NCBI GenBank assembly: GCA_016207165.1
Contig: JACQQD010000005.1
Coordinates: 128,001 to 192,000, forward strand
From: Candidatus Micrarchaeota archaeon
GTDB taxonomy: Archaea > Micrarchaeota > Micrarchaeia > Norongarragalinales > Norongarragalinaceae
DNA: 64,000 nt
Direction of reading: 5' to 3'
In this document: in pieces, positions 1-64,000 of the stretch
How the letters are laid out: the number at the start of each line of letters is the position of its first letter
Position numbering within the stretch: the stretch's first letter is position 1
Translations under genes and position numbers: made by a program
Notes under the pieces: generated by a model
What the model was told of the DNA's origin: nothing
The model's database searches: none
What the model saw: the letters and a program-made list of their open reading frames with translations, nothing else

Positions 1-386
1 GGGTTTTTCACAGCCAACGCCACGCCCCGTTTTTCCAGGCGGCGCGTGAGTTGGCGCACGATTTCCGGGGACTGAAATTCAAACGACTTGTCGGAGCGGT
101 TTACTTCCACTTTGACGGGGCCGCCCGCGCTTTCGGCCAGGCGCGCCACGGCGTCTTCCATGCCGGACAAACTCCGCTTTGCGTCGAGGCACTCGGCAAA
201 CCATGACACGCCAAAGACTTTCTCGATTTTCGGTAACGCGGACGCGTCGGCATCCAGAAAGAACCGGTGTTCGACGAGTTTGGCTTTGACGTCCGTGGCG
301 TTCTCCAGGTTGCGCTGCAGCTGCCGCTGGAACACGGGCCTGTTTCGGCCCTTGGTGAACAGTTCTCCGTAGTGGACGACGATCAT
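1..386 (-). CDS. thiI: tRNA 4-thiouridine synthase ThiI, N-terminal part (runs off the window)
   Basis: Manual translation MIVVHYGELFTKGRNRPVFQRQLQRN...VFGVSW...VNRSDKSF matches the ThiI NFLD/THUMP N-terminus; GGTGA RBS upstream. Confidence 0.85.
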   Translation of the reverse strand, partial: MIVVHYGELFTKGRNRPVFQRQLQRNLENATDVKAKLVEHRFFLDADASALPKIEKVFGVSWFAECLDAKRSLSGMEDAVARLAESAGGPVKVEVNRSDKSFEFQSPEIVRQLTRRLEKRGVALAVKN

Positions 387-478
387 TTCTTCTCACCGGG
401 TGTGAGGCGGACTAAGCGCCAGGGGGCGGAGCCCCCGGGGCTTAGGTGCAACAGTTCTCCGTAGTGGACAACGATCAT
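358..478. repeat. Hairpin element copy 1, flanked by a 29-bp direct repeat of the thiI start (358-386 and 450-478, 1 mismatch)
   Basis: aacagttctccgtagtggac(g/a)acgatcat occurs twice; core gaggcggactaagcgccagggggcggagcccccggggcttaggtgc is related to 10164-10217. Confidence 0.9.
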
Positions 479-535
479 GAGGCCCCTTGTGGTCTGGAAA
501 GGGTTTATAGGCTTTCATCGGCACCCAAAAATCCT

Positions 536-1543
536 ATGGCCATCGTGTTGGGGTTGACGGGAGAGAATTGTGCGGGTAAGGGGACCGTCGCCGAATACTT
601 GGAACGAAAAGGATTCCACTATTACTCCTTGTCCGACGTCATCCGCGAGGAACTCGCGGCGGAAGGCGCGGAGATCACGCGCGAGGCCCTCATTGAAAAA
701 GGCAATCTGTTGCGGGAGACGCAGGGTTCCGACGTTCTGGCCCGCAAAACCATGGACAAGCTCTCCCACGAGAGGAACTTTGTCGTTGACTCGTTTCGCA
801 ACCCCCACGAAGTCAAGGCGTTCAAGAACAAAAACAAGAACTTTTTCTTGTTGTACGTCACCGCTTTGCCGGAAGTACGCTTTGAGCGCATGAAGGCCCG
901 CGGCCGCGAGTCGGACCCCAAGACGTTTGACGCGTTTGAGCGCATCGAAAAAAAAGAGCGGGAAAGCGCGTCGGAACAGCACCAAAGCATTTCCGCTTGC
1001 ATCGGGCTTGCCGACCGCACCATTGAAAACAACGCCGACTTTTCGGCGTTGTACGACGCCGTGGACCGAACGCTCGCCGATCTTTCCAAGGAGTTTTCGG
1101 TGGACCGGCCATCTTGGGACGAGTACTTCATGGGCATCGCAAAGATGGCGTCCACGAGGTCCAACTGCATCAAGCGCAAGGTGGCCGCGGTCATCGTCAA
1201 GGACAAGCGCATCATTTCCACGGGCTACAACGGCACCCCCCGGGGAACGAGGAATTGCAACGAAGGGGGTTGTCCGCGCTGCAACAACTTCTCGCCGTCC
1301 GGCGCTTCCCTGGAGGAATGCTTGTGCTCGCACGCGGAGGAGAACGCCATCGTCCAAAGCTCGTACCACGGCGTGTCCATTGCCGGGTCCACGATTTACT
1401 CGACGTTTTCGCCTTGCCTATTGTGCGCGAAAATGATCGTCAATGCGGGAATTCGGGAAGTCGTGTACGTAGCCGAATACAGCGTGTCGGATACCGCGAA
1501 AAAAATGTTGCAGGAAGCCGGCGTGCAGCTGAGGAAAGTCTAG
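536..1543 (+). CDS. P-loop nucleotide kinase-like domain fused to dCMP deaminase
   Basis: N-terminal GLTGENCAGKGT P-loop; C-terminal RPSWDEYFM, STGYNG, HAEENA and PCLLC zinc motifs. Confidence 0.85.
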   Translation: MAIVLGLTGENCAGKGTVAEYLERKGFHYYSLSDVIREELAAEGAEITREALIEKGNLLRETQGSDVLARKTMDKLSHERNFVVDSFRNPHEVKAFKNKNKNFFLLYVTALPEVRFERMKARGRESDPKTFDAFERIEKKERESASEQHQSISACIGLADRTIENNADFSALYDAVDRTLADLSKEFSVDRPSWDEYFMGIAKMASTRSNCIKRKVAAVIVKDKRIISTGYNGTPRGTRNCNEGGCPRCNNFSPSGASLEECLCSHAEENAIVQSSYHGVSIAGSTIYSTFSPCLLCAKMIVNAGIREVVYVAEYSVSDTAKKMLQEAGVQLRKV

Positions 1544-1570
1544 TTTCTACTCGTCCGGTGGCCTTTAATT

Positions 1571-2557
1571 CTACCGCGTCAGCACGATTTTTCCGAACCC
1601 CTTTCCTTCCGACAATTGCTGGAAGGCTTTTTTCGCTTCGGAGAGCGGGTACGTCGACTCGATGACCGGTTCAATGGCGCCTTCTTCCGCCCAGCGGATG
1701 ACTTGCTTGAATTCCTCGAGGGTTCCTTGTTTGGAGCCGATGAACCGGATTTGGTTGGAGTACAGCCAGCGAAGGGGCACCACGACGTCCGGCCCGGAGA
1801 CCGCTCCGCATGTCACGATGGCGCCGCCCTTCCGCACGGACGGCATGGACGCGTTCCACGTCGCGGGGCCCACCAATTCCACCACGACGTCCACGCCTCG
1901 TCCTTGAGTTAATTCCCGCACGCGTTCGGATACGTCTTCGGTTTTGTAGTCAATCACGGGCACGCCAAAGCGTTTCTCCGCGTGGCCTTTTTTTTCCGTG
2001 GACGCGGTGGTGATCACTTTGCATTCCAGGTGCTTTGCGATTTGGATGGCGTAGGAGCCCACGGAACTGGCGGCGCCCCAAACCAACACACTTTGTCCGG
2101 CTTTCAACTCGGCGCGCTTGAGCATGTGGTACGCGGTGACGGCGGCCACGGACAAGCTCCCCGCTTTTTGGGGGTCCAGCGTGGTGGGAACCGCGTTTGG
2201 CTTCGGCACGCTGACGTATTCGGCGTGCGTGCCGTCGCGTTGCGCGCCCAGCGTGGTCGTCACGTCGCAGGAGCTGGTCAATCCCCGAAGGCACGCGTCG
2301 CATTTTCCGCAGAACGTGGACGAGAACAAAGCGACGCGCGCGCCGGTTTCCTCCAGGATTCCGGCGCCGTCGGACCCCAGCACGCGCGGGTATTGGGTTT
2401 TGTAGGAGGGGTGTCCGCGGGCAATCCACAAGTCCAAGTGGTTCAGGGCCGAGGCGTCCAGTTTGACGAGGACTTCCCCGTTTTGGGGCTTCGGTTCGGG
2501 CAAATCCATGTAGCCGCAGTTTTCCAATCCTGGGGCTTTGGCGGCAAACGCTTTCAT
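1571..2557 (-). CDS. Zinc-binding MDR-family alcohol dehydrogenase / quinone oxidoreductase
   Basis: ALNHLD, LGSDGAG, CGKCDAC...C, GAASSVG, GKIVL motifs; probable start MKAFAAK. Confidence 0.85.
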   Translation of the reverse strand: MKAFAAKAPGLENCGYMDLPEPKPQNGEVLVKLDASALNHLDLWIARGHPSYKTQYPRVLGSDGAGILEETGARVALFSSTFCGKCDACLRGLTSSCDVTTTLGAQRDGTHAEYVSVPKPNAVPTTLDPQKAGSLSVAAVTAYHMLKRAELKAGQSVLVWGAASSVGSYAIQIAKHLECKVITTASTEKKGHAEKRFGVPVIDYKTEDVSERVRELTQGRGVDVVVELVGPATWNASMPSVRKGGAIVTCGAVSGPDVVVPLRWLYSNQIRFIGSKQGTLEEFKQVIRWAEEGAIEPVIESTYPLSEAKKAFQQLSEGKGFGKIVLTR

Positions 2558-2710
2558 GAACGCAACGTGCCCCGCAGGGTTTTTCTTTGTTGCGCGGTTT
2601 TTCGCCCCAATGCTTTTATCCATTAAGCGCGCAATGTAATTGGTTGCGTTTTCTTTCGGTTTTGTGACTAACCGGCAAATGGTTGTTTCCGTTTTTTTTC
2701 CCACGCGGCG

Positions 2711-3496
2711 TCAGGGGGTTTTGGTTGGGGCCGTAAACTTCTTTTTCTTGCCCGTCAGCTTGACGGCCAGCTGGTAAGCGGATTCGGCAAGGTTTTCCGC
2801 GAGTTCGTGGACCTGGTTTTCCGCGATGCGTTCGTCGTCCAATTCGGTTTGTTCGTCGGAGGGCCCCGTGTAGTAACACATGCAGTGCTTGGGGATGGTC
2901 CAACCCATGTTGGACATGGTAATGGCCATCAGGCCGGCGGTGTTTTGCGCCCCGTCCTCGTGGCCGATGACGACGAATCCGGCGACTTTGTCCTGGATGA
3001 GGTTCACGCCGAACACGCTTTGCATGTTCTCGATGCAGTTCATCCGCTCGATGATTTTCTTGAACAACGCGGAATACATGCCCCACCGGACCGGCGTGGC
3101 CCAAATGACGACGTCGTTCTCCAACAGCGCCCGGTACACGTTTTTCATGGCGTCGTCCTGGCGGGCAATGGAGGTTTTGCAGGGAAAAATGCATTCGGTT
3201 TGTCCCCGCGAATAATACCCAGCACACTCGTAGATGTTCAGTGTTTTGGCGTCAATCAGACTCGTCTCGGCACCCAAGGCGCCCAGCTTATCCATGACTT
3301 CGGAAAGAATTTTCTTGGAGTGCGAGGACTTGCCGCCGTACTCGGGCCGAGACGACGTGGAGATGCCGACGGCTTTGACGTGGTCGGCGGGCGTAAAGTT
3401 GAAGATGGCGTCCATGAGCGAAGGCGACATGATTTTGGAGTTGACGCCCTTGGCTTCCAATGCGTCCAACGTCTGCTGGTGCAAGGGAATCGGCAT
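2711..3496 (-). CDS. Flavodoxin-like NADPH-dependent FMN reductase / iron-sulfur-flavoprotein-like protein
   Basis: STSSR, IYECAG...CIFPC, DDAM, ATPVRWG motifs. Confidence 0.75.
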   Translation of the reverse strand: MPIPLHQQTLDALEAKGVNSKIMSPSLMDAIFNFTPADHVKAVGISTSSRPEYGGKSSHSKKILSEVMDKLGALGAETSLIDAKTLNIYECAGYYSRGQTECIFPCKTSIARQDDAMKNVYRALLENDVVIWATPVRWGMYSALFKKIIERMNCIENMQSVFGVNLIQDKVAGFVVIGHEDGAQNTAGLMAITMSNMGWTIPKHCMCYYTGPSDEQTELDDERIAENQVHELAENLAESAYQLAVKLTGKKKKFTAPTKTP

Positions 3497-3976
3497 TTAT
3501 TTTTTCCCTCCGGCTTTGGGTGCCAACAGGGCCCCGGCGTCGCCGGGTTTTCCCCGAGTCAAAAAGACGTGCACGTCCCGCAACATGGCTTTGAAGGCCT
3601 GTCGTGTGGAGTCGTGGCCTGAAAACACGCGTTGGAGTTCCTTGAGTGTTTTTGCCGTCAAGGCGTCTTTGAGGTCCGACACTTTCAGGGGTTGTTCCAA
3701 GACAAATCCGGATTTCGCCATGTCCCACGCCACGCCTTGGGCTTCTTCCTTGACGGCGTCGGATTGCAGGAAGCTGGAGTTGACCACGCGGTACAAAAGC
3801 ATTCCGTGTTCGTGGGGCTTGCGGTAGGGGTGTTCCTTGATTTGAAGCGAAATGGAGACTCCCGGTTTTTTTTGGAGCCGGTACTCGATCATGCTGCCCA
3901 TGAACTGGGAGGAAAAACCAATGCCAGCCAAGTGGTCGTGGACGCGTTGGATGTCTTGTAGGACGCTGGCCGGCAT
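3497..3976 (-). CDS. Hypothetical protein
   Basis: 159-aa ATG-started ORF abutting the downstream gene. Confidence 0.55.
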   Translation of the reverse strand: MPASVLQDIQRVHDHLAGIGFSSQFMGSMIEYRLQKKPGVSISLQIKEHPYRKPHEHGMLLYRVVNSSFLQSDAVKEEAQGVAWDMAKSGFVLEQPLKVSDLKDALTAKTLKELQRVFSGHDSTRQAFKAMLRDVHVFLTRGKPGDAGALLAPKAGGKK

Positions 3977-4068
3977 ACGCGTTTTTCAACGGTTCCCGAC
4001 GTTTTATAGGTTTGGCCCCGTGGAAAACGCAAGGGGTATTAAACGAGTTTTTTCAGCAGTTCTGGTGC

Positions 4069-5241
4069 ATGACGGTTTACGACGTCCTGATCATTGGCGC
4101 GGGGCCAGCCGGCGGCTCCACGGCGTTCCACGCCGCCAAAAACGGGCTTAAGACGCTGGTGCTGGAAGAGCATAAGGCCATCGGCGAACCGGTGCACTGC
4201 GGCGAGTGCCTCAGCGAACTGGCGATCCGCCGCATGGGGTGGAGCTTGCCGGATGAGGTAGTCGCCTTGGACGTGCAAGGCGTGCGCGTCCTGTTTCCAG
4301 GCGACACGCAAACCAAGTTGTCGGAACCCGGCTACGTCTTGGACAAGCACCTCTTTGAGCAGTGGATCATGGCCCAGGCGCAATCCCATGGCGCCCAGCT
4401 GCAGTTGTCCAAGAAAGTCGTCTCCCTTTCCAAAGCCAGCGGCGTGTGGACGGTGGCGTGCGCGGACAACACGTCTTACCAAGCCCACGTTTTGGTGGAT
4501 GCTTCCGGCGTGGCGGCAATCGTGTCGCGGCTGTTGGGCCTCAATGAACGCTTCCAAAGCGTGATTGGCATGCAATACGAAATGCTGGACATTCCCACGG
4601 ACGGGTACCTGGATTTCTACATTTGGCCGGACTTGGCGCCGCACGGCTATTTGTGGATGATTCCCAAGAACGACGGCCGCGCCAACGTGGGGCTGGTGAC
4701 CAACCAGAACACGAAAGCCAAACCCTTTCTAGACGAATTCGTCCGCAAGATGGGCTGGCAGGACAAGAAAGTCGTCAAGACTTTTGGCGGACTCATTCCC
4801 TCTTCGGGTCCCTTGAAAAACACGGTGGCTGACGGCTTGATGTTGGTGGGGGATGCCGCCGGCTTTACGTCGCCACTTTTTGAAGGGGGCACGCACTTGG
4901 GCCTCATGTCGGGCCGCTTTGCCGCGCAAGTGGCCCAAGAGGCGCTGGAGAAAAACGACGTGTCCCTGGCGGCCTTGAAAAAATACGACGCCTTGTGGCA
5001 GGCCGAGTTTCCCGATTACAACAAGCTCATTCAAGGCAAGATGGCCCTCTACGATTTTTCCGACGAGGAATTGAGTGCGTTGGGTGGCTTGATGCCGCCT
5101 GAATTGGCCCACTTGGGTTTTTCGCCGAAAGCCAAGTTCGCCGTCGACGTGTTGACGAGGAAACCCGGTTTACTGAAAAAGAACCTGTTCTCAGCGCTCA
5201 AGGCGTTTGGGTACTCGAGGGCAGAATACTACGGATGGTAG
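4069..5241 (+). CDS. Geranylgeranyl reductase family FAD-dependent oxidoreductase
   Basis: DVLIIGAGPAG, PVHCGE, GYLWMIPK, VGDAAG...GG motifs. Confidence 0.88.
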   Translation: MTVYDVLIIGAGPAGGSTAFHAAKNGLKTLVLEEHKAIGEPVHCGECLSELAIRRMGWSLPDEVVALDVQGVRVLFPGDTQTKLSEPGYVLDKHLFEQWIMAQAQSHGAQLQLSKKVVSLSKASGVWTVACADNTSYQAHVLVDASGVAAIVSRLLGLNERFQSVIGMQYEMLDIPTDGYLDFYIWPDLAPHGYLWMIPKNDGRANVGLVTNQNTKAKPFLDEFVRKMGWQDKKVVKTFGGLIPSSGPLKNTVADGLMLVGDAAGFTSPLFEGGTHLGLMSGRFAAQVAQEALEKNDVSLAALKKYDALWQAEFPDYNKLIQGKMALYDFSDEELSALGGLMPPELAHLGFSPKAKFAVDVLTRKPGLLKKNLFSALKAFGYSRAEYYGW

Positions 5242-5244
5242 CCG

Positions 5245-5613
5245 ATGGAAGCCCTGCTCCGCGATTTGAAGCCACTTTTCGAGGAAACCATTGCCCCGGA
5301 ACGGCTTTCCAAGGGAACGCGAATCGCCATCAACTCGGACCACAACCGTTTTTTCCGGACGTCGGAACTGGACGGTTTTGCTACCTCCACGCCGGAGACC
5401 AAATCCGGGGTCACCCTTTGCGGCAAGCTGCGGAGAGGATTTTCCGCCGACGACGTCAAGGTGGTTTTTCAACGCCATCAGGCGGCCCTGGTTTCGGGTC
5501 CCCATGAAACGTCGGCGTATCACCACGACGGCTACGTCGGCATTCAAGTGACCGGCCCCCGCCGGCACGACCGGTTGTATCAACGTCTCCACGAATCGTG
5601 GTACTCCCGTTGA
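5245..5613 (+). CDS. Hypothetical protein
   Basis: 122-aa ORF starting 3 bp after the GGR stop. Confidence 0.5.
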   Translation: MEALLRDLKPLFEETIAPERLSKGTRIAINSDHNRFFRTSELDGFATSTPETKSGVTLCGKLRRGFSADDVKVVFQRHQAALVSGPHETSAYHHDGYVGIQVTGPRRHDRLYQRLHESWYSR

Positions 5614-5722
5614 TTTTTGGGCGCCACGCATCCCTCGTGGGCACTTCGTCGTCCGTCGGCTGGGTCTTGGTTTTTATTCCTTTTCGTGGTCAAGCACTCT
5701 CTGGAGTTGGATGTTCGTGGGC

Positions 5723-7657
5723 ATGAACTTGACGCACAAAATCATTTCCGAGCACCTCGTCGACGGCCAAATGGTGGTGGGCGAGGAAATCGGCATCAAA
5801 GTGGACCAGACCCTCACCCAGGATGCCACGGGCACCATGTCGTTTTTGCAGTTTGAAGCTCTGGGCCTGCCCCGCGTCCAAACCGAAGTGGCCGTTTCCT
5901 ACGTCGACCACAACATGCTTCAGACGAGTTTCGAGAACGCCGACGACCACCGGTACTTGCAAAGCGTGGCCCAAAAGTACGGCGTGTACTTTTCACGCCC
6001 CGGAAACGGCATCTGCCACCAAGTGCACTTGGAGCGCTTTTCCGTTCCTGGCAAATTCATGCTGGGTTCCGACTCGCATACCCCCACGTGCGGCGGCATG
6101 GGGATGCTTGCCATTGGGGCCGGCGGCTTGGATGTCGCTGTAGCCATGGGCGGCGGACCGTTTTACACCAAAATGCCGAAAGTCCTGGGCATCCAGTTGA
6201 AAGGCAAGCTCCAACGCCACGTGGCCGCCAAAGACATCATCCTGGAGGTACTCCGACGGCTGACTGTCAAGGGAGGCGTGGGGAAAGTCATCGAGTACTA
6301 CGGCGAAGGCGTCAAGTCGCTGGACGTGTACCAGCGCTCCACCATCACCAACATGGGCGCGGAACTGGGTTCCACCACTTCGATTTTTCCGACGGACGAA
6401 AAAACGCGGGAGTTCCTCAAGCGCCAAGGTCGTGAAGACGCCTACCAGGAAGTTGGCCCCGACGCCGATGCGACGTACGATGAGCATCTTGAAATCGACT
6501 TGAACACCTTGGAGCCCCTTATCGCCAAGCCGCAAAGCCCGGACAACGTTGTTCCGGTTCGGGAAGTAGAAGGCTTGGCCGTCCAGCAGGTGCTCGTCGG
6601 CTCCTGCACGAATTCCTCTTTGAAGGACCTCATGACTGTAGCGACGTATTTGAAGGGCAAGAAAGTGCATTCCGACGTCTCCATGGCCCTCTCACCGGGC
6701 TCCAAACAGGTCTTCCAGGAAATCGCGCGCAACGGCGCTTTGGCGGATTTCATCAACGCCGGCGTCCGCGTTCTGGAAAGCGCGTGCGGTCCCTGCATCG
6801 GCATGGGACAAGCTCCTGGAAGTGACATGGTTTCCCTGCGAACATTCAACCGCAACTTCGCCGGACGCTCCGGCACCAAGAACGACAAAGTGTACTTGTG
6901 TTCGCCGGAGGTCGCCGTCGCGTCAGCCATCACCGGCAAAGTCACGGACCCCCGAAGCCTTCCGGACCTCGCCATCCACGTGCCCACCGAGATTGTGATT
7001 GACGACTCCATGATTCTGGCGCCGTCGGACGACCCCGACTCCGTGGAAGTCTTGCGCGGCCCCAACATCAAGCCCGTGCCCCTCAAGGAGCCCGTAACCA
7101 ATGCGTTGGATGGCGTGGTGCTCATCAAGACGGGCGACAACGTCACCACGGACCACATCATGCCTGCCGGCGCCAAAATCCTTCCCTTGCGCTCCAACGT
7201 GCCCGCGATTTCCGAATTCGTGTTCTGCAACGTGGACGCCGATTTCGTCAAACGCGCCAAGGAAAACCACGGCGGTTTCATCGTCGGCGGCGAAAACTAC
7301 GGACAGGGGTCCTCCCGCGAGCACGCGGCCCTGGCGCCGATGTACTTGGGTGTCAAGGCCGTGTTCGCCAAGAACTTCGCCCGCATCCACAAGGACAATT
7401 TGGTGAACTTCGGCATCGTTCCCCTTGAAATTGACGGGAGCACGTACGACGACCTCCAGCAAGGGCACGTGTTGTCCATGGAGGGCGTGCGCGAGGCCCT
7501 AGAGTTGGGGTCCACCAGCGTGGAATTGGCCAACTCGTCAAGCAAGAAGAAATACGCCGCGAAACTCAACTTGACGCCGCGCCAGCGCCACATCATCCTG
7601 GCGGGCGGCACACTGAACTGGACGCGGGCAAACGCGCCCCAAGCCAGCCTGGCGTGA
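5723..7657 (+). CDS. acn: Aconitate hydratase (short ~645-aa type)
   Basis: QDATG, GICHQ, GSDSHT, GSCTN, CGPCIG, TTDHI, GSSREHA motifs. Confidence 0.93.
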   Translation: MNLTHKIISEHLVDGQMVVGEEIGIKVDQTLTQDATGTMSFLQFEALGLPRVQTEVAVSYVDHNMLQTSFENADDHRYLQSVAQKYGVYFSRPGNGICHQVHLERFSVPGKFMLGSDSHTPTCGGMGMLAIGAGGLDVAVAMGGGPFYTKMPKVLGIQLKGKLQRHVAAKDIILEVLRRLTVKGGVGKVIEYYGEGVKSLDVYQRSTITNMGAELGSTTSIFPTDEKTREFLKRQGREDAYQEVGPDADATYDEHLEIDLNTLEPLIAKPQSPDNVVPVREVEGLAVQQVLVGSCTNSSLKDLMTVATYLKGKKVHSDVSMALSPGSKQVFQEIARNGALADFINAGVRVLESACGPCIGMGQAPGSDMVSLRTFNRNFAGRSGTKNDKVYLCSPEVAVASAITGKVTDPRSLPDLAIHVPTEIVIDDSMILAPSDDPDSVEVLRGPNIKPVPLKEPVTNALDGVVLIKTGDNVTTDHIMPAGAKILPLRSNVPAISEFVFCNVDADFVKRAKENHGGFIVGGENYGQGSSREHAALAPMYLGVKAVFAKNFARIHKDNLVNFGIVPLEIDGSTYDDLQQGHVLSMEGVREALELGSTSVELANSSSKKKYAAKLNLTPRQRHIILAGGTLNWTRANAPQASLA

Positions 7658-7711
7658 CGGGCGGTTCACGGTTAAAGCAAAGCAACGGTTAGGGAGTGTG
7701 GGATTGAACGC

Positions 7712-8914
7712 ATGGCTGAAAAAATAACGGTGAACAACGGCATTCTGAACGTTCCGGACCACCCCATCATTCCCCTCATTGAGGGCGACGGCGTGGGCGT
7801 GGACATTACGCCGGTCATGACGACCGTCGTTGACGCGGCCGTGGCCAAGGCTTCCGGCGGCAAGAAGAAAATTGAATGGAAGCCGATTCTGGCCGGCGAG
7901 AAAGCCATTGCCAAGACCAATGAACTGTTGCCCCAGGAAAGCATTGACGCCATCCAGGAGTACGTCGTCTCCATCAAGGGTCCCCTGACCACGCCGGTTG
8001 GCGGCGGGTTCCGGAGCCTGAACGTAACGCTTCGCCAGGTGCTGGACTTGTACGCGTGCGTGCGGCCCGTCAAGTGGTATCCCGGCATTCCCAACCCCAT
8101 GAAGCAACCGGAGAAGTTGAACGTCAAAATCTTCCGCGAGAACACGGAAGACGTGTACGCTGGCATCGAGTGGGATGCCGGCAGTGCCGAAGCCAACAAG
8201 CTCATTGAATTTGTCGCCTCCATGGGAAAGAAAATCCGGCCCAACTCGGCGGTGGGCATCAAACCCATCTCGGAATTCGGCTCCAAGCGCATCGTTCGCG
8301 CGGCCATTCACAACGCCATGAAGTACGGCTTGAGCAAGGTCACTTTGGTGCACAAGGGCAACATCATGAAGTTCACCGAAGGCGGATTCCGGAAGTGGGG
8401 CTACGAGGCCGCCAAGGAGTTTTCCAACACGGTTACGGAAGAGGAAGTCGCCAAAGGCGCGTCCGCGGAAGGAAAAATCATCGTCAACGACCGCATTGCT
8501 GACTCCATGTTCCAACAACTTTTGCTCCGCCCCGATGAATACCAGGTGTTGGCGACCATGAACCTCAACGGCGACTACTTGTCGGACGCCGCCGCGGCGC
8601 AAACCGGGGGCCTGGGCATCGCGCCGGGCGCCAACATCAACTACCAGACCGGCGTCGCGTTGTTTGAAGCCACGCACGGAACCGCTCCGAAGTACGCGGG
8701 CCAGGACAAAGTCAACCCCGGTTCGCTGTTGTTGTCCGCCGTCATGATGCTGCGCTACATGGACTGGAAAACAGCCGCCGACTTGGTGGAAAACGCGTTC
8801 CAGAAAACCATCGACCAGAAAATCGTTACCTACGATCTTTCCCGGCAGATGGAAGGCGCCCAAGAAGTTCGGTGCTCGGAATTCGGGGACGCCATCATCC
8901 GGAACATGGATTGA
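7712..8914 (+). CDS. icd: Isocitrate dehydrogenase (NADP-type)
   Basis: [41 protein letters not shown]. Confidence 0.95.
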
Positions 8915-8918
8915 TCGT

Positions 8919-10133
8919 ATGGCTCAACGCGCAATCCGTGAAATCGACGCCAAAAACATTTTGGTCCACGCCGGCGTGGCGAAATGGCACGGCGTCTTGG
9001 TGGACGGGCAAACGGACTGGAAGACGCTTTCCAAAGACCACCCGTGGCTGTTGAAGGAAAAGCTGGTGGTCAAGCCCGACCAATGCTTTGGCCAACGAGG
9101 CAAGCACGGCTTGGTTTTGTTGAACGCCGATTTGAAGGGCGTCGAGCAATTCGTGCGGAAAAACATGAACCGGGTCGTTGAATTAAACGGCGTGAAAGGC
9201 CCCTTGACGCACTTCTTGATCGAGCCGTTTGTCCCGCATCAAGCCGAGTACTACGCCGCCATCCAGACCGAGAAAGACCACGACGTGGTTTTTTTCTCCT
9301 TGAAAGGCGGCGTGGACGTGGAGGAAAACTGGGACCGCATCCAACCATTCAAAGTCGGAGTCCTTGACGACTTGGATTCGGTGTCCTTTGGCTTGCCCAA
9401 GATGCCGGAGCGCGACGCGGTCCACGCGTTTCTCAAGAAACTCTACCGCGTCTTTGCCGAGAACGACTTTTCGTTTTTGGAGTTGAACCCTTTTTGCATG
9501 GTGGACGGAAAGCCGGTGCTGCTGGATGCCGTGGCGCGGCTGGACGACACGGCGGCCTTCAAAGGCAAGTGGAACGTCGAGTTCCCGGCGCCTTTTGGCC
9601 GGACGTTGTCCAAGGAGGAAGCCTACATCAAGTCGTTGGACGAGAAAACCGGTGCGTCATTGAAGCTGACCGTCTTGAACCCGAAGGGAAAAATCTGGAC
9701 GCTGGTCGCCGGCGGCGGAGCGTCCGTGGTGTACGCCGACACCATCGTCGACTTGGGCTTCCAAAAAGAGCTGGCCAACTACGGAGAGTATTCCGGCAAT
9801 CCCAACGACGAAGAAACCTACCTTTACACCAAAACCGTGCTGGAATTGTTGGTCAAAGGAAACGGGCAGATTCTTTTGATTGGCGGCGGCATCGCCAACT
9901 TCACCGACGTGGCCAAGACCTTCAAAGGCATCATCCAGGCGCTGAGCGAATTTGCGCCGGCGCTCAAGAAAAAAGGCGTGAAAATATACGTTCGCCGCGG
10001 GGGTCCCAACTACCAGCAAGGCTTGGAACACATGCGGCAACTGGGCGAGAAAACGGGTTTGTCCATCCAAGTCTTTGGCCCGGAAACGCATATGACGAAG
10101 ATCGTTCCCATGGCGCTTGAGGAGCTGAAATGA
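8919..10133 (+). CDS. aclB: ATP citrate lyase, ATP-grasp/citrate-binding subunit
   Basis: LVVKPDQ, VAGGGASVVYADT, NYGEYSG, GGGIANFT, RRGGPNYQ. Confidence 0.93.
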   Translation: MAQRAIREIDAKNILVHAGVAKWHGVLVDGQTDWKTLSKDHPWLLKEKLVVKPDQCFGQRGKHGLVLLNADLKGVEQFVRKNMNRVVELNGVKGPLTHFLIEPFVPHQAEYYAAIQTEKDHDVVFFSLKGGVDVEENWDRIQPFKVGVLDDLDSVSFGLPKMPERDAVHAFLKKLYRVFAENDFSFLELNPFCMVDGKPVLLDAVARLDDTAAFKGKWNVEFPAPFGRTLSKEEAYIKSLDEKTGASLKLTVLNPKGKIWTLVAGGGASVVYADTIVDLGFQKELANYGEYSGNPNDEETYLYTKTVLELLVKGNGQILLIGGGIANFTDVAKTFKGIIQALSEFAPALKKKGVKIYVRRGGPNYQQGLEHMRQLGEKTGLSIQVFGPETHMTKIVPMALEELK

Positions 10134-10257
10134 ATGCGTTTACATGAGTTTAGGGAAAGGGGCGAGGCGGAGCAAGCGCCAGGGGAAAACCGTAGGTTTG
10201 CCCCGGGGCTTGCATGCACGAAGATCGTTCCCATGGCGCTTGAGGAGCTGAAGTGAA
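10095..10257. repeat. Hairpin element copy 2, flanked by a 40-bp direct repeat of the aclB end / aclA start (10095-10134 and 10218-10257, 1 mismatch)
   Basis: acgaagatcgttcccatggcgcttgaggagctgaa(a/g)tgaa occurs twice; core gaggcggagcaagcgccaggggaaaaccgtaggtttgccccggggcttgcatgc. Confidence 0.9.
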
Positions 10258-12070
10258 AAAGTTTATGACTCTTTTCGACGAAAACACGCAGGCCATCATC
10301 TTCGGCATGCAAGCCCAAGTCGTCCAACGCATGCTGGATTTCGACTTCATGTGCGGCCGGAAAACCCCGTCGGTGGCCGCCGTGGTCAACCCTTCGGACA
10401 CTCGGATGCTGGCCGTCTTTTTCGGTTCCAAGCAAGTCTTGGTTCCTGTGTACGCGTCCACGAAAGAAGCCTTTCAAAAACATCCCGTTGCCTCGGTGTT
10501 CATCAACTTTGCTTCGTTCCGCTCCGCGTTTGACACCACGTGGGATGCCTTGGATTTGCCGCAAGTTTTGTCCGTGGCCGTGATTGCCGAAGGCATGCCT
10601 GAGCGCGACACCCGGAGGCTTGCGGCGAAAGCCAAAAAACTTTCCAAGCCCTTCATCGGCCCGGCCACCGTCGGCGGCCTGACGGCGGGTTGCTTCAAGA
10701 TTGGCAACACCGGCGGTGCCGTGGACGCCATGATCGACGCGAAACTCTACCGCTCCGGCTCCGTGGGATTCGTTTCCAAGTCCGGCGGCATGTCCAACGA
10801 ATTGTTCAACCTGCTTTCCCACCACACCGACGGCGTCTGCGAAGGCATCGCCATCGGCGGCGACCGCTTCCCCGGCACCACGCTTTACGACCACGTGCAA
10901 CGGTTCGAGAAGGATCCCAAAATCAAGCTCATCGTCGTCTTGGGTGAATTGGGGGGAACCGACGAGTACGACATCGCCGACGCGGTGGCGAAAAAGAAGA
11001 TCAAAAAGCCGGTGGTGGCCTGGGTCACCGGCACCTGCGCGGCGCTTTTTGCCACCGAAGTCCAATTCGGCCATGCGGGCGCCAAGAGCGGTTCCAAGAA
11101 GGAAAGTGCGCAAGAAAAAAACGAGGCCCTAAAAAAAGCGGGGGTCTTCGTTCCGAAAAGCTACGACGACTTCGGTGAACTCATCCAAAAAGTATTCGAG
11201 AAGCACGTGGGAAAAATTCCCGCGGAAACGCAAAACCCCCCCGTCATTCCGGAAGACTTTTCCGTGGCGGTAAAGAAAAACCGAGTCCGCCGGCCCGCCT
11301 CCATCGTGTCCAGCATCTCGGATGACCGCGGCGAAGACGTGCTGTACCACGGCGAGACCCTGACTTCCCTTCTGGAAAGAAAAGCCAGCCTGGGGGACGT
11401 CATCGCTTTGTTGTGGTTCAAAAAGAAGCTTCCCGCCTGGGCCACTGAGTTTATGGAAATGACGCTCAAAATCACGGCCGACCACGGGCCCGCTGTTTCC
11501 GGGGCGCACAACGCCATCGTCGCCTCGCGCGCCGGCAAGGACTTGGTTTCGTGCCTGGCTTCGGGTTTGTTGACCATCGGCCCCCGTTTTGGAGGCGCCA
11601 TTGACGATGCGGCCCGCTACTGGCAAGCGGCCGTCTCTCAAGGACAGGCGCCCAAGGCGTTCGTGGATGAAATGAAAGCCAAGAACGTCTTGATTCCCGG
11701 CATTGGCCACCGCGTCAAATCCATCCAAAACCCCGACGCCCGCGTGGCCGCGCTCAAGGCCTACGCCCAAAAGCATTTCCCGTCCACCCAGCACCTGCAA
11801 TTCGCCTTGGACGTCGAGAAACTGACCACCCAGAAGAAAGGCAACCTGATTCTCAACGTGGACGGCTGCATTGCCGCCTTGTTTCTGGACCTTTTCGATT
11901 CCTGCCCCGAGTTTTCCGGCGAGGAAAAAAGACAGCTGGTGGACATTGGGGTCCTGAATGCCTTTTTTGCTTTGGGGCGAAGCATTGGCATGATTGGGCA
12001 CGCCATCGACCAAAAACGCCTGCAACAGCCCTTGTACCGGCACGACTGGGACGACGTGCTGTACCTCTAA
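10253..12070 (+). CDS. aclA: ATP citrate lyase, CoA-binding/citryl-CoA lyase subunit
   Basis: INFASFRSA, IGPATVGG, KSGGMSNE, QFGHAGA (phospho-His), ADHGPAVSGAHN, YRHDWDD. Confidence 0.94.
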   Translation: MKKFMTLFDENTQAIIFGMQAQVVQRMLDFDFMCGRKTPSVAAVVNPSDTRMLAVFFGSKQVLVPVYASTKEAFQKHPVASVFINFASFRSAFDTTWDALDLPQVLSVAVIAEGMPERDTRRLAAKAKKLSKPFIGPATVGGLTAGCFKIGNTGGAVDAMIDAKLYRSGSVGFVSKSGGMSNELFNLLSHHTDGVCEGIAIGGDRFPGTTLYDHVQRFEKDPKIKLIVVLGELGGTDEYDIADAVAKKKIKKPVVAWVTGTCAALFATEVQFGHAGAKSGSKKESAQEKNEALKKAGVFVPKSYDDFGELIQKVFEKHVGKIPAETQNPPVIPEDFSVAVKKNRVRRPASIVSSISDDRGEDVLYHGETLTSLLERKASLGDVIALLWFKKKLPAWATEFMEMTLKITADHGPAVSGAHNAIVASRAGKDLVSCLASGLLTIGPRFGGAIDDAARYWQAAVSQGQAPKAFVDEMKAKNVLIPGIGHRVKSIQNPDARVAALKAYAQKHFPSTQHLQFALDVEKLTTQKKGNLILNVDGCIAALFLDLFDSCPEFSGEEKRQLVDIGVLNAFFALGRSIGMIGHAIDQKRLQQPLYRHDWDDVLYL

Positions 12071-12210
12071 ATCCTAGGCCCACTCGGAAAAAAAGTTTCC
12101 ATTCATCGACGGTCTCATCTACGTTCTTGCCGTTCAATTGGATTAGCCTCTTTTGTCGGGTAGTGGGCTTCGGTTCTGATGGTTCAAGGACAAGCCCCCT
12201 CCGAGGCGAT

Positions 12211-12221
12211 ACCTTTAAAAG
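12211..12221 (+). promoter_or_regulatory. Putative TATA box of the rpo operon
   Basis: ACCTTTAAAAG; the same motif lies upstream of tuf (~33091) and a similar CTTTAAAAA upstream of rpl30e (~27118). Confidence 0.55.
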
Positions 12222-12297
12222 GGTTTTGTGCTATAAGGAGTAATCCGGTCGGAACCTTCTTGGTTTAGTGGTCGCCTTGGCGAATTTTAGCGGTGGG

Positions 12298-12540
12298 ATG
12301 GGTACGGATACAATCAAAACGGTCAACAACTTTTTAGTGCCTAAAGCCCAGAAGGCATCCGTTGATGACGTCAAGAAACTCTGTGACCAATTCCGCATCA
12401 CGGCCCAACAACTGCCCCGCGTCCTTTCTTCAGACCCCGGCGTGTCCGGTTTAAGCGTGCAGGAAGGCGACGTGGTGAAGTTCACGCGCAAAAGCTGGGT
12501 CACCGGAAAACCCGAGGACTATTACCGTTTGGTGATCTAG
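12298..12540 (+). CDS. rpoH: RNA polymerase subunit H (Rpo5)
   Basis: LVPK, QLPRV, SDP, GDVVKFTRKS, YYRLV; first gene of the rpo operon. Confidence 0.92.
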   Translation: MGTDTIKTVNNFLVPKAQKASVDDVKKLCDQFRITAQQLPRVLSSDPGVSGLSVQEGDVVKFTRKSWVTGKPEDYYRLVI

Positions 12541-12545
12541 GGTAA

Positions 12546-14012
12546 ATGGTGTACCTCGAACTCACGGAAAGCTACCTGCGCCAGAAAAGCCTGGTCCAGC
12601 AGAACTTGGACTCCTACAACCGCTTTCTTGAAGAAAAAATGCAGGAAATCGTGGAAGCCCAAGGGCAAATCGAGCCCCAAGTGGAAGGCTACCTCATCAA
12701 ACTCGGCAAGATTCGCGCCGAAAAACCCATGGTCACCGAAGCCGACGGTTCCCGTCGCCCCCTGCTTCCCATGGAGGCCCGCATGCGCGACTTGTCCTAC
12801 ACGGCGCCCTTGTTTTTGGAAATGACGCAGGTCGTCAACGGCGTTGAAAAGCGTCCGGAAGACGTGTTCATCGGCGAATTGCCCGTCATGCTGAAAAGCA
12901 AGTTGTGCTACCTGCACGGCAAAAACCACTCGGAATTGGAGTTGGCCGGCGAGGACGCCAAGGACTCGGGCGGGTACTTCATCATCAACGGCACCGAAAA
13001 AAGTTTGATGACGCTGGAAGACTTGGCGCCCAACCGCATCATGGTCTCCCGCGAAAAAGACAAGGAAGTCGTGCAAGGCAAGATTTTTTCCACCCGCACG
13101 GGTTTCCGCGGACGCTGTACCGTGGACCGCTCCCGCGAAGGCAAGCTCACCGTGACGTTGCCTTCCTACAACAAGTCCCTGGAACTCATCTTGGTGTTGT
13201 ACGCCTTGGGCTTGGACTCCGAGGAGAAAGTCGTCTCCGCTTTCGGAAAAGAAAAGGAAGTCCACAACGATTTGCTTTTGAATTTCGAACTCAACCCCGT
13301 CAAAAACAAGAAAGACGCCCTGGAGACCATCGGCAAACGCGCGGCGCCCGGCCAACCCGTCGACTACCAGCTCAAACGCGCCGAATTGTTGTTGGACCGC
13401 TACTTGTTGCCGCACATCGGCGTGACGCAAAAAGACCGCCTCAGCAAGGCGTACTTCTTGTCCCGCATGTCGGAACGCGTGATTTTGGTTGCGCACAAGA
13501 AACGCGCGGTGGAAGACAAGGACCACTACGCCAACAAACGCCTCAAGATCGCCGGCAAACTCATGGAGGAACTCTTCCGCTACGCCTTCGGATTTCTCGT
13601 CAAGGACGTCGCCTACCAAATCGAGCGCGCCAACGTCCGAGGACGTCGGATGAGCATGTTCGCCTTGGTCCGTCCCGACGCGTTAACCGACCGCATCAAG
13701 TACGCCATGGCCACCGGCAACTGGGTGGGAGGCCACACCGGCGTGTCCCAACCCATGGACCGCTACAACTTCATTTCCGCCGCTTCATTCTTAAAGCGCG
13801 TCACGTCGCCTTTGGCCAAAAAACACCCGCACTACAAGGCCCGCGACCTGAACGGCACGCACTGGGGGCGCCTGGATCCCAACGAGACGCCGGAAGGCCC
13901 CAACTGCGGCCTGGTCAAAAACCTCGCGCTGTACTGCGAAGTCACCACCGGAATTAAAGAACAAGCCGTTGAAGCCACGCTGAAGAAAATGGGGTTGACC
14001 ATGCGCGTATGA
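12546..14012 (+). CDS. rpoB2: RNA polymerase subunit B'' (Rpo2N)
   Basis: PMEARMRDLSY, GGYFIING, DKDHYANKRL, ETPEGPNCGLVKN. Confidence 0.96.
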   Translation: MVYLELTESYLRQKSLVQQNLDSYNRFLEEKMQEIVEAQGQIEPQVEGYLIKLGKIRAEKPMVTEADGSRRPLLPMEARMRDLSYTAPLFLEMTQVVNGVEKRPEDVFIGELPVMLKSKLCYLHGKNHSELELAGEDAKDSGGYFIINGTEKSLMTLEDLAPNRIMVSREKDKEVVQGKIFSTRTGFRGRCTVDRSREGKLTVTLPSYNKSLELILVLYALGLDSEEKVVSAFGKEKEVHNDLLLNFELNPVKNKKDALETIGKRAAPGQPVDYQLKRAELLLDRYLLPHIGVTQKDRLSKAYFLSRMSERVILVAHKKRAVEDKDHYANKRLKIAGKLMEELFRYAFGFLVKDVAYQIERANVRGRRMSMFALVRPDALTDRIKYAMATGNWVGGHTGVSQPMDRYNFISAASFLKRVTSPLAKKHPHYKARDLNGTHWGRLDPNETPEGPNCGLVKNLALYCEVTTGIKEQAVEATLKKMGLTMRV

Positions 14013-15817
14013 AGTGCAGCGTTTTTCTGAACGGGCGTTTTGCCGGCTTTCACGACAACGGCGACAAGCTGGCCGAGGAACTCCGCAAAAAGCGCCGCGC
14101 CGGCGAAGTCAGCGCCCAAATGAATGTCGCGTACTACAAGCGGACGGACGAAGTCTTCATCAACACGGATTCCGGCCGCGCCCGCCGGCCGCTTTTGGTC
14201 GCCAAATCCGGTTCCCCCCTGTTGACCAACGAACACCTCGAGAAACTGGAGAAAAAGGAACTTACCTGGAACGACTTGGTAAACGAAGGCATCATTGAAT
14301 ACTTGGACGCCGAGGAAGAGGAAAACGCCTACGTGGCCTTGTACAAAGAGGACCTCAAGCCCGAGCACACGCACCTGGAAATCGACCCGTCCATGATCCT
14401 GGGCTACGCTTCCAGCCAAGTTCCGTTTCCCGAATACAACATGGCGCCCCGTGTGTTGATGGCCGCCCAGCACACCAAGCAATCCCTGGGCCTGTATGCT
14501 TCCAACTTCAACCTGCGCACCGACACCCTGGCCCACGTGTTGCACTACCCCCAACAACCCCTGGTGCAGACGCGCGTGTACAAGGCGTTGGAAAACCAGA
14601 AACGCTCTTCCGGCCAGAACTTCGTCGTCGCCGTTTTGTCCTACGAAGGCTTCAACATGAACGACGCCGTGGTCCTCAACAAGAACGCGGTGGAGCGCTC
14701 CATGGGCCGCAGCACCTTCTTTAGAACCTACAACGCCGAAGAACGCCGATACCCGGGCGGACAGCGCGACAAGATGGGCCGCCCCGAGGAATTCGTGCAA
14801 GGATATCTGGGTGAAGAAGCCTACATGCACTTGGATGCCGACGGCATCGTTCCTCCGGAAACCCCGGTGGAAGGCAACGCCGTCCTGGTGGGAAAAACCT
14901 CGCCCCCCCGCTTCTTGAAGGAAATCTCGGCGTTGGACGTGGAAACCGAAAAACGCCGCGAGTCCTCCATCACCGTCCGCTCCAACGAGAAAGGCATCGT
15001 CGACTCCGTCATGTTGTCGGAATCCACGGCCGGCAACAAGTTCATCAAGATTCGGTTGCGCCGCACCATGATTCCCGAAATCGGCGACAAGTTTGCCAGC
15101 CGTTTCGGCCAGAAAGGCGTCGTGTCCCTCATGGTGCCCCAGGAGGACATGCCGTACACCCGCGACGGCGTGGTTCCCGACTTGATCATCAACCCCCACG
15201 CCATCCCCGGCCGCATGACGGCAGGGCATTTGTTGGAAATGCTGGCAGGCAAGTCCTCGGCGTTGGATGGACAAACCAAGGACGGCACCGCTTTCTCTGG
15301 AAACACGCAGGAAGACTTCGAAAACGCGCTTCGCAACGCCGGCTTTCACTACTCCGGCCGCGAAGTGTTGTACGACGGCAAAAGCGGCAAGCGCATCTAC
15401 GCCAAAATCTTCATGGGCGTCATCTACTACCAGCGCCTGCACCACTTGGTCTCCCTCAAAATGCACGCCCGTTCCCGCGGCCCCGTGCAAATGCTCACGC
15501 ACCAGCCCACCGAAGGCCGCGCCCGCGAAGGAGGGCTGCGCCTTGGAGAAATGGAGCGCGACTGCTTCATCGGATTCGGCGCCGCATCGCTTCTGAAAGA
15601 ACGCATGATTGACTCGTCCGACAAAACCGTCCAATTGGTCTGCACCAAATGCGGTTGTCTGGCGGTGTACGACAAAATCAAGAACAAGCGGTATTGCCCG
15701 CTCTGCGAGTCGTCGGAGACCACGGAAGTCGAAATGAGTTACGCGTTCAAGCTGCTGCTGGATGAAATGAAGGCCATCGGGATTTTCCCGCAAATGAAAC
15801 TCAAGGAGAGGGCATGA
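14009..15817 (+). CDS. rpoB1: RNA polymerase subunit B' (Rpo2C)
   Basis: GDKFASR-GQKG, PDLIINPH, GGLRLGEMERDC, C-terminal zinc ribbon. Confidence 0.96.
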   Translation: MKCSVFLNGRFAGFHDNGDKLAEELRKKRRAGEVSAQMNVAYYKRTDEVFINTDSGRARRPLLVAKSGSPLLTNEHLEKLEKKELTWNDLVNEGIIEYLDAEEEENAYVALYKEDLKPEHTHLEIDPSMILGYASSQVPFPEYNMAPRVLMAAQHTKQSLGLYASNFNLRTDTLAHVLHYPQQPLVQTRVYKALENQKRSSGQNFVVAVLSYEGFNMNDAVVLNKNAVERSMGRSTFFRTYNAEERRYPGGQRDKMGRPEEFVQGYLGEEAYMHLDADGIVPPETPVEGNAVLVGKTSPPRFLKEISALDVETEKRRESSITVRSNEKGIVDSVMLSESTAGNKFIKIRLRRTMIPEIGDKFASRFGQKGVVSLMVPQEDMPYTRDGVVPDLIINPHAIPGRMTAGHLLEMLAGKSSALDGQTKDGTAFSGNTQEDFENALRNAGFHYSGREVLYDGKSGKRIYAKIFMGVIYYQRLHHLVSLKMHARSRGPVQMLTHQPTEGRAREGGLRLGEMERDCFIGFGAASLLKERMIDSSDKTVQLVCTKCGCLAVYDKIKNKRYCPLCESSETTEVEMSYAFKLLLDEMKAIGIFPQMKLKERA

Positions 15818-18800
15818 AAATGAAAGTAATCGGCGGACTGCATTTCACGTTGTTTTCTCCAGAACAGATTCGGTCCCTGAGCTCCATCAAGATCACCGTT
15901 CCGGACACGTACGACGAGGACGGCTACCCCATTTCCGGCGGCTTGGCCGACCAGCGCCTCGGCGTCATCGACCCGGGCTTGAAGTGCAAGACCTGCGGAG
16001 GCCGGATGCGCGACTGCACCGGCCATTTCGGGCACATCGAATTGGTTCGACCCGTGGCCCACGCGGGATTTGCCAAAGCCGTCTACCAGTTTTTAAAAGC
16101 GTGCTGCCGCAAATGCGGGCGCCTCATGCATCCGGCCAATTCCTTGTCCAAAGTCAAGAAAGCCTCGGAATGCCCCCACTGCGGCGAAAAACAGCGCCCC
16201 ATCAAGTTCGTCAAGCCCACGGCCTTTTTCGAGGAAGACCGAAAACTGTTGCCCAACGAAGTCCGCGAACGGCTCGAACGCATCCAAGACGAGGACCTCG
16301 CCGTTTTAGGCGTCAAGGTCCGGCCCGAATGGATGGTTTTAACTGTTTTGATCGTGCCGCCCGTGACGGTCCGGCCCTCCATCACCCTGGAGACCGGCGA
16401 ACGCTCGGAAGACGACTTGACGCACAAACTCGTCGACATCATCCGCATCAACCAACGCCTGGAAGAAAACGTGGAAGCCGGCGCACCGCAACTGATCATC
16501 GAGGACCTCTGGGAACTTCTGCAATACCACGTGTCCACCTACTTTGACAATGAAATCGCCGGCATTCCCCCTGCCCGCCACCGGTCCGGCCGGCAACTCA
16601 AGACGTTGTTCCAGCGCTTGAAAGGAAAAGAAGGCCGCTTCCGCTACAACTTGTCCGGCAAACGCGTCAACTTCTCCGCCCGCACCGTCGTCTCGCCGGA
16701 CCCGACGCTGGGCATCAACGAACTGGGAGTGCCTGAGGAAATCGCCCGCGAACTGACGCTGCCGGTCTCCGTCACGGAATGGAACGCCGAAAACCTCCGC
16801 CAACTCATCCGCGTTCATCCCGAAAAAATCAATTACGTCATCCGCCCCGACGGAAAACGCAAAAAAATCACGGTCGCCAACCTCAACGAAGTCCTCGAAG
16901 AGTTGTCCGCCGGCTACGTCGTCGAACGCCAGCTCATGGACGGCGACTTGGTCATCTTCAACCGCCAACCCTCGCTTCACCGCGTGTCCATGATGTGCCA
17001 CTCCGTCAAAGTCCTGCCTGGCAAGACCTTCCGGTTCAACGTCGCGGACTGCCGCCCCTACAACGCCGACTTTGACGGCGACGAAATGAACGTGCACGTG
17101 CCCCAAAACGAGGAGGCGCAAAGCGAAGCCGAACTCTTGATGAAAGTCGAAGACCAACTGCTCTCCCCGCGCAACGGCGACCCCATCATTTCTCCGGATC
17201 TTGACCAAGTCACCGGCTTGTACATCCTGACGCAACCCGAATTGGTTTTCGACCGCGCCGACGCGTCCTGGCTCATCAGCGTGGCGGGCGTCGACGGCGA
17301 GTTCTCCAAGTCCAAAGTCTCCGGCCAGGAAATCTTGTCCAAACTCTTGCCGGAAAACCTGTCCGCGTTCTTCCACGCCAAACGCTGCAAGTTCAGAAAA
17401 GTGGAAGGCGAATGCGAGAACCCCAGTTGCGTAAAGATCACCAACGGCAAAATCGCTCGAGGAGTCGTCGACGCCAAGATCAGCGACGACTTGGTGTCCT
17501 TGATCGCCCGCGAACACGGCGGCGAGGCCGGCCGCAAATACATCGACGCCGTCTCCAAACTCACCGTGCATTTGGCCACCCGCTACGGCCTGTCGCTTTC
17601 CTTGGACGATTACTACTTGCCCGCTGAAGCCAAGACGCAAGTCATCGACTTGTACAAAGAGGCCCGAAAACAAGTGCGCGTTTTGCTCCAGCAATACCGC
17701 TCCAACCGCCTCAAGCGCTTGCCGGGCAAGACGCTCAAGGAAACCCTGGAAGAACAAGTCATGGAACTCGTGGAAAAAGTCCGCCACGACTGCTGGAAAA
17801 TCGTCCGCAAACACATCAAGTCCTCGACCGTCCAAGCGCCCCTATCCCAATTCCAGCACAACCCCGCCATTTTGATGGCGCAAGCCGGGGTCAAGAACAA
17901 GCCCATCAACGTCGTACAGATGTCGGCTCTGGTCGGCCAGCAAGCCGTTCGCGGGAAGCGCATGACCTCCGGATTCCGACGCCGCATCCTGCCGCACTTC
18001 CGCCGCGGGGACCTCAATGATGACGCCCGAGGCTTTGTGCGGTCCAGCTACAAGCAAGGACTTTCCCCCACCGAATACTTCTTCCACGCCGCCGGCGGCC
18101 GGGACTCGGTGGTCGACAAAGGCGTCAACCCCGCCAAGACGGGGTACATGCAGCGCCGGCTGATCAACGCCCTTCAAGACCTCATCGTCCAGAAAGACCT
18201 GTCCGTCCGCGACTCCTCGCACCGCGTCGTCCAATTCACGTACGGCGACGACGCCTTGGACCCCATGGACCGCAAAACCATTTCCTACGGCGAACCCGTT
18301 GGCGTGGTCGCCGCGCAAAGCATTGGCGAGCCCGGCACCCAAATGACGTTGCGCACCTTCCACTACGCCGGCGTGGCCTCCTTGGCGCAACTGGGCTTTA
18401 CCCGCATGGTCGAATTGGTCGACGCCCGAAAGACGCCCAAGAAACCCGTCATGGAAATCTACTTGAAATCTCCGTACAACAAGGACTGGGAGAAAGCCAA
18501 AGACGTGGCCGCCTCCATCGAGGAAGTCACCTTGGACAAAGTCGCCTCCATCGAAGAGAACTTCACCCGCAAAGCCGTCACCATCACCTTGAACCGCTCG
18601 CTGTTGAGGGAAAAGAACATCCGGGAACCGGACGTGTTAAGCAAAGTCAAGGAAATCGCGGGCGAGTACGAGCCGGACAAAGACGGCAACGAAATCTACA
18701 TCAAACCGAAGAACGACTCGCTGAAAAACATCCGCAAAATGACCACCAAGCTCCGCGACGTCCACCTGAAAGGCATTCCAGGCATCAAGCGCGTCATCAT

Positions 18801-19278
18801 CGTCGAGAAAGAGGAAGGCGACAAGAAGATCTTGACGTTGGCCACGGAAGGCTCCAACCTCGAAAAAGTCTTTGAAGTGGAAGAAGTCGACACCGAGCAC
18901 ACCACCACCAACGACATCCAGGAAATCGCGAAAACCCTGGGCATTGAAGCCGGACGCAACGCCATCATCTTTGAAGTCAACAAAGTCTTGGAAGCCCAAG
19001 GCCTCGCCGTGGATGCCCGCCACATCATGCTGATTGCCGACGCCATGACGGCCGAAGGCGCCATTCAAAGTGTGGGCCGCCATGGCCTCGCCGGACACAA
19101 ATCCTCGGTCCTGGCGCGCGCCGCTTTCGAGGAAACCGGCAAGCACCTCGTCAACGCCTGTTTGTACGGCGAAGACGACGACTTGCACGGCATCATCGAA
19201 AACATCATCGCTGGCCAAATCATCCCCTGCGGCACCGGCAAAGTCCGACTCGTCATGGAAAGCGAGTACCTCAAGTAA
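15814..19278 (+). CDS. rpoA: RNA polymerase largest subunit, fused A'+A'' (Rpo1)
   Basis: NADFDGDEMN catalytic motif, then QSIGEPGTQMTLRTFH and SVLARAAFE (A'' motifs) in one 1154-aa ORF. Confidence 0.96.
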   Translation: MKMKVIGGLHFTLFSPEQIRSLSSIKITVPDTYDEDGYPISGGLADQRLGVIDPGLKCKTCGGRMRDCTGHFGHIELVRPVAHAGFAKAVYQFLKACCRKCGRLMHPANSLSKVKKASECPHCGEKQRPIKFVKPTAFFEEDRKLLPNEVRERLERIQDEDLAVLGVKVRPEWMVLTVLIVPPVTVRPSITLETGERSEDDLTHKLVDIIRINQRLEENVEAGAPQLIIEDLWELLQYHVSTYFDNEIAGIPPARHRSGRQLKTLFQRLKGKEGRFRYNLSGKRVNFSARTVVSPDPTLGINELGVPEEIARELTLPVSVTEWNAENLRQLIRVHPEKINYVIRPDGKRKKITVANLNEVLEELSAGYVVERQLMDGDLVIFNRQPSLHRVSMMCHSVKVLPGKTFRFNVADCRPYNADFDGDEMNVHVPQNEEAQSEAELLMKVEDQLLSPRNGDPIISPDLDQVTGLYILTQPELVFDRADASWLISVAGVDGEFSKSKVSGQEILSKLLPENLSAFFHAKRCKFRKVEGECENPSCVKITNGKIARGVVDAKISDDLVSLIAREHGGEAGRKYIDAVSKLTVHLATRYGLSLSLDDYYLPAEAKTQVIDLYKEARKQVRVLLQQYRSNRLKRLPGKTLKETLEEQVMELVEKVRHDCWKIVRKHIKSSTVQAPLSQFQHNPAILMAQAGVKNKPINVVQMSALVGQQAVRGKRMTSGFRRRILPHFRRGDLNDDARGFVRSSYKQGLSPTEYFFHAAGGRDSVVDKGVNPAKTGYMQRRLINALQDLIVQKDLSVRDSSHRVVQFTYGDDALDPMDRKTISYGEPVGVVAAQSIGEPGTQMTLRTFHYAGVASLAQLGFTRMVELVDARKTPKKPVMEIYLKSPYNKDWEKAKDVAASIEEVTLDKVASIEENFTRKAVTITLNRSLLREKNIREPDVLSKVKEIAGEYEPDKDGNEIYIKPKNDSLKNIRKMTTKLRDVHLKGIPGIKRVIIVEKEEGDKKILTLATEGSNLEKVFEVEEVDTEHTTTNDIQEIAKTLGIEAGRNAIIFEVNKVLEAQGLAVDARHIMLIADAMTAEGAIQSVGRHGLAGHKSSVLARAAFEETGKHLVNACLYGEDDDLHGIIENIIAGQIIPCGTGKVRLVMESEYLK

Positions 19279-19310
19279 ACCCCCCGCCTTTCCAACTTTT
19301 TTTTGTACGC

Positions 19311-20351
19311 TTACTTGGAAATTGTTCCCAGCAATTTGACGACTTGCGGCTCGTACCAACCCGTTTCCGTGTTGTATCGCAAGTACACGATGTTCTCCGA
19401 CAACTCCGGGTCTATCAGATCCCCCAATGAACGGTGGTAGGATTCCAACGTCTGCCGGCGAAGCGTGGGTTCCTGCAAGTGCTCGACCAATCCGGCGTGG
19501 TAGGGAGCGAAGTAAATGCTGCCGTTCACGCGTCGCCCGGCCTCCGCGAACTGCTTCATGAGCGCCCGCGTCTTCTCCGCCACCACGGCATTGCGCAAAT
19601 CAATGGCGGCCCCCACCGACGAAAAATCGGAAAGCAGGCGGCGCTCCACCTCTCTTACCCCCGAAATCTCGCCGTCTACCGTCAAATGATCCGCCATGGC
19701 ACTACGCACAACGCCCTCGTGCTTGAAAAACGACCCAAGAGTCGTACCCGCGGCCAACAATGTACTGGACGCCAACAGCGTTTTCAGGAAACGCCTCCGC
19801 CCCGGCGAAAAACCCTTGCCTGAACCGACGTCTTTCCTTGAAATCTTCAGCCACGGCAAAACCGACAAAAAGGCGCTGGACGCCTGCACCCAAACCCCCC
19901 GCTTCCGTCCCCGCGCTTCACGCTGGTCTTGCTCCAACTTCATGGCGGGCCGCTTCACCACGTCAACGAACACCAAATCCGGCGTGTGAACGGCCACCTC
20001 TTTTTGGAACCGCGTCAAATGCCCCCGTCGATCCTCTCGATGTTCCCAAAGCATGTGGTTGATGTTTACCGCCAACATCGGCCCAAAGCGTTCCCGGAAA
20101 AACTTTTCCCTCACTTCGGCAGCGGCACTTCGGATTTCGGCAGGCAACGCCAAACTTAACTCCAGCAACACCACGTTTTGGCCTTCCAGTGACGCATGCG
20201 GATTCGGAAAACCAATCACGCTCCCGCTGGGAAACCCGTTTACATCCAGCGGCCGCGTATCCTTGAACCGCTCGGCTTCCTCCAGACTATGGTGGCGCAC
20301 CAACGCCACCCGCATGACGCCTTCCGGAAACCCAAGCGTTTTGATCCCCAT
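19311..20351 (-). CDS. Hypothetical protein with internal twin-arginine-like motif
   Basis: 346-aa ORF; internal SPGRRRFLKTLLASSTLLAAG. Confidence 0.65.
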   Translation of the reverse strand: MGIKTLGFPEGVMRVALVRHHSLEEAERFKDTRPLDVNGFPSGSVIGFPNPHASLEGQNVVLLELSLALPAEIRSAAAEVREKFFRERFGPMLAVNINHMLWEHREDRRGHLTRFQKEVAVHTPDLVFVDVVKRPAMKLEQDQREARGRKRGVWVQASSAFLSVLPWLKISRKDVGSGKGFSPGRRRFLKTLLASSTLLAAGTTLGSFFKHEGVVRSAMADHLTVDGEISGVREVERRLLSDFSSVGAAIDLRNAVVAEKTRALMKQFAEAGRRVNGSIYFAPYHAGLVEHLQEPTLRRQTLESYHRSLGDLIDPELSENIVYLRYNTETGWYEPQVVKLLGTISK

Positions 20352-20495
20352 TTACGTAACCCTCTTTTCAAAGCCCAGCGACTCGGCTTTGCCCCCGATT
20401 CATGTCCAACGCCCGACGTTTGTGTGAGTATTTAACCCATTAAATCCATTGCTTTAATCGGTCCAATCCATGATTCCAATGCGAGATGCGGTTTT

Positions 20496-22733
20496 GTGAA
20501 CATCAAACTCCTATTCATCTTATTCGTCCCGCTTTTGTTGATGGGCTGCACCACCATCCAACCGCCTCCAACCCCAAGTCCCGTTGTGTCGATTCCCCCT
20601 ATCGTTTCCCCCAGTCCAAGCCCGGCTCCCACGTGCCCGCCCATCGCCATGCCGGACTGCATCAACGGTTTCCTGACGTACCCCAACGGCGAAACCGACC
20701 AAAACAATTGCCCCGTCTCTCCGGTCTGCGCGGCCTGCCCCGTCATCGCCGTTCCCGACTGCATCAACGCGGAACTGACGTACCCCAACGGCGAGCGCGA
20801 CGTGAACGGCTGCCAACTTGCTCCCGTCTGCACGTCCTACCCGACTCCAACCACCGACCGCCTGGATTTTTCCACAGGCAAGCAAGCGTTCAACATCCAG
20901 CAAGACGACGCCGTCCAACCTGACGTATCCTTGTCTTTCGTCCGCATCCAATCTTCTCTGACGCGCCCGGACCAAAAGCCGTTCGTCGTGGACGAAGCCA
21001 ACGACCTCCGCGTGGACACGCTGTACTACGTCACGGACTCCCGAAAAACGGGAGGCATCGCGCAAGGAACCATTCTCTATCAGGACCCAGGAAGTTCGTT
21101 TTACAACGTGTTCGTCCATCCCGACGCCCAAGTACAATCCAGTCGCCGCGTCACGAAAAACCACGTCCGCTACCGTTTTGCCGACGCACCCCAAGACGTG
21201 CTCTGGGACTTCAACGCCAACGCCATCGAATCCAACCAACCCGCCGACTTACAGGACTTCGTCATCGTTCTTCCCGATGCGACGTTTGCCGCTTCGCCGG
21301 ACGGATTCTTTGAAATCGACGTGGGCAACGGTGACTCCGACCAGCCACGCTTCAACGCCGCTTCGGGCCCAGGCGGCATTGCATACCGCGGCGTCTTGCG
21401 CCAGCCTGGATTCGTCTCGCCCCGCGATAGCCAAATCGCCTTGTACGACTTGTATCACGTTCAAATCGACTACGCGGTGGATGAACGTCTTCAAGGCGTT
21501 TTCCTGAAAGAAGGCCAGCAACTCGCCGTCCTCCAATCCAACATCCAACCCGTCCACGCGGTACTGACGGAACTGGAAGCCGACGGCACCGCGCATTTTG
21601 ACCTGCGTGAAGGCCCGGTTCAAGGCTCAACTCTGTTTGCTCAAACCACGATTGAGCCGGATAACAAGTACATCGACGTAACCAAGAACGTACAATTAGA
21701 CTACCTCCGCTTTGAACCCGATTTTGAAGGCGGGCCCTACGCCAAAGCCTCGTTCAACGTGCACGACACCAACGTGGTTCCCTCCCCCACGCCGTCGCCC
21801 ACTCCTTCGCCTTTCCCCGCGTCCGTGACGAAAGCCAAGTTCTTCGTTTTCGACCGCGCGCAAACCTGCTTGGTCGGCGACGCATGCACCAGCGGCAACT
21901 GCTGCACGTTCGGCAGCCTCCGCGTCGAAAACAACGCCAACCTGCGCCTGGCCACGCCCACGCAAGCCGCGTCGCTTTCCACCGCCGTCAAACAATGCGG
22001 GTCGTCAGAAATTGACGCCGCGGAATTTTCGCGAATCCAAAACCAGGTCCAGAATTTCTCGAACTTCGTCCGCACGCAAACCCACGGCGCGCTCAACGTG
22101 GAAACGGAGATCATTCACCTTGACTCGGAGCTTGAATTGACGAAAGTCATGGAGTGCCGCTACTATCCAGGCCCCTGGAACGTGCGCAACCTTCTTTCGC
22201 CGCACGTGAAACCCGACACGGACTTTGAATTCGTCATTTACGACGAAGACTATTCATTCGGCCAAGTCCAAGCCGGGTCCGCCTGGACGTTGGCCCTGGA
22301 TTCTCTGGGCCCGGACTCCATCGGCGGCGCCGGTTATTCCTCCATCACCAAGAACATGGATTTCGGCTCCGAACCGCTGGTCAACTTCATCACCAACGAG
22401 TGGGGCTGGCAGTTCATGGCCGCCCTGAAAACCAAAGTCACGGACCCGAAAACCACGCGCATTTACGCGGCCGAAGACCGGTTGCCGGCCTGCGGCCAAC
22501 CCGAAGCCGATTACCTGCCCACCATAGAATCCTGCGGGTTTGACCCCGATTATCCGGCGTGCAGTCAATCCGTTTGCCCGGACACGCAAGCCTACCGCGG
22601 CCACGTACTATCGGAACACTACAACCCGGCGTGGAAGTTCATTGGCAACCACTGCCGCGACGGCAAAAAGGATTTCGGCGAACAAGGAATCGACTGCGGC
22701 GGCCAATGCCCGGCATGCATTATCGTTGACTGA
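20496..22733 (+). CDS. Secreted lipoprotein/surface protein with Cys-rich repeats
   Basis: Signal peptide ending LLMGC, PT linkers, two 34-aa Cys repeats, C-terminal CRDGKKDFGEQGIDCGGQCPAC. Confidence 0.75.
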   Translation: MNIKLLFILFVPLLLMGCTTIQPPPTPSPVVSIPPIVSPSPSPAPTCPPIAMPDCINGFLTYPNGETDQNNCPVSPVCAACPVIAVPDCINAELTYPNGERDVNGCQLAPVCTSYPTPTTDRLDFSTGKQAFNIQQDDAVQPDVSLSFVRIQSSLTRPDQKPFVVDEANDLRVDTLYYVTDSRKTGGIAQGTILYQDPGSSFYNVFVHPDAQVQSSRRVTKNHVRYRFADAPQDVLWDFNANAIESNQPADLQDFVIVLPDATFAASPDGFFEIDVGNGDSDQPRFNAASGPGGIAYRGVLRQPGFVSPRDSQIALYDLYHVQIDYAVDERLQGVFLKEGQQLAVLQSNIQPVHAVLTELEADGTAHFDLREGPVQGSTLFAQTTIEPDNKYIDVTKNVQLDYLRFEPDFEGGPYAKASFNVHDTNVVPSPTPSPTPSPFPASVTKAKFFVFDRAQTCLVGDACTSGNCCTFGSLRVENNANLRLATPTQAASLSTAVKQCGSSEIDAAEFSRIQNQVQNFSNFVRTQTHGALNVETEIIHLDSELELTKVMECRYYPGPWNVRNLLSPHVKPDTDFEFVIYDEDYSFGQVQAGSAWTLALDSLGPDSIGGAGYSSITKNMDFGSEPLVNFITNEWGWQFMAALKTKVTDPKTTRIYAAEDRLPACGQPEADYLPTIESCGFDPDYPACSQSVCPDTQAYRGHVLSEHYNPAWKFIGNHCRDGKKDFGEQGIDCGGQCPACIIVD
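20634..20831 (+). repeat. Tandem 102-bp coding repeat (2 copies)
   Basis: CPPIAMPDCINGFLTYPNGETDQNNCPVSPVC vs CPVIAVPDCINAELTYPNGERDVNGCQLAPVC. Confidence 0.85.
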
Positions 22734-22735
22734 TT

Positions 22736-24439
22736 TTAACGCACGACCGGTTTGGCTTTCCCAAGCACCAAGGCGGCGACGAAGAACAGCAAAATGCTTT
22801 CCAGCCACAGCATGGATGCCGAGAGTTCCACGAACCCGCCGCCGGAAAGAAGTGAACTTACGTTGGGAAGCACGCCGTACAAGGACACGTACTTCATGGC
22901 GTTGATGCCGAACGTGATGGGCAATAGAGACGTGGTTTGCTGGAGCACGGACGGCATCAACTCGTAGGGAATCACCAATCCGGAGACGAACGTCAGCGGA
23001 ATGACGAGGGCCACGACGGTCAGAATCGCGGAATTTTCCGACCGCGTCAACGAGCCAATCACGAGTCCCACGGCGACGAACGCCGAAGCCAACAACAACG
23101 CAAACGCGAACACCAGCGCCAGGTTCTGGAACTTGACGCCGAATGCGAAGAACGCCACGGACAAGACCACGCCCGTCTGCACGGCTACAACCAGAAGCGT
23201 GGCCAACAACTTTCCAAACGCTTGCGAGAATCCGCCGATGGGGGTGAGCGCCACGCGCACAAACGCGCCGGAATTGCGTTCGCGCACGAAGTTGAGCGCC
23301 GACAAAAGCATGCTGGTCAAGATGACGATGAGCGCCAGAATGCCGTAAATGACGAAATCCAGTTGACGGTACTGAGCGTAGTCAAACACGTTCACGGTGT
23401 TCAGGCGGATGGGGTTGACGACGTCGGAGGCGTCCTTGGAAGAGAAAAACTGGGCTTCGCGGCGCGCCTCCTGGATCTGCGTTTGCGCGTCATCCAACTT
23501 CACGATGACGCCGTCAATGTCGGAGACGACTTGGTCCACGGTGTTCAACGCATTCTGCTTGAAGGAGGAATACGCGCCCAATTCCTGGGTGGTGGCGGTC
23601 AACTGGTTTTTGGCCTGGGCCATCTGGGGTTTGAGGCCAAGCACGGAATTGCGCATTTGCTGCGTCAAGGCGATGCCTTGCTGGGCTTCCGTTGACGACC
23701 CGTTGGCTGAAAGTGCTTGGAATAATTGTTGCGCTGTCAACGCGGAGGCGGCCACGCCATCCAATGCTACTTCGGCGCTGGTCAACGCATTGGACGCGTC
23801 TTGAAGCGAGCCCACGTCCGGCAGTTGGTTTAGTTCCGCGCGGACTTCCGCCATGGTCTGGCGCGAGTCCGCCATGGAATTCCGCACGGGCCCCAACTCT
23901 TTTTCAATGGCTTCCAACTTTTTGTCCGCGTCCCTAATCTTCTCCAAGACGCGGCCCACGAACTGCGACGCGGCCAACGTGGAGGCCTCGCTGGTCACCG
24001 CCTGCACGTACTGGCTTTGGAAGCCGACGAGTCCCGCGTTGGAGTTGTCCAAAAAGAATTCCAGGGACTGGCTTTGGCCTTGCGCGATTTTCTCCGTGAA
24101 GTCAAGCGGGAACACCATGCCCATGCCGAACGACCCGCGCCGGATGTTGGACTGCAAAAAGTTTCTGCAATCCGATGGGTTGGGGTACGCCGGCGCGTAG
24201 TCCACCACGTTAAGCAGGGTGTACGAGGAGAGCGCCTGGGCGTAGGCTTTGCCCACCACGCCTTGGTCGTGGTTGCATACCGCTACGGGAAGGGAGCGGT
24301 TGGCCGCATCGCCTCCCCCGAATAAAACCCCCAAGAACAAGATGATGAAAAGCGGCGAAACCAGCAACAACGCCGTCGTGCTTTTCCTTCGGTAAAACAG
24401 CGTCAACTCCTTTTTCATGACGTGCCAAAAGTTAACCAT
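22736..24439 (-). CDS. ABC-2 type permease with long extracellular coiled coil (YhgE/Pip-like)
   Basis: N-terminal TM, helical ectodomain, RERNSG, multi-TM C-terminus. Confidence 0.85.
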   Translation of the reverse strand: MVNFWHVMKKELTLFYRRKSTTALLLVSPLFIILFLGVLFGGGDAANRSLPVAVCNHDQGVVGKAYAQALSSYTLLNVVDYAPAYPNPSDCRNFLQSNIRRGSFGMGMVFPLDFTEKIAQGQSQSLEFFLDNSNAGLVGFQSQYVQAVTSEASTLAASQFVGRVLEKIRDADKKLEAIEKELGPVRNSMADSRQTMAEVRAELNQLPDVGSLQDASNALTSAEVALDGVAASALTAQQLFQALSANGSSTEAQQGIALTQQMRNSVLGLKPQMAQAKNQLTATTQELGAYSSFKQNALNTVDQVVSDIDGVIVKLDDAQTQIQEARREAQFFSSKDASDVVNPIRLNTVNVFDYAQYRQLDFVIYGILALIVILTSMLLSALNFVRERNSGAFVRVALTPIGGFSQAFGKLLATLLVVAVQTGVVLSVAFFAFGVKFQNLALVFAFALLLASAFVAVGLVIGSLTRSENSAILTVVALVIPLTFVSGLVIPYELMPSVLQQTTSLLPITFGINAMKYVSLYGVLPNVSSLLSGGGFVELSASMLWLESILLFFVAALVLGKAKPVVR

Positions 24440-25391
24440 TTTTCTTCTCCTTCATCTGCTCCTGGGTTTTCTGCGTCACCAAAAAGAAGACGTCGTTAAA
24501 CGACGGCTCCTGCACGTCCAAGAACTCGACGCTTTCCTTGGTGGTCTTCAAGAACGCGTACACGGCGGCAATGACTTTTCTCGGCTCTTTCGCCGAAATC
24601 AGGAGCCCCTTTGGGTCCTGCACCACCGAGGAAACCAGTTGGCTTTGCTTTAACCGAGTGGCCAGGGTTTTCAACACCAACGGGTCGCCCGGCTTGGTGG
24701 TCACGCGAATCAACTCATCCGGCACGAATTGTTGGCGGAGCGCTTGGACGGATCCCAAGGCCTTGACTTGGCCCTCGTGCAAAATCGCCACGCGGTCGCA
24801 CAAACTCTCGGCCTCGAACATGTAATGCGTGGTGAACACCACCGTCGTTTTCGTCCGCTGTAACGCCTTGATCAAGTCCCAAATGCTTTGGCGGGTGGTG
24901 GGGTCCAAGCCCACCGTCGGCTCGTCGACCAACAAAATCGGCGGTTGCGCCAAAAGCGCGAGCCACAAATTCAACCGCCTTTTTTGGCCTCCGGACAATT
25001 GTTTGGCGTAATGGTTTTCAAATCCGGTCAACCCCACGGCTTTTCCGATGATTTCGTCCTGGTCCGCGATGTCAGCTCCGCTAAGTCCCATGAGCTTGCC
25101 GAAGTAGTCCACGTTCTCGCGCACGGTCAACTCCTCGTAAAACGAGTCGTACTGCGTGGCAAACCCGATGTCAAGCCTCCCGCGGTTCGGCGGCTTTCCC
25201 AGGATGGACAATTCCCCGGATTGCATGGAGCGAAGCCCCGTACACAAGTTCAAGAACGTGGACTTGCCGCAACCCGACGGCCCAAGCAGTCCCAGAATCT
25301 CGTTTTGCTCGACGTCCAAGGAAAAATCGCGGAGAACGCTTTGGTCCCGGAAGGAAAAACCGATTTGGTTCGCGGAAATCACGGGGGCCAT
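24432..25391 (-). CDS. ABC transporter ATP-binding protein
   Basis: GPSGCGKST, LSGGQ, VDEPTVGLD, TTH. Confidence 0.93.
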   Translation of the reverse strand: MAPVISANQIGFSFRDQSVLRDFSLDVEQNEILGLLGPSGCGKSTFLNLCTGLRSMQSGELSILGKPPNRGRLDIGFATQYDSFYEELTVRENVDYFGKLMGLSGADIADQDEIIGKAVGLTGFENHYAKQLSGGQKRRLNLWLALLAQPPILLVDEPTVGLDPTTRQSIWDLIKALQRTKTTVVFTTHYMFEAESLCDRVAILHEGQVKALGSVQALRQQFVPDELIRVTTKPGDPLVLKTLATRLKQSQLVSSVVQDPKGLLISAKEPRKVIAAVYAFLKTTKESVEFLDVQEPSFNDVFFLVTQKTQEQMKEKKNG

Positions 25392-25450
25392 GGCGCGTCC
25401 ACCATTAGGAGGCGCGCCAATAAAAACCGGTTTTTTCAAACAAACCCATC

Positions 25451-26359
25451 ATGCGTCACGCCTTACTGTTCATTCTGGCCATTCTGGCCGTTTCGCTGTT
25501 CTTTTCCGGGTGCCTGGAAAACGTGCTCCGCCCCGAACCCCTCGACACTCCAAAGACCGCGTCCGCCCCCAATTCACTCGCGGCAAGCCCCTTGCATTCC
25601 CCAACGCCTGTACCCAGTCCCACTTCAACGCCCGCCGTGCCTTCGGCAACAACGCCCGCCATTTTAGAGCCCTTTACGCCTTCTCCAACCGCCGCACCTC
25701 CTATCCGAGTCACAACGCCTCTGGCGATCTCCCCGTCGCCTCCCGCATCACTTGGCGCGTCTGCGACTCCCGCGGCCCTCCGCTTGGCGTTGCCGGTTTC
25801 CGAAGTCGTGTTGAAGTCCGGCGACCGCGTGGAACTTGACCACGGCGTGACCGTCGAACTGGTGTTGATCAACGTCTTGACCGTTGACGGCGTGACCCAG
25901 CGCTCCGTTTCCCTCTTGGAATACCCCACCGGTTCTCGCCCCCAAAGCCCCACGTCCGTTCACTTGCTTTCCGGCCAAACCCAAGACTTTTCCAGCACCC
26001 GTGTTGGAGTGCTTCGCATCAGCGACCAAAATGCGGCGTTGTCCATGTACGCCAAGCCAACGTTGACCCCTTCAGCCAGCCCGGTTCCCACGCCCCTATT
26101 CTTGGAAGCCATGGCCGCAGGCCAAACCGTGACGGCCCCCAACGGCTACGAAGTCACCTTGTCCTCCATTTACTTGAACCAAACCAACTCTACGGCTACT
26201 TTCCTGATTCATGATCAAGGAGGCCGGCTCCTGGATTCGGCGGTCCTTTTCGAACACGGCTCCTACCAAAAAAACGACCTTAAAATCGATTTGGCGTTGA
26301 TACTCAGCGGCTTGGGTCCCACGAACTTCGCGCAAGTCACCCTGACGAAAATCCCGTGA
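25451..26359 (+). CDS. Putative lipoprotein with Pro/Ser/Thr-rich linker
   Basis: Signal peptide ending FSGC, PT-rich region, two small beta-rich domains. Confidence 0.7.
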   Translation: MRHALLFILAILAVSLFFSGCLENVLRPEPLDTPKTASAPNSLAASPLHSPTPVPSPTSTPAVPSATTPAILEPFTPSPTAAPPIRVTTPLAISPSPPASLGASATPAALRLALPVSEVVLKSGDRVELDHGVTVELVLINVLTVDGVTQRSVSLLEYPTGSRPQSPTSVHLLSGQTQDFSSTRVGVLRISDQNAALSMYAKPTLTPSASPVPTPLFLEAMAAGQTVTAPNGYEVTLSSIYLNQTNSTATFLIHDQGGRLLDSAVLFEHGSYQKNDLKIDLALILSGLGPTNFAQVTLTKIP

Positions 26360-26418
26360 TGCGTTTCGCACTCGTGGACCAGGAACCCTTTTTATCCGCC
26401 TTTCCCCTTTGAATTTCC

Positions 26419-26988
26419 ATGCGCATCAACCCCTGGCACACGTTCTTCACTCTCTTGTTTTTCGCGCTTCTGTACTCGTTTGCCAACGCCCCCGAAGAAC
26501 TCGCCGTCCTTTTGGTGGTGGCCTACCTCTTGGCAAGACTGACGTTTTTTCCCATCAAGCGCTTTTTCTTCAGGAAAGCCGTGGCCTTTGACATGGGAGG
26601 GGTGGTGACGAAAGGCGACTTTTACACCGAGGAACTTGTGGAAATGGAGGGAACCCGCGACTTGGTCGAGCGCCTCAAAGTCGGCCACAAAGTGGCCTTG
26701 TTGACGAACAACAACGCCCTGGCTTTCGGGGCTTTTGACCGAAAATTCGGGTTGAGCCAGTTGTTTGACGTGGTCATCGTCTCCGGAAAAGAAGGCGCCA
26801 AGAAACCCGACGAAGCTTTGTTCAAGATCGCGTTGAGAAAACTCCACGTGCGCTCCCACGACTTGTACTTCTTGGATGACGCGCCGGCCAACGTGGAAGC
26901 CGCGAAAAAGCTGGGCATCCACGGCATCGTGTTTAAAGACGCCACACAAGCGGAAGCCGAACTCAAAAAGGCGGGCCTGAGGTTCTGA
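26419..26988 (+). CDS. HAD-superfamily hydrolase with N-terminal membrane anchor
   Basis: Two hydrophobic helices, then AFDMGGV, LTN, KPD, LDD...NV motifs. Confidence 0.82.
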   Translation: MRINPWHTFFTLLFFALLYSFANAPEELAVLLVVAYLLARLTFFPIKRFFFRKAVAFDMGGVVTKGDFYTEELVEMEGTRDLVERLKVGHKVALLTNNNALAFGAFDRKFGLSQLFDVVIVSGKEGAKKPDEALFKIALRKLHVRSHDLYFLDDAPANVEAAKKLGIHGIVFKDATQAEAELKKAGLRF

Positions 26989-26991
26989 CGT

Positions 26992-27123
26992 ATGAACAAA
27001 AAAATCGAAATTCACTTGGTCCGATTGAAAATTCTCCAGGAGCAAACCGAAATGTTCCAAAAAGGCCAACGGTATCTTTCCGAGGAAGAGGCACTGGCTT
27101 GCTACCGCGAGGCCAAGCTTTAA
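26992..27123 (+). CDS. Small 43-aa ORF, antitoxin-like C-terminus
   Basis: MNKKIEIHLVRLKILQEQTEMFQKGQRYLSEEEALACYREAKL; below the ORF-track length cutoff. Confidence 0.4.
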   Translation: MNKKIEIHLVRLKILQEQTEMFQKGQRYLSEEEALACYREAKL

Positions 27124-27236
27124 AAACCGTTTTTGCCATTCAAGTTAACGCTTCTTTTGCATTCCGATGCAAACCGATGGGGAGAAGGATCCGGTTCAAC
27201 GCTGGATAGAGAACCATCATTCACGTGATTTCAATT

Positions 27237-27542
27237 ATGGACATCGATCGATCCATTCGCTTGGCCGTGGACTCCGGAAAGGTTACCCTCGGCAGCCAAA
27301 AAAGCATCAAGCATGCGCTCAACGGCGACGCGAAGCTGTTGGTGTTGGCGGAAAACTGCCCGGAAACGGTAGCGGACGACGTCAAAGAGTACTGCAAGCT
27401 GTCGGAAATCCGCGTGGTGCGGTTTCCCGGCACCAGCGTCAAATTGGGCACGGTGTGCGGCAAACCGTTCCCCGTGAGCGTGTTGAGCGTGATTGAGGAA
27501 GGGGATTCCGACATTTTGAACGTGGAATCTCCAGAGGGTTAA
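27237..27542 (+). CDS. rpl30e: 50S ribosomal protein L30e
   Basis: AVDSGKVTLG, LAENCP, LGTVCGKPF, GDSDI. Confidence 0.95.
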   Translation: MDIDRSIRLAVDSGKVTLGSQKSIKHALNGDAKLLVLAENCPETVADDVKEYCKLSEIRVVRFPGTSVKLGTVCGKPFPVSVLSVIEEGDSDILNVESPEG

Positions 27543-27546
27543 CGCA

Positions 27547-27960
27547 ATGCGCACGCTTTCGACAGCCGACTTCCAGTTGCTGAACCTGTTGGAGGACAAG
27601 ACCGGTGTGAGGGCTTTGGACGTGTTCCAAGCCGAATCCGCTTTGGTTTTCGTCGTTCCGTCCGGCAGCGCCGGAAAAGTGTTGGGCAAGCAGGGGTCCA
27701 ACCGGCTTCGCTTGGAGCGCTTCGTGGGAAAATCCGTGGACGTGGTGGAACAGTCCGAAACCCTGGAGGGGTTTGCGAGAAACTGCTTCCGCCCCGCGGA
27801 AATTCGGCAAGTGGATGTGAAGGAACAAGGAAAAAAAGTCATCGTGAAAGTGGACGCTTCGCAGCGGGGGTTGGCCATTGGCCGAAGCGGTGAGCGCATC
27901 AAGCGCGCCCGCCTGCTGTTGAAGCGGTACTTTGACGTCGACGACGTAAAACTGGTGTGA
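27547..27960 (+). CDS. nusA: Archaeal NusA (two KH domains)
   Basis: LGKQGSN and AIGRSGERIKRA; conserved position between L30e and S12. Confidence 0.9.
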   Translation: MRTLSTADFQLLNLLEDKTGVRALDVFQAESALVFVVPSGSAGKVLGKQGSNRLRLERFVGKSVDVVEQSETLEGFARNCFRPAEIRQVDVKEQGKKVIVKVDASQRGLAIGRSGERIKRARLLLKRYFDVDDVKLV

Positions 27961-27966
27961 ACATAT

Positions 27967-28395
27967 ATGGCTCGAGGAGAATTCGCTTCAAGAAAACTCA
28001 AGAAAGACCGCAAACGCCACCGACGGCTTGAAAAAGCGTGGAAGCGGCGCGCGTACGGCATCAAGGACCGCTACGACCCGTTGGAAGGCGCGCCCCAAGC
28101 CAGGGGCTTGGTCATCAAAAAGGAAGGCAAGGAACAGAAACAGCCTCACTCCGGCATCGTCAAGTGCGTTCGCGTGCAGCTCGCCAAAAACGGCCGGAAA
28201 GTCTCGGCGCACGTGCCCCGCGACAAGGCCATCACCAAGATTGACGAGCACGACGAAGTCGTCATCGAAGGACTTGGGGGAAGCCAGCGCGGCCAAATGG
28301 GTTCGATTCCCGGCGTGCGTTTCCGCGTCGTGTCGGTCAACGGCGTGTCGCTGGAAGAACTGCGTACTGGCCGAAAGGAGAAGCCGAAGAGGTAG
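27967..28395 (+). CDS. rps12: 30S ribosomal protein S12 (uS12)
   Basis: PLEGAPQARG, KQPHSG, KCVRVQL, IPGVRF. Confidence 0.95.
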   Translation: MARGEFASRKLKKDRKRHRRLEKAWKRRAYGIKDRYDPLEGAPQARGLVIKKEGKEQKQPHSGIVKCVRVQLAKNGRKVSAHVPRDKAITKIDEHDEVVIEGLGGSQRGQMGSIPGVRFRVVSVNGVSLEELRTGRKEKPKR

Positions 28396-28401
28396 ACGTT
28401 C

Positions 28402-29007
28402 ATGGAATTGAAATTGTTCGGAAAATACGCGTACGACGGCGTGACGGTGAAAGACCGAAGCATGCAGCGCTATTTGAGCCTCAAGCCCGTGGTTTTGCCG
28501 CATACGTTTGCAAGGCACGCCAACCAGCCGTTCGCCAAGGCGCAAGTCAACATCGTCGAACGCTTGGCCAACAAGCTCATGCGCGGCGGAACCGGCGAAA
28601 AGATTTCCGGCAAGATTATCCGCACGCACGGAAAACTCCAAGGCAAGAAAACCAAGGTCATCAAGGCCATTGAAACCGCGTTTGACGCCATCGCCAAGAA
28701 AACCGGCAAGAACCCCATCCAAGTCTTGGTGGACGCATTGGAAAACGTCGCGCCCCGGGAAGACATCACCCGCGTGCGCTTCGGCGGCGTGGCCTACCAA
28801 GTGGCTGTCGACATTTCCGCGCAACGCCGCCTGGATTTGGCTCTGCACAATTTGGCCATTGCCGCGGTCTTGGCTTCGTTTGACAAAAAAGACACGTTGA
28901 GCGACGCGTTGACCAACGAAATCATTCTGGCTTCGCAGAACAACCCCGACAGCTACTCCGTCAAGCGCAAAAACGAAATCGAGCGCATGGCGCGCAGTGC
29001 CAGGTAG
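28402..29007 (+). CDS. rps7: 30S ribosomal protein S7 (uS7)
   Basis: IVERLANKLM, NPIQVL, APRED, ERMARSAR. Confidence 0.96.
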   Translation: MELKLFGKYAYDGVTVKDRSMQRYLSLKPVVLPHTFARHANQPFAKAQVNIVERLANKLMRGGTGEKISGKIIRTHGKLQGKKTKVIKAIETAFDAIAKKTGKNPIQVLVDALENVAPREDITRVRFGGVAYQVAVDISAQRRLDLALHNLAIAAVLASFDKKDTLSDALTNEIILASQNNPDSYSVKRKNEIERMARSAR

Positions 29008-29014
29008 TCAAGCC

Positions 29015-29209
29015 ATGCCTAAGAAACGCCTTCACCTCTCCTCCACGGACAAGACGTTTCTTGGAGTGTGCGGTGGCCTGGCCGAATACTTGAATGCAGA
29101 TCCCACCGTCGTCCGGCTGGTCTGGGTTATCGTGACGTTGTTTACCGGCATCGTGCCCGGCATCCTGGCGTACTTTTTGGCTTGGGCCGTGATGCCTAAG
29201 AAGGGTTGA
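29015..29209 (+). CDS. PspC-domain membrane protein
   Basis: DKTFLGVCGGLAEYLNADPTVVRL...YFLAWAVMP. Confidence 0.88.
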   Translation: MPKKRLHLSSTDKTFLGVCGGLAEYLNADPTVVRLVWVIVTLFTGIVPGILAYFLAWAVMPKKG

Positions 29210-29218
29210 TGGGTATAT

Positions 29219-31408
29219 ATGGCTCGGAAAGAAGTCGTCGTGGAAGAAGTCGCCCGTCTCATGAGCAACCCCAAGAACATCCGCAACATGGGCATCGTGG
29301 CGCACGTGGACCACGGCAAGACGACTTTAAGCGATTCGTTGGTTGCGCGGGCAGGACTGATTTCCAAGGAATTGGCTGGCGAGCAGCGCGTGCTGGATTT
29401 TGATCCCCAGGAACAAGCCCGCGGCATCACGATTAAGGCCGCCAACATTTCCCTGGGGTTCACCCACGTCGACGGCCAGGAATACTTGATCAACCTCATC
29501 GACACCCCGGGCCACGTGGATTTCGGCGGCCACGTCACGCGCGCCATGCGGGCCGTGGACGGAGCGGTGGTCGTTGTCGACTCCGTGGAAGGCATCATGC
29601 CGCAAACCGAGACGGTACTGCGCCAAGCGCTGAAAGAAAAAGTGCGGCCCGTTTTGTTCATCAACAAGATTGACCGCCTCATGAACGAACTCAAGCTGGA
29701 TGCCAAAGGCATGCAAGACAAGTTTTTGAAAGTCATGATGGGCGTCAACAAGCTCATCGAACAGTACGGCCCCGAGGAATTCAAGAAGGACTGGATGATT
29801 GAAGTCCAGAAAGGAAACGTGGCGTTCGGCTCCGGTTTTCACAAGTGGGCCCTCTCCGCGGGCACCATGAAGAAATTCGGCATCAGCTTTAAAGACATGT
29901 ACGACTTGTGCGTCGCCGAAAACCACAAGGAACTCCAAACCAAGGCGCCCTTGGACGAAGTCATTTTGGGCATGGTCGTGGAACATCTTCCCTCCCCTGA
30001 CCAAGCGCAAAAATACCGCATTCCCGTCATCTGGCACGGCGACAAAGAAAGCGTTCACGGCAAAGCCATGCTGACGTGTGACCCGCAGGGCCCAGCCACG
30101 TTCATGATTACCGCCATCCAAGTGGACCCGCACGCCGGCGACGTCGCCGTGGGCCGCATCTACTCCGGCAAGCTCAAGAAAGGCTCGGAACTGTATTTGG
30201 CCTCCCAGTTCAAGTCGGAAAAAATCCAGGGCGTCGCCATCTACATGGGTCCCGACCGCGTGCTGGTCAATGAAGCCATGCCCGGAAACATCGTGGCCCT
30301 GGTCGGCCTCAAGGAGCAATACGCCGGTGAAACCCTTTCCGAAGGCGAGATGACGGCATTCGAGCAAATCAAGCACCATTCTGAGCCGGTGGTCACCAAG
30401 AGCATCGAAGCCAAGAACCCCCGAGACTTGGCCAAACTCGTCGACGTGTTGCGCAAAATCGGTAAAGAGGATCCCACCCTTCGGGTGGAAATCAACCACG
30501 AGACCGGCGAGCACCTCATGTCCGGCATGGGCGAATTGCATTTGGAAATCATCGAGTACAAGATCAAAAACGAGCGGGGCGTCGACATCACCACCTCGCC
30601 GCCCATCGTCGTGTACCACGAGACGATTGTCAGCGAAGGGCCGGAACTGGAAGGAAAATCGCCCAACAAGCACAACAAGTTCAAGTTGTACGTACAGCCC
30701 CTGGAGAAAAGCGTCCAGGAGGCCTTCGTGGAAGGCAAGATCACCGCCTCCATGAAAGGAAAGGACTTGGCGGACCGCCTCATCGAAGCCGGCCTTCCCC
30801 GCGACGAAGCCAAAAAGGTGCTGAAGATCTCCGGCGAAAACATTTTCATCGACGCCACCAAAGGCGTCCAGTACCTCCAGGACATCCGCGAACTCGTGGT
30901 GGAAGCCTTCGAGCAAGCCATGAAAAGCGGCCCGCTGGCCAAGGAAAATTGCGTCGGCGTCAAGGTATTGTTGACGGACGCCAACATCCACGTCGACCCC
31001 GCCCACCGCGGACCCGCGCAAATCATTCCCGCCATCCGCCGGCCGATTTACGCCTCCATGCTGCACGCCGGCTGCGTCCTACAGGAACCCAAGCAGAAGC
31101 TCTTCGTCAGTACTCCGACCGATTACATGAGCGGCATCATCAACTTGATTCAAGGCCGCCGAGGCCAAGTGTTGAACATGACTCAAGAGGGAGAAGCCAT
31201 GCAGATCGACTCGAAAGTGCCTGTTTCAGCCATGTTCGGCTTCGCCTCCGAAATCCGGGGCGCCTCCCAAGGCCGGGCCGCGTGGTACTACGAGTACGCG
31301 GGCTACGAGCAGTTGCCCAAGTCGCTTCAAAACCAAGTCATCACGGAAATCAGGAAGCGCAAGGGCGAGCCGGAGACGCCGCCGACGGCCAGAGACTTCG
31401 TGGACTGA
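29219..31408 (+). CDS. fusA: Elongation factor 2
   Basis: AHVDHGKTT, RGITI, DTPGH, NKID, diphthamide loop AHRGPAQ. Confidence 0.97.
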   Translation: MARKEVVVEEVARLMSNPKNIRNMGIVAHVDHGKTTLSDSLVARAGLISKELAGEQRVLDFDPQEQARGITIKAANISLGFTHVDGQEYLINLIDTPGHVDFGGHVTRAMRAVDGAVVVVDSVEGIMPQTETVLRQALKEKVRPVLFINKIDRLMNELKLDAKGMQDKFLKVMMGVNKLIEQYGPEEFKKDWMIEVQKGNVAFGSGFHKWALSAGTMKKFGISFKDMYDLCVAENHKELQTKAPLDEVILGMVVEHLPSPDQAQKYRIPVIWHGDKESVHGKAMLTCDPQGPATFMITAIQVDPHAGDVAVGRIYSGKLKKGSELYLASQFKSEKIQGVAIYMGPDRVLVNEAMPGNIVALVGLKEQYAGETLSEGEMTAFEQIKHHSEPVVTKSIEAKNPRDLAKLVDVLRKIGKEDPTLRVEINHETGEHLMSGMGELHLEIIEYKIKNERGVDITTSPPIVVYHETIVSEGPELEGKSPNKHNKFKLYVQPLEKSVQEAFVEGKITASMKGKDLADRLIEAGLPRDEAKKVLKISGENIFIDATKGVQYLQDIRELVVEAFEQAMKSGPLAKENCVGVKVLLTDANIHVDPAHRGPAQIIPAIRRPIYASMLHAGCVLQEPKQKLFVSTPTDYMSGIINLIQGRRGQVLNMTQEGEAMQIDSKVPVSAMFGFASEIRGASQGRAAWYYEYAGYEQLPKSLQNQVITEIRKRKGEPETPPTARDFVD

Positions 31409-31469
31409 AAAGGGTTTTTTCCTTTTCGGTTTCTTTTTTTCAATTCGTCCTGTGCAACGCCTTTGCCGC

Positions 31470-32333
31470 TTAAAACCCGCGGGTTCTCACTTCCGAGGCA
31501 ATGACTCCCAGTTCCCAAGACGGCCCAAAACTGCACATGACGTCCCGCGCTTTTTCTCCTCGGTCGCGCGCAATGAGGTGGATGCCGCTTTCGCTGCGGA
31601 ACAACTCGCGGGCGTCGTCGTCTTCCAAGTCAACGCGTTGGCCTTGGGGAATGCCGAAGCGCGCGTCCGGCAAAAACCAGCGGTTTTCCGGCGGAACATT
31701 TTTTCCAGGGTTGTCCAAACCCAGGGACGGAAAATCGTAGACGCACTTGACGTTCGTTTCGTCGGATACCGCGACGTAGACGGTGTTGCCGCGGCCGGAA
31801 GCCATTGCGAAAAAAGGTTTTCCTTGTTCGTCAAAGCCGTGTTCCAACACGAGTACGGCATTTCGTTCGTTGCGGAATGCTTCAGGCACAGGGAACTTGT
31901 ACGTCGTGCCGGTCTCCGGGTCTTTGAAGGCCACGAAGCGTCCGCCTTCTTTCTTGTTGGCTTCCACGAACGATTTTCCGGGCTTGACGTACGCCACCAG
32001 CGTTCCGGTCCACACCGGAAACACGTTCTTGAGGGGATCCTGCGTGGCCGTGTCCGAACTCAACACGTGCCGGGGTTTGTCGCGTTTGGGCGGGTACTGC
32101 CACAAGTCCTCCAACAATTCGTCGACGTGCTTGTTGGAAAAAAGCGTGTACCCCATTTGGTTGGCCCTGAACAGGGCTTCTTCCATGGATAGCCTCTTTT
32201 GGCGCGCCATGGCGAACACCGTCGGCTCAAGTGCAGGCTTTTTTGGCGTTTCGCCGAGGACCTCTTTTTTGAACCAATCCGCGATTTTTTCCATGGCCTG
32301 CTTTTCCCAACGAATTTCCATGACGCCCTGCAC
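31470..32333 (-). CDS. Hypothetical protein
   Basis: 287-aa ORF with WTGTLVAY and DPETG-Y-FPVP motifs; start uncertain. Confidence 0.7.
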   Translation of the reverse strand: MQGVMEIRWEKQAMEKIADWFKKEVLGETPKKPALEPTVFAMARQKRLSMEEALFRANQMGYTLFSNKHVDELLEDLWQYPPKRDKPRHVLSSDTATQDPLKNVFPVWTGTLVAYVKPGKSFVEANKKEGGRFVAFKDPETGTTYKFPVPEAFRNERNAVLVLEHGFDEQGKPFFAMASGRGNTVYVAVSDETNVKCVYDFPSLGLDNPGKNVPPENRWFLPDARFGIPQGQRVDLEDDDARELFRSESGIHLIARDRGEKARDVMCSFGPSWELGVIASEVRTRGF

Positions 32334-32390
32334 CTACTTAAGCCCGCGTTTGCGAAGGCTTTAAACGAAGTTTCGCCGTTGTCTTTCCGT

Positions 32391-33086
32391 ATGGACCATC
32401 TTGCTTCCTCCATCCGCGGCAAACTTTCAGACCTCGGCTTGTTCCGATCCCCCAATTCCAGCAATCCAGCGCGCGGCGGCACGCTGGCGCTTCTTTCCAA
32501 GCATCACTTGGCCATCCAGGAAGCCGGTGGCCCCTTTCAGTTGAACAACGACTTGCGCCGCAACTTGCGGGACCGCGGCGTGGTACTCACTGAAGAAAGC
32601 GGTCAGACTTACTTGTACTTGCACGGGCTATCCCTCTTGAAGGGAGCGTCTTTCAAGGAGGCGAGAACCGATTTTCTTTCAAACGCGTTGAGGCTGAAGG
32701 AACTGTTGGCCGCGTCCGGCCTAGAAGCGCACGTGCACGCGTCGACGTACCGCACCACGGAAGAAAACGAGTTGTCCTCGTTGATGGGACGCCACTTCGA
32801 CGGCTTCTGGAAGGCGTTGACCCGGTACGCCCGCCATTTCACCGGAGTGCACTCTCTGGTCTTGCGCGTCCAAGTCCCCTCCGAATCGGCCCCGGCCTTA
32901 GAGCAGGCCCTCCGAAGCTGGAGGGACACCGCGTCGCTTAAAAACCGTCAACGCGACCTGGGCCTCCACACGCTCTTGTCGTGCCTGGTTTCCACGCCCA
33001 CGCGTGTGTCCGAGCGCCGCGGAGACGTTCACGTGCAAGTCACGCCGCGCCGGAGGCGTTTTCGGCGAAGGGGCGCGTCCGCCTAG
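32391..33086 (+). CDS. Hypothetical protein
   Basis: ORF from MDHLASS with a TTTAAA box ~25 bp upstream. Confidence 0.55.
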   Translation: MDHLASSIRGKLSDLGLFRSPNSSNPARGGTLALLSKHHLAIQEAGGPFQLNNDLRRNLRDRGVVLTEESGQTYLYLHGLSLLKGASFKEARTDFLSNALRLKELLAASGLEAHVHASTYRTTEENELSSLMGRHFDGFWKALTRYARHFTGVHSLVLRVQVPSESAPALEQALRSWRDTASLKNRQRDLGLHTLLSCLVSTPTRVSERRGDVHVQVTPRRRRFRRRGASA

Positions 33087-33230
33087 GAAAACCTTTAAAA
33101 GAGGTTGAAACACCACTTTAGATACGTCAGCTGACAGGCTTACCATGGCTGCTTTTGCGTGGATTTGAACCGCTTTTCAGGCGCTTAATTCCGCGGTTGG
33201 AAACAATTTGTTTAAATGGAGGAATGAAGA

Positions 33231-34502
33231 ATGGCTGCGAAACCACACTTGAACTTGATTTTTGCGGGTCACGTCGACCACGGCAAATCCACGCTGGTCG
33301 GCCGCGTGCTTTACGACACCGGCGCGTTAAGCGAAAACGACTTGCGCAAGCTCAAGGAAGAGGCGGCCAAAGTCGGCAAACAAACGTTTGAATTCGCGTT
33401 CGCCATGGACTCCCTGAAAGAGGAACGCGAGCGCGGCGTGACCATCGACATTGCGCACAAGGACTTCAACACGCAGAAGTATTACTTCACCATCATTGAC
33501 GCGCCCGGCCACAAAGACTTCGTCAAGAACATGATTACCGGCGCGTCGCAGGCCGACGCCGCCGTTTTGGTTTGTAGCGCAAAAGAAGGCGTGCAGGCGC
33601 AGACCATCGAGCACGCCTTTTTGTTGAAAGTGTTGGGCGTGGGACAGTTCATCGTCGCCATCAACAAGATGGATTCCGTGAACTACGACCAAGCCAAATA
33701 CAAGGAAACCGTGGACGCGCTGACGGCCAAAATCAAGCCCATGGGTTACCCCGTGGACAAAATCTCGTTCATCCCCACGTCGGCGTACATGGGCGACAAC
33801 ATCGCCAAGAAATCCGCCAAGACGCCGTGGTACAACGGCCCCTGCCTCGTGGAGGCCTTTGACAACCTCATTGAACCCAAAAAGCCGTTGGACAAGCCGC
33901 TGCGCTTGCCCATCCAGGAAGTCTTCACCATCACGGGCCAGGGAACGGTTCCGGTGGGCCGCGTGGAAGCCGGCGTCATGAAGCCGGGCCAAGCCATCAT
34001 CATCATGCCGGAAGGCGTGGCGGGCGAAGTCAAGAGCATTGAAATGCACCACCAGCAACTCGCTGAGGCTGTACCCGGTGACAACGTCGGCTTTGCGCTT
34101 AAAAACGTGGACAAGAAAGCCATCAAGCGGGGAAGCGTGGTCGGCGACCCCGCCAAGCCGCCGACGGTGGCCGAGGAATTCAAGGCCCAAATCGTTGTGC
34201 TGAACCACCCCACCGCCATCGGCAAAAACTACACGCCCGTCTTCCACTTGCACACCGCCCAGTTGGCGTGCACGATCACGGAAATTTTGGAAAAGAAGGA
34301 CCCCAAGACGGGCCAGACGGCGCAAGCCAACCCCGACTTTTTGAAGACCGGTGACGTGGCGATCGTCAAGATCAAGCCGACCCGTCCTGTTGTCGCGGAG
34401 AAATACCAGGACTTTCCGGCGTTGGGCCGGTTTGCCATGCGCGACATGGGCCAGACGGTGGCCGCCGGCGTGATTTTGGAAGTCACGCCGCGCAAGGCTT
34501 AA
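33231..34502 (+). CDS. tuf: Elongation factor 1-alpha
   Basis: [37 protein letters not shown]. Confidence 0.97.
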
Positions 34503-34569
34503 AAGCGGTTGACGGCACTCTAGGGGATACTCCCCATTTACATTTTATTTTTTCAAAGGGTTTTTTTTC

Positions 34570-34875
34570 ATGACGAAGGCGCGCATCAAGCTGGAAAGCA
34601 AGGACGTCAAGGAGCTAGACGAAGTCTGCGTCAGCATCAAGGACATTTCCAGCAAGGCGGGACTTCCCATGAAGGGACCCGTTCCGTTACCGACCAAGAG
34701 GCTCCGCATTTCCACGCGGAAAACCCCGTGCGGCGACGGAACGGACACGTACGAAAAATGGGAGTTGCGCGTCCACAAGCGCTTGATTGAAGTGGACGCC
34801 AACGACCGCGTCCTAAGAGAAATCATGCGCATCAAAATCCCTTCTTCAGTCAACGTCGAAATGACGTTGGGCTGA
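34570..34875 (+). CDS. rps10: 30S ribosomal protein S10 (uS10)
   Basis: GPVPLPTK, RKTPCGDG, VHKRLI. Confidence 0.96.
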   Translation: MTKARIKLESKDVKELDEVCVSIKDISSKAGLPMKGPVPLPTKRLRISTRKTPCGDGTDTYEKWELRVHKRLIEVDANDRVLREIMRIKIPSSVNVEMTLG

Positions 34876-34913
34876 TTTTTTCACTTCGCAAGAAAGCAAG
34901 CAAACTCGTTTTA

Positions 34914-34988
34914 TAGCAAACCCCGCAAATTTCACGACGAATAGGCGGGGTTTGCTAGACAGTAAACCACGATTTCGTGGTTCACTGT
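34914..34988. repeat. Two adjacent inverted repeats between convergent genes
   Basis: Perfect 13-bp tagcaaaccccgc/gcggggtttgcta, then acagtaaaccacga-tt-tcgtggttcactgt. Confidence 0.75.
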
Positions 34989-34990
34989 AT

Positions 34991-35938
34991 CTAACTGCTT
35001 CCGTTCCGCTTTTTCCTCTCGCGCGTCAATTTTTTGAATGTTCCTTCGGTCACGGGGACGTCGGGAACAGGAGGCTTCTTTGAGGCGTCACTCATTTTCC
35101 TCCGTGGCAGCCGGGGCAGTTTGAACAGTCCGGCGGCGTTTTGTATGACGACGTCGCTTTCGTGTTCGGATATCTTTCCCGAAAGAAGCACTTTGACCCC
35201 CCGTCGGTATTCCTCCTGCTCGGTTTTCGTTTTTTGTACGTACCTTTCAGGTTCCCGGTGCACGAGGTAATGGTGGATGAATGCATCCAGTTCCTCGGGC
35301 CTTCGAATCATTTCCTCATGATGGGCGTCTCCGATGAACGCAAGCAAGTCATACAGCGAGGCTTGGTGACTCAATTCGCGACGGCTCCTCGTGCTCTTGG
35401 CTACATCCATGAAGATCAATGGATCGTTGGGCTGGTCCTGCGTGTACAATATGTTCTTGAGTTTCAAGTCATTGTGCGCCACGCTCTGTCGGTGAAGCAA
35501 GCCAATGCCCCGCGCGCACTCGCGCAACAATTTCAAGCGTTCCCCATTTCCCAAGGATCTAAAGTTGATGTTCTTCAATGGAATGGCGTTGTCCTCAAAC
35601 AAGGTATACAAGTGGCCTGTGCCGTCCCCGTGGTCCACGTACCCCACCGGCGTCACGGAACGGACGCCCTCTAAGTCCTCATACATCCTATAGTTTCCAA
35701 ATTCACGCCGCACGGAAGCCTCGGTTCCCGACTTGACGACGATCTGCGTCGGCGTCTCCTGGCTTCGTCGTTCATCGGGGTTATTCACCGTGGTACGCAG
35801 TACTTCGGCATTGCTTTTCCCCGCCAATCGGATTTCCTCCCGTTGGCGGTCCCAAGCCTGTCGCATCAAGTTCTCGTATTCGGGACGGTAGTATAGAATC
35901 CATTTTCCCCCTTTGACGCAACGCACTCGTTCTGTCAT
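34991..35938 (-). CDS. Protein-kinase-like fold protein (Kdo/RIO-like)
   Basis: IVVK, E helix, LH...HNDLKLKNIL, FMD motifs. Confidence 0.7.
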   Translation of the reverse strand: MTERVRCVKGGKWILYYRPEYENLMRQAWDRQREEIRLAGKSNAEVLRTTVNNPDERRSQETPTQIVVKSGTEASVRREFGNYRMYEDLEGVRSVTPVGYVDHGDGTGHLYTLFEDNAIPLKNINFRSLGNGERLKLLRECARGIGLLHRQSVAHNDLKLKNILYTQDQPNDPLIFMDVAKSTRSRRELSHQASLYDLLAFIGDAHHEEMIRRPEELDAFIHHYLVHREPERYVQKTKTEQEEYRRGVKVLLSGKISEHESDVVIQNAAGLFKLPRLPRRKMSDASKKPPVPDVPVTEGTFKKLTRERKKRNGSS

Positions 35939-35989
35939 GATCCAGTGCTCTTTAGTCGCTTGGCTTAATATTGCCGCAGGTATTCCCGG

Positions 35990-36757
35990 TCACCAAAGCG
36001 GTAGCGCGTCACGTGTTTCCCGGACTTTCTTTAACTCAATGTCGGCGTAGCCGATGCCCTCGGATTTTCCGTCCAACTCCACCAATGCCGTGCCCCACGG
36101 GTCAATGACGGCCGAGAATCCCGCCATCGCCATGTCGTCTGTTCCAACTCGGTCGCATCCAACGGCAAAGCACTGGTTTTCAATTGCCCTTGCCCGAAGT
36201 AGGGCCCTCCAGTGCTCGGCCCGCGGCTTTCCCCACGCCGTCGGGTAAAAAAGAATTTCCGCGCCCTTTTCCGCCAAGTCCCGCGCTTGGTTGGGGTACC
36301 GCAAGTCAAAGCATATCTGCAAGCCGAATCGGCCGTACTTGGTCCGGATCACGTCCGCCCCGTCGCCCTTCAAGAACACGTCGTTTTCATCCACGGGCTT
36401 TCCGGGAAACAACTGGTTCTTGCGGTACTTTCCTGGAACCCGCCCGTTTTCGTCGACCACGTACGCGGAGTTATAGATGCCTTCCGGGGTTTTCTCGGGC
36501 AGTCCCGCCACAATGACTACGTCCAAGGCTTTCGCGGTCTCCTGCAAGGCGTTCAGGGGTTCGTCGGACACCTTGGACTTTAGATCCCGCAAATAGTACC
36601 CGGTGGAGAAAAGTTCCGGCAAACACGCCACGTGGGCCCCGTTTTCCGCGGCTTGCTGGACTCTTTTCAAGCCCTTTTCCACGTTCTTGGCGACTTCGGC
36701 AACGCAATGCATTTGGATGACGGCGACTTTGAAGTTTACTTGACCCACGTCAGCCAC
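35990..36757 (-). CDS. Carbon-nitrogen hydrolase (nitrilase/omega-amidase family)
   Basis: LPELF, YRK, ICFDLRYP, ARAIENQ. Confidence 0.9.
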   Translation of the reverse strand: MADVGQVNFKVAVIQMHCVAEVAKNVEKGLKRVQQAAENGAHVACLPELFSTGYYLRDLKSKVSDEPLNALQETAKALDVVIVAGLPEKTPEGIYNSAYVVDENGRVPGKYRKNQLFPGKPVDENDVFLKGDGADVIRTKYGRFGLQICFDLRYPNQARDLAEKGAEILFYPTAWGKPRAEHWRALLRARAIENQCFAVGCDRVGTDDMAMAGFSAVIDPWGTALVELDGKSEGIGYADIELKKVRETRDALPLW

Positions 36758-37653
36758 GACTCGTACTTCTTGGTTTTGCCGCGCACCGCGTCGGCGTACG
36801 CGGACTGGATTTTTCCGGTGACGGGCCCGCGTTTCCCGGAGCCGATGTTTCGCCCGTCAATTTCGCGGACTCCCACGACTTCCGCGGCCGTTCCCGTGAA
36901 GAACACTTCTTCCGCGCCATACAGTTGGTCGCGCGTCACGTGTTCTTCCCGGACTTCAAATCCCAAGTCCCGGGCCACCGTGATGACGGATTCGCGCGTG
37001 ATGCCTTCTAGAATGGTTTCCTTGGGCGGCGTGTACACGATTTGGTTTTGGACTAAAAAAATGTTTTCCCCGGATCCCTCCGATACGCGGCCCAACGCAT
37101 CCAGCATGATGGCTTCCTCGCATCCGGCGTCCTCGGCTTCCTGCTTGGCCAAAATCGAGTTGACGTAGTTGCCCGCGATTTTCGCCTTGGTCATGACGGA
37201 GTTTTGGTGCGGGCGAATGAACGACGAAACTTTGGCTTTCACTCCCTTTTTCACGCTTTCCTGACCCAAGTAGTCCTTCCACGCCCACACAGCGACAATC
37301 ACGTGCACCGGCGTTTTTCGGTGAGTCAAGTTGAATCCGCCTTCGCCCCCGAAAATCAGCGGTCTGACGTAACACTCCTTCAATTCGTTGTCCTTGACCG
37401 TTTCAAGCACCGCGCCGCACATTTGCTTGACGGAGTACGGCATGTTCATGCCGAAAATGCGGATGGATTGGTCAAACCGCTGCATGTGGTCTTCCAAGCG
37501 GAAAACCGCGGACCCGTTCGGGGTGTCGTAGCACCGGACGCCTTCAAAAACAGCGGAACCGTAGTGCAATCCTTGGACCAAGACGTGCGTGGTCGCCTTT
37601 CCCCATTCAACGAGTTTCCCGTCCATCCAAATGCTCTTGGTTTTCTCAGGCAT
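36736..37653 (-). CDS. ilvE: Branched-chain amino acid aminotransferase
   Basis: LHYG..VFEG, KIAGNY, EGSGEN, LEGITR, GTAAE. Confidence 0.95.
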   Translation of the reverse strand: MPEKTKSIWMDGKLVEWGKATTHVLVQGLHYGSAVFEGVRCYDTPNGSAVFRLEDHMQRFDQSIRIFGMNMPYSVKQMCGAVLETVKDNELKECYVRPLIFGGEGGFNLTHRKTPVHVIVAVWAWKDYLGQESVKKGVKAKVSSFIRPHQNSVMTKAKIAGNYVNSILAKQEAEDAGCEEAIMLDALGRVSEGSGENIFLVQNQIVYTPPKETILEGITRESVITVARDLGFEVREEHVTRDQLYGAEEVFFTGTAAEVVGVREIDGRNIGSGKRGPVTGKIQSAYADAVRGKTKKYESWLTWVK

Positions 37654-37659
37654 ACCGCT

Positions 37660-39342
37660 TTACTCCATCATTGCGCCAAAACACGCTTCGGTGGCGTGTT
37701 TGGCGTACTTGGACAGGATGCCGGACGCATAAAGCGGTTGGGGTGCCGTCCATTTTTTTTTCCGCGCCCCAAGAATGCTCTCCTCCACGTGCAGGTCGAG
37801 GGTTTTGGCTTTCAAGTCCAGCGTGATTTCGTCTCCGTCCACCACCAACGCAATGGATCCCCCGTTTTGCGCTTCTGGACAGACGTGGCATACCCCCATG
37901 CGCGTTCCGCCGGAAAAGCGTCCATCGGTGACCACCAACACTTTTTCATGCAGGCCCCGGCCCGCCAAGGCGGCCGTCACGGACAATTGTTCCCGCATGC
38001 CGGGCCCGCCGCGGGGGCCCTCGTACCTCGTAACCATGACGTCGCCTTCCTTGACTTTTCCGTCCATGACGGCTTTCATGGCTTGCTCCTCTTTTTCAAA
38101 CACGCGCGCCGGGCCCGTGAAGGTTTCATGCGGCCACGAACCGATCTTGAACACGGCGCCCAAGGGCGCCAAGTTACCGTAGACCACCCGGAAGTGCCCC
38201 CTGGGTTTGATGGGCTCGTCCAAGGGCCGGATGACTTCCTGGCCGTGCGTTAACTTGGGCGCGCGTTCCAGGTTTTCTTCCAGCGTCTTTCCCGTCACGG
38301 TCAACGCGTCTTTGTGAAGCCATTCTGCTTCCAACATCAACTTCATTACCGCTTGAACGCCCCCGACGCGGTGCAAGTCCGCCATGACGAACCGTCCCGA
38401 CGGCTTGAGGTCCGCCAACGTCGGCGTCCTTTCGCGGATGCGCTCGAAATCCGACAACGACAAGTTCACGCCCGCGCGCTTTGCAATGGCCGGCAAATGC
38501 AGGAATGCGTTGGTGGACCCGGCCAACACCGTCATCACCGCAATCGCGTTTTCAAACGCCTTTTTCGTCAAGATGTCCTTTGGGCGGATGCCTTGCTCCA
38601 AAAGCCGGGTGACGGCCACGGCGGATTCGTACGCCTCGACTTTCTTTCGCGGATCCACCGCCGGCGTGGACGCGCTTCCGGGCAGACTCATGCCCAACGC
38701 TTCGGTGCAGGACGCCATGGTGTTGGCCGTGTACATGCCGCCGCACGCCCCCGCACTCGGACACGCCTCGCACTCCATTTCCACCAGTTCGCCTTCCCTG
38801 ATTTTTCCGAGGGCCACTTGCCCCACGCCTTCAAACATGGACACGATGTCAACGGGTTTTCCCTTGTGGTGACCGGGTTCGATGGTGCCGCCGTACAAAT
38901 AGACGGCCGGCATGTTCAGCGTCGCCATGGCCATGAGCATGCCGGGCGTCGTCTTGTCGCACCCGCCGATGCCGACGAAACAATCCGCCCCAACGCTTTT
39001 GGCGGAGACTTCCGCCGAATCCGCGATCACGTCGCGGCTGGGAAGCGAGAACTTCATGACTTCGTTTCCCATCGCCGTGCCGTCGGTGACCATGGCCGTG
39101 CGCGCGCGGTGCACCACCCAGCCTTTGTCCGCGAAGGCTTTCGCCGCGGACTCCGCCAACTCCCCCAGATGCATGTTGCACGTGGTTGACGCGTTGTGCG
39201 CGTCCACGACGATGCCAAACGGTTTTGCCAGCTGATCGCCGCTGAACCCGGCTCCCCGCATCATGGCTCGGCCCGGCGCCCGCTCTAAGCCCTCGGTTAA
39301 TTTCGCGCTTTCGTGTTTCAACGCCAACGCCATCGTTTTCAC
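37660..39342 (-). CDS. ilvD: Dihydroxy-acid dehydratase
   Basis: CNMH, SRDVIAD, GCDKT, CGGMYTANTM, TDGRFSG. Confidence 0.95.
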   Translation of the reverse strand: MKTMALALKHESAKLTEGLERAPGRAMMRGAGFSGDQLAKPFGIVVDAHNASTTCNMHLGELAESAAKAFADKGWVVHRARTAMVTDGTAMGNEVMKFSLPSRDVIADSAEVSAKSVGADCFVGIGGCDKTTPGMLMAMATLNMPAVYLYGGTIEPGHHKGKPVDIVSMFEGVGQVALGKIREGELVEMECEACPSAGACGGMYTANTMASCTEALGMSLPGSASTPAVDPRKKVEAYESAVAVTRLLEQGIRPKDILTKKAFENAIAVMTVLAGSTNAFLHLPAIAKRAGVNLSLSDFERIRERTPTLADLKPSGRFVMADLHRVGGVQAVMKLMLEAEWLHKDALTVTGKTLEENLERAPKLTHGQEVIRPLDEPIKPRGHFRVVYGNLAPLGAVFKIGSWPHETFTGPARVFEKEEQAMKAVMDGKVKEGDVMVTRYEGPRGGPGMREQLSVTAALAGRGLHEKVLVVTDGRFSGGTRMGVCHVCPEAQNGGSIALVVDGDEITLDLKAKTLDLHVEESILGARKKKWTAPQPLYASGILSKYAKHATEACFGAMME

Positions 39343-40346
39343 CGCACCATGTTCCGCCGGATGGTGGACCCGACGATTTCAATGGGGTGCTTTTGGCCTT
39401 CTTCCTTTAAGGCGTTGAACTTCGTCATGCCGGCGCGGTACTCCGCCACCCACTCTTTCGCGAATTCGCCGTTCTCGATGGCATCCAGTAAGTCGTTCAT
39501 GGCTTGCCTGGTTTGGGGGGTGACCAAGGCCTTGCCGCGCGTGCGGCCGCCGTAGCGAGCCGTCTCGGACACCCGCTCCCACATGTTCTCAATGCCTCCC
39601 TCCTGGATGAGGTCCACGATGAGTTTGAGTTCGTGCAACACTTCAAAGTACGCCATTTCAGGAGGATAGCCTCTGGCCACCAACGTGTCAAAGCCGGCCT
39701 TGATCAACTCGGTTGTGCCGCCGCAAAGCACCGCCTGTTCGCCGAACAAGTCGGAATGCGTTTCCTGGTCAAAAAAGCATTCAAACGCGCCGGCACGGGT
39801 TAACTTCATGGCTTTCGCGAGCGTCAACGCTTTTTGCAACGCGTGGCCGGACGCGTCCTGCGCCACGGAGACCAGGCACGGAATCGGCGAGGTGGCGGGG
39901 TTCTTAAAATCCGTTAAGTGCAGAAACGCTTGGCGGACTTTGGCGCCTGGCGCCTTGGGGGCCACCATGATGACATCCACTCCGGGAGGCGGTTGAATTA
40001 GTTTGTACGTGACGGCAAAGCCGTGGGAAAAGTACAGCGTCTTTCCTTCCCTCAAATTGGGTTTTACGTGTTGCGCGTAAATTTGGGGGTGCGTCATGTC
40101 CGGCGTCAGCATGCAAATCACGTCCCCCCGTTGGCATGCCTCGGCCACCGTCATGACGTTCATGCCGTCTTGCTTGGCTTGATTCCAGCTTTTGCCTTCC
40201 GGCCGCAAGCCCACCACCACGCGATAGCCCGCATCTTTGAAGCACTGGGCCTGAGCAGCGCCTTGAATGCCGTAACCCAAGACGGCGATGGTCTTCGCCT
40301 TGAGCTCCGCGTCATCGGTGATGTCCGCGTCGTAGTAGATCTTCAT
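39339..40346 (-). CDS. ilvC: Ketol-acid reductoisomerase
   Basis: GYGIQG, FSHGF, APKAPG, DLFGEQAVLCGG, YFEVLHE. Confidence 0.95.
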   Translation of the reverse strand: MKIYYDADITDDAELKAKTIAVLGYGIQGAAQAQCFKDAGYRVVVGLRPEGKSWNQAKQDGMNVMTVAEACQRGDVICMLTPDMTHPQIYAQHVKPNLREGKTLYFSHGFAVTYKLIQPPPGVDVIMVAPKAPGAKVRQAFLHLTDFKNPATSPIPCLVSVAQDASGHALQKALTLAKAMKLTRAGAFECFFDQETHSDLFGEQAVLCGGTTELIKAGFDTLVARGYPPEMAYFEVLHELKLIVDLIQEGGIENMWERVSETARYGGRTRGKALVTPQTRQAMNDLLDAIENGEFAKEWVAEYRAGMTKFNALKEEGQKHPIEIVGSTIRRNMVR

Positions 40347-40365
40347 TTCAAATCCCTCGTTTTCG

Positions 40366-40614
40366 TCATGGAACCAAGTCCAACAGTTTCTCGATTTGCC
40401 GCTCGATGTGTTCGCGCATGCGCTCGTCGGCCTCGAACGACACCTGCACTTCCGTCAACCCATTGGGCCGGCCGTTGAAGTAAAACTGCGTCAAGTACAG
40501 CCCCCTCCGCGAGAAAATGCCGGTGATGCGCTGGAGCACTCCGTGGTTGTTCTGTACGTGGAAGACCAAGGTATGCATCCTCCTGGATTCCAGTTGAACG
40601 GTTTGCATTCTCAT
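40366..40614 (-). CDS. ilvH: Acetolactate synthase small subunit (single ACT domain)
   Basis: NNHGVLQRITGIFSRRG...QIEKL; between ilvB and ilvC. Confidence 0.82.
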   Translation of the reverse strand: MRMQTVQLESRRMHTLVFHVQNNHGVLQRITGIFSRRGLYLTQFYFNGRPNGLTEVQVSFEADERMREHIERQIEKLLDLVP

Positions 40615-40619
40615 GGCCT

Positions 40620-42335
40620 CTATCTCACCCCAAAATAGTTTCTTTCCACGGTCGGACACGATTGCCCCAGCGCCATCTCCGTGTTGCTTCCAAGTGGAGG
40701 CACCAGAGGCATGCCCGCGTCGGAGGAATCCGTGATCACGTCCAGCAAAAACAATTCCTCGCTTCGGGCCGCCTCCTTGATGGCGTCCCCCAATTCGGAC
40801 GGCCGCGTCACGCGCAACGCCCTGCCTCCAAACGATTCCGTGAGCTTGACCCAGTCCGGCACGTCGCCGAGTTTGGAAGCAATGTACCGGCCGTCATAGA
40901 ACAGCTTCTGCCACTGCTTGACAATCGCGTACCAGCCGTTGTTCAAGTTGCACACGCTCACCGGCAACTTTTCCGTGACGGCCGTCGCCATTTCCTGGCA
41001 CACCATCACGAGGCTGCCTTCGCTGCCCACGTCGATTACGGGCTGTTCGGGCTTGGCGGCCTTGGCTCCAATGGCCGCCGGCAAGCCAAACCCCATGGTG
41101 CCCGCTCCCGCGCTGGTGATAAAGTGGCGGGGTTTCCGGGATTTGAAAAAGTGCGTGGCGTACATCTGGTGGTGGCCCACTTCCGTGCACACGATCGCAT
41201 TTTCGGGTAAATGCCGGTTAAGCTCATGGATGACGCGCTCGGCGCGAATGGGCACTTCGTCGCGCGCGATGTCGCAAGAACACTGGCGGTCCAGTTCCTT
41301 TACTTTCTCCCGCCACGCCTTGCTTCGGTCCGAGCGCTGGGCGGCCAAAACGTGGCGCAACAACTCCTTCAAACCCGGTTTGGCGTCCGCGGCAATGGCC
41401 AAAAACGCGTCGACGTTCTTGTTGAATTCCGACGGGTCGATGTCCACGTGAATGACTTTTGCATGGGGAGCAAACGACTCGATGCGGCCGGTGATGCGAT
41501 CGGAAAACCGCGTGCCTACGGCCAGCAATACGTCGCAGTTGGCAATGGCGTGGTTGGTCACCTGCCTTCCGTGCATGCCCAGTTGTCCCAAGCAAAGCGG
41601 GTGGTCGCCGGGAATCACCCCCTTGGCGGTGATGGTCGTGGCGGCAAAACACATGAGCGCTTCAGCCAATGCCGTGAACTCCGCGCCCGCGTTGGCAATG
41701 GTCACGCCGCCGCCGGCCAACATCATGGGCCGCTCCGCCTCCAATAGCATCAACGCGGCTTGGCGGATTTTGTCCTGGTTGGGTTCGGATGGCACGTAGT
41801 AATTTAACGCCAGTTCCCGGTCACCCCATTCCGTGACGGGTGCCGTCAGCGCGTCTTTCGTCATTTCAATGGCTACGGGCCCCGGCCTTCCGGTGTTGGC
41901 GATGCGGTACGCGCTTTTCACCACCGATGGAAACTGGCTGGCTTGCATCACTTTGAAGCTGTGCTTGGTCAAAGGCAACGTCATGGAAAACACGTCGGTT
42001 TCCTGGAACGCGTCTTTCCCCAGCAATTGCGACGGCACCTGGCCCATCAAGGCGATGATGTTCGTGGAATCCATGTACGCGTCGGCAATGCCGGTCACCA
42101 AGTTGGTGGCTCCCGGCCCGCTGGTGCCGATGCAGACGCCCGTTTGGCCGGATGCCCGCGCAAAGCCTTGGGCGGCGTGGACCGCCCCCTGTTCGTGGCG
42201 GGTAAACACGTGCCGCACGTCGGACTGCTGCGAAAGCGCGTCGTACAACGGCAAAACGGCTCCGCCGGGAATCCCAAAAAGGGTCTTCTGGCCCTGAGCC
42301 CGCATGGATTCAATGAGTGCCTGGGACCCGTTCAT
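40620..42335 (-). CDS. ilvB: Acetolactate synthase large subunit
   Basis: FGIPGG, RHEQ, TSGPGATN, DAFQE, GTMGFG. Confidence 0.95.
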   Translation of the reverse strand: MNGSQALIESMRAQGQKTLFGIPGGAVLPLYDALSQQSDVRHVFTRHEQGAVHAAQGFARASGQTGVCIGTSGPGATNLVTGIADAYMDSTNIIALMGQVPSQLLGKDAFQETDVFSMTLPLTKHSFKVMQASQFPSVVKSAYRIANTGRPGPVAIEMTKDALTAPVTEWGDRELALNYYVPSEPNQDKIRQAALMLLEAERPMMLAGGGVTIANAGAEFTALAEALMCFAATTITAKGVIPGDHPLCLGQLGMHGRQVTNHAIANCDVLLAVGTRFSDRITGRIESFAPHAKVIHVDIDPSEFNKNVDAFLAIAADAKPGLKELLRHVLAAQRSDRSKAWREKVKELDRQCSCDIARDEVPIRAERVIHELNRHLPENAIVCTEVGHHQMYATHFFKSRKPRHFITSAGAGTMGFGLPAAIGAKAAKPEQPVIDVGSEGSLVMVCQEMATAVTEKLPVSVCNLNNGWYAIVKQWQKLFYDGRYIASKLGDVPDWVKLTESFGGRALRVTRPSELGDAIKEAARSEELFLLDVITDSSDAGMPLVPPLGSNTEMALGQSCPTVERNYFGVR

Positions 42336-44182
42336 TTGGAAAACCCCTGGTTTTTCGCGTAAAGGATGTTGTATCCGTCTTGGAACGCCTTGATGCTCGC
42401 GACAATGATGTCCGGGCTGGTGCCCATGGTGGTCACCTTGTTTCTTTTTTCGTCCTCCAACGTGATGCGCACGTCCACCGTCGCGTCCGTGTTCTTCGTG
42501 TTGATGGCCACCTTGTAGTCCACCAACTCAAAAGCCAATTCGCCTTCCACCGTCTTTTTCACGGCGTTGATCACGGCATCCACGGGCCCCACGCCCTGCG
42601 CCGTTTTCTCGACTTCTTTTCCGTGCACGCGGACTTTCGCTGTGGCCTCGGGTTTCTGCGTTTTGGCCGTCTTCACCGTGAAGTCCAAAATGTCAAGCGC
42701 ACGATACTCCAGCCGCCCGCGTTGAAGGGCTTCCTCGACAATGAGCTTCAAGTCGTTCTTGGTCAAGTGCTTGCCTTTCTCCAAAAAGCCGTTGACTTCC
42801 CCCACGCAGAACGCCACGTCGGCCTTGGACGGAGACACGTCAAACTCCGACTGGATCAACGCCAGTAACTGGTCCTCAAAAAGAGCCTGGGTGATGAGGG
42901 CTCCCTTGGATTGTGAGCCGTTGTAGTCCGCGCAAATCTTGTAATAGTTGTAGTCCAACAGCTTCTGCACTTCCGCCAAATCCGGTTCCACCGACGGCGG
43001 CGAAGGCAAAACCTTGAGTGCGGATGTGGGGTCCTTAAGTCCCGTACCGGTCATGACCAGAACGACTTCCTCGCTTCCGTCTACCTGCCCCGCGTCCAGC
43101 ATGTTTTTGAGGGTCGCGAGATTCAATGCCGCCGCGGGTTCCACAAACACGGCCTCGGTTTTGGCCAGCCATTTCTGGGCCTCCAAAATTTCATGGTCCG
43201 AAGCCGTGGCCGCGCTTCCCCCCGATTCCCGAAGTGCAGCCAAGAGTTTGTGCGCGTCCGACGGGTTGCCCACGCACACCGCTCCCGCCACCGTCTGCGG
43301 CTTGACCACCGGCTCCAAAGGCTCGTTTTGATTGAACGCCTTAACGATGGGCGCCACGTTTTCAGGCTGGACGGCAACCATCTTCGGTAAGCTATCCGTC
43401 AGACCGAACCACTCGAATTCCTTGAAGCCCTTCCAGATCGCCGATGCATTCGTGCCATTGCCTACGGGCACCATGACTAAATCCGGACTGCGCCAACCCA
43501 GTTGCTCTACGACTTCAAAGGATTGGCTTTTCTGGCCCTCCAAGCGGAACGCGTAGTCGCCCGCCAAAAAAAAGCCGTCCATTCGGCTCAGGCCCGTTGT
43601 CAGTTCCACGGCGTCGTCATACGTTCCGCGGACCTGCACCACGCGCGATCCGAATGCCAGCGTCTGAGCCATCTTGCCCAAAGGCGTTCCTTCCGGCACA
43701 ATGATGTAACAAGGCAGGCCCGCCACCGCCGCGTACGCCGACACGCTGGCGGCCATGTTGCCCGTTGAAGCGCACGTCACCGTCTTGGCCCCCAGTTCCA
43801 AGGCTTTCGTCAACTCCACCAACGACCCCCGGTCCTTGAACCCGCCGGTGGGATTGGAGCCCTCGAACTTGATCCACAGCCGCTTCAACCCCAGTTGTTT
43901 TTCCAGTTTCCTGGCTCGGTACAAAGGCGTTCCGCCTTCGTTCAGGGACACGACGCGCCGCAAATTCGCCAACGGATACAAGTCCAAGTACTTCGTGGCG
44001 GCCATGGGCGCGGTTTTCATCACGTGGACGTTGAAGTGTTCGGCGATGCGCTCGTAATCGTACTTTACTTCCAACGACTGCTGGCACCACGGACACGTGG
44101 TGTAGCTTTGCGTCTCGACGACCGTCTTTTTGCAGGAAGAACACGCCAGCCAGTACTCGTCGCTGAGCGTCTGCGTCTTCAT
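42332..44182 (-). CDS. thrC: Threonine synthase family PLP enzyme fused to a LeuA/CimA-type allosteric domain
   Basis: EGSNPTGGFKDRG, ASTGN, PVGNG, TGTGLKD; C-terminal G-GPVDA...ELVDYKV...DA-VDV...DIIVAS; ATGA overlap with upstream gene. Confidence 0.88.
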   Translation of the reverse strand: MKTQTLSDEYWLACSSCKKTVVETQSYTTCPWCQQSLEVKYDYERIAEHFNVHVMKTAPMAATKYLDLYPLANLRRVVSLNEGGTPLYRARKLEKQLGLKRLWIKFEGSNPTGGFKDRGSLVELTKALELGAKTVTCASTGNMAASVSAYAAVAGLPCYIIVPEGTPLGKMAQTLAFGSRVVQVRGTYDDAVELTTGLSRMDGFFLAGDYAFRLEGQKSQSFEVVEQLGWRSPDLVMVPVGNGTNASAIWKGFKEFEWFGLTDSLPKMVAVQPENVAPIVKAFNQNEPLEPVVKPQTVAGAVCVGNPSDAHKLLAALRESGGSAATASDHEILEAQKWLAKTEAVFVEPAAALNLATLKNMLDAGQVDGSEEVVLVMTGTGLKDPTSALKVLPSPPSVEPDLAEVQKLLDYNYYKICADYNGSQSKGALITQALFEDQLLALIQSEFDVSPSKADVAFCVGEVNGFLEKGKHLTKNDLKLIVEEALQRGRLEYRALDILDFTVKTAKTQKPEATAKVRVHGKEVEKTAQGVGPVDAVINAVKKTVEGELAFELVDYKVAINTKNTDATVDVRITLEDEKRNKVTTMGTSPDIIVASIKAFQDGYNILYAKNQGFSK

Positions 44183-44484
44183 CCGAGTTTCTCCAAGAAT
44201 TCCGATCCCCTCATACCCACTGTAGCGCCTTTTTGTTCGGCTTTCGGTGACAACGCCTTGACTTCCGCTTCCAACATGTCCTTGAAACTGTCTACGCCAG
44301 AAACAATGGCCATGGCATGATTCCATTTTTCCGCCCGCGTCACGTCCACGTACCCGCACGCCAGAATCGTGTCAGGATGCGCTTCGCTGACGATGACCAA
44401 CAATGCCGGGCCTTCCAACTGCATGCGCATGGCCGTAAACGTCTTGCCGCCCAGCGTAAGTTTTTCCGCGGTTACCCGTTCCAT
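44179..44484 (-). CDS. YunC/DUF1805 family protein
   Basis: LACGY, AIVSGV..FKDML, GM-G-E-L motifs. Confidence 0.8.
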   Translation of the reverse strand: MERVTAEKLTLGGKTFTAMRMQLEGPALLVIVSEAHPDTILACGYVDVTRAEKWNHAMAIVSGVDSFKDMLEAEVKALSPKAEQKGATVGMRGSEFLEKLG

Positions 44485-44780
44485 GCGCACCGACTCCCCC
44501 CTAGGGCGAATTGCTTCAACGATTCAAAGGCCTCCAGCCGAGGCTGGAACGCAAAAAAAGCAAACTCAACGTTCGGCGAAACCGTGTTATTGATAGGACA
44601 TGGGGGTCGGTGAGGGGCCAATCCGCAGCAACCGTAACAGGCATGCGCTAGCAAGCAGCAAAGCCTGCGGTTCTGACCACCTCCCTTCAACCACGGACAC
44701 CGACTCCCAAGGTTTGGTTCACCATACAATAATGTAAATTCGTTAAGTGACGAATATTTCACTCCTCTTATTTAAACGTT
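44485..44780 (-). promoter_or_regulatory. Long structured 5' leader of the thrC-ilv operon, candidate attenuator
   Basis: TTTAAATA box near 44769-44776; GGGAGTCGGTG present twice with a near-complement in between; Leu-rich uORF 44587-44694; T7 tract. Confidence 0.6.
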
Positions 44781-44808
44781 TTGGAATCCCACGTTTTTTT
44801 CGCGAATT

Positions 44809-45546
44809 TTAATCCACGAAAATGACGTTGCAGTTCTCGTCGACTTCCACGAAGTGGTTGGCGGACACGCCGAATTCCGGACACTGGTTTTCCGGCAAAT
44901 CATCCACCGGCTGGCGCGGGTCGTGCGCCACGTCGCACACCCAGTCCTTGAACTGGGGGTTCCATTGGCCTTTGAAGTCGTCGTAGCGCGGCGGTGTTGG
45001 GCCCATGGCGCTCAAGCATGGCCCCTTTGTCAAGTCGTACTCCGCGGTTCCGTAGTTCTGGTAAACGTATTGCGCCGTTTGGCAAAAAGAAACGCACAAG
45101 TCCTGGGCTCTCTGGGAAACCGACGGCAGGTTTTCGGGGCGATAACATTTTCCCACGATGTCTCCCGGTTTGAGGTATGGCACCAGTCCCTCACAACATT
45201 TGCCGTAGTCAAACGGGGCATCGGTGGGCACGGCATCATTGAGGTATCCGCCTTCCTCCGCGCACTTGGCGGCTCTCCCGCATTCTCCCGTGTACGCCTG
45301 GACTGCACCGGCCTGTTTTAAGTGACACGTGCTGGAATAGGTTTTCTTGTCTCTGCCGCAAACCGGTTCATAGATTTCCGGGCACGCGTCAATGGTCGGT
45401 GCAGGGGTTGGAGTCGCTAGAGCCGTTGGGCTGGACGTTGGCGCAGGCGGAATTGAAACGGAGATGCTTGGGGACGGTACGGGACCGGGTTGCGTGACGC
45501 ACCCGAAAAACAGGATGGCCGCAATCAACACGAATACGTGTCTCAT
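44809..45546 (-). CDS. Lipoprotein with Kazal-type domain and further Cys-rich domains
   Basis: Signal peptide ending FFGC, PT linker, CPEIYEPVCGRDKKTYSSTC. Confidence 0.8.
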   Translation of the reverse strand: MRHVFVLIAAILFFGCVTQPGPVPSPSISVSIPPAPTSSPTALATPTPAPTIDACPEIYEPVCGRDKKTYSSTCHLKQAGAVQAYTGECGRAAKCAEEGGYLNDAVPTDAPFDYGKCCEGLVPYLKPGDIVGKCYRPENLPSVSQRAQDLCVSFCQTAQYVYQNYGTAEYDLTKGPCLSAMGPTPPRYDDFKGQWNPQFKDWVCDVAHDPRQPVDDLPENQCPEFGVSANHFVEVDENCNVIFVD

Positions 45547-45587
45547 GGCTAAGACGAAGTCCGGTTGGATTATTATTTCATCCGGTT

Positions 45588-45842
45588 TCATGCCAGAACA
45601 AGGATTTGACCACGGCCAAAGGCGTTCTTGTTGTTGAAGCCTTCAAACCAGATGCCGACCATGTCGCCGGTTCCTGCTTGCGAAACCATTTCGTGTTTTT
45701 TCTCGATGCCGGCCACCTTGTGTTTCACGCCTTCCAATTCCACTTCCTGGCCCACCAAGACTGGGCCCTCTTGGACTTGGCCGACGAACAGGACGCCCCG
45801 ATTCGACACATCAAACGCGCCCTGGACCGTGAACTTCCCCAT
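45588..45842 (-). CDS. Stand-alone EF-Tu domain-II-like beta-barrel protein
   Basis: MGKFTVQGAFDVSNRGVLFVGQVQEG...IEKKHEMVSQAGTGDMVGI; only the distal part of the 292-aa track ORF. Confidence 0.75.
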   Translation of the reverse strand: MGKFTVQGAFDVSNRGVLFVGQVQEGPVLVGQEVELEGVKHKVAGIEKKHEMVSQAGTGDMVGIWFEGFNNKNAFGRGQILVLA

Positions 45843-45905
45843 GTGCCGTGTTACTTCCACGTTCCTTAAATGGGTTTTTATCTGTCCGAACGCTTTTTTC
45901 CTAGT

Positions 45906-46559
45906 ATGTGGGTGGCTGAATTCAAGGTCTGGCACAAAGGCTCGGCGGCGCGGGAAGTCACCAACCAATTTGACGTGACGTTGGAGAGCCACTACCTGAA
46001 CGTCTTCATGGAAAAGGGAACCGAGTACATCACCGGCGTCATGGTGGTGCGCGGAAAAGACGCGGACGCGGCGACGGCGGCTTTCATCGACGGCATCACC
46101 AAGCAAGGCGTGCGGCAAATCAAGCGGGAAGGCAACCAGTTGTTCTACATCGTTCCTTCGGTCAAGCAGTTTCACTCCTCGGTCTTGAACGCCAACGTGT
46201 TCTTCATTAAACCTCAATTCATCCAGGAAGGGTTCGCTTTTTGGACCGTGGCCTCCTTTGAAAAAAAGCACTTGATGGAATTGTACCATTCCATTGGGAG
46301 ACTCCGAAAATCCACGGCCACCATTGAATTGTTGTCGCTCAAACAGCAACCCGCTCCCGTGTTTTCCTCTTCGCACTTGCACCAGCTCACCGAAAAACAG
46401 CGCCAGGCCTTCCAATCCGCGTGCCGGGAAGGCTATTACGCCTGCCCCCGCAAGATTTCCCTTCAAGGACTAGCCGACAAATTGGGACTGGCGTACACCA
46501 CGTTCAAGGACCGTTTGCGTTCCGCCGAGGAGAAGCTGTGGCCCGCCCTGGCGCCGTAG
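45906..46559 (+). CDS. Bacterio-opsin-activator-type (HTH-10) transcriptional regulator, paralog 1
   Basis: MWVAEFKVWH; C-terminal LTEKQ...GYY..PR...LA..LG.....DRLRSAEEK. Confidence 0.85.
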   Translation: MWVAEFKVWHKGSAAREVTNQFDVTLESHYLNVFMEKGTEYITGVMVVRGKDADAATAAFIDGITKQGVRQIKREGNQLFYIVPSVKQFHSSVLNANVFFIKPQFIQEGFAFWTVASFEKKHLMELYHSIGRLRKSTATIELLSLKQQPAPVFSSSHLHQLTEKQRQAFQSACREGYYACPRKISLQGLADKLGLAYTTFKDRLRSAEEKLWPALAP

Positions 46560-46609
46560 CCGCCAAGTAGCGGAAAAAGCTTTAAGCCCTCCATTGCCCC
46601 CATCATGCC

Positions 46610-48094
46610 ATGGTAACATTCCCGAAGGATTTGGAAATCGCCAAAAAACTTCCATGGGCTCCGTACGCGGGAAGAAATTTGTCGTACTATTTCACGTACA
46701 TGCATTTGCGCGACACGTACGGCACGTTTTATGAACAACTGTTGGGCGTGCGCTTTGCCGCGCTTTTTGTCACGGCGGAAGGTTCCAAATGGCAGATGTA
46801 CCGCTCGCCGAAGGAATCCGAGCGACTCGAAAAACACGTGTACGCCGCTTCGGAGGACCCCGCCTACGTCCAGCGCGTCTTGGACCACACGCAAAAAACG
46901 TACGACGCGTTGGAGAACACCTGCCATCAGTACTTGAACCTGGACTTTACCGCCATGTCCAACGGTGAACTGGCAAAGCGGCTTGACGCCTTCCGTGACG
47001 TATACTTGAACGCCGTCGCCAGCATCTCCTGTTCCATCATTTTTGCCTCCGCCTTGTCCCAACGCATCGGCAAAGACGTTCCGGAGAACGATTTGCTCAA
47101 GATGGCCCTTCCATTGAAAAAGACCATTCCGCTTGAAGAGGAACTGGCTTTTTGGCAATTGGTGGCAACACTCCAAATACAAGACGCGTTTCCCATCGCG
47201 TCCCTGGAAACACTTTCTCCGAGCACCCGCGCGTTGGTCCAAAAACACTTCGACGCGTACTTGTGGCTGGAAGCGTACGAGAACGACCCGATTTGGCGCA
47301 TGCAGGACTTCGTTTCGCGGTTGAACGACGCCGCCAACCAAGACGCATCCGCCAAACGCAGCCACCTTGAACGCCGCCACGACGAGCAAGACCAGGAAAT
47401 CGAGGCGCTCCGGAAAAAACACGGCGTGGACGCCCTCCCACTCAACCAGTTCCGCCAAGCCATGTACTACCGCATCCTGGGCGAAAGCCTGGTGGGCCTG
47501 GCCAACCACGCCACGCAGAAACTGTTTGCCGCCATTGCCAAGAAACTGTTTTTGCCGTTGAACCAAATCAAGTGGTTCTCCGACGAGGAACTCACCTCCG
47601 CGCTTCGCGGCCACCTGGACCTGGACGTGCTGTCCGGCCGGCTTTCTCAACGCCAGCAAATCTACCTCATTGCCTTGGGCGAGAAAAACGTGCACGCCTT
47701 TGAAGGCCGCCGCGACGTCAAATCCATTCTGGACCAGTTCGACGTGGAGGAACCCGAACTTGAACCAGTCACGGAAATCCGCGGCGTTTCAGCTTACCCT
47801 GGAAAAGTCCAAGGCATCGCCCGCGTCGTGCATGACGTGAGCGAACTGGAAAAAGTAAAGCAAGGCGACATCCTCGTCACCCTGAACACCACGCCTTCGT
47901 TTGTGTTGGCCATGAAGCGTTCTGCCGCTATCGTCACCGACGAAGGTGGCATCACGTGTCACGCCGCCATCGTTTCGCGGGAACTGGGCATCCCCTGCAT
48001 CATTGGCACCAAAGCCGGCACGCGCCTGATCCGCGACGGCGCTAAAATCGAAGTGGACGCCGCGTCGGGCCTCGTTCGTCACTTGGACGATTAG
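46610..48094 (+). CDS. Helical domain + PEP-utilising phospho-His swivel domain protein, paralog 1
   Basis: C-terminal TDEGGITCHAAIVSRELGIPCIIGT; no ATP-grasp or TIM barrel. Confidence 0.85.
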   Translation: MVTFPKDLEIAKKLPWAPYAGRNLSYYFTYMHLRDTYGTFYEQLLGVRFAALFVTAEGSKWQMYRSPKESERLEKHVYAASEDPAYVQRVLDHTQKTYDALENTCHQYLNLDFTAMSNGELAKRLDAFRDVYLNAVASISCSIIFASALSQRIGKDVPENDLLKMALPLKKTIPLEEELAFWQLVATLQIQDAFPIASLETLSPSTRALVQKHFDAYLWLEAYENDPIWRMQDFVSRLNDAANQDASAKRSHLERRHDEQDQEIEALRKKHGVDALPLNQFRQAMYYRILGESLVGLANHATQKLFAAIAKKLFLPLNQIKWFSDEELTSALRGHLDLDVLSGRLSQRQQIYLIALGEKNVHAFEGRRDVKSILDQFDVEEPELEPVTEIRGVSAYPGKVQGIARVVHDVSELEKVKQGDILVTLNTTPSFVLAMKRSAAIVTDEGGITCHAAIVSRELGIPCIIGTKAGTRLIRDGAKIEVDAASGLVRHLDD

Positions 48095-48115
48095 GCGTCC
48101 ATTGGTCATGCATCC

Positions 48116-48247
48116 ATGGCGTTGACGTGCGCGTTTGAACTCGTCGTCATCCTCGTCGTATCCTACTTTTTCTGGGGCATGATTGGCAACCGCGACCGGC
48201 CGGAGCGGAAGCCCGAGCCCTGGGTAAGGAAAATAAACTGGAAGTGA
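48116..48247 (+). CDS. Small single-TM protein (43 aa)
   Basis: MALTCAFELVVILVVSYFFWGMIGNRDRPERKPEPWVRKINWK fills the intergenic gap. Confidence 0.55.
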   Translation: MALTCAFELVVILVVSYFFWGMIGNRDRPERKPEPWVRKINWK

Positions 48248-48290
48248 CTTCCGTCAGGAAAAACCCATTAAAATCCCGTTGCCTACGTTC

Positions 48291-49856
48291 ATGCCTATGA
48301 AATGGTTCGTGATGGAGGTCTGCCCCCGCAGCCACCCCCTCATGCTGGTGCCGCCCATGATTGGCTTTGCGGACTTGCGTGAATTCGGCGCTCCGGTGCC
48401 CATCGACTATTCGCTCATCGACAGCCGCCGCGGCGACGAGAAACTTATTTTCCCCCGTGAACCCTTCTCCAAAGCCGGCCACGCCATTCTGGAAAAGCTG
48501 TTGGCGAACACCGAGTGGGGTTTGGAGCATAACCAGTCCATTACCGCCTATGGAGAAAAATTTCTCAAAAAAACCGACGAGTTGCTCAAGGACGTGGACG
48601 TCAAGTCCAAAACCAATGAGGAACTCGCCAGCATTTACGAGACGCTCTATGAGTTCCAACGCAAGTCCCACGTGTCCGGCTTGGTCTGGGTGGTGCTGGA
48701 ATTCGATCATCAACTGCTCACCCGTTACCTGGTGGATTACCTCAAGCAAACCATCCAATCCAACCACCTTACGCTGAAGGCCGCCGAAGCCTTCTCGGTT
48801 TTGACTACGCCCACCAAAGACAGCTTCGCCCAACGCGAAGAACGCTCGCTTCTCGAAACCGCTTCCCAAGTCCAAGACGTCCGCCTCAAGAACCTCTTCG
48901 CCTCCACCGACTTGGACGCCTTGGACGTCAAGCTCCCCAAAATGCATCCGTCCCTTTCAAGGCAAATCGACGACCACGTCAAGCATTTTGCCTGGTTGCC
49001 CTACATGTACGAAGGACCGGCCTGGAACCGCAAATACTTCCTGCAAGTCCTTCAAGGCCTGCTCAAAGAGGACGTAGCCGCGCTTTTGGAAACCGCGAGA
49101 ACCCGCCACGAGAAAACCCGCGCCCGCCAGCAAGAAATCCTGCAATGGCTTGAACTAGACGAAAAACACGAAACCCTCTTGGAAGTGGCCCAAGGAATGG
49201 TGTTTACCAAGGGCTACCGAAAAGACGTGTTGTACCACTTCTTCTGGAAAATGGAGCCGTACCTCAAGGAAGTCGGAAAACGCCTGGGGTTGACCGTCAA
49301 GCAAGTCCGGCGCTTGATGCCCTGGGAAATCCCCGCCGCCCTGCGAGGGCAACCCGTGGACGCCAATGAACTCAACTCCCGCTTCGAGCATTACGTGCAA
49401 TACGTCCACGCCGGAAAACGAGAAATTTATTCCGGAAAAGCCGCCGAAAAATTCCTGGAACGCTTCGACTTGGAAACCATGAATGCCGCTTCCGGCGTCC
49501 GCGAATTGAAAGGCGATTGTGCGTGCCCCGGCCGCGCCCGAGGAGCCGTTAAAATCATAGAGTCCCCGGCGGATATGGCCAAGTTCAACTCCGGCGACGT
49601 GTTGGTGGCCCACGCCACCAATCCCGACGTGGTTCCCGCCATGAAAAAAGCGTCCGCCATTGTCACGGACATGGGCGGCATCACGTGCCACGCCGCCATC
49701 GTTTCCAGAGAACTAAAGATTCCCTGCGTGATCGGCACGAAAATCGCTACCGCCGCTTTAAGAGACGGCGACGTGGTGGATGTGGACGCCAACCATGGTT
49801 TGGTGTGCAAGCTTGATTCCAATGCCAGCCATGGCCTGGCTCTTAAAATCCGTTGA
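48291..49856 (+). CDS. Helical domain + phospho-His swivel domain protein, paralog 2
   Basis: TDMGGITCHAAIVSRELKIPCVIGT. Confidence 0.85.
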   Translation: MPMKWFVMEVCPRSHPLMLVPPMIGFADLREFGAPVPIDYSLIDSRRGDEKLIFPREPFSKAGHAILEKLLANTEWGLEHNQSITAYGEKFLKKTDELLKDVDVKSKTNEELASIYETLYEFQRKSHVSGLVWVVLEFDHQLLTRYLVDYLKQTIQSNHLTLKAAEAFSVLTTPTKDSFAQREERSLLETASQVQDVRLKNLFASTDLDALDVKLPKMHPSLSRQIDDHVKHFAWLPYMYEGPAWNRKYFLQVLQGLLKEDVAALLETARTRHEKTRARQQEILQWLELDEKHETLLEVAQGMVFTKGYRKDVLYHFFWKMEPYLKEVGKRLGLTVKQVRRLMPWEIPAALRGQPVDANELNSRFEHYVQYVHAGKREIYSGKAAEKFLERFDLETMNAASGVRELKGDCACPGRARGAVKIIESPADMAKFNSGDVLVAHATNPDVVPAMKKASAIVTDMGGITCHAAIVSRELKIPCVIGTKIATAALRDGDVVDVDANHGLVCKLDSNASHGLALKIR

Positions 49857-49920
49857 CCCGTCATGTGGCGTCCAAAGAATCAAAAAGCAATCCCAACACC
49901 CTTGTAACGGTGTTTTCTCC

Positions 49921-50862
49921 ATGAGCTTCATTCTTCCATTTACTCAGTTGTCCAAAGACCACGTCTCCATTGCCGGCGGCAAGGGAGCCCAATTGGGAGA
50001 AATGACGCAAGCTGGCATTTCCGTGCCTCCAGGCTTCGTCGTCCTGACGGCCTCCTTTGACGAAATGCTGGAGGAAAACAACCTCAAAAACAGCATCCAG
50101 GAAATCCTCAAGAGCGTGGACCCCAAGAACACGGAAACCGTCAACTTGGCCTCCGAACAAATCCGGCACATCATCTCCAAAGCGCATGTGCCGCACAACG
50201 TGGAAAAGGAAATCCACTCCGCCTTCGACGCGTTGGACGCCATGTTCGTGGCCGTCCGTTCCAGCGCCACCGCCGAAGACGCCTCCACGGCGTCGTGGGC
50301 CGGGGAACTGGAAACCTACTTGAACGTAGAGCGCGACGGCCTGATTGCCGCCGTCAAGAAATGCTGGTCCTCTCTTTTTACTCCCCGCGCGATTTTTTAC
50401 CGATTCGAAAAAGGCATGGCGCACTTGGACATTTCGGTAGCGGTGGTCGTCCAGAAAATGGTGCAGAGCGAGGTTTCCGGCGTGGCGTTCACCGTTCACC
50501 CCGTCACCAAGGACCCAAACCAGTTGGTCATCGAGGCGGGCTGGGGATTGGGGGAAGCCGTGGTCGGCGGCCTCATTACTCCGGACAACTACGTGGTGGA
50601 CAAGGCCGAAGAGCTGATTTTGGACGTGACGGTCAACTCCCAAGACAAGATGATTGCCAAAGACAAAACCGGCCAAACCCATGAAGTTCCGGTGCCCCCG
50701 GAAAAACGCGAGAAACAGAAACTCGACGGAAAAACCATCATGAAGTTGGCGGCCTTGTTCCAGCGCATCGAGCACCACTACGGAAAGCCGCAGGACATCG
50801 AGTGGGCCTGGGAAAAAGGCGAGACGTTCGTCGTGCAAACCCGGCCAATTACCACCCTCTGA
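49921..50862 (+). CDS. Stand-alone PEP synthase/PPDK N-terminal ATP-grasp domain
   Basis: GGKGAQLGE, VPPGF, AVRSSATAED, SGVAFT, GLGEAVV, PQDIEW, ends QTRPITTL-stop. Confidence 0.92.
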   Translation: MSFILPFTQLSKDHVSIAGGKGAQLGEMTQAGISVPPGFVVLTASFDEMLEENNLKNSIQEILKSVDPKNTETVNLASEQIRHIISKAHVPHNVEKEIHSAFDALDAMFVAVRSSATAEDASTASWAGELETYLNVERDGLIAAVKKCWSSLFTPRAIFYRFEKGMAHLDISVAVVVQKMVQSEVSGVAFTVHPVTKDPNQLVIEAGWGLGEAVVGGLITPDNYVVDKAEELILDVTVNSQDKMIAKDKTGQTHEVPVPPEKREKQKLDGKTIMKLAALFQRIEHHYGKPQDIEWAWEKGETFVVQTRPITTL

Positions 50863-50975
50863 ATATTCTTTTAAGAATATTTTTTGTTTACTTTATTCTG
50901 TCTTTGCCCTTTCCGCAACATATAAATACCGACGGCCATATCATTGTTACTAAAAAGTAGTAACAAGTGAGCTTC

Positions 50976-51149
50976 ATGGTTTTGGAAAGCATTGCCTTTG
51001 CCTTGGTCTTCGGCGGCGCCGTTTTTGCGTGGCAGATGTTCACGCAACCCCTCAAGACACGCTCCGCCAGAACCAACTACGGCGCGGCCGAAATGTACCC
51101 CCACGCCAAATTCCGGGACTACAAGCCCTACGCCCACGCCGACTACTAG
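50976..51149 (+). CDS. Small single-TM protein
   Basis: MVLESIAFALVFGGAVFAWQ... with TATAAATA box upstream. Confidence 0.55.
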   Translation: MVLESIAFALVFGGAVFAWQMFTQPLKTRSARTNYGAAEMYPHAKFRDYKPYAHADY

Positions 51150-51226
51150 TCGGAACCCATTCCATTACTTTCTTACCCCCCGCCCCAGCGTCAGCTCTTT
51201 AACCGCCTTTAGCCATTCTCCCTATC

Positions 51227-51871
51227 ATGTGGGTGGCTACTTTCAAAGCGTGGCACGAATCGCGTTTTTTGCGCCTCACGGAACGCCTCGACGTGCGCAT
51301 GACGGCCTACTACTTGAATACCTTTCGGGAGCGCGGCCAAACCGTGATCAACCGCCTGACGTTCGTGGAGGGCCCGGACGCCGAAAAAGCCATCCAATCC
51401 ATTCTAGAGGAGCCGCGCATCAAAGTCGTTGAACGCACCGGCAACCAGCTCATCTACCAATTGCCGGAACTTCGGGGCTTTCACAACGTGGTGGCCGACC
51501 GCCGGTTCATCTTCGTCAAACCCATGTACGTGGAAAACGGTTTTGAGTATTGGACCGTGGCGTCGCTTCGCAAGAAAGACTTGCTTTCGTTGTACCGCAA
51601 TCTCAAGAAACTCAAGTTCAAAGCCACGGTGGACCTCTTGTCCATCCACCCGCAAACCCCGCGCTTCATGCACTACGGGTTGTTGACGGATTTGACCGAC
51701 AAACAGCGAAAGGTGCTGGATGCCGCGTTTGCCTTGGGGTATTATTCCTATCCCCGGCGCACCGACGCACGGGGCCTGGCCAAGGCACTGGGCATTCCGT
51801 ACACGACCTGCATGGAGCACCTGCGGAAAGCCGAGTCCAAGGTTATGGAGGCCCTATCCGGAAAGCCGTAA
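51227..51871 (+). CDS. HTH-10 transcriptional regulator, paralog 2
   Basis: MWVATFKAWH; LTDKQ...GYYSYPR...EHLRKAESK. Confidence 0.87.
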   Translation: MWVATFKAWHESRFLRLTERLDVRMTAYYLNTFRERGQTVINRLTFVEGPDAEKAIQSILEEPRIKVVERTGNQLIYQLPELRGFHNVVADRRFIFVKPMYVENGFEYWTVASLRKKDLLSLYRNLKKLKFKATVDLLSIHPQTPRFMHYGLLTDLTDKQRKVLDAAFALGYYSYPRRTDARGLAKALGIPYTTCMEHLRKAESKVMEALSGKP

Positions 51872-51916
51872 TAGTACGGCACCACTTTTTTATTCCGCTC
51901 CAGCCACCGCAAACCC

Positions 51917-53344
51917 ATGGAATTGGAAGTCCTGGAGCACGAGTTCAACGCCGCACCGTTTCCCATTTTCTGCGTGGGTGAAGCCGTCACCACGCGATGG
52001 AAGCCTCACCTGGGCCGAAACGTGGACGTGTTCGCCATGGACTTGGACGGCACGAAACTCCGCTGGATTCTGTCGATGGATTCCTGGAACGCCTGCGCCG
52101 ACGCGTTGTTCGACGTTTTCTCCAAAGACCCCGATTCCTTTTGGATTCTGGAAAAAAACGTCCGACGCACCGTGTCTGAACTTTGGGACTTCGCCAAAGA
52201 CTGGAAGACGCGCGACTTCTCGGCGTGCGCCCACCCCGAACTTTTTTCCCTCTACGCCGGTTTTCTGCAACGGCTCCGCACCACCTTTGAATACGGCGTA
52301 CTGCTGAGCATCGCCGATTTTAACCCGCCCAAGCTGACGTTGCACCTGCAAGCCATCGCGCAAAAGCGCTTCGGCGAAAACGCCAACGCCGCGTTTACCA
52401 CCCTGACGACCAACGTCGACGAGCACACCTACCAAAAGGACGAGGAACTGGATTTCCTGCGCATTCTAGCGCTTCCGGAAAGCCGCCGCCCCGACGCCAT
52501 CCGCGAACACGCCGAACGATTTGGGTTTCTCTCGTACGGATATCGGGGGCCCGTGACGTGGACGGAAGCCTACTTTGCGGAATTGGTGGCGGCGAGTGCC
52601 ACCCCGGGCTTGGGCCCCGCGCAAAAGCTGAAGCAACATGAGTACGACGCCCAAAAAACCCGGGAAGCCATCCACGTCCTTGAATCCAAATTGTCCGACG
52701 AAGAAAAAAAGTGGTTTTCCATTGGAAGAAAACTCGTATTCTTGAAGCCTTGGCGCAAGGAAAGCCAAATTAGGACCTATCCATTGGCTGAACGGCTTTT
52801 GCGGGAAATCGCCAAACGCCTCGACGTTCCACTGGAAGCCACCAAGTACCTCACGGAAGACGAAATGAAGACGGCGTTGCTGGATGGCCGCGTGGATGTG
52901 GATGAACTCATGGCCCGCAAAAAACGGTGCTTCGTCTTGAGTCAGAACGGCCGAACCGCGATTTACTCCGGCGAAAGAGCCGAAGCGTGGTCCGCCCAAG
53001 TCAAGCCCGAAGAGATTCCCGACGTTCAATTTCTTTCCGGCACTCCGGCCACCGTCGGCCACGTGAAAGGAACGGTATGCATCGTGAACGCGCCCGAGGA
53101 CATCGCCAAAATGAAGGAGGGCTTTATTCTTCTCAGCGTGGCCACCAACCCCTTCCTCATGCCGGCCATCAAGAAAGCGGCGGCCATCGTCACCGACCAA
53201 GGCGGGCTGACGTGCCACGCCGCCATCGTTTCGCGGGAATTCAACATTCCGTGCGTGGTGGGCACGCGTCATGCCACCCGCATCTTTAAAGACGGCGATT
53301 CCATCGAAGTGGACGCCAAGCTTGGCATCGTCAAAAAGGTGTAA
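51917..53344 (+). CDS. Helical domain + phospho-His swivel domain protein, paralog 3
   Basis: TDQGGLTCHAAIVSREFNIPCVVGT. Confidence 0.85.
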   Translation: MELEVLEHEFNAAPFPIFCVGEAVTTRWKPHLGRNVDVFAMDLDGTKLRWILSMDSWNACADALFDVFSKDPDSFWILEKNVRRTVSELWDFAKDWKTRDFSACAHPELFSLYAGFLQRLRTTFEYGVLLSIADFNPPKLTLHLQAIAQKRFGENANAAFTTLTTNVDEHTYQKDEELDFLRILALPESRRPDAIREHAERFGFLSYGYRGPVTWTEAYFAELVAASATPGLGPAQKLKQHEYDAQKTREAIHVLESKLSDEEKKWFSIGRKLVFLKPWRKESQIRTYPLAERLLREIAKRLDVPLEATKYLTEDEMKTALLDGRVDVDELMARKKRCFVLSQNGRTAIYSGERAEAWSAQVKPEEIPDVQFLSGTPATVGHVKGTVCIVNAPEDIAKMKEGFILLSVATNPFLMPAIKKAAAIVTDQGGLTCHAAIVSREFNIPCVVGTRHATRIFKDGDSIEVDAKLGIVKKV

Positions 53345-53364
53345 CTCGGCGTGAAGCCCGTCAT

Positions 53365-53685
53365 TCAGTGTCGTGAAGGCCCTGGAGTATTCCGAATGGC
53401 TGCAGAAGCAATGCGCTTGACCAATTCTTTGCGATTGCCTTTATCAATGAACGGATGACAAACGACTTCGACTTTCGGTATGTGCCGCAAAGCAGACTGG
53501 ACTTCCATCCAATCCCAGAATTCATGCAAGACCTTCTCAGTCCAGCCAGAAAAAGTTTTGATGGGTTCTGCCGCAAGCTGCTGTTCGAGCCGGACTGGTT
53601 TTCCGCCCTTCAAAATCCGATTCCGCACTTCCAAATGCAAGTTCCCTGAACCCGCATCTTCTCTTAACGCAATATAGACGTGCAT
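53365..53685 (-). CDS. Hypothetical protein
   Basis: 106-aa ATG-started ORF filling the gap before hutH. Confidence 0.4.
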   Translation of the reverse strand: MHVYIALREDAGSGNLHLEVRNRILKGGKPVRLEQQLAAEPIKTFSGWTEKVLHEFWDWMEVQSALRHIPKVEVVCHPFIDKGNRKELVKRIASAAIRNTPGPSRH

Positions 53686-53757
53686 TGGGTTCCAACGACT
53701 TATTCATTCCGCAGCCTTAAAATGCTTTCATTCACAAGTTTGGCTCAGGTGGGAAGA

Positions 53758-55272
53758 TTGATCGAACTAGGCCAACGCCTTCTTACAGTTGAAGACATCG
53801 TCCACGTAGCGCGCGAAAACGAAAAAGTCGAGTTGTCCCCCCTTGCGCGCCAACGCATCCAATCCGCCCGAAAAGTCGTCGACGACACGTTAGCCTCAGG
53901 AATTGTGGCGTACGCCATCAACACCGGGTTTGGCGCACTCAAAAACAAGGTCATCAACCTCCAAGACCAGGAACAACTCCAGAAAAATTTCCTGGCCAGC
54001 CACGCCGTCGGCGTTGGAACCGCGTTTCCGGAAGAAGTCAGCCGCGCCATGCTGTTGATTCACGCCAACTCCTTGGCTTTGGGCCACTCCGGCATCCGCC
54101 TTCAAACCGTTGAAACCATGTTGAAACTTCTCAATAAGGGCGTCCACCCCATCATTCCGGAGAAAGGCTCGGTGGGAGCCAGCGGCGACTTGGCTCCACA
54201 GGCCCACATGGCGCAAGTGCTCACCGGACAAGGCGAGGCCGCCTACAAAAGCCAACGCATGCCCGCCAATGAAGCAATGAACGCCGCCGGAATTGCCCCC
54301 ATTATACTGGAAGCCAAGGAGGGCCTGTCCCTTTCCAACGGCACCGCCGCCATGACCGCCGTTGGGGCGCTGTGCGTTTTTGACGCTGAAGTGCTGGCCG
54401 AAACCGCGGACGTGACCGCCGCCATGTCGCTGGAGGCGTTGATGGGAACCGACGCGGCCTTGGATGAGAAAATCCACGCCCTAAAGCCTCACGCCGGACA
54501 AAAAATCGTTGCCGCCCACATGGGGTCCCTTACCAAGGACAGTCAAATCATGGCTTCCCACAAAGACTGCGACCGCGTCCAAGACGCGTACAGTCTCCGC
54601 TGCATTCCGCAGGTTCACGGCGCGTCGCGCGACGCGATTGCCTACGCAAAAAAAGTGGTGGAAACCGAGATGAACTCGGCGACGGACAACCCACTCATCT
54701 TCGAAAACGGCCAAGTCATTTCCGGAGGCAACTTCCACGGCCAGCCCGTGGCCTTGGCCATGGACTTTTTGGGCATTGCCGTGGCCGAGCTGGGCAGCAT
54801 TTCCGAGCGGCGCACCTTCCGTTTGGTGGACCCCAAGCTCAACGAAGGCCTTCCCCCCTTTTTGGTAAAAGACAGCGGTTTGAACACCGGGTACATGATC
54901 CTGCAATACACGGCCGCCGCCTTGGTTTCGGAAAACAAGGTTCTTTCCCACCCCGCATCCGTGGACTCCATTCCCACGTGCGCCAACCAAGAAGACCACG
55001 TCAGCATGGGCACCATCGCCGCCCGGAAAGCCGCGCAAATCATTGACCACGTCCAGCACGTCGCTGCCGTTGAAGCGCTGTGCGCCGCCCAAGCCCTGGA
55101 TTTCCGCTTGCCCTTGAAATCCGGGGAAGGCACCCGCAAGGCGCATGCCTGCGTGCGCGCAAAGGTGCCTCACATGGAAAACGACCGTCCCGTGCAACCC
55201 GACGTGTTACGCGTTCTGGAATTGATCAAAACCGGCCAACTGTTGCAATCCACGAAACAAAAAAGGGGTTGA
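53758..55272 (+). CDS. hutH: Histidine ammonia-lyase
   Basis: [16 protein letters not shown] (MIO), [22 protein letters not shown]; start (TTG after AGGTG) uncertain. Confidence 0.95.
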
Positions 55273-55277
55273 CCTTC

Positions 55278-56975
55278 ATGTCTCGGCCCATGTTTTACGA
55301 AGAACGCCCCGCCAAACCGGTTTACCCCAACACGGAAAAGGTTTGCAAGACGTGGGAAGCCGAAGCCGCATTGCGCATGCTGCAGAACAACGTCAGCCCG
55401 CCCATCGCCGTGCAACCCGAGGAACTCATCGTGTACGGCGGATCGGGCCGGGCCTCCCGAAACTGGCGCGCCTACAACGACATCGTCAAGTGCCTTGAAA
55501 AATTGGAGCCCGATGAAACCCTCTTGGTGCAATCCGGAAAACCGGTCGCCGTTTTCCAGACTTTCGACCACGCGCCCCGGGTCTTGATCGCCAACTCGAA
55601 TTTGGTTCCGCACTGGGCCACGCAAGCCGAGTTTGACCGACTGGATTTAATGGGTTTGACGATGTACGGACAGATGACGGCCGGGTCCTGGATTTACATC
55701 GGCACGCAAGGCATCCTGCAAGGCACCTATGAAACCTTTTCAGCCCTGGCCAAAAAACACTTCGGCGCCTCCAGCTTGAAAGGCAAATTCGTCTTGACGG
55801 CCGGAATGGGCGGCATGTCCGGCGCACAACCCCACGCCGTCACCTTCAACGAAGGCGTGGTTCTGGATGTGGAAGTTCGGCCCGAACGTGTAAAGCGAAA
55901 GGTCAAGGAAGGTTATTGCGACCAAATGACGGAAAACCTGGATGAAGCCCTGTCTTGGGTGACGTCTGCCCAAAACCAAGGGACCCCGCTTTCCGTTGGT
56001 CTGGTGGGCAACGCCGCCACCATTCACGCCGAACTGGTGCGCCGCAACGTCACCCCCGACATCGTCACCGACCAAACCTCGGCCCACGACCTCCTCTCTT
56101 ACGTCCCGGAAGGGCCCTTGCAGGAAATGGACCGCCTCCGCGAAAAAAATCCAGATGAATACCGCCGGCAGTCCCTGGCATCCATCCAAAAACAGGTGGC
56201 CGCGATTTTGGAAATGCAAAAACGCGGCTCCATTTGCTTTGACTACGGCAATAATCTGCGCCGCCAAGCCGAAATTGCGGGCGTGCAAGGAATTCGAAAA
56301 ACCGACGGCACCGGGCAGTGGGCCTATCCCGGTTTTGTTCTCGAATATGTTCGCCCGCTGTTTTGTGAAGGCAAAGGCCCGTTCCGCTGGGCGGCGCTTT
56401 CCGGCAACCCCAAAGACATTCAAGTCATTGACGACGCTCTTCTGGACACGTTTCCGGACGACAAAGCGCTGGCCCGCTGGATCCAATTGGCCCAAAAGAA
56501 GGTGCCGCAAATCGGTCTTCCTTGCCGCGTCTGCTGGCTGGGCTTTGGTGAACGCGCAAAATTCGGCAAAACCATCAACTCGCTTGTCGCCTCCGGCGAA
56601 GTAAGCGCCCCCATCGTGATCGGCCGCGACCATTTGGACTCGGGGTCCGTGGCCTCGCCCAACCGGGAAACGGAAGGCATGAAGGACGGCTCGGACGCCA
56701 TCGCGGACTGGCCCATTTTAAACGCCTTGATCAACACGGCCGCGGGCGCGGACTGGGTGTCGTTTCACCACGGCGGAGGCGTCGGCATCGGCTACAGTCT
56801 GCATGCCGGCATGGTCGTGGTGGCCACCGGCACCACGGAAAAAGAAAAACGGCTGGAACGCGTCCTGACTACGGATCCCGGCATGGGCATCGCGCGACAC
56901 GCCGACGCGGGCTACGACATCGCCATCAAGACGGCGAAAAGAAAAGGCGTCAAGATTCCAAGAATCACGGTCTAA
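55278..56975 (+). CDS. hutU: Urocanate hydratase
   Basis: [36 protein letters not shown]. Confidence 0.96.
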
Positions 56976-57589
56976 CGCTTGGAATAAACAATTTTCAACA
57001 TCGAATTTTTCTGGTTTTCCGCTTTTTCCAGGTTCGCCGCCAATTGCGTTCTGACTTCGTTGACGAACGGTTCGTCCTTGATGGCCGCCAAATTGATTTT
57101 CACGTTGTACCCCGCGCCTTGCAACCCCGCGTACGTCATCTGGATGCCGGTGCCCACATCGGAGGCCACGTTCGGGCTGGAAAGTTGGGCAATAGTTTGT
57201 CCGGCCTCCAAGACGCTCAACGCGCACTGCATCGTTTCCAGCGGAGCGGTTGCGGCGTTTTTGAAAGCGGATTGGATGGCGGCAACGCGTTTGTTTTTTT
57301 CTTCTTCCGAGTTTTTCGGCAACGCAAACGCGGCCATAACCTGTTTGAACGCCTCGGTGTCTTCGTCCACCAACTTCATCAATCGTTCTCTTTCTTTTTC
57401 CAGTTGGGGCAACAAGTCGGACAAGGCGGCGTTGGCCTCTTTTTTCGTGGAAATGCGAATCGCCATGCACAGCAAGCCCGCGCCCAGTGCCGCAGACAAG
57501 GCCGCGACCGAGCCGCCGCCGGGAGCCGGCGAATCGGAGGCCACGGCGTCAACGAAGTCGAGGACTTTTTTTTCAACGAGTTTTTCCAT
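56972..57589 (-). CDS. Formiminotetrahydrofolate cyclodeaminase
   Basis: [24 protein letters not shown]. Confidence 0.88.
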
Positions 57590-57607
57590 GCCGTGTTACA
57601 CTCCGGT

Positions 57608-58510
57608 TCACTCGATCAAACGAGCTTCAATGACTTGATCGGACGTGAAGCTTTCCAGCTTCAAATAGAATGCCGACGTGTCCACCAACGCCTGCAGCGG
57701 GACCATGCCCACGATTTCGCTCTCGGTGATTTGTACGCCGTGCTTTTCGGCTTCTTTCTTTACGGCTTCAAAGGCCTTGAAGATGGGTGTTTCCAAATAG
57801 TTGACCAAGTTCATGGACACCTGCACGATGCCTTTTTCCCTGATTTCAAAGCCCATGGCCTTGACGTGCGGCAAGCCGCCGTCTTTCTCCCGCACGGCTT
57901 TGGCAATCGCCTTGGCAATGGACACGTCCGCTGTAGCCAAATTGACGTTGAATGCAATCAATGGCATGCGCGCGCCAACCGCGGTGAAACCCGCGCTTGC
58001 ATGCATTCGGGTTGGGCCGTAGTCCGGTTTGCGGGACGGATTCGTCTGGAATTCGGCTTTGATGCCTTCGTACTCTCCGCGGCGCACGTCCGCCAAATTG
58101 GTGCGTGCCGGGGTTTTGGCCGCGGATTCGTACAAGTACACTGGAATACGTAGTTCGTCACCGATTCTTTTTCCGACCTCGTTGGCGTATTGCACGCACT
58201 CTGCCATGGACACGTTTTGAATGGGTATGAAAGGGATGACGTCCGTGGCGCCCATCCGGGGATGCTGTCCGCGGTGTTTTTCCATGTCGATGAGTTCCGC
58301 GGCTTTCTTGCACGCCAAAAAAGCCGCTTGCTTGACTGCCTCCGGTTCGCCCAAGTACGAGACGTCCAACCGGTTGTGGTCTGCATCCGCGAGACTGGAT
58401 AGTACCGTGATTCCGGGAACGGATTGAATTTCCGCGATGATGGAGTCCATGACGGCCTGGTTTCTTCCTTCGCTGAAGTTGGGAACGCATTCCACGATTT
58501 TTTTGGCCAT
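57608..58510 (-). CDS. ftcd: Glutamate formiminotransferase
   Basis: VECVPNFSEGR, DHNR, HPRMGATDVIPF, QVSMNL. Confidence 0.94.
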   Translation of the reverse strand: MAKKIVECVPNFSEGRNQAVMDSIIAEIQSVPGITVLSSLADADHNRLDVSYLGEPEAVKQAAFLACKKAAELIDMEKHRGQHPRMGATDVIPFIPIQNVSMAECVQYANEVGKRIGDELRIPVYLYESAAKTPARTNLADVRRGEYEGIKAEFQTNPSRKPDYGPTRMHASAGFTAVGARMPLIAFNVNLATADVSIAKAIAKAVREKDGGLPHVKAMGFEIREKGIVQVSMNLVNYLETPIFKAFEAVKKEAEKHGVQITESEIVGMVPLQALVDTSAFYLKLESFTSDQVIEARLIE

Positions 58511-58607
58511 AACACCCCAAACCCAAAAAGACAAGTCGGCGCAAGGCGCGCTTGAGTTTTGTTGGATGGCCACCGTTTTTAAGGATTGCAGGGCGCTACA
58601 TTGTAGA

Positions 58608-59864
58608 ATGGCCAAAATCAAAGCCGACGTGGTAATCCAAAATGCCGGCGAACTTGTCACCGTGGCCTCCAAAGGAAAACCGCTTGCCGGAAAGAACGCC
58701 GGCCACATTGGAGTCATTCCCGACGGCGCCCTGGCCATCGCCGGCCATCGAATCATCGCCGTGGGCACCACGAGCGCCGTGTTGAAAAACGTGGATGCCG
58801 CCGATGCCCAAATCTTTGACGCTTCCGGAAAGACCGTGCTACCCGGTTTCGTGGACTGCCACACGCATCTGGTGTTCGCCGGCTCGCGCGAAGACGAGCT
58901 TGAACTCAAAGCCCAGGGCGTGCCTTACTTGGAAATCCTCAAAAGAGGCGGCGGAATCCTCCAGACGGTCCGGCAAACCCGCGCCGCATCAAAAGGCCAA
59001 CTCGTCGAAAATGCCGTGCGGACCTTGAACACCATGCTGGAACACGGCACCACCACAATCGAGGCCAAATCCGGCTACGGGTTGGAAGTAAAAACCGAGA
59101 TGAAAATCCTCGACGCGGCAACCCAAGCCGCCAAGCGTTCGCCCGTGGAAATCGTCAACACGTTTTTGGGCGCGCACGCCGTGCCGCCGGATGCGACGGC
59201 CGACCAATACACGAAAACCGTCATTGAAGAAATGATTCCGCAAGCCGTTGGTAAAGCCGAGTACGGCGACGTGTTCTGCGAAAAGGACGTTTTTTCCGTG
59301 GACCAAAGCCGCCGCATTTTAAAGGCCGGAAAAAAAGTCGGTCTAAAGACGCGAATTCATGCGGACCAACTCAACAGGACCGGCGGCGCGGAACTGGCCG
59401 CTGAAGTCAACGCCGTGTCCGCCGACCACCTCATCCACGCCTCGACAGACGGCATCCGTCGGATGGCCCAAAGCGGCACCGTCGCCGTCCTTTTGCCCGC
59501 CACCGGACTGTCTTCCATGCTGCCGTACGCACAAGCCCGAGCCTTCATCGACGCCGGCGTTCCAGTCGCCCTTGGAACGGACTTTAATCCCAACTGTTGG
59601 TGCGAATCCATGCCGTTTTCCATGGCGTTGGCCTGCCGCTACCTCAAGATGACGGCGGCTGAAGCCATCGCCGCGTCCACGATCAACGCCGCCCATTCCT
59701 TGAACCGCGCGGACCGAATCGGCAGCCTGGAAGTCGGCAAACAGGCCGACGCCGTCATCCTGGACGCGCCCAACCACCAATTTGTTCCTTACCAATTCGG
59801 CGTCAACCGCGTCCAAACCGTCATCAAGAAAGGCAACGTCGTGGTCCAGAAATCCAACGAGTGA
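58608..59864 (+). CDS. hutI: Imidazolonepropionase
   Basis: DCHTHLVF, GGGI, EAKSGYG, HADQL, SADH, TDFNP. Confidence 0.95.
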   Translation: MAKIKADVVIQNAGELVTVASKGKPLAGKNAGHIGVIPDGALAIAGHRIIAVGTTSAVLKNVDAADAQIFDASGKTVLPGFVDCHTHLVFAGSREDELELKAQGVPYLEILKRGGGILQTVRQTRAASKGQLVENAVRTLNTMLEHGTTTIEAKSGYGLEVKTEMKILDAATQAAKRSPVEIVNTFLGAHAVPPDATADQYTKTVIEEMIPQAVGKAEYGDVFCEKDVFSVDQSRRILKAGKKVGLKTRIHADQLNRTGGAELAAEVNAVSADHLIHASTDGIRRMAQSGTVAVLLPATGLSSMLPYAQARAFIDAGVPVALGTDFNPNCWCESMPFSMALACRYLKMTAAEAIAASTINAAHSLNRADRIGSLEVGKQADAVILDAPNHQFVPYQFGVNRVQTVIKKGNVVVQKSNE

Positions 59865-59873
59865 AACGAACTC

Positions 59874-60542
59874 ATGTGGGTCGCTGAATTCCGCGTCTGG
59901 CACGAATCCTCGCACGTGCTTTCGCTGACCAAGAAATTCAACGTGACGGTCCACAGCGTGTATTTGTCCCTCTACAAGAAAGGCCGCCGCACGCTGATCA
60001 ACAAAGTCTTCTCCGTCAACGGCCCCGACGCGCAAAAATACATTGCGGAAATGAAGAAAGGACACCAACGCTACCGCGTACGGCACGTGGAGCAAAACTA
60101 CGTGTTTTTTTCCATCCCCTTGGACCCCCACGCCATTTCCTACCACGCGTTGGTGCTGGACGACGAAACTTTTTTCGTCCGCCCGTTCGTCCTGAAAGGC
60201 GGATATGAATATTGGACCGTGGCGTCTTGGAACAAAAACGCGTTGACCCAATTGTACAAGAAAACCAAAGCCGCTGGCGAGGCGTCCTCCATCACGCTTT
60301 TGTCCCTCAAAAAAACGCGGGTGGACTTGTTCGTCCCCGACGCCCTCCAGCGCCTCGGCGCCAAGCAAGCCCAGGTTTTGCAATCCGCGGTCTTTATGGG
60401 GTACTATGGTTATCCCCGCAAACTCTCCTTGAAGGTTTTGGCCCGAAAACTCGGCCTCAGCCCGGCCACCGTCCGCGAACACCTGCGAAACGCGGAAGCC
60501 AAGATTTTGCCGGCGGCCACGGAACAGCTGGCGCGGCGTTAA
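59874..60542 (+). CDS. HTH-10 transcriptional regulator, paralog 3
   Basis: MWVAEFRVWH; KQ...GYYGYPRK...EHLRNAEAK. Confidence 0.87.
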   Translation: MWVAEFRVWHESSHVLSLTKKFNVTVHSVYLSLYKKGRRTLINKVFSVNGPDAQKYIAEMKKGHQRYRVRHVEQNYVFFSIPLDPHAISYHALVLDDETFFVRPFVLKGGYEYWTVASWNKNALTQLYKKTKAAGEASSITLLSLKKTRVDLFVPDALQRLGAKQAQVLQSAVFMGYYGYPRKLSLKVLARKLGLSPATVREHLRNAEAKILPAATEQLARR

Positions 60543-60593
60543 ACCGCGCATGCGCGGGTCAAACCCATTTAAGGCCAGACGTTAACCGTTTAA

Positions 60594-62141
60594 ATGGTTT
60601 TCATGCTGCAACACGGTTTTACTCATTTAAACGACGATACGCCGTGGATTTTGGCCGAAGACATTCCGGACATGGACTTGTTCTTCAGCCAGATTTGGAT
60701 CAAAAGCTTCGTCAACAACCTATCCAATTCCTGCGGCAAAAACTACAAGAAAGTCTTGGCGGTATACCGGGGCTACCACCAACAATTCTATTACGGCGAA
60801 AAAGACTGCCACGATTTTGCCAAACACCTTATTTCCAAACTCAAATCCGAACCCGGTTGGGGCGACGCCATCAACGAAAACATCGTTTTATTCTCCGACC
60901 AATTGGCCGCCCACGCCCAAAGCGTTTCCTCCGTGGACCTCAAATCCGCTTCCAACGCCTACCTTTGGCAACAGTACGAAACGCATGTGCGCCTTCACAC
61001 CCAGTTGTACGAATGGGGCTGGCTTCCCAACGCCGTGGACATGTTTTTCCCGGAATTGACCAACCACCTCAAAGCCGTCCTGCGCTCCCACGCCGACAAC
61101 GAAGAACAAGTCAACACGTGGTTCGTTTGCCTGACCACGTCGGAACAGGAAACCATTGCCTCCCACGAACACAAAGACCTCGTCCGGCTTGCCCTCGAAA
61201 TCCGCAACGACGAACGCATGACCCAACTCTTCCAGAAAGGCACGACCCACGCCATGCAACACACGCCCCCCGAAATCAAGAAACAACTTCACGACATTCA
61301 CTCCAAATACAAGCACCTCCAATTCATGTACCACGGCCGCGCCGGAAAACTGGAAGACGTTTTCTTTGCGTTGGAAGCGCTTCTCAACGACAAGAAAGAC
61401 TTGGCCGAGGAACTCAACCGCATCGAAAACCTTTCTAAAAAAACCAAGGCCGCCAAAGGAAAACTCTTTACCGAATTGAAATTGCCTTCAAAACACAAGC
61501 ACCTATTCCACGTGTTCGCGGAATTCATGTACACCAAATGGCACCGCAGAAACGCCCAAATCCTGGCGCTTTACCACTTGGAGCCCCTTCTTTTGGAAAT
61601 CGCGTCCCGCTTGGGGTTGACCCTCCAACACGTCCGCACCCTTTTGTGGTCGGAAGTGAAAGCCGGGCTACTTGAAGACAAACCCATCAAGCCAAAAGAC
61701 GTCGACTCCCGTTTCACCTATTACGCCTACTACGTCGAAAAAGGAAGGGAAGCCATTTTCTTGGGCAACGACGCGGAAGCCCTGGAAAAAAAGGCCAAGA
61801 CTCTCTTTGTCGATGAAAACCTCCAGGAGCTGCGCGGCCAGACCGCGTGCCTGGGCAAAGCCGTCGGCACGGTCAAAATCGTTCTCGGACCCAAGGACCT
61901 CTCCAAAATGAGGAAAGGCGACGTCTTGGTTGCCATCGCCACGGATCCCGACGTGGTGCCAGGCATGAAAATCGCTTCGGCGATTGTCACCGAGCAAGGC
62001 GGAGTGACTTCGCATGCCGCGATCGTCTCCAGAGAACTGGGCGTGCCCTGCCTCATCGGCACGAAAATCGCGACGAAATGGCTGAAAGACGGTGACCGGG
62101 TTGAAGTTGACGCCACGAAAGGTTTGGTCCGAAAACTTTAA
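60594..62141 (+). CDS. Helical domain + phospho-His swivel domain protein, paralog 4
   Basis: TEQGGVTSHAAIVSRELGVPCLIGT. Confidence 0.85.
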   Translation: MVFMLQHGFTHLNDDTPWILAEDIPDMDLFFSQIWIKSFVNNLSNSCGKNYKKVLAVYRGYHQQFYYGEKDCHDFAKHLISKLKSEPGWGDAINENIVLFSDQLAAHAQSVSSVDLKSASNAYLWQQYETHVRLHTQLYEWGWLPNAVDMFFPELTNHLKAVLRSHADNEEQVNTWFVCLTTSEQETIASHEHKDLVRLALEIRNDERMTQLFQKGTTHAMQHTPPEIKKQLHDIHSKYKHLQFMYHGRAGKLEDVFFALEALLNDKKDLAEELNRIENLSKKTKAAKGKLFTELKLPSKHKHLFHVFAEFMYTKWHRRNAQILALYHLEPLLLEIASRLGLTLQHVRTLLWSEVKAGLLEDKPIKPKDVDSRFTYYAYYVEKGREAIFLGNDAEALEKKAKTLFVDENLQELRGQTACLGKAVGTVKIVLGPKDLSKMRKGDVLVAIATDPDVVPGMKIASAIVTEQGGVTSHAAIVSRELGVPCLIGTKIATKWLKDGDRVEVDATKGLVRKL

Positions 62142-62437
62142 GGCTTTGGCACTTCCGCCAACCGTTTTTCCAAGTCCCGGTATTGGTCTTTTCGCTCCAG
62201 AATGCAGACGACGATGACATTGGGTTCCAACACCACGTAGACCAACCGCGAATCGCGTTGCTGGACGTTTAAAGCCACCCGAAACACCTTGGAAAAACGG
62301 TTCGAGTGGAGGCGCTTGAAGCGATACGGGTTTTCTTGTATCAAATCCAGCTTGGACTGGATAATCCGCTTTTCCTTGTGCGTCAAGTCCTTGATTTGCT
62401 CCGCAAAATAAGGCGTCGCTTGTAAGACAAACGTCAT
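62138..62437 (-). CDS. RelE/ParE-like toxin
   Basis: 99 aa, NPYRFKRL...VFRV...RLVY; ATGA overlap with upstream antitoxin. Confidence 0.7.
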   Translation of the reverse strand: MTFVLQATPYFAEQIKDLTHKEKRIIQSKLDLIQENPYRFKRLHSNRFSKVFRVALNVQQRDSRLVYVVLEPNVIVVCILERKDQYRDLEKRLAEVPKP

Positions 62438-62682
62438 GTTTTCAGCAACCTTCGGAGCTCTTTCTCCGAAACCAGGTTGCCTTCCTCCAATGACTTCTGA
62501 ACCAGCTTCTCAACGAGTTCAATTTCCTTGGGCGTCAAATCGTCCTCGTCGTCCAGCACCTTCTCCCGAATGCTGTCCGCGGCCAACTCCTGGATGTTGC
62601 GATACCCGTACTTGTCGGCGTATTGATTCGCCGCCTTGTACAGTTTTTCCGGCATCTTTAGGTTGACTTGCACTGTTTTCAT
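62434..62682 (-). CDS. Ribbon-helix-helix antitoxin
   Basis: MKTVQVNLKMPEKL...YGYRNIQE...IREKV, acidic tail VSEKEL. Confidence 0.7.
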   Translation of the reverse strand: MKTVQVNLKMPEKLYKAANQYADKYGYRNIQELAADSIREKVLDDEDDLTPKEIELVEKLVQKSLEEGNLVSEKELRRLLKT

Positions 62683-62772
62683 GGAATCCTTTAGGTAGCT
62701 TTGGATAATTAAAGCTATCGAAAGGCATTGCAAAGGATATAATGTGTTGGGTGTTTCCACTCATTGCATTCA

Positions 62773-63501
62773 ATGCCCAAAACCCACGCCTTCTACACGG
62801 ATTTGGCCGAGTACTACGACGTGGTCTACCTCTACGTGGACTACCGCCGGCACGCCGACGCGATTTTCTCGCTCATCCAGAAATACAAGAAAAACGACAA
62901 CCCCAAGCTCTTGGACATGGCCTGCGGCACCGGCACGCATGCGAAACTTCTCTCCCCAAAGGGTTTTGTTGTCACCGGCGTGGACATCAGCGAGAACATG
63001 CTGGCCGTGGCCCGGAAGAAAAACCCCGGCATTTTTTTTGTACGCGGCGACATGCGAACGTTTGCTCCAAAGGAAAAATTCGGCGTGGTGTTGTGCTTCC
63101 ACAACGCCATCCTCTACAACCAGGACGAAGCCCAGATGCGCGCCACCCTGTCCAACTTTTTCTCCGCCTTGCAGCCCGGCGGCATCCTCGTATTTGACGC
63201 CGTAGACAAACGCATCGGCGCCACGCCCAAACGCGGCGAGTACCGGTTCAACAGTTCCGACCTCAACTTGTCTTTCAAGCCCCAGTGGGCCTACAACGAA
63301 AAAACCAACCGACTGGACTTGGCCATCGACTTTGACGTCAACGGCAAAACCTTCCACGACCACCACGAAATGGGCGCCTTCACCCTGCAAGAACTCAAAG
63401 ACCACGCAAAAAACGCCGGTTTCGACGTGTTCCTCCTGCAACGCAACTTCGAATTTCCCCGCAAAGAAGAAGCCTTATTCGTCTGCCGCAAACCCCTTTA
63501 A
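62773..63501 (+). CDS. Class I SAM-dependent methyltransferase
   Basis: LLDMACGTG, GVDIS..ML, GDMR, PGGILVFD. Confidence 0.9.
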   Translation: MPKTHAFYTDLAEYYDVVYLYVDYRRHADAIFSLIQKYKKNDNPKLLDMACGTGTHAKLLSPKGFVVTGVDISENMLAVARKKNPGIFFVRGDMRTFAPKEKFGVVLCFHNAILYNQDEAQMRATLSNFFSALQPGGILVFDAVDKRIGATPKRGEYRFNSSDLNLSFKPQWAYNEKTNRLDLAIDFDVNGKTFHDHHEMGAFTLQELKDHAKNAGFDVFLLQRNFEFPRKEEALFVCRKPL

Positions 63502-63531
63502 TTCTGGTTCCGTCACCAAAGAGTTCCACAA

Positions 63532-63640
63532 GCCAGGGTGGCGGAGCGGTTATCGCGCCGGTCTTGAAGGCCCTACGTAATCAAAGGCCCAGAAAACCGG
63601 TGCCCTCACGGGCGCAGGAGTTCGAATCTCCTCCCTGGCG
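63532..63640 (+). tRNA. tRNA-Ser(UGA) with 26-nt intron at position 37/38 (63569-63594)
   Basis: Acceptor GCCAGGG/CCCTGGC-G, anticodon stem CCGGT/ACCGG with CT-TGA-A, long variable arm, GTTCGAATC T-loop, relaxed bulge-helix-bulge. Confidence 0.93.
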
Positions 63641-63706
63641 TTGAGTCCTAGGCTCTGCTCTGCACCATGTACTTTTAAACGGGTGGATGGCCTGAATGGT
63701 AATGAA

Positions 63707-64000
63707 ATGAAGTTGTCACCCAAACAACGCGAAGAACTGCTTGCGACGTTGAAATCCCGGTTTGAGAAGAACATGCGCCGCCACAAGGGCCTGGCTTGGG
63801 CTAACGTCCAAGCCAAACTGGAAGCCAACCCAGGAAAACTGTGGTCGCTCAACGAAATGGAAAGAACGGGCGGAGAGCCGGATGTTGTGGGTCGTGATAA
63901 AAAGGCGGGCGAATACGTTTTTTTTGATTGTTCAGCGGAAAGTCCTAGCGGCCGACGAAGCGTTTGTTACGACCGTGAAGCGCAGGACGCCCGGAAGGAA
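63707..64000 (+). CDS. DUF4256-family protein, partial (runs off the window)
   Basis: LKSRFEKNMRRH...KLWSLNEMERTGGEPDV...DCSAESPSGRRSVCYD. Confidence 0.8.
   Translation, partial: MKLSPKQREELLATLKSRFEKNMRRHKGLAWANVQAKLEANPGKLWSLNEMERTGGEPDVVGRDKKAGEYVFFDCSAESPSGRRSVCYDREAQDARKE

Follow-up and report, generated by a model that had tools for sequence, protein, structure and literature searches.

A family of small hairpin-forming elements between duplicated gene ends in a Micrarchaeota clade

Described systems that resemble the element

Free-standing homing-endonuclease genes of fungal mitochondria (mORFs) form 'gene hybrids' in atp6, atp9, cox2 and nad3 of Glomus, Allomyces, Rhizopus and Mortierella. 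According to PMC3630166, the inserted and the displaced native C-terminus have low nucleotide but high amino acid identity (63.5% versus 91% for the two atp6 copies). These endonuclease-driven hybrids are the closest parallel to the element studied here, which we call E. In both systems the insertion lies near a gene end and carries a replacement terminus, the native terminus lies downstream as a displaced duplicate, the copies differ more in nucleotides than in amino acids (synonymous to nonsynonymous differences of 46:5 and 40:5 for E, see below), and presence varies among close relatives. In contrast, the mORF insert, on which the hybrids depend, is an ORF of about 1 kb encoding the LAGLIDADG or GIY-YIG endonuclease by which it moves, whereas the E insert comprises 60-150 nt without an ORF, and no nuclease was found for it. 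Furthermore, E occurs at gene starts and tRNA ends and not only at the 3' ends of protein genes, and it resides in the chromosome of an archaeon, not in mitochondrial DNA.

Plasmids, proviruses and islands that integrate into tRNA genes, bounded by attL and attR, share other features with E. In nine cases E repeats at tRNA genes likewise derive from the 3' part, from the T-loop to the end (the T-loop sublocation is typical of tRNA-targeting integrases), the gene is reconstituted at one junction with a displaced fragment at the other, and several E-bearing genomes contain tyrosine recombinases. However, E repeats enclose only 60-150 nt without cargo or integrase, and E uses dozens of unrelated protein-gene ends, with a repeat length that is not fixed.

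MITEs and REPs are small, non-coding, multi-copy, hairpin-forming and intergenic according to the review PMC10969869. E resembles them in each of these features and in its variable presence among relatives, and some of their copies are also flanked by direct repeats. MITEs are typically AT-rich, with terminal inverted repeats that match a partner IS and short target duplications of fixed length, whereas E is GC-rich, carries a second helix besides its asymmetric 5' box, and is flanked by repeats of 15-95 bp from gene termini. A self-BLAST of the genome found no partner IS for E. REPs accompany RAYT genes, and RAYT was not found in the E-bearing genomes searched. E also differs from SINE-like retroposons in that no RT was found in six E-bearing genomes, and from casposon- or CRISPR-type integration in that no Cas1 was found in G000.

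Integron attC sites conserve their fold and not their sequence; they are imperfect hairpins with unpaired bases and one functional strand, and are recombined by a tyrosine recombinase. E similarly conserves a fold, an imperfect hairpin with conserved unpaired bases and one strand, and its partner enzyme would likewise be a tyrosine recombinase, but it lacks cassette arrays, an attI site and an internal gene, and we know of no attC recombination that leaves a long duplication of target genes. Mycobacterial MIRUs are intercistronic tandem repeats with coupled small ORFs, and bypass elements (T4 gene 60, yeast mitochondrial byps) are gaps of about 27-55 nt. Like E, these are small inserts at cistron boundaries with short ORFs that overlap the start or stop of their neighbours, or a hairpin with matching codons on both sides. 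However, MIRUs are tandem and do not duplicate gene ends, and bypass gaps lie inside genes.

Among the prokaryotic repeat families compared, three features of E are without counterpart: the gene-terminus repeats of 15-95 bp, the polarity fixed towards the intact gene, and the protein-coding character retained by both repeat copies. Our search of the full-text literature found no account of the E family, nor of small archaeal hairpin elements enclosed by long duplications of gene termini.

Two copies in the window and the family to which they belong

We analysed a stretch of 64,000 nt (the window) from a Candidatus Micrarchaeota archaeon (GenBank assembly GCA_016207165.1, contig JACQQD010000005.1, positions 128,001 to 192,000). 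The features of its two E copies are collected in Table 1. An earlier note on this DNA, made from the letters alone, had described the first 29 bp of thiI as duplicated around a 63-bp insert, with a single synonymous mismatch. Both statements are correct: the repeats are identical at 28 of 29 positions, and the mismatch (GTC/GTT on the gene strand) leaves valine unchanged. The gene was identified as thiI by Pfam ThiI (E 8.7e-52); it encodes 368 aa in full, extends past the start of the window and has its true start codon at 384-386. The insert (387-449) contains a Shine-Dalgarno-like GGTGA in the linker, 6 nt upstream of the true ATG, and positions 398-403 are a mutated version of the GGGGGC box of the family. 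E itself proceeds from GAGGCGGA via helix S1 (GGCG/CGCC) and outer helix S2 (CTAAG/CTTAG) to the apical hairpin GGGGGC-GGA-GCCCCC, with a G-G mismatch and a bulged A. In the tail, GGTG agrees with the stretch of the gene immediately to the left of the inner repeat except for one extra C, which G009 has as well. The TGA stop of the mini-ORF overlaps the true thiI ATG (ATGA).

Table 1. Coordinates of the two E copies and adjoining genes in the window.
Feature	Position	Strand	Evidence or remark
thiI, 5' part	3..386	-	ORF lists; Pfam ThiI, ThiI_fer and THUMP matches
Copy 1 inner repeat, first 29 nt of thiI, continuous with gene body	358..386	-	28/29 versus 450-478
Copy 1 mini-ORF, 31 codons, from outer ATG through E	383..478	-	
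Copy 1 linker, true start to element	387..403	-	gene strand reads ...CCCGGTGAGAAGAA-ATG
Copy 1 element core E	404..445	+	nhmmer E 1e-4
Copy 1 short tail GTGC, E to outer repeat	446..449	+	
Copy 1 outer displaced repeat, own ATG 476-478	450..478	-	adjoins native promoter region
aclB (ATP-citrate lyase beta subunit), ends in copy 2 inner repeat	8919..10133	+	
Copy 2 inner repeat, final 12 aclB codons plus stop and 1 nt	10095..10134	+	
Copy 2 bridging ORF, 40 codons, from ATG after aclB stop through E to native stop	10134..10256	+	
Copy 2 linker, opens with ATG immediately 3' of aclB stop	10135..10158	+	
Copy 2 element core E, GGGGCGAGGCGGAGCAAGCGCC...GGGGCTTGC	10159..10213	+	nhmmer E 3.6e-11
Copy 2 tail ATGC	10214..10217	+	
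Copy 2 outer displaced repeat, continuous with native spacer and aclA start	10218..10257	+	
aclA (ATP-citrate lyase alpha subunit)	10268..12070	+	start by alignment with relatives

The second copy lies between the genes for the beta (aclB) and alpha (aclA) subunits of ATP-citrate lyase, the latter probably starting at the ATG at 10268. Its 40-bp repeats differ at one position, AAA/AAG, both encoding lysine, and enclose an 83-bp insert (10135-10217).

All genomes studied here are metagenome-assembled, which would be compatible with an assembly or binning artefact. Copy 1 was covered end to end, without differences, by independent Logan contigs of runs X1 and X2, both of which may be source samples. 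One X2 contig, however, joins window 10094 to 10218 and omits copy 2. At this joint 35 letters fit both sides, an overlap that presumably exceeds the word length of the assembler; the joint may therefore reflect either a shortcut in the assembly graph or a genuine empty allele. The same architecture was found in G000, G001, G002 and G009 and in 18 of 23 scorable metagenome copies, and repeat pairs cannot be assembler duplicates where they differ, codon-periodically, at up to about 20% of positions. An artefact is therefore a practically negligible explanation.

As the earlier note had seen, the two inserts share a motif. This motif, AAGCGCCAGGGG-N(3-25)-CCCCGGGGCTT, had two occurrences in the window and none in 100 dinucleotide shuffles. 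E is a dispersed multi-copy family with a core of about 45-65 nt, which is longer where hairpins are nested. We found 15 copies in G000 (nhmmer, E <= 1), 11 of them with flanking repeats scoring at least 18. The strict E pattern was present in 6 of the 68 genomes of the order, versus 0 for the reversed-pattern control, and had no matches in viral contigs. Micrarchaeota-type titles accounted for 25 of the 49 matching genome_contigs stretches; the remaining matches were single ones in other taxa, mostly high-GC bacteria. As a multi-copy family, E is confined to one Micrarchaeota clade; in other Micrarchaeota lineages it is present as a single copy. No Rfam family matched E: the gathering scan of the window returned only a tRNA, E-value scans of two E copies gave best values of 1-3.7, far below the cut-offs, and six single-copy E loci yielded only an rRNA.

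Copies within one genome were mostly diverged from each other, even where their repeats were perfect. The element ends read GGGGCGAGG... and ...GGGGCGACC or CTTAG, and are in direct, not inverted, orientation. E has a precise 3' end and, on its 5' side, a variable linker, at times with an A-run. Truncated copies were not seen; those that appeared truncated were mutated or nested variants. The orientation of E showed no replication-strand bias relative to GC skew. Inserts contained no ORFs except the mini-ORFs and bridging ORFs that read through them, and the idea that E is a fixed coding module was rejected, since the reading phase through E varies in these ORFs.

The GGGGCGAGG strand of E folds as two helices (S1, S2) surrounding a G/C hairpin. 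Pairing in S1 was found in 39 and 39 of 40 element sequences, and in the successive columns of S2 in 40, 40, 20, 39 and 39 of 40, a level that 0 of 2000 shuffles reached in the four strong columns of S2 or in the two columns of S1. Compensatory changes back both helices. The outer-stem covariation reported earlier for the two window copies (CTAAGC/GCTTAG versus GCAAGC/GCTTGC) extends to 13 pair-types across 40 distinct element sequences, and in an orthologous copy GGCCC/GGGCC in G000 corresponds to GGCGC/GCGCC in G001. Both strands of the window copies folded better than 200 of 200 shuffles (z -3.1 to -3.8), and G-T wobbles point to one folding strand. Two sequence details reported with the covariation did not generalize: the C-GNA-G triloop is present in both window copies, but other loops occur elsewhere in the family, and the left repeat preceded by TG and beginning with A did not recur in other copies.

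A strand-specific imperfect hairpin with conserved unpaired bases, in a dispersed non-coding family, is what one would expect of a REP/REPIN-like or IS200/IS605-derived hairpin moved by an HUH enzyme (RAYT or TnpA), the lead followed in the earlier note. Y1-HUH (PF01797), however, had no match in G000, G001, G002, G009, G005 and G007, and the TnpB zinc-ribbon family (PF07282) had none in G000; control genomes matched in both searches. RT (PF00078) had no match in G000 and five other element-bearing genomes, nor did Cas1 (PF01867) in G000. With none of these genes found, the HUH/RAYT idea is unsupported. In addition, the GNA triloop is not conserved, and HUH elements are not known to leave a target duplication. 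We consider this origin highly improbable.

Duplicated gene ends, empty sites and coding constraint

Around most E copies, the terminal 15-95 bp of the adjacent gene occur twice, once on each side and in direct orientation. Of 63 copies, 38 had flanking repeats scoring at least 15, 7 scored 12-14 and 18 scored below 12, compared with a mean of 7.3 (95th percentile 9, maximum 17) in 170 mismatched-flank controls. In a replication set of metagenome contigs from several record series, repeats of at least 15 were found in 18 of 23 scorable copies. The repeats consist of gene starts, gene stops or tRNA ends, and they differ at every site. Hence, the earlier expectation of a non-autonomous repeated family whose insertions come with a copied gene terminus applies well beyond the window (45 of 63 copies at a score of at least 12), as does the remark that the repeats are much longer than ordinary target duplications.

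The intact gene lies almost always on the 5' side of E. The gene remains whole because the inner copy is continuous with its body; the outer copy is displaced and remains attached to the native flank on the 3' side of E. The outer end of the left repeat coincided with an ORF terminus in 20 of 27 repeat-bearing copies (five of the other seven being tRNA cases), and an ORF start at the mirror position was found in only 4. There is at least one exception: the G000 copy at C6:20985, which adjoins a tRNA-Leu gene, has the intact gene on its 3' side. Only a few nt separate the outer repeat boundary from the start or stop codon. Relative to the gene, E is sense-oriented at 3' ends and antisense-oriented at 5' ends, and at gene stops its 5' edge often supplies a new TAA or TAG. 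Several copies have microhomology at the E-tail junction (e.g., CGAC, TCCGG, GGTG), and filler is also present at junctions.

More than 30 different gene ends were occupied. In G000, 6 of the 15 copies lay less than 400 nt from one of the 47 tRNA genes, and 19 of the 63 copies overall were tRNA-adjacent. The nine cases at tRNA 3' ends have repeats that run from the T-loop to the tRNA end or the T-run; on the opposite strand, E copies come immediately after tRNA 3' ends and before T-runs. Some copies that lack long repeats are situated in predicted tRNA introns or in spacers. As a source of the extra 1-2 nt at tRNA junctions, reverse-transcription errors at modified T-loop bases were considered and dropped; the extra nucleotides are better read as E tail, because GTTG/GTTCTG also occurs at a junction outside a T-loop. 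Another candidate was that the repeat end marks the transcription start of leaderless genes. This fits thiI in G000, where a TATA-like box (TTTATA) lies 25 nt upstream, but the box is 53 nt away in G001 and several other sites do not fit. Locus L034 contains a tandem repeat-E-repeat-E-repeat array. The one-sided position of the intact gene, the tRNA ends as favoured sites and the mini-ORF that links the outer copy to the true start had been overlooked in the earlier reading.

Related genomes hold exact empty versions of E sites, for which the earlier note had recommended a search. The acl site is empty in G001 and G002 and the thiI site in G002; conversely, three sites that are filled in G001 or G002 are empty in G000, and one gene start is filled in G000 and G009 and empty in G001 and G002. 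At thiI and at a tRNA-Arg site, the same junction is present in two to three genomes, and the repeat copies are alike within a genome but different between genomes, a pattern that needs gene conversion or repeated re-formation. In alignments, the likeness between the inner and outer copies of thiI begins at an identical GGT in three genomes.

Such filled and empty sites could result from transposition with long and variable staggered cuts, in which a MITE-like E is mobilised in trans and fill-in at the target creates the repeats, which start out identical. Selection would keep only those insertions whose duplication spans a gene end, and homologous recombination with insertion-free relatives would later overwrite each repeat copy with functional alleles up to the heterology. 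Many pairs are indeed perfect or nearly so, with 0-1 mismatches (thiI, acl, C3, C9 and several G001 sites). Filler and microhomology at the junctions, the copies in tRNA introns or spacers without long repeats, and the scarcity of neutral space in a compact genome are also in line with this scenario. Yet no transposase, RT, Cas1, Y1-HUH, TnpB or IS-like multi-copy gene was found, and the genome self-BLAST yielded no IS-like repeat of at least 500 bp at high identity, contig-end overlaps aside. To our knowledge, no transposase produces repeats that vary from 15 to 95 bp. Moreover, symmetric duplication followed by selection predicts neither a boundary at the start or stop codon nor an intact gene on the 5' side, and E copies are mostly diverged within a genome even where their repeats are perfect. 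Staggered-cut transposition is therefore an unlikely, though by no means far-fetched, origin.

The repeats are not inert, another point that the earlier reading had missed: the copies diverge almost solely at synonymous sites. Comparison of inner and outer repeats at 21 loci (262 codons) gave 46 synonymous and 5 nonsynonymous differences (p = 4e-26), and mismatches at the three codon positions numbered 6, 5 and 46, whereas shifted-frame controls gave synonymous to nonsynonymous ratios of 2:46 and 3:41. In the replication set the ratio was 40:5, with 8, 3 and 39 mismatches per codon position. At an old site shared by two species, the four copies are about equally distant at synonymous sites (counted by eye); synonymous divergence is saturated there, yet both copies show constraint at the protein level. 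These equal distances fit long-term constraint in place at least as well as a foreign origin of one copy.

In 14 of 16 start-type insertions, the mini-ORF that begins in the outer copy ends within 15 nt of the true start, compared with 1 and 3 of 16 in shifted-frame controls, a comparison that is partly trivial because shifted frames mostly stop within the repeat. An SD-like 4-mer lies 3-14 nt upstream of the inner start in 14 of the 16 insertions and before the outer start in 8 of 16. Translation at gene starts may thus run from the outer start codon through E and stop at the true start, where the preceding SD-like motif would permit termination-reinitiation. Frameshifting or read-through into the outer copy was rejected: the repeat unit modulo 3 is 0, 1 or 2 without preference.

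Constraint on both copies, even at the old shared site, might also mean that E is a cis element useful to its host (for instance, an RNA or DNA structure in processing, termination or translational coupling), or that the insert is bypassed by a ribosome hop or eliminated by RNA removal or by frequent precise excision. In the latter case both copies would really encode the protein end, as a 'fail-safe' insertion. The compensatory change that keeps the fold at an orthologous site, the mini-ORF ending at the true start, the opposite-strand copies between tRNA 3' ends and T-runs, and the single-copy E of other Micrarchaeota lineages agree with such a role. A cis element with one folding strand would not be expected, however, to lie sense at 3' ends and antisense at 5' ends, or to be polymorphic between close relatives. 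With regard to fail-safe insertion, only 5 of 12 cases at 3' ends have a repeat unit divisible by 3, many of the 3'-end cases have no start codon in the frame of the outer copy, and a hop at the last codon would not place the entire outer copy under constraint. Micrarchaeota reportedly carry a splicing endonuclease of broad specificity, and two E copies lie within predicted tRNA introns. No bulge-helix-bulge motif was apparent when the folds were inspected: the 1x1 or 2x2 internal loop, 2 bp and 1-nt bulge that they contain differ from the canonical pair of 3-nt bulges with a 4-bp helix between them at the two cut sites. We judge a host-useful or fail-safe role quite unlikely.

Possible routes of insertion and significance

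Tyrosine recombinases of about 400 aa with a zinc ribbon were found in G000 (three), G001 (two), G002 (one) and G009 (one), and were absent from element-free G004. In the order as a whole, this integrase family occurs in 33 of 68 genomes, many of them element-free; tblastn with the integrase on 43 element-bearing metagenome loci gave no matches, and G005, in which E is present, had no match to the integrase query. The genomes are incomplete (G000 is 90% complete), and absence of an enzyme is therefore read here as 'not found'. The tyrosine integrase, which never adjoins E, is at most weakly suggested as a candidate enzyme.

If this enzyme acted in trans, E might behave as a miniature integrative element, a small circle of E and a gene-end segment that enters the gene through Campbell-type recombination in the segment shared by both, in the manner of proviruses and plasmids at tRNA genes. 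With repeated excision and re-integration, the two copies would be shuffled and both thus exposed to selection. The preference for tRNA 3' ends with T-loop-to-end repeats in nine cases, the invariable reconstitution of the gene, the tandem array at L034 and the distribution over the first five genomes named above are compatible with this mechanism, as is a Ser-Glu-Leu codon patch that is swapped reciprocally between inner and outer copies of G000 and G001 (by eye). A site-specific integrase cannot serve more than 30 unrelated targets, however, and the many element-free genomes with integrase, the 43 loci without a match and G005 also speak against it, as does the lack of observed circles. Hence, we consider such integration decidedly improbable.

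The best explanation, to which we give a little less than an even chance, is an insertion cassette without an ORF that couples E to a replacement gene terminus. The inserted unit would consist of a gene-terminal segment, the linker and E. Its E-side end would join the target inside the gene, often via a few bases of microhomology, and its other side would merge with the gene through the shared terminal segment. The process would be a recombination that delivers a replacement gene end, and not a transposase cut with fill-in. tRNA-integrating elements and mitochondrial mORFs leave an architecture of this kind, which in the case of E has no ORF in the insert. If recombination with relatives took place in tracts that halt at the insert, the two copies would differ as functional alleles do, i.e., synonymously.

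Several observations weigh against the cassette. Its mobilising enzyme was not found, the insert has no ORF, and the integrase family shows the same mismatch with the distribution of E as above (33 of 68 genomes including element-free ones, none of 43 metagenome loci). A cassette that requires a matching gene segment fails to explain how new ends are colonised, although more than 30 are occupied. Many repeat pairs are perfect, and for these an ordinary target duplication is simpler; 18 of the 63 copies have no long repeat at all. The shared thiI and tRNA-Arg junctions call for gene conversion or repeated re-formation, and the old shared site fits in-place constraint at least as well. Finally, C6:20985 has reversed polarity, and no circular or free form of E was seen.

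It is possible, though doubtful, that E is more specifically a locus-specific homing cassette of about 50 nt, without an ORF, that travels with a replacement gene end of 15-95 bases and invades the same gene end in relatives, while the native end is left displaced and yet under selection; in a bolder form of this proposal, the insert would be skipped or excised often enough for both copies to serve as the protein end.

The genomes of DPANN archaea are very small and so densely filled with genes that they contain almost no neutral space. The E family shows one route by which repeated DNA spreads in such genomes, namely via exact gene-end sites, where a second copy of the gene end is brought or created and the gene therefore survives the insertion. 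If the process is recombinational, E marks the exchange of gene ends between species and could trace the flow of DNA in uncultivated archaea. A skipped or excised insert, in turn, would represent a new kind of recoding or programmed rearrangement. Should the homing or the fail-safe reading be true, E would be a selfish or regulatory element that lives in the ends of essential genes of a minimal genome without a known enzyme class. In addition, E repeats may mislead assemblers as well as gene callers, the latter through wrong starts, spurious small ORFs and seemingly duplicated tRNA ends.

The element family

Two copies of a hairpin element, here called E, lie in the window, and their duplicated termini and inserts match base for base what the earlier note had described. 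At copy 1 the minus-strand gene is thiI (Pfam ThiI, E = 8.7e-52), and the sole mismatch between its repeats is GTC/GTT (Val/Val). The repeats of copy 2, at the end of the ATP-citrate lyase beta gene (the acl site), show a single AAA/AAG difference and enclose an insert of 83 bp. In 100 shuffles the core motif common to both inserts never appeared, against two occurrences in the window, and both cores fold better than 200 of 200 shuffles on either strand. Furthermore, independently assembled contigs from two public runs, which may be the source samples, span copy 1 with 0 differences. The finding is real rather than an artefact.

A profile search of the genome containing the window (G000; 1.27 Mb, 12 contigs, 90% complete) yielded 15 copies at E <= 1, 13 of them at E <= 1e-4. 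A strict E pattern was present in six of the 68 genomes of the order, all of one family (7 matches in G000, 11 in G001, 6 in G009, 2 in G002, and one each in G005 and G007), and the reversed-pattern control gave 0 everywhere. E is a dispersed multi-copy family. Of the 49 matching stretches in a species-level genome collection, 25 were titled Candidatus Micrarchaeota, Micrarchaeales, Anstonellales or Norongarragalinales MAGs. The remaining 24 were lone matches in other groups, chiefly high-GC bacteria, and none of the eight inspected non-Micrarchaeota stretches had a convincing flanking repeat. The host is therefore very likely a Micrarchaeota (DPANN) archaeon, in accord with its TATA-like boxes and its tRNA genes with introns. 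The strict pattern had no matches in viral contigs, and no Rfam family matched E. G000 also contains at least 12 copies of a second dispersed repeat of about 100 bp, with two adjoining hairpins and beginning TTTATAGCAA, at which flanking direct repeats were not seen by eye.

Along the folding strand, the parts of E are, in 5'-to-3' order, a 5' box, GGGGGCGA; GG-NN(N), which forms the 5' side of helix S1; a short loop in which the 5' side of the outer helix S2 is embedded; the matching 3' side of S1, (N)NN-CC; a bulged A followed by a hairpin of G4-6/C4-6 whose loop varies and, in long variants, carries nested extra hairpins; GGGG; and the 3' side of S2 (CGACC, CTTAG, CTTGC, ATCCG, ATTCG and others). 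Among 40 distinct E sequences, the two variable pairs of S1 were formed in 39 and 39, and those of S2 in 40, 40, 20, 39 and 39. S1 showed at least six pair-types and S2 13, which are not independent events because the copies are kin by descent. The observed values of the strong S1/S2 columns were reached by 0 of 2000 shuffles, and one orthologous copy differs by a clean compensatory substitution, with GGCCC/GGGCC in G000 and GGCGC/GCGCC in G001. The two helices are predicted to overlap as in an H-type pseudoknot, and the strand that folds is the GGGGCGAGG-strand, as G-T wobbles show (e.g. CG/TG, in seven sequences). The C-GNA-G triloop is found in both window copies and is restricted to these two. 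Nested hairpins were observed inside the S1 loop (GCGATGG...CCATCGC) and inside the apical loop (GCAGGTCCGAAGGACTTGC).

Coordinates of the window copies and of associated features (C, contig; L, fetched locus; G001, G009, other genomes of the order)
Feature	Location	Remarks
Copy 1, thiI-start repeats	window 358-386, 450-478	gene on minus strand; first 29 nt doubled, 28/29
Copy 1, insert	window 387-449	63 bp
Copy 2, repeats	window 10095-10134, 10218-10257	40 bp; ATP-citrate lyase beta gene, last 12 codons and stop
Joint of copy 2 ends	window 10094-10218	a single Logan contig from run X2, depth 21.7, shows the exact empty form; 35 letters match either side; may reflect a genuinely empty allele or an assembly-graph shortcut via the repeat
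Kinase-deaminase gene	window 536-1543	P-loop kinase domain (AAA_18/ADK-like) fused to cytidine/dCMP deaminase domain; divergent from thiI, TATA-like region common to both
Depth peak	window 8001-8800	summed contig depth 920 (run X2), 370 (run X4) versus about 25, about 2 nearby; many loose ends; looks like a conserved gene segment common to other organisms in the samples
tRNA match	window 63532-63640	109 nt, intron-bearing
Second repeat family (examples)	G000 C9:53700-53801, C9:46793-46894, C2:33848-33945, C12:36005-36123	outside window
Paralogous tyrosine recombinases	G000 C3:309-1529, C5:32432-33631	62% identical
Long E variants, nested hairpins	G000 C8:6310-6403, C6:92231-92350; L009 (G009 thiI site); L109, L130, L113
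E in ARAGORN-predicted tRNA introns	L038 (tRNA-Phe), L005 (tRNA-Ser)	introns 107, 81 nt
E abutting tRNA 3' end, opposite strand	G000 C6:20985; L019, L112, L007	no long repeat; T-run after
Tandem repeat-E-repeat-E-repeat	L034 (G009 C13:481-950)	one gene start; 3-4 copies of gene-start segment
E with 18-bp weak repeat	L047 (G001 C14)	within uninterrupted open frame > 454 codons; may be an in-frame insertion inside a gene

Duplicated gene termini

Flanking direct repeats were scored in 63 non-redundant copies from G000 and fetched genome loci (set 1). Scores were at least 15 in 38 copies, 12-14 in seven and below 12 in 18, compared with a mean of 7.3, a 95th percentile of 9 and a maximum of 17 when left flanks were set against right flanks taken from different copies (n = 170). 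In a replication set of 27 copies from metagenome contigs, none identical to set 1 and four too close to an edge to be scored, 18 of 23 scored at least 15. The flanking duplications are thus a property of other copies as well. Repeats measured 18-95 bp in set 1 and 15-66 bp in the replication set. The right repeat begins 0-10 nt past S2, and the linker from the left repeat to the GGGG box spans 5-36 nt, or more in composite variants.

The duplicated segments are gene termini. An ORF of at least 90 codons was assignable in 21 of the 38 strong set 1 cases, comprising 11 gene starts (gene strand opposite E) and 10 gene stops (E's strand). The other 17 were tRNA 3' ends, tRNA 5' ends, two protein 3' ends (short or long-diverged ORFs) and a few without assignment. 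Genes for tRNA are strongly favoured sites. In G000, six of the 15 copies have one of the 47 tRNA genes (ARAGORN; several intron-bearing) no more than 400 nt away, 19 of the 63 set 1 copies are tRNA-adjacent, and in nine tRNA 3'-end cases the repeat runs from the T-loop to the tRNA end or T-run.

The arrangement is polar, with an inner repeat joined to the gene body on E's 5' side and a displaced outer duplicate on its 3' side. In 20 of 27 repeat-bearing copies the left repeat had an ORF terminus at its outer end, with the intact gene on E's 5' side, and five of the remaining seven were tRNA cases of the same polarity; an ORF start of any kind occupied the mirror position in only four. One clear exception, at G000 C6:20985, has a tRNA-Leu on the 3' side and a decayed left copy. 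At gene starts the outer boundary fell 0-2 nt past ATG in seven of the 10 cases first examined, and 8-12 nt past it where the native SD falls within the repeat; at stops it fell at -4 to +8 nt relative to the stop codon. Stop codons differed between the two copies in seven of 12 stop cases. In six of these the inner copy had TAA or TAG, matched by an outer TGA in five and TAG in one. Many E copies have TAA or TAG immediately 5' of the GGGG box, so that E's edge is often the source of the new stop.

Divergence of the copies and origin of the repeats

Unexpectedly, both copies stay coding. In 21 inner/outer pairs from protein genes (262 codons), mismatches at codon positions 1, 2 and 3 numbered 6, 5 and 46. 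Differing codons were synonymous in 46 cases and nonsynonymous in five (p = 4e-26, where random single changes would yield a synonymous fraction of 0.21), versus 2:46 and 3:41 in shifted frames. The replication set gave 40:5, with 8, 3 and 39 mismatches by position. Pair divergence ranged from 0 to about 20% and included serine AGC-TCT/TCA switches. Such behaviour should not be expected of a displaced, useless copy. The repeats do not qualify as ordinary target duplications, as the earlier note had argued from length, because they vary from 15 to 95 bp, because the gene end sets their polarity and outer boundary, and because both copies remain protein-coding.

Empty alleles were found in sister genomes. 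The acl site is filled in G000 and empty in G001 and G002, the thiI site is filled in G000, G001 and G009 and empty in G002, and three other sites are filled in G001 or G002 and empty in G000. A gene start encoding MAKENVKP... is filled in G000 (59 bp) and G009 (26 bp) and empty in G001 and G002. For a stop-type site filled at the same inner junction in G000 and G001, no empty form was found. In each of the three filled genomes, the thiI outer copy begins to resemble the gene at one and the same GGT, where G000 and G009 also share an extra C. The thiI repeats are near-identical within each genome and unlike between genomes, as are those of a tRNA-Arg site that G000 and G001 share, which requires gene conversion of the copies or repeated re-formation at one junction. 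This concerted evolution contrasts with deep synonymous divergence elsewhere. At the stop-type site common to G000 and G001, all four copies specify an identical run of 26 residues bar three conservative changes, and mutually differ at 14-17 of 23-26 codons (by eye).

Homologous recombination with insertion-free relatives may rewrite each side as far as the heterology. Alternatively, the inner copy may be foreign and element-borne, by analogy with fungal mitochondrial 'gene hybrids', whose inserted and native C-termini share 63.5% nucleotide and 91% amino-acid identity (PMC3630166); the likeness is that inserted and native termini have diverged more in nucleotides than in amino acids. A third reading is that both copies may truly be in use. 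At the MAKENVKP site the G000 inner copy agrees with relatives in reading CCC, ACC and CGC at three codons for which the outer copy carries unique synonymous variants, a pattern consistent with either of the first two readings.

These results establish E as a Micrarchaeota-specific, structure-defined, ORF-less insertion element between two copies of a gene or tRNA terminus, in line with the proposal of a non-autonomous family. We rate highest, though tentatively, a recombinational 'replacement-terminus cassette', in which recombination would bring a replacement terminus along with E and later allele exchange would stop at the insert. True long-stagger transposition ranks second and seems rather unlikely. 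Cas1, RT, Y1-HUH and TnpB were not found in G000, nor RT and Y1-HUH in five further element-bearing genomes, while control genomes matched each search; no IS-like multi-copy gene was found in G000. The suggested HUH/RAYT mobiliser, with a co-occurring HUH or RT gene, is therefore unsupported in these six genomes. E might also comprise mini-elements driven by an integrase, given that a family of tyrosine recombinases, about 400 aa long with a zinc ribbon at the C-terminus, is represented in element-bearing G000 (3 matches), G001 (2), G002 (1) and G009 (1) and is missing from element-free G004. However, 33 of the order's 68 genomes carry this family, some of them from lineages that lack E, and none of the 43 element-bearing metagenome loci contains it; we consider this origin improbable. 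E orientation showed no relation to GC skew. E does not fit the definition of any named family considered here and is filed as a variant among small non-autonomous prokaryotic elements; there is a real, if lesser, chance that its mechanism is new in kind.

Reading frames across the insertion

At start-type sites the outer copy retains a start codon beside the native promoter region. In 14 of 16 cases, the mini-ORF running from this codon through E and the linker terminates no more than 15 nt from the true start; shifted frames do so in one and three of 16, a control that is partly trivial because they mostly stop within the repeat. Five of the 14 endings are ATGA overlaps. The true start has an SD-like 4-mer 3-14 nt upstream in 14 of the 16, the outer start in eight. 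The natural reading of these sequences is that the transcript would begin at the native promoter, with termination-reinitiation at the true start. A functional reading, in which both copies are used, seems a distant prospect, ranking after transposition. The reading phase through E varies between copies. At gene stops, a bridging ORF links the new stop to the native stop in about half of the cases, and at the acl site its ATG follows straight after TGA.

Follow-up and report, generated by a model that had tools for sequence, protein, structure and literature searches.

The window, the whole stretch of DNA analysed here, comprises 64,000 nucleotides from a Candidatus Micrarchaeota archaeon (GenBank assembly GCA_016207165.1, contig JACQQD010000005.1, positions 128,001 to 192,000). 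It contains the ATP-citrate lyase genes aclB and aclA, with aconitase and isocitrate dehydrogenase upstream of them (Pfam) and, after aclA, a 488-residue open reading frame (ORF) with only the first three Rpb2 domains. Between aclB, in which Pfam recognised Citrate_bind and ATP-grasp domains, and aclA lies a short insert that is bracketed by two copies of a direct repeat (Table 1). The initial annotation had described a 40-bp duplication at 123-bp spacing, with one synonymous mismatch and with both genes intact, and this description was borne out. BLAST aligned 10095-10134 with 10218-10257 at 39 of 40 positions (97.5% over 40 nt), the first 35 nt being an exact match; the single mismatch, A at 10130 versus G at 10253, gives AAA versus AAG, both Lys in the aclB frame; and both ORFs are whole and were confirmed by Pfam. 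The left copy (copy A) holds the last 12 aclB codons and the stop codon, a TGA at 10131-10133. The right copy (copy B), a relic of the aclB tail, supplies GAGGAG and a GTG start for aclA, which lies inside the repeat, 5 nt past the GAGGAG. Translation of aclA may begin at this GTG (10253) or else at the ATG at 10265, the position that aligns with the ATG of aclA in relatives. The sole ORF over the insert is a read-through of the repeat and is probably incidental.

Table 1. Features of the aclB-aclA junction and of the second element copy in the window.
Feature	Position	Strand	Details
Second element copy	358..478	+	repeats 358-386 and 450-478 (28/29); insert 387-449; covariance model match 391-447
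aclB (ATP-citrate lyase beta)	8919..10133	+	intact; ORF list; Pfam Citrate_bind 9.9e-85, Citrate_synth_N 2.1e-62
Left repeat, copy A	10095..10134	+	aclB tail, GAGGAG, AAA TGA A
40-codon ORF across the insert	10134..10256	+	ends in the relic tail, overlaps the aclA start
aclB-aclA insert, 83 nt	10135..10217	+	24-nt 5' extension (10135-10158), then hairpin core
Match to covariance model R1	10151..10215	+	68.1 bits; GGGGCGAGGCGGAG (10159-10172), hairpin 10167-10217
Right repeat, copy B	10218..10257	+	relic aclB tail with AAG TGA; begins at the hairpin base
aclA (ATP-citrate lyase alpha)	10253..12070	+	intact; Pfam CoA_binding, Ligase_CoA, Citrate_synt

Within the insert, GGGGCGAGGCGGAG is conserved in the family of elements described below, and the hairpin is supported by both folding and covariation. 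By eye, the 5' extension resembles a module found upstream of the core in longer family copies. The second copy in the window has repeats that hold the first 9 codons, in antisense, of the gene to its left. A core common to the two copies had been claimed, and indeed GAGGCGGANNAAGCGCCAGGGG occurs twice in the window, at 404 and at 10164, and in none of 100 shuffles. The apical stems differ, as had also been noted: GGGG-AAAACC-GTA-GGTTTG-CCCC at aclB versus GGGGG-CGGAG-CCCCC at 404. Two other structural readings were considered and set aside. Pairing of the aclB repeat with the 5' arm of the hairpin (15 nt, 93%) was taken as chance, none being seen by eye at 404, and an archaeal bulge-helix-bulge intron would require pairing between the flanks of two identical repeats, and none was seen by eye. 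The genome under study (G000; other G numbers denote relatives) has tRNA genes with introns and measures 1.27 Mb at 90% completeness; its relatives range from 0.7 to 1.6 Mb.

Comparison with relatives pointed to insertion. At the aclB-aclA junction none of the five readable relatives (G001, G002, G033, G027 and G009) carries the element. This part of the initial expectation was confirmed, and the other part, a simple GTGA overlap between the two genes, was not: G001 and G002, which belong to the genus of G000, and G033 and G027 have short spacers (~5-30 nt), and G009 has other DNA at this place. Among the 12 sites occupied in G001 or G002 for which the alignment reached the repeat, 11 are empty in G000, and the twelfth (C10) is occupied in both.

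The GTGA-overlap form of the junction was seen in contigs from public sequencing runs. Four groundwater runs of one study hold the stretch, and contigs from two of these (X2 and X4) join position 10094 to 10218, skipping exactly 123 nt and carrying the B version of the end (AAG TGA). The X2 contig consists of 9878-10094 followed by 10218-11533 (1,533 nt with no other letters, depth 21.7); the X4 contig with the same joint has a depth of 2.4. The contigs of a third run (X1) end at 10124 and restart at 10223, which is where a graph of ~31-letter words (the index word length) branches on the 35-nt exact repeat. The joined contig may be a real empty allele, or it may be a collapse of the repeat in the word graph, because the 35 letters fit on either side. 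The site of the copy at 404 is spanned without a single difference by contigs from X1 (1-1131) and X2 (1-2249), although these runs may include the source sample of the genome and the spanning therefore does not count as independent support.

Regular expressions recovered 16 copies of the element in G000. A covariance model (R1) was built from 13 aligned short G000 copies, the alignment of which gave a consensus hairpin with 9 of 13 pairs holding their pairing through two-sided changes. When 68 genomes of the order were scanned, the model matched in 11 of them, with 28 copies in G001, 20 in G009, 14 in G000 and 11 in G002, and one or two in each of G005, G007, G014, G018, G022, G042 and G043. 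In 70 copies from outside G000, 95.1% of the pair cells are paired, and 11 of 13 pairs show two-sided changes; none of 500 shuffles reached this level of pairing and slid controls were at most 64% paired, with the qualification that this alignment was fitted to the covariance model and so leans toward structure. The z-scores of the hairpin fold, -1.8 to -2.9, indicate stability. Searching Rfam gave no family match to the element; only tRNA reached threshold, and the best non-tRNA score was 19.9 bits for mir-218, against a gathering score of 62.

The family is confined to a few genera of small-genome archaea, which the record titles of named relatives place in the Micrarchaeota. In a pattern scan of named genomes, among the 80 loci listed, all assemblies with more than one locus are titled Candidatus Micrarchaeota archaeon and account for 15 of these loci; the remaining listed matches are single, lie in GC-rich bacteria and were taken as chance. 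A search of metagenome contigs for closer strains found just 4 loci, with at most 66% protein identity. In listings and abstracts on repeats of Micrarchaeota and DPANN archaea, or on archaeal non-autonomous elements with tRNA-gene duplications, nothing described the element, and those on illegitimate recombination with duplication held nothing relevant. The suggestion that the pattern is a family rather than a local slippage held up well: the 11 genomes have 84 copies, of which 63 show the same flank-repeat anatomy. Four features had not been noted initially: repeat lengths that range from 18 to 111 nt, the fixed 3' end, the position of the intact gene on the 5' side, and differences between the repeat copies that are almost all synonymous.

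These 84 copies (15 from G000 and 69 from ten relatives) were used to describe the anatomy of the element. Flanking direct repeats, accepted when they scored at least 3 above the best of 60 shuffles, are 18-111 nt long with a median of 36 nt; by the same shuffle criterion 21 of the 84 copies have no flanking repeat. A diverged tRNA-end repeat is also present at one long G000 copy that is not among the 84. Insertion of the family is accompanied by a long target duplication of variable length. Copy B starts between -9 and +4 nt from the 3' end of the model, with peaks at -2 and +2 that match the stem base, or the base of a stem four bases longer. On its 3' side the element has a fixed terminus, which lies at the foot of the covarying hairpin and is joined directly to the downstream repeat. 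This joining does not need microhomology: judged from the B-start positions, hairpin and relic overlap by at least 1 nt at 16 of 63 junctions, which is about chance, and three overlap by 7 nt.

The other side of the element varies, from near-bare hairpins of ~55 nt to more than 200 nt with extra upstream modules. The distance from copy A to the conserved GGGG motif ranges from -8 to 181 nt, and inserts across the family are gene-free stretches of ~55-290 nt. In ungapped register, the 5' extensions are conserved no further than 7 nt upstream of the core. By eye, the longer extensions have modules in common, and the longest copies open with a common motif beside tRNA ends; given the result in ungapped register, the view that short copies are 5'-truncated long ones rests on this likeness of modules.

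The targets are predominantly ends of genes. Forty copies with repeats lie at ends of protein-coding genes (22 at 3' ends in sense, 18 at 5' ends in antisense) and 16 at tRNA ends, where the intact tRNA is on the A side in 13 and on the B side in three; seven have no assigned target. Among the copies without a repeat, eight adjoin a tRNA gene and 13 lie elsewhere. When two gapped repeats among the seven unassigned ones were also placed, the intact ORF was on the 5' side of the element (A) in 42 of 47 protein-gene cases and on the 3' side (B) in one, with no clear intact side in the other four. Surviving insertions sit at gene ends, where, owing to the duplication, the gene 5' of the element remains complete. 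In 17 of 19 sense cases the stop lies at the native position, often as another stop codon (by eye). The A-to-B spacing modulo 3 is uniform, with counts of 9/7/6 for the 22 sense and 6/6/6 for the 18 antisense cases, so the relic is not translated in frame, and its translation by read-through, frameshift or hopping was rejected.

Inspection by eye also suggested how the element itself meets gene signals. In sense insertions its purine-rich 5' part supplies the stop codon. At gene starts its TCACC, read in antisense, equals a GGTGA ribosome-binding site, and the extensions of antisense cases read GGTG(A), GGAG or GTGA 5-9 nt before the ATG.

Several gene ends are occupied in more than one species. 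The gene at window position 358 is occupied in G000 and in its G001 ortholog (repeats of 29 and 33 coding nt), the C11 gene start in G000 and G009 (59 and 26 nt), another gene start in G001 and G002 (42 and 80 nt), one 3' end in both G001 and G002, and the C10 site in G000 and G001. At such recurrently occupied ends the repeat lengths differ between species, as do the hairpin subtypes in some. Either few gene ends tolerate an insert, or the element was led to them. In one tRNA-Glu gene the 3' end is present three times, with two different inserts in series. In the element-poor genera, single copies abut the 3' ends of convergent tRNA genes.

Differences between copies A and B were analysed by codon at 36 loci with a readable frame (503 codons). 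At 20 of these the frame followed automatically from the upstream ORF, and at 16 it was set by hand from the stop or start codon, a choice that could bias the counts toward synonymy; eight further repeats with indels were left out. The differing codons were 135 synonymous versus 29 non-synonymous, with no relic stops at all. Random placement (1,000 runs) gave a synonymous mean of 31 and maximum of 47, and a non-synonymous mean of 140 and minimum of 122. The 17 loci with differences in the automatic-frame subset showed the same trend (69 synonymous versus 11 non-synonymous), and G009_C111_5588 alone accounts for 8 of the 29 non-synonymous codons. Among the synonymous changes, 19 involve two or three bases (Ser AGY/TCN, Arg CGN/AGR, Leu CTN/TTR). 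In the quarter of the repeat beside the hairpin 20% of codons differ, and the share climbs to 44% in the quarter that meets the ORF boundary. The pair at G002_C56_11744 is a mosaic of 68 identical nt followed by 10 differences in 32 nt. Many pairs, however, are identical (43/43, 38/38 and 49/49, for instance) or one base apart, as at aclB (39/40).

Neutral drift of a relic would be expected to be mostly non-synonymous; since the opposite was observed, drift is a misfit. We read the divergence as suggesting exchange with, or import from, diverged functional alleles. At C10, in G000 as in G001, both repeat copies specify the species' own peptide despite differences at 13-15 codons; the genus has five sequences there, all approximately equidistant (69-78% identity), and the peptide is conserved across the order. 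At 11 loci the G000 ortholog is as far from A as it is from B (for example 42 versus 41, 75 versus 75 and 25 versus 28 identical bases), so that no foreign copy can be told.

We also searched for enzymes in these genomes, which are only 71-93% complete. Reverse transcriptase (RVT_1) was found in 0 of 6 genomes, Cas1 in 0 of 5 and Y1 transposase (PF01797) in 0 of 5. The TnpB zinc ribbon (PF07282) was absent from G000, OrfB_IS605 (PF01385) occurred only in G002, and G000, G001 and G009 lack TnpB domains; among the element-rich genomes, IS110 transposase was found in G009 only. A TnpB-like guide RNA, with the hairpin as scaffold and the relic as guide, was rejected on the absence of TnpB from G000, G001 and G009, and also because A/B differences are fewest beside the hairpin, where escape changes would be expected. 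Among the 26 genomes of the family, 10 have tyrosine integrases, irrespective of their element content: the element-bearing G005, G018 and G022 have none, whereas the element-free G011, G017, G019 and G023 have 2-4. G000 has three integrase genes, one of them adjoining tRNA-Met.

The explanation that we favour, and consider likely, is the recent insertion of a non-autonomous, non-coding, hairpin-ended mobile element with a fixed 3' end and a long, variable target duplication. Such an element would be copied in from its 3' end into a staggered break, with target-primed synthesis or a template switch and with enzymes supplied in trans. Selection would keep only those insertions that leave genes whole, and later exchange with diverged alleles, or carriage of the adjoining gene end, would give rise to the allele-like repeat differences. 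This explanation has to contend with the search for a mobilizing enzyme, which found none in genomes 71-93% complete, with the limited conservation of the 5' extensions in ungapped register (7 nt), with the 21 copies that have no repeat, and with an empty aclB-aclA form that could be an assembly collapse of the 35-nt repeat. Moreover, plain target duplication leaves the open, nearly synonymous relics unexplained, and likewise the native-position stops, often with a changed codon. A better fit to the side bias, the gradient of differences, the recurrence and the changed stop codons is a homology-anchored gene-end cassette, in which the hairpin and the adjoining gene end would spread in a homing-like manner into the same gene of a new genome. 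There, homologous pairing would take place on the gene side, the fixed 3' end would be joined deeper in the gene, and the resident end would become the downstream relic; we regard both the spread and this course of events as a possibility of the lesser kind. Differences that are almost exclusively synonymous and free of stops are what functional alleles show; they become denser toward the ORF boundary, and the mosaic at G002_C56_11744 points the same way. Stop codons that often differ at the same position (by eye), an intact gene 5' of the element, and the occupation of the same gene ends across species with differing repeat lengths and hairpin subtypes are also in keeping with a cassette. A like architecture exists in the fungal mitochondrial endonuclease mORFs, in the part of their description drawn on here (PMC3630166). 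However, many pairs are identical or one base apart, A and B are equidistant from the G000 ortholog at 11 loci with no foreign copy identifiable, no known nuclease or guide is at hand, and the first insertion at each new locus would still need a duplication mechanism. That the hairpin marks a nuclease-free or trans-driven homing cassette, carrying a working gene end into other strains or species, seems to us rather doubtful when set beside insertion of a mobile element; in a bolder version, hairpin and relic would be read as a guide that finds unoccupied alleles.

Two further explanations fit poorly. Viruses and plasmids integrate at tRNA genes via attachment sites that mimic gene ends, and integrative elements usually bring replacement gene ends with synonymous differences. 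The copies could be miniature or decayed integrative elements of a tyrosine integrase, with the repeats as attL and attR, and the 16 duplicated tRNA ends, the tRNA-Glu 3' end present three times and the three integrase genes of G000 would all suit such an origin. We nevertheless find it improbable, for four genomes together have over 50 distinct target sites, the inserts of ~55-290 nt carry no gene, repeat lengths vary even within one gene and integrase counts do not track the element. An element borne by an integrase was rejected on similar grounds (inserts of at most ~290 nt without an ORF, more than 50 targets, integrases uncorrelated). Least credible of all, and in our view very improbable, is a non-mobile cellular structured RNA or 3'-end signal whose repeats are by-products of hairpin-induced replication slippage. 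The strong conservation of sequence and structure across genera, the stable fold and the single copies abutting convergent tRNA 3' ends in element-poor genera would be natural for a cellular RNA. Yet Rfam has no match to it, it occurs in either orientation to transcription (22 sense, 18 antisense), sister species have empty orthologous sites, copy number differs abruptly between genera (0-2 against 11-28), and slippage cannot import a sequence that is common to 84 loci.

If the copies are insertions of a hairpin-ended mobile element, as we favour, its setting deserves attention. DPANN archaea have the smallest and most streamlined archaeal genomes, and here a non-coding element colonised dozens of gene ends in streamlined genomes without breaking a gene. 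For annotation, the inserts are a source of short spurious ORFs and of duplicated tRNA ends, and contigs break at them. If the anatomy holds, relic gene ends can resemble functional copies that have been recoded, a point of relevance to the workings of gene-end replacement and horizontal exchange in uncultured archaea.

Among known mobile elements, SINE-like non-LTR retroposons are non-autonomous and have a fixed 3' end, a variable 5' extent and variable target duplications. The element resembles them in its fixed 3' end, its variable 5' end and its variable duplication; it differs in having no A-tail and no internal promoter, and RVT_1 was absent from the 6 genomes searched (71-93% complete). 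To our knowledge, SINE-like elements have not been described in archaea. MITEs, REP sequences and the mycobacterial MIRUs are small, structured, multi-copy and intergenic, and they sometimes bridge the stop and start codons of operon genes. In contrast to these, the element has no two-ended terminal inverted repeats, no short duplication of fixed length, no RAYT/Y1 gene and no tandem arrays, and its spacing is not kept in frame. A MITE was rejected on the hairpin being at the 3' end only, the variable 5' end and the duplications of 18-111 nt. A REP/RAYT or IS200/IS605 derivative was rejected on the counts for PF01797 (0/5), PF07282 (0 in G000) and PF01385 (G002 only), and it would lack a target duplication, whereas long duplications are present here.

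In architecture, the nearest counterpart that we found is the replacement of gene ends by mORFs of fungal mitochondria, which, in the part of the account considered here, replace the C-termini of genes and encode a LAGLIDADG or GIY-YIG endonuclease (PMC3630166). In both cases a gene is followed by a new functional end, a mobile element and the displaced native end, and in mORFs, too, differences can be mostly synonymous (PMC3630166, same part). The displaced gene end downstream, with its mainly synonymous differences, is present in our element as well. In comparison with what that part of the account covers, however, no ORF or nuclease was seen in the element, 5' ends and tRNA genes are also hit, and many pairs are identical. 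A homing mORF with its own endonuclease was rejected, as the inserts are only 55-290 nt long and their covariation points to structure, not coding. If the cassette reading were true, prokaryotes would have an equivalent of the mobile ORFs that replace gene ends in mitochondria, and also of the engineered drives known as 'home-and-rescue'.

Of the phenomena described so far, the closest is insertion with long target duplication, reported for bacterial restriction-modification genes with variable target repeats of more than 30 bp (PMC2853133, in the portion used for this comparison). The same portion describes long variable direct repeats, no transposase, overlap with gene 3' ends and a mechanism that is unknown, and likewise we found variable long repeats, no mobility gene and empty sites, with the note that those repeats of our element that measure 18-30 nt fall below the length threshold given there. 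The bacterial cases, as far as they are set out in that portion, are one-off insertions of kilobase restriction-modification cargo, whereas the element described here is a 55-290-nt non-coding hairpin with one fixed end that occurs in dozens of copies per genome in an archaeon. If the anatomy holds, it would represent a mode of DNA insertion without a known enzyme, in which one end is fixed and the duplication is long and variable, and it would provide many natural examples for the unsolved process of insertion with long target duplication.

At the aclB-aclA junction, a 15-nt stretch of the repeated aclB tail and the 5' arm of the insert's hairpin were 93% complementary, so that in RNA the tail could vie with the hairpin's own stem for pairing. 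The aclA ATG of relatives aligned with a downstream ATG in the window (MTLFD versus MPLFT), so that the GTG overlapping the aclB stop may not be the true aclA start.

Many copies of the hairpin element, a probably mobile non-coding insert, mostly flanked by direct repeats of gene ends, lay no more than a few hundred bases from a contig end in two genomes of the same genus (G001 and G002) and in G009, a relative from the same order. The element probably breaks assemblies, and its copy numbers in these three genomes are thus lower bounds. A separate irregularity was seen in X2, one of four groundwater runs of one study with contigs matching the window, where summed contig depth locally reached 920 versus ~25-40 elsewhere, together with many short joints and loose ends. 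The extra depth appears to stem from other organisms in the sample that share conserved isocitrate dehydrogenase sequence.

Coordinates of the features (window positions unless a contig, C, or extracted locus, L, is named)
Feature	Genome or run	Position
aclB tail/hairpin 5' arm complementarity	window	10105-10119 with 10173-10187 and 10228-10242
GTG overlapping aclB stop	window	10253
ATG aligned with relatives (region)	window	10265 (10253-10267)
Rpb2 ORF	window	12546-14012
Interrupted tRNA	window	63532-63640
Depth jump	X2	8001-8400
tRNA-Trp	G000	C1:179844-180062 (L034:546-763)
Tyrosine integrase gene	G000	C1:152884-153738 (L057)
Copies near contig ends (examples)	G001	C2:154, C9:241, C11:576
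	G009	C16:558, C94:295
	G002	C69:337
tRNA-Glu 3' end series	G018	L006:1374-1700
Tandem elements	G009	C13:87-1302 (L098)

Of the Rpb2 domains, a 488-residue ORF elsewhere in the window carried just 1-3, a sign that the RNA polymerase B subunit is split. An Rfam tRNA match (48 bits) was interrupted by a ~38-nt insertion, presumably an intron; ARAGORN in default mode called no tRNA anywhere in the window, and with introns allowed it placed a tRNA-Ser at the same position. In G000, the genome carrying the window, tRNA-Trp had a 145-nt intron and several further tRNA genes had introns of 20-118 nt, some ARAGORN calls for this genome being implausible, with kilobase "introns". A tyrosine integrase gene, ~220 nt away from an intron-bearing tRNA-Met, probably marks an integrated element, and no connection of this locus to the hairpin family was found.

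Serial arrangements were observed in relatives of the same order. G009 held a tandem pair of elements, one long and one short, with the same gene start (…GCTTTCAT…) present in at least three copies, between and after them. In G018 the 3' end of tRNA-Glu was present as three serial copies, with the hairpin element between the first two and a different, unrelated hairpin insert between the second and third; the latter suggests that the same kind of insertion carries other cargo as well.

What the first reader, a model, noticed from the sequence alone, without database searches (positions are those of the whole stretch)
44484..44780. Candidate leader-peptide attenuator upstream of an archaeal branched-chain amino acid operon
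Seen on the minus strand: GGGAGUCGGUG precedes the first gene (44488-44498, 3 nt before ATG). It recurs identically at 44698-44708, 3 nt before a GTG opening a 35-aa ORF (44694-44587) MVEGRWSEPQALLLASACLLRLLRIGPSPTPMSYQ, with 7 Leu and 1 Ile clustered. CACCGACCCCC (44602-44612), just downstream of the Leu/Ile codons, can pair with either copy. A long irregular hairpin spans 44601-44709, and a U7 tract and a small hairpin follow. Known: bacterial ilv/leu operons use Leu/Val/Ile-rich leader peptides, while attenuation is poorly documented in archaea. Inference: stalling at Leu/Ile masks the anti-RBS and frees the operon RBS. Caveat: some G-U pairs favour the plus strand, so an antisense RNA or riboswitch is an alternative.
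Basis: partly seen in the sequence, partly recalled or inferred. Interest (0 to 1): 0.78.

Follow-up and report, generated by a model that had tools for sequence, protein, structure and literature searches.

The report
Archaeal ilv operon leader with uORFs
A roughly 260-base leader in front of an archaeal branched-chain amino-acid operon carries a leucine-rich mini-gene and extra copies of the operon's ribosome-binding site, and relatives carry much clearer versions, which suggests that these archaea use the bacterial "leader peptide" trick to sense amino-acid supply.

Summary
The genome is archaeal, 1.27 Mb, from groundwater. The region is the leader of a DUF1805 / ThrC-LeuA_dimer / ilvB-N-C-D-E operon. 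One very strong archaeal promoter (44785-44766) is the only promoter-like site found, giving a ~260-nt 5' UTR in a genome whose mRNAs are mostly leaderless.

No orthologous leader exists to compare. The one same-genus DUF1805 ortholog lacks it, and there was no Rfam hit and no RNA data. Folding does not single out the proposed hairpin, and modelling does not show release of the RBS.

The concept gains strong indirect support. In the same class, ilvB orthologs are preceded by short ORFs ending in Ile/Leu/Val runs (at least 8 of the last 12 codons in 8 of 16 loci; Fisher p 2e-6), with a hairpin 0-4 nt after the stop. leuA genes in four relatives are preceded by Leu-only runs. I found no report of this in archaea.

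The window's uORF is an atypical version. Its Leu cluster is internal (7 Leu in 14 residues, 0.4% of background ORFs) and ten codons lie between the cluster and the stop.

Verdict: probably a uORF-dependent regulatory leader (about 0.45). The mechanism is unproven.

The parts
44766..44785 (-). BRE/TATA promoter (TTTAAA at 44776-44771); predicted TSS about 44750-44741
   Evidence: A PWM built from this genome's own gene upstreams scores this site 15.8 bits, rank 38 of all positions on both strands. No other minus-strand site reaches 6 bits in 44300-45000. The TSS is inferred from the TATA-to-start peak at -35 to -26 in this genome.
44687..44725 (-). uORF-A: the first ATG after the predicted TSS, 12 codons plus UGA. 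It runs through repeat copy 1, and its stop overlaps the start region of uORF-B (GUGGUUGA).
   Evidence: Sequence. Coding log-odds +1.0. Four I/L/V among its 12 codons. An 80-nt hairpin starts 1 nt after its stop (dG -35.0, z -2.4).
44698..44708 (-). Repeat copy 1 (GGGAGUCGGUG), a copy of the operon's translation-initiation region, 3 nt before the GUG of uORF-B
   Evidence: No Pfam family. Coding log-odds -1.6.
44620..44661 (-). Leu/Ile cluster (codons 12-25 of uORF-B: 7 Leu and 1 Ile)
   Evidence: At least 7 Leu within 14 residues occurs in 6 of 1373 background intergenic ORFs.
44601..44709 (-). Long irregular hairpin (one of several competing folds)
   Evidence: It is not the dominant fold of the full leader.
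44602..44612 (-). Anti-TIR element CACCGACCCCC, codons 28-31 of uORF-B. It is complementary to both repeat copies (7 bp, an A.C mismatch, then 3-4 bp).
   Evidence: With each pairing enforced in turn, the two states are isoenergetic (-94.8 and -94.9 kcal/mol).
44573..44586 (-). Segment just after the uORF-B stop (CACGG..CGCCGA). It can pair with the copy-1 region or with 44546-44528.
   Evidence: MFE helices. The 60 nt after the stop fold with the first stem 3 nt after the stop (dG -20.6, z -2.5).
44553..44559 (-). U7 tract, a candidate archaeal termination signal inside the leader
   Evidence: Sequence. T6+ runs are enriched just after stop codons in this genome. No significant hairpin lies directly before it.
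44530..44547 (-). Small GC hairpin (CCAGCC UCG GCUGG / GCCUC..GAGGC)
44488..44498 (-). Repeat copy 2: the Shine-Dalgarno region of the first operon gene. GGAG lies 9 nt before the ATG.
   Evidence: The 16S 3' end reads ...GATCACCTCCT. GGAG is enriched at spacings of 8-12 nt genome-wide, whereas GGTG at a spacing of 3 nt is not typical.
44179..44484 (-). First operon gene, a DUF1805 protein
   Evidence: Pfam PF08827, E 1.5e-17. The N-terminus from the ATG at 44484 is conserved in the G002 ortholog (60% identity).
36736..44185 (-). Rest of the operon: ThrC-like PLP enzyme fused to a LeuA_dimer domain, then ilvB, ilvN, ilvC, ilvD and ilvE

Best explanation
The 44485-44785 stretch is the promoter plus a ~260-nt 5' leader of the operon DUF1805 / ThrC-LeuA_dimer / ilvBNCDE. 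I read the leader as a ribosome-sensing regulatory element, that is, a leader-peptide attenuator.

Proposed sequence of events (inferred):
- Transcription starts about 30 nt downstream of the TATA box.
- A ribosome loads on the 5'-proximal uORF-A. In translating it, the ribosome opens the structure that hides repeat copy 1. It can then re-initiate at the overlapping GUG of the Leu-rich uORF-B.
- Ribosome position on uORF-B decides which of several mutually exclusive pairings forms. The competing segments are copy 1, the anti-TIR, the post-stop segment, the small hairpin and copy 2 (the operon's own Shine-Dalgarno region).
- A ribosome held at the last Leu/Ile codons, when charged tRNA-Leu is scarce, covers the anti-TIR.
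- A ribosome that runs through and leaves frees the anti-TIR. The anti-TIR can then pair with the operon's SD, and/or the U7 tract can terminate transcription.

Shown: the anatomy, the single strong promoter, the unusual Leu cluster, the exact mimicry of the initiation region, and clearer amino-acid-specific leader ORFs in relatives.

Inferred: that the uORFs are translated, the polarity of the switch, and whether the output is translational or termination at the U7 tract.
For: Context:
- The genome is archaeal. The SSU and LSU rRNA are best matched by the archaeal Rfam models.
- The operon content is established.

Promoter and leader:
- The promoter scores 15.8 bits (rank 38 genome-wide). No second promoter-like site lies before the ATG.
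- Most genes here are leaderless or short-leadered. TATA words peak at -35 to -26.
- Few strong intergenic promoter sites lie 100-400 nt from the next gene start.

Repeat and Leu cluster:
- The 11-nt initiation-region repeat is unique to this leader.
- The repeat / inverted-copy / repeat arrangement occurs at only 4 loci in the genome.
- A cluster of 7 Leu in 14 residues occurs in 6 of 1373 background ORFs.

Folding:
- The copy1:anti and anti:copy2 states are isoenergetic.
- Masking the uORF start, as a ribosome would, gives anti:copy2 in 999 of 1000 samples.
- A structure starts 3 nt after the uORF-B stop (z -2.5).
- T-runs behave as terminators in this genome.

Relatives, ilvB:
- Of 401 class genomes searched, 18 loci hold IlvB orthologs at 43-52% identity, and 16 of these include the gene start.
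- The 12 codons before a stop in the 450-nt sense leader hold at least 8 I/L/V in 8 of 16 loci. By stop codon that is 8 of 187 leader stops against 7 of 2526 background stops (Fisher p 1.9e-6). A further 4 loci reach 7.
- In 11 loci a hairpin starts 0-4 nt after that stop, and z is -1.9 to -4.1 in 10 of the 11.

Relatives, leuA:
- 4 of 30 leuA/HMGL loci carry Leu runs before the stop.
- Residue specificity: L versus I+V is 41:49 before ilvB and 31:0 before leuA (Fisher p 4e-9). The loci in this test were chosen because they have a run.
Against: - There is no conservation test for this leader. The only DUF1805 ortholog (G002, same genus, 60% identity) has a ~95-nt intergenic region without the leader and no ilv genes downstream. 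G001 and 23 other genomes of the family have no match.
- Two metagenome scans found nothing.
- The window's leader fails the feature that defines its relatives. At most 4 I/L/V occur in the 12 codons before any stop, and ten codons separate the Leu cluster from the stop.
- By the I/L/V-in-10 measure the uORF is ordinary (18% of background ORFs reach it). The Leu measure was chosen after seeing the data.
- The uORF's codon usage is not gene-like (-1.6).
- The folds are not better than shuffles on the minus strand (z -1.1 for the whole leader and -1.3 for the hairpin).
- The copy1:anti helix is almost absent from the ensemble. The operon's GGGAG stays paired in local structure in at least 99% of samples in every modelled ribosome position.
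- No significant hairpin precedes the U7 tract.
- hisG loci in the class show no His-rich uORF (0 credible in 30), so leader peptides are not a general habit there.
- In 3 of the 11 relatives a second strong promoter-like site lies between the uORF and ilvB, and 2 more have a weak one.
Confidence: 0.45

Rival explanations
1. No regulatory role. The extra ~200 nt between the two 11-mers (44697-44499) is a recent insertion or duplication upstream of DUF1805. The repeat is a target-site or junction duplication, the Leu-rich ORF is a by-product of CUG/GCU-rich stem sequence, and the operon simply tolerates a long leader.
For: - G002 has only ~95 nt between the same divergent HTH regulator gene and DUF1805. 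The window has 1385 nt, which include a Kazal-domain ORF.
- Removing the segment between the repeats would leave an ordinary ~50-nt leader with an SD (sequence).
- A second locus in the window (10095-10256) shows a 39-nt junction duplication around an inserted 84-nt element, so such events do happen in this genome.
- The folds are no better than shuffles.
- The ilv block itself looks acquired. The window's IlvC is 57-63% identical to those of another family but only 43-44% identical to the same-genus copies, and a second ilvC lies on contig 12.
Against: - The 199-nt segment has no other copy in the genome, unlike the 84-nt element, which has four.
- I saw no terminal inverted repeats.
- A target duplication does not explain an internal reverse complement of the same 11-mer. 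That arrangement is found at only 4 loci genome-wide.
- It also does not explain the matching 3-nt spacer and RTGG after both copies, or the Leu cluster.
Confidence: 0.2
2. A structured cis-regulatory leader that senses something other than a translating ribosome, such as a protein, a metabolite or temperature. It would use the mimic / anti-SD / SD triple as its expression platform, and the uORFs would be incidental.
For: - The exact SD mimic plus an anti-SD is the classic layout of an expression platform (recalled).
- The two alternative pairings are isoenergetic.
- The long leader is unusual for this genome.
- The uORF-B start is buried in every predicted fold.
Against: - No Rfam family matches at E up to 1.
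- There are no homologues from which to show a conserved aptamer.
- Structure stability is at chance level.
- Relatives regulate the same pathway genes with amino-acid-run uORFs.
Confidence: 0.13
3. An independent small transcript, either an sRNA or a small-protein gene. It would run from the 44785 promoter to the U7 tract (~190 nt), and the operon would be expressed by read-through or from an unrecognised promoter.
For: - A strong promoter is followed by a U7 tract ~190 nt downstream, in a genome where T-runs mark gene ends.
- In 3 of the 11 relatives the run-containing uORF with its hairpin is followed by a second strong promoter-like site.
Against: - No promoter-like site of at least 6 bits lies between the U7 tract and the ATG.
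- The ORFs have no family and no gene-like codon usage.
- This reading does not explain the copy of the operon's initiation region.
Confidence: 0.12
4. A plus-strand (antisense) RNA covering 44595-44715
For: - The plus strand folds better (-51.1 kcal/mol, z -3.55, no shuffle as good).
- Four G.U pairs on the plus strand become A.C mismatches on the minus strand.
- A T7 run lies on the plus strand at 44794-44800.
Against: - No plus-strand promoter-like site of at least 6 bits lies to the left of the hairpin in 44300-44700. The only plus-strand hits are the mirror of the same TATA box at 44760-44762 and point away from the hairpin.
- The energy difference between the strands is small. The minus strand threaded on the mirrored plus-strand fold gives -48.2 kcal/mol.
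Confidence: 0.04

Closest known systems
Bacterial ribosome-mediated attenuators of the leu, ilvBN and ilvGMEDA operons (textbook knowledge, recalled; I read no paper on them)
   Same: - A short ORF in the leader of an amino-acid biosynthesis operon carries clustered codons for the pathway's products.
- Alternative RNA pairings are present.
- A U-run lies before the first gene.
- In the relatives found here the residue specificity also matches: Leu-only before leuA, mixed I/L/V before ilvB.
   Different: - The host is archaeal and has a TATA/BRE promoter.
- No strong hairpin lies directly before the U7 tract.
- The Leu cluster sits inside a long hairpin.
- An exact copy of the operon's SD region precedes the uORF.
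- No Rfam leader family matches.
- Conservation could not be shown.
Corynebacterium ilvBNC leader peptide / ilvB-II uORF. What I saw: PMC11857589 and PMC10272879 as search listings and abstract openings; Morbach et al. 2000 as a title only, in the reference list of PMC13158618.
   Same: An I/L/V leader ORF lies in front of ilvB and is translated without a ribosome-binding site, as stated in the Morbach title. The relatives' uORFs likewise start 13-79 nt after the TATA box.
   Different: That system is bacterial, and its abstracts describe a three-hairpin transcription attenuator. The window's uORF-B has an SD-like word and starts about 50 nt into the transcript.
Mycobacterial polycysteine leaderless short ORFs (bioRxiv 10.1101/834739; I saw the abstract opening and two passages)
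   Same: A 5'-most short ORF with a run of one amino acid controls the downstream gene. According to the passage read, regulation acts at the level of translation through availability of the SD sequence.
   Different: That system senses cysteine, is bacterial and has been tested experimentally. Here nothing has been tested, and the modelling does not show SD release.
I/L/V-run uORFs before ilvB and Leu-run uORFs before leuA in relatives of the same archaeal class
   Same: - The pathway, and the orthologous ilvB (43-52% identity), are shared.
- A promoter is followed by a short ORF and then by a structure starting within 4 nt of the stop. For the window, uORF-A has a gap of 1 nt and uORF-B a gap of 3 nt.
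   Different: - The window's ORFs have no run in the 12 codons before the stop (4, against 7-11).
- The operon begins with DUF1805 and a ThrC fusion rather than with ilvB.
- There is no sequence similarity between the leaders.

Membership tests
Ribosome-mediated (leader-peptide) attenuator | A short ORF lies on the same transcript, upstream of the regulated operon | tested here: inconclusive
   Both uORFs lie between the only promoter-like site and the first gene. The transcript and its translation have not been observed, because no RNA run was listed.
Ribosome-mediated (leader-peptide) attenuator | Clustered codons for the amino acid(s) made by the pathway | tested here: met
   The uORF has 7 Leu and 1 Ile within 14 codons. 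Six of 1373 background ORFs reach 7 Leu in 14, and 34 of 1373 reach 8 I/L/V in 14. The measure was chosen after seeing the data. There are no Val codons in the cluster.
Ribosome-mediated (leader-peptide) attenuator | [quoted passage not shown] | tested here: inconclusive
   The alternative pairings exist and are isoenergetic. A ribosome on the uORF start gives anti:copy2 in 999 of 1000 samples. No modelled state frees the SD, and the ensemble is dominated by other folds.
Ribosome-mediated (leader-peptide) attenuator | A termination signal lies between the leader ORF and the first gene | tested here: inconclusive
   A U7 tract lies at 44559-44553, and T-runs mark gene ends in this genome. No significant hairpin lies directly upstream. 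Its function as a terminator has not been observed.
Ribosome-mediated (leader-peptide) attenuator | The ORF, its control codons and the pairings are conserved in orthologous leaders | tested here: not met
   The only ortholog of the first gene (G002) lacks the leader. No other ortholog was found in 26 family genomes, in two metagenome scans or in the species-level genome scan for the ThrC fusion.
Ribosome-mediated (leader-peptide) attenuator | Expression responds to the supply of the cognate amino acid | not testable with these tools
   This needs an experiment.
Class-wide archaeal ilvB/leuA leader uORFs (defined here) | At least 7 I/L/V (or Leu) in the 12 codons before the uORF stop | tested here: not met
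   The window's maximum is 4. Relatives have 7-11.
Class-wide archaeal ilvB/leuA leader uORFs (defined here) | A hairpin starts 0-4 nt after the uORF stop | tested here: met
   uORF-A: gap 1 nt, dG -35.0 over 80 nt, z -2.4. uORF-B: gap 3 nt, dG -20.6 over 60 nt, z -2.5. Both results depend on the length folded.
Rfam families, including known amino-acid leaders and riboswitches | A match to a covariance model | tested here: not met
   No match at E up to 1 in 43500-45500. Only a tRNA reaches gathering score in the whole window. Nothing matched in the leaders of 11 relatives.

The most novel reading that the evidence does not exclude
Ribosome-mediated attenuation is a native archaeal mechanism in this small-genome groundwater class. 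Amino-acid-specific leader peptides (Leu runs before leuA, Ile/Leu/Val runs before ilvB) would read tRNA charging.

The window would hold a further-evolved form. Two coupled uORFs would drive a three-part switch in which an exact mimic of the operon's ribosome-binding site and an anti-site inside the Leu-rich uORF compete for the real site. That would be the first leader-peptide attenuators described in Archaea.
Probability: 0.35. Interest if true: 0.85.

Novelty: new variant of a known kind. Interest (0 to 1): 0.72.

Why it matters
Leader-peptide attenuation is taught as a bacterial device that relies on coupled transcription and translation and on hairpin terminators. Four full-text searches found no report of it in Archaea.

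The comparative signal found here gives concrete, testable candidates:
- run-containing uORFs before ilvB in 8-12 of 16 loci;
- Leu-only runs before leuA;
- hairpins abutting the uORF stop.

These candidates address three questions:
- how archaea couple translation to gene control;
- how archaeal RNA polymerase or termination factors read a ribosome-gated hairpin or U-run;
- how very small genomes regulate the few biosynthetic operons they keep or acquire.

The window's own element would add a variant built on mimicry of a ribosome-binding site.

Tried and rejected
**Searches that found nothing**
- Rfam found nothing in the region at E up to 1, and only a tRNA in the whole window at gathering score. 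ARAGORN found no tRNA.
- BLAST of the leader against 41 relatives gave only short chance-level hits. The best hit (G001, 29 nt, E 3.9e-4) lies at the 3' end of a carbon-nitrogen hydrolase gene on the other strand, next to what I read by eye as an agmatine-deiminase-like gene. It is not an orthologous leader and remains unexplained.
- The leader has no similarity to 88 loci from relatives.
- Two metagenome scans with the DUF1805 protein and with a two-sequence alignment found no relative.
- The species-level genome scan with the ThrC fusion found only ThrC-part matches of 46% identity or less (49% over one partial match), and no fused relative.
- A phylum-level IlvB search added no lineage outside the class.

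**Sequencing runs**
- Four DNA runs from one groundwater study hold the stretch, and one of them may be its source. No RNA holder was listed.
- Their contigs carry no difference inside 44485-44808, so there is no population variation to read.

**Checks elsewhere in the genome and class**
- hisG: no His-rich uORF in 30 loci. The one hit, at -761 in L123, is I think part of a long ORF.
- This genome's own leuA (contig 9) shows no run-containing uORF. Candidate I/L/V ORFs near the second ilvC (contig 12) and near an ilvB-like gene (contig 1) appear by eye to lie in a gene start and in an unannotated gene.

**Readings considered and set aside**
- MITE or repeat element: the 199-nt segment has no other copy.
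- Release of the RBS by a stalled ribosome could not be shown by modelling.
- The larger ORFs in the leader (96 aa on the minus strand, 97 aa on the plus strand) have no family and poor codon scores.

**Not available or not done**
- The tool for earlier findings was not open.
- I did not build a covariance model of the hairpin, because no orthologous operon head exists in the genomes held.
Full report
**1. What is there**

All coordinates are on the minus strand.
- The 11-mer GGGAGTCGGTG lies at 44498-44488, followed by CGC and the ATG at 44484.
- It lies again at 44708-44698, followed by TCC and a GTG at 44694.
- The GTG opens a 35-codon ORF ending with TAA at 44589-44587. The ORF has Leu at codons 12-14, 19, 20, 22 and 23, and Ile at codon 25.
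- CACCGACCCCC at 44612-44602 is the reverse complement of the 11-mer with one mismatch.
- A U7 tract lies at 44559-44553 and a small GC hairpin at about 44547-44530.
- The 11-mer occurs nowhere else in the 1.27-Mb genome.

**2. Is it more than chance?**

The repeat alone is not remarkable. An 11-mer from the last 25 nt before a start recurs within 400 nt upstream at 17 of 1189 gene starts and at 376 of 40000 random anchors.

The arrangement of repeat, inverted copy and repeat is rare.
- Of 1544 direct 11-mer pairs within 400 nt, 9 have a reverse complement (up to 1 mismatch) between them. These collapse to 4 loci.
- Of the other three, I judge two to be A-rich low-complexity words. One (window 10095-10256) is an insertion of a small repeat family.

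The Leu cluster is unusual by one measure and ordinary by another.
- At least 7 Leu within 14 residues: 6 of 1373 intergenic ORFs of 25-60 aa.
- At least 8 I/L/V within 14 residues: 34 of 1373.
- At least 5 I/L/V within 10 residues: 253 of 1373.
- The Leu measure was chosen after seeing the ORF.

Folding gives no support on its own.
- The 121-nt hairpin folds at -48.3 kcal/mol with z -1.3.
- The whole 341-nt stretch gives z -1.1.
- The plus strand of the hairpin gives -51.1 kcal/mol with z -3.55.

**3. Context**

The genome is archaeal.
- Its rRNA operon is matched best by the archaeal SSU and LSU models.
- A tRNA with an insert is seen by Rfam but not by ARAGORN.

The genes downstream are as follows.
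- DUF1805 (44484-44179). Its start is supported by the alignment with the G002 ortholog.
- A threonine-synthase-like PLP enzyme fused to a LeuA allosteric domain (44185-42332), overlapping DUF1805 by a few bases.
- ilvB, a short ilvN, ilvC, ilvD and ilvE.

The "branched-chain amino-acid operon" is therefore real.

For genome-wide background I wrote a crude codon-based gene finder and derived the following.
- The 16S 3' end is ...GATCACCTCCT.
- SD words are moderately enriched. GGAG peaks at spacings of 8-12 nt and GGTG at 7-8 nt. The GGAG of the repeat, at 9 nt, is well placed. The GGTG at 3 nt is not.
- TATA-like words peak at -35 to -26 from start codons, so mRNAs are mostly leaderless or short-leadered.
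- T6+ runs are enriched just after stop codons: 53 in the first 20 nt, against 2-10 per 20-nt bin inside genes.

A promoter matrix built from this genome gives these results.
- TCCAAAACGTTTAAATAAGA at 44785-44766 scores 15.8 bits, rank 38 of all positions.
- No other minus-strand site in 44300-45000 reaches 6 bits.
- The only plus-strand hits are the mirror of the same TATA box.

The operon is therefore most likely transcribed from about 44745 with a ~260-nt leader. That is uncommon here: of 299 strong intergenic sites, 121 lie within 60 nt of the next start and only a few per 20-nt bin lie at 100-400 nt. This argues for the minus strand and against a plus-strand RNA.

**4. Anatomy of the leader**

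- The first start codon after the predicted TSS is an ATG at 44725. It opens a 12-codon ORF (uORF-A) that runs through repeat copy 1 and stops at UGA 44689-44687.
This is a layout typical of termination-reinitiation coupling (inference).
- A structure starts 1 nt after the uORF-A stop (80 nt, -35.0 kcal/mol, z -2.4).
- Another structure starts 3 nt after the uORF-B stop (60 nt, -20.6 kcal/mol, z -2.5). Both depend on the length folded.
- Several short complementary words compete: copy 1, the anti-site, the segment just after the uORF-B stop, the small hairpin and copy 2.

**5. Modelling the switch**

- With each pairing enforced, copy1:anti gives -94.8 and anti:copy2 gives -94.9 kcal/mol. The unconstrained MFE (-100.3) pairs 44703-44677 with 44603-44573 instead.
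- In 1000 Boltzmann samples of the free leader, anti pairs with copy 1 twice and with copy 2 once.
- With the uORF-B start region masked, as a ribosome would, anti:copy2 forms in 999 samples.
- With a ribosome placed on the Leu or Ile codons or on the stop, the GGGAG of copy 2 is at least 4/5 unpaired in at most 8 of 1000 samples, because a local helix holds it.

The claimed release of the SD on stalling is not shown.

**6. Orthologous leaders**

- Among 41 relatives, only G002 (same genus) has the DUF1805 gene (60% identity). The family search of 26 genomes gave the same result.
- In G002 the gene sits about 95 nt from the same divergent HTH-regulator gene, with no Kazal ORF, no long leader and no ilv genes downstream.
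- The window's IlvC is 57-63% identical to those of another family of the order, but 43-44% identical to the same-genus copies and to a second ilvC on contig 12. The ilv block therefore looks acquired.
- Metagenome scans, the species-level scan with the ThrC fusion, and the sequencing runs gave no closer relative and no RNA.

Conservation of this particular leader cannot be tested with the data held. The one available comparison is negative.

**7. The unexpected result: leader ORFs in relatives**

I searched 401 genomes of the class with IlvB. Eighteen loci hold orthologs at 43-52% identity, and 16 of these include the gene start.

I/L/V runs before ilvB:
- Printing the 420 nt upstream showed short ORFs ending in runs of Ile, Leu and Val.
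- Examples of the 12 residues before the stop are SLLLISLILVVL, VLLLVSIVLVLA, VSVVLLLLVVVL, LLVAVVVVLVLA and AVSLLVSVVVLR.
- I used a start-independent statistic: the I/L/V count in the 12 codons before any stop. At least 8 is reached at 8 of 187 stops in the 450-nt sense leaders, against 7 of 2526 stops elsewhere in the same loci on both strands (Fisher p 1.9e-6).
- By locus, 8 of 16 reach 8 or more: L072-L076, L079, L080 and L081. The last two are from one genus.
- Four more reach 7. Of these, L084 may lie in coding sequence.
- L071, L083, L086 and L087 have none.

Architecture in the 11 loci with a run of 7 or more (L084 left out):
- A promoter-like site (8.5-15.4 bits with this genome's matrix) lies 13-79 nt before the uORF start.
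- A hairpin begins 0-4 nt after the uORF stop (dG -14 to -26 kcal/mol over 60 nt; z -1.9 to -4.1 in 10 of the 11).
- In several loci a U-run follows the hairpin.
- Six of the 11 have no second promoter-like site before ilvB. Three have a strong one and two a weak one.
- One of these contigs carries the end of an archaeal LSU rRNA.
- No Rfam family matches these leaders.

Leu runs before leuA:
- A search with the HMGL-like domain gave 30 leuA-type loci.
- Four carry Leu runs before a stop: LQGLLLLLLLRK, NGLLSGLLLLLA and KKGLLLGLLLLR in three genomes of one family of the order, and LLLLLLPLALGL in another family.
- In the first three the stop is followed by a conserved stretch (CCUGCGG ... GGUG ... 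CUUUUGGGG) with a predicted hairpin that shows some compensatory change.

Residue specificity:
- In the run windows, L versus I+V is 41:49 before ilvB (10 loci, L080 dropped as identical to L081) and 31:0 before leuA (4 loci). Fisher p is 4e-9.
- The loci in this test were picked because they have a run, so the test addresses specificity and not presence.

Limits of the pattern:
- hisG loci show no His-rich uORF (0 credible in 30). The habit is not general, or hisG is not the first gene of its operon.
- A phylum-level sample added no further lineage.

**8. How the window compares**

- The window's leader does not have the relatives' defining feature. At most 4 I/L/V occur in the 12 codons before any stop.
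- uORF-B's cluster is internal, Leu-only, and ten codons from the stop.
- The window does share a promoter-proximal short ORF and structures abutting the stops.
- It shows no sequence similarity to the relatives' leaders.
- This genome's own leuA has no such uORF.

**9. Reading**

The relatives make it likely that ribosome-sensing leaders regulate branched-chain genes in this class. That raises the prior for the window. The following features fit a uORF-dependent switch better than debris:
- the single strong promoter;
- the long leader;
- the exact copy of the initiation region in front of a Leu-rich ORF;
- the anti-site inside that ORF;
- the U7 tract.

The window is nevertheless atypical and unconserved, and its folds are not distinctive.

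I put about 0.45 on a ribosome-sensing regulatory leader, with the output (SD sequestration or U7 termination) and the polarity left open. The rivals are:
- about 0.2 on a functionless insertion or duplication;
- about 0.13 on a structured leader sensing something else;
- about 0.12 on a separate small transcript;
- about 0.04 on a plus-strand RNA.

**10. Known relatives and novelty**

The closest known systems are these.
- The bacterial leu and ilv leader-peptide attenuators (recalled).
- The Corynebacterium ilvBNC leader. I saw the listings and abstract openings of PMC11857589 and PMC10272879, and the Morbach 2000 title in a reference list.
- The mycobacterial polycysteine leaderless short ORFs, which act through SD availability. 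I saw the abstract opening and two passages of bioRxiv 10.1101/834739.

Four full-text searches found no paper reporting such elements in Archaea:
- leader peptide / attenuation / archaea / branched-chain;
- archaea / transcription attenuation / leader peptide / uORF;
- archaeal / attenuator / ilvB / leader;
- ribosome-mediated attenuation / archaea.

I read only listings and a few passages, and subscription journals are not covered.

The window's element is best filed as a new variant of a known kind. The class-wide uORFs are the stronger and more readily testable discovery.

Noticed in passing
Loci L072-L082 (upstream of ilvB) and L136, L140, L144, L155 (upstream of leuA) in relatives of the same class: Short ORFs end in Ile/Leu/Val runs before ilvB and in Leu-only runs before leuA. 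Each is followed within 0-4 nt (ilvB set) by a hairpin, in several loci with a U-run. These are candidate archaeal leader-peptide attenuators, and I found no report of them in four literature searches.
   Followed up: partly
window 42332-44185 (-): A threonine-synthase-like PLP enzyme with an N-terminal Cys-rich stretch is fused to a C-terminal LeuA allosteric (LeuA_dimer) domain. A scan of one genome per species found 30 relatives of the ThrC part only (within residues 2-427; at most 46% identity, 49% over one partial match), and none was fused.
   Followed up: partly
window 10095-10256 (+): The last 39 nt of one gene, together with the SD and start of the next (a GTGA overlap in copy 2), are duplicated around an 84-nt GC-rich insert. 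The insert has four more copies in the genome (contig 6 near 20990, contig 9 near 100024 and 97922, contig 1 near 164725). This looks like a small repeat family that inserts with long target duplications.
   Followed up: partly
window 36736-44484 (-), and contig 12 68489-69448 of the same genome: The genome has two ilvC genes. The copy in the window's operon is 57-63% identical to those of another family of the order. The contig-12 copy and the copies in the two same-genus genomes are each only 43-44% identical to the window's IlvC. The window's ilv block therefore looks horizontally acquired.
   Followed up: partly
window 44809-45591 (-): An ORF with a Kazal-type protease-inhibitor domain and a hydrophobic N-terminus lies between the HTH-regulator gene and the leader. 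It is missing from the syntenic place in G002.
   Followed up: no
window 45588-47695: The long minus-strand ORFs 45588-46466 and 46463-47695 have no family and are shadows. The real genes are on the plus strand: 45870-46559, whose product I judged by eye to be an HTH-type regulator, and 46610-48094, which has a PEP-utilising domain. Both are conserved in G002.
   Followed up: yes
window 44505-44538 versus G001 contig 1 205330-205358 (L004): A 29-nt match (90% identity, E 3.9e-4 in that genome) joins part of the leader to the 3' end of a carbon-nitrogen hydrolase gene on the opposite strand in G001. It may be a relic or chance, and it remains unexplained.
   Followed up: partly
loci L080 and L081, about 60 nt before ilvB: A second small ORF (16 codons, basic) with its own GAGGUG lies between the hairpin and ilvB. 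It ends 3 nt before the ilvB start. This stretch is almost identical in the two genomes, which belong to one genus.
   Followed up: no
window 63532-63640 (+); contig 8 1-4500 of the same genome (L161): A tRNA with a ~38-nt insert is found by Rfam but not by ARAGORN. A group I intron lies inside the 23S rRNA gene at L161 3158-3431.
   Followed up: no
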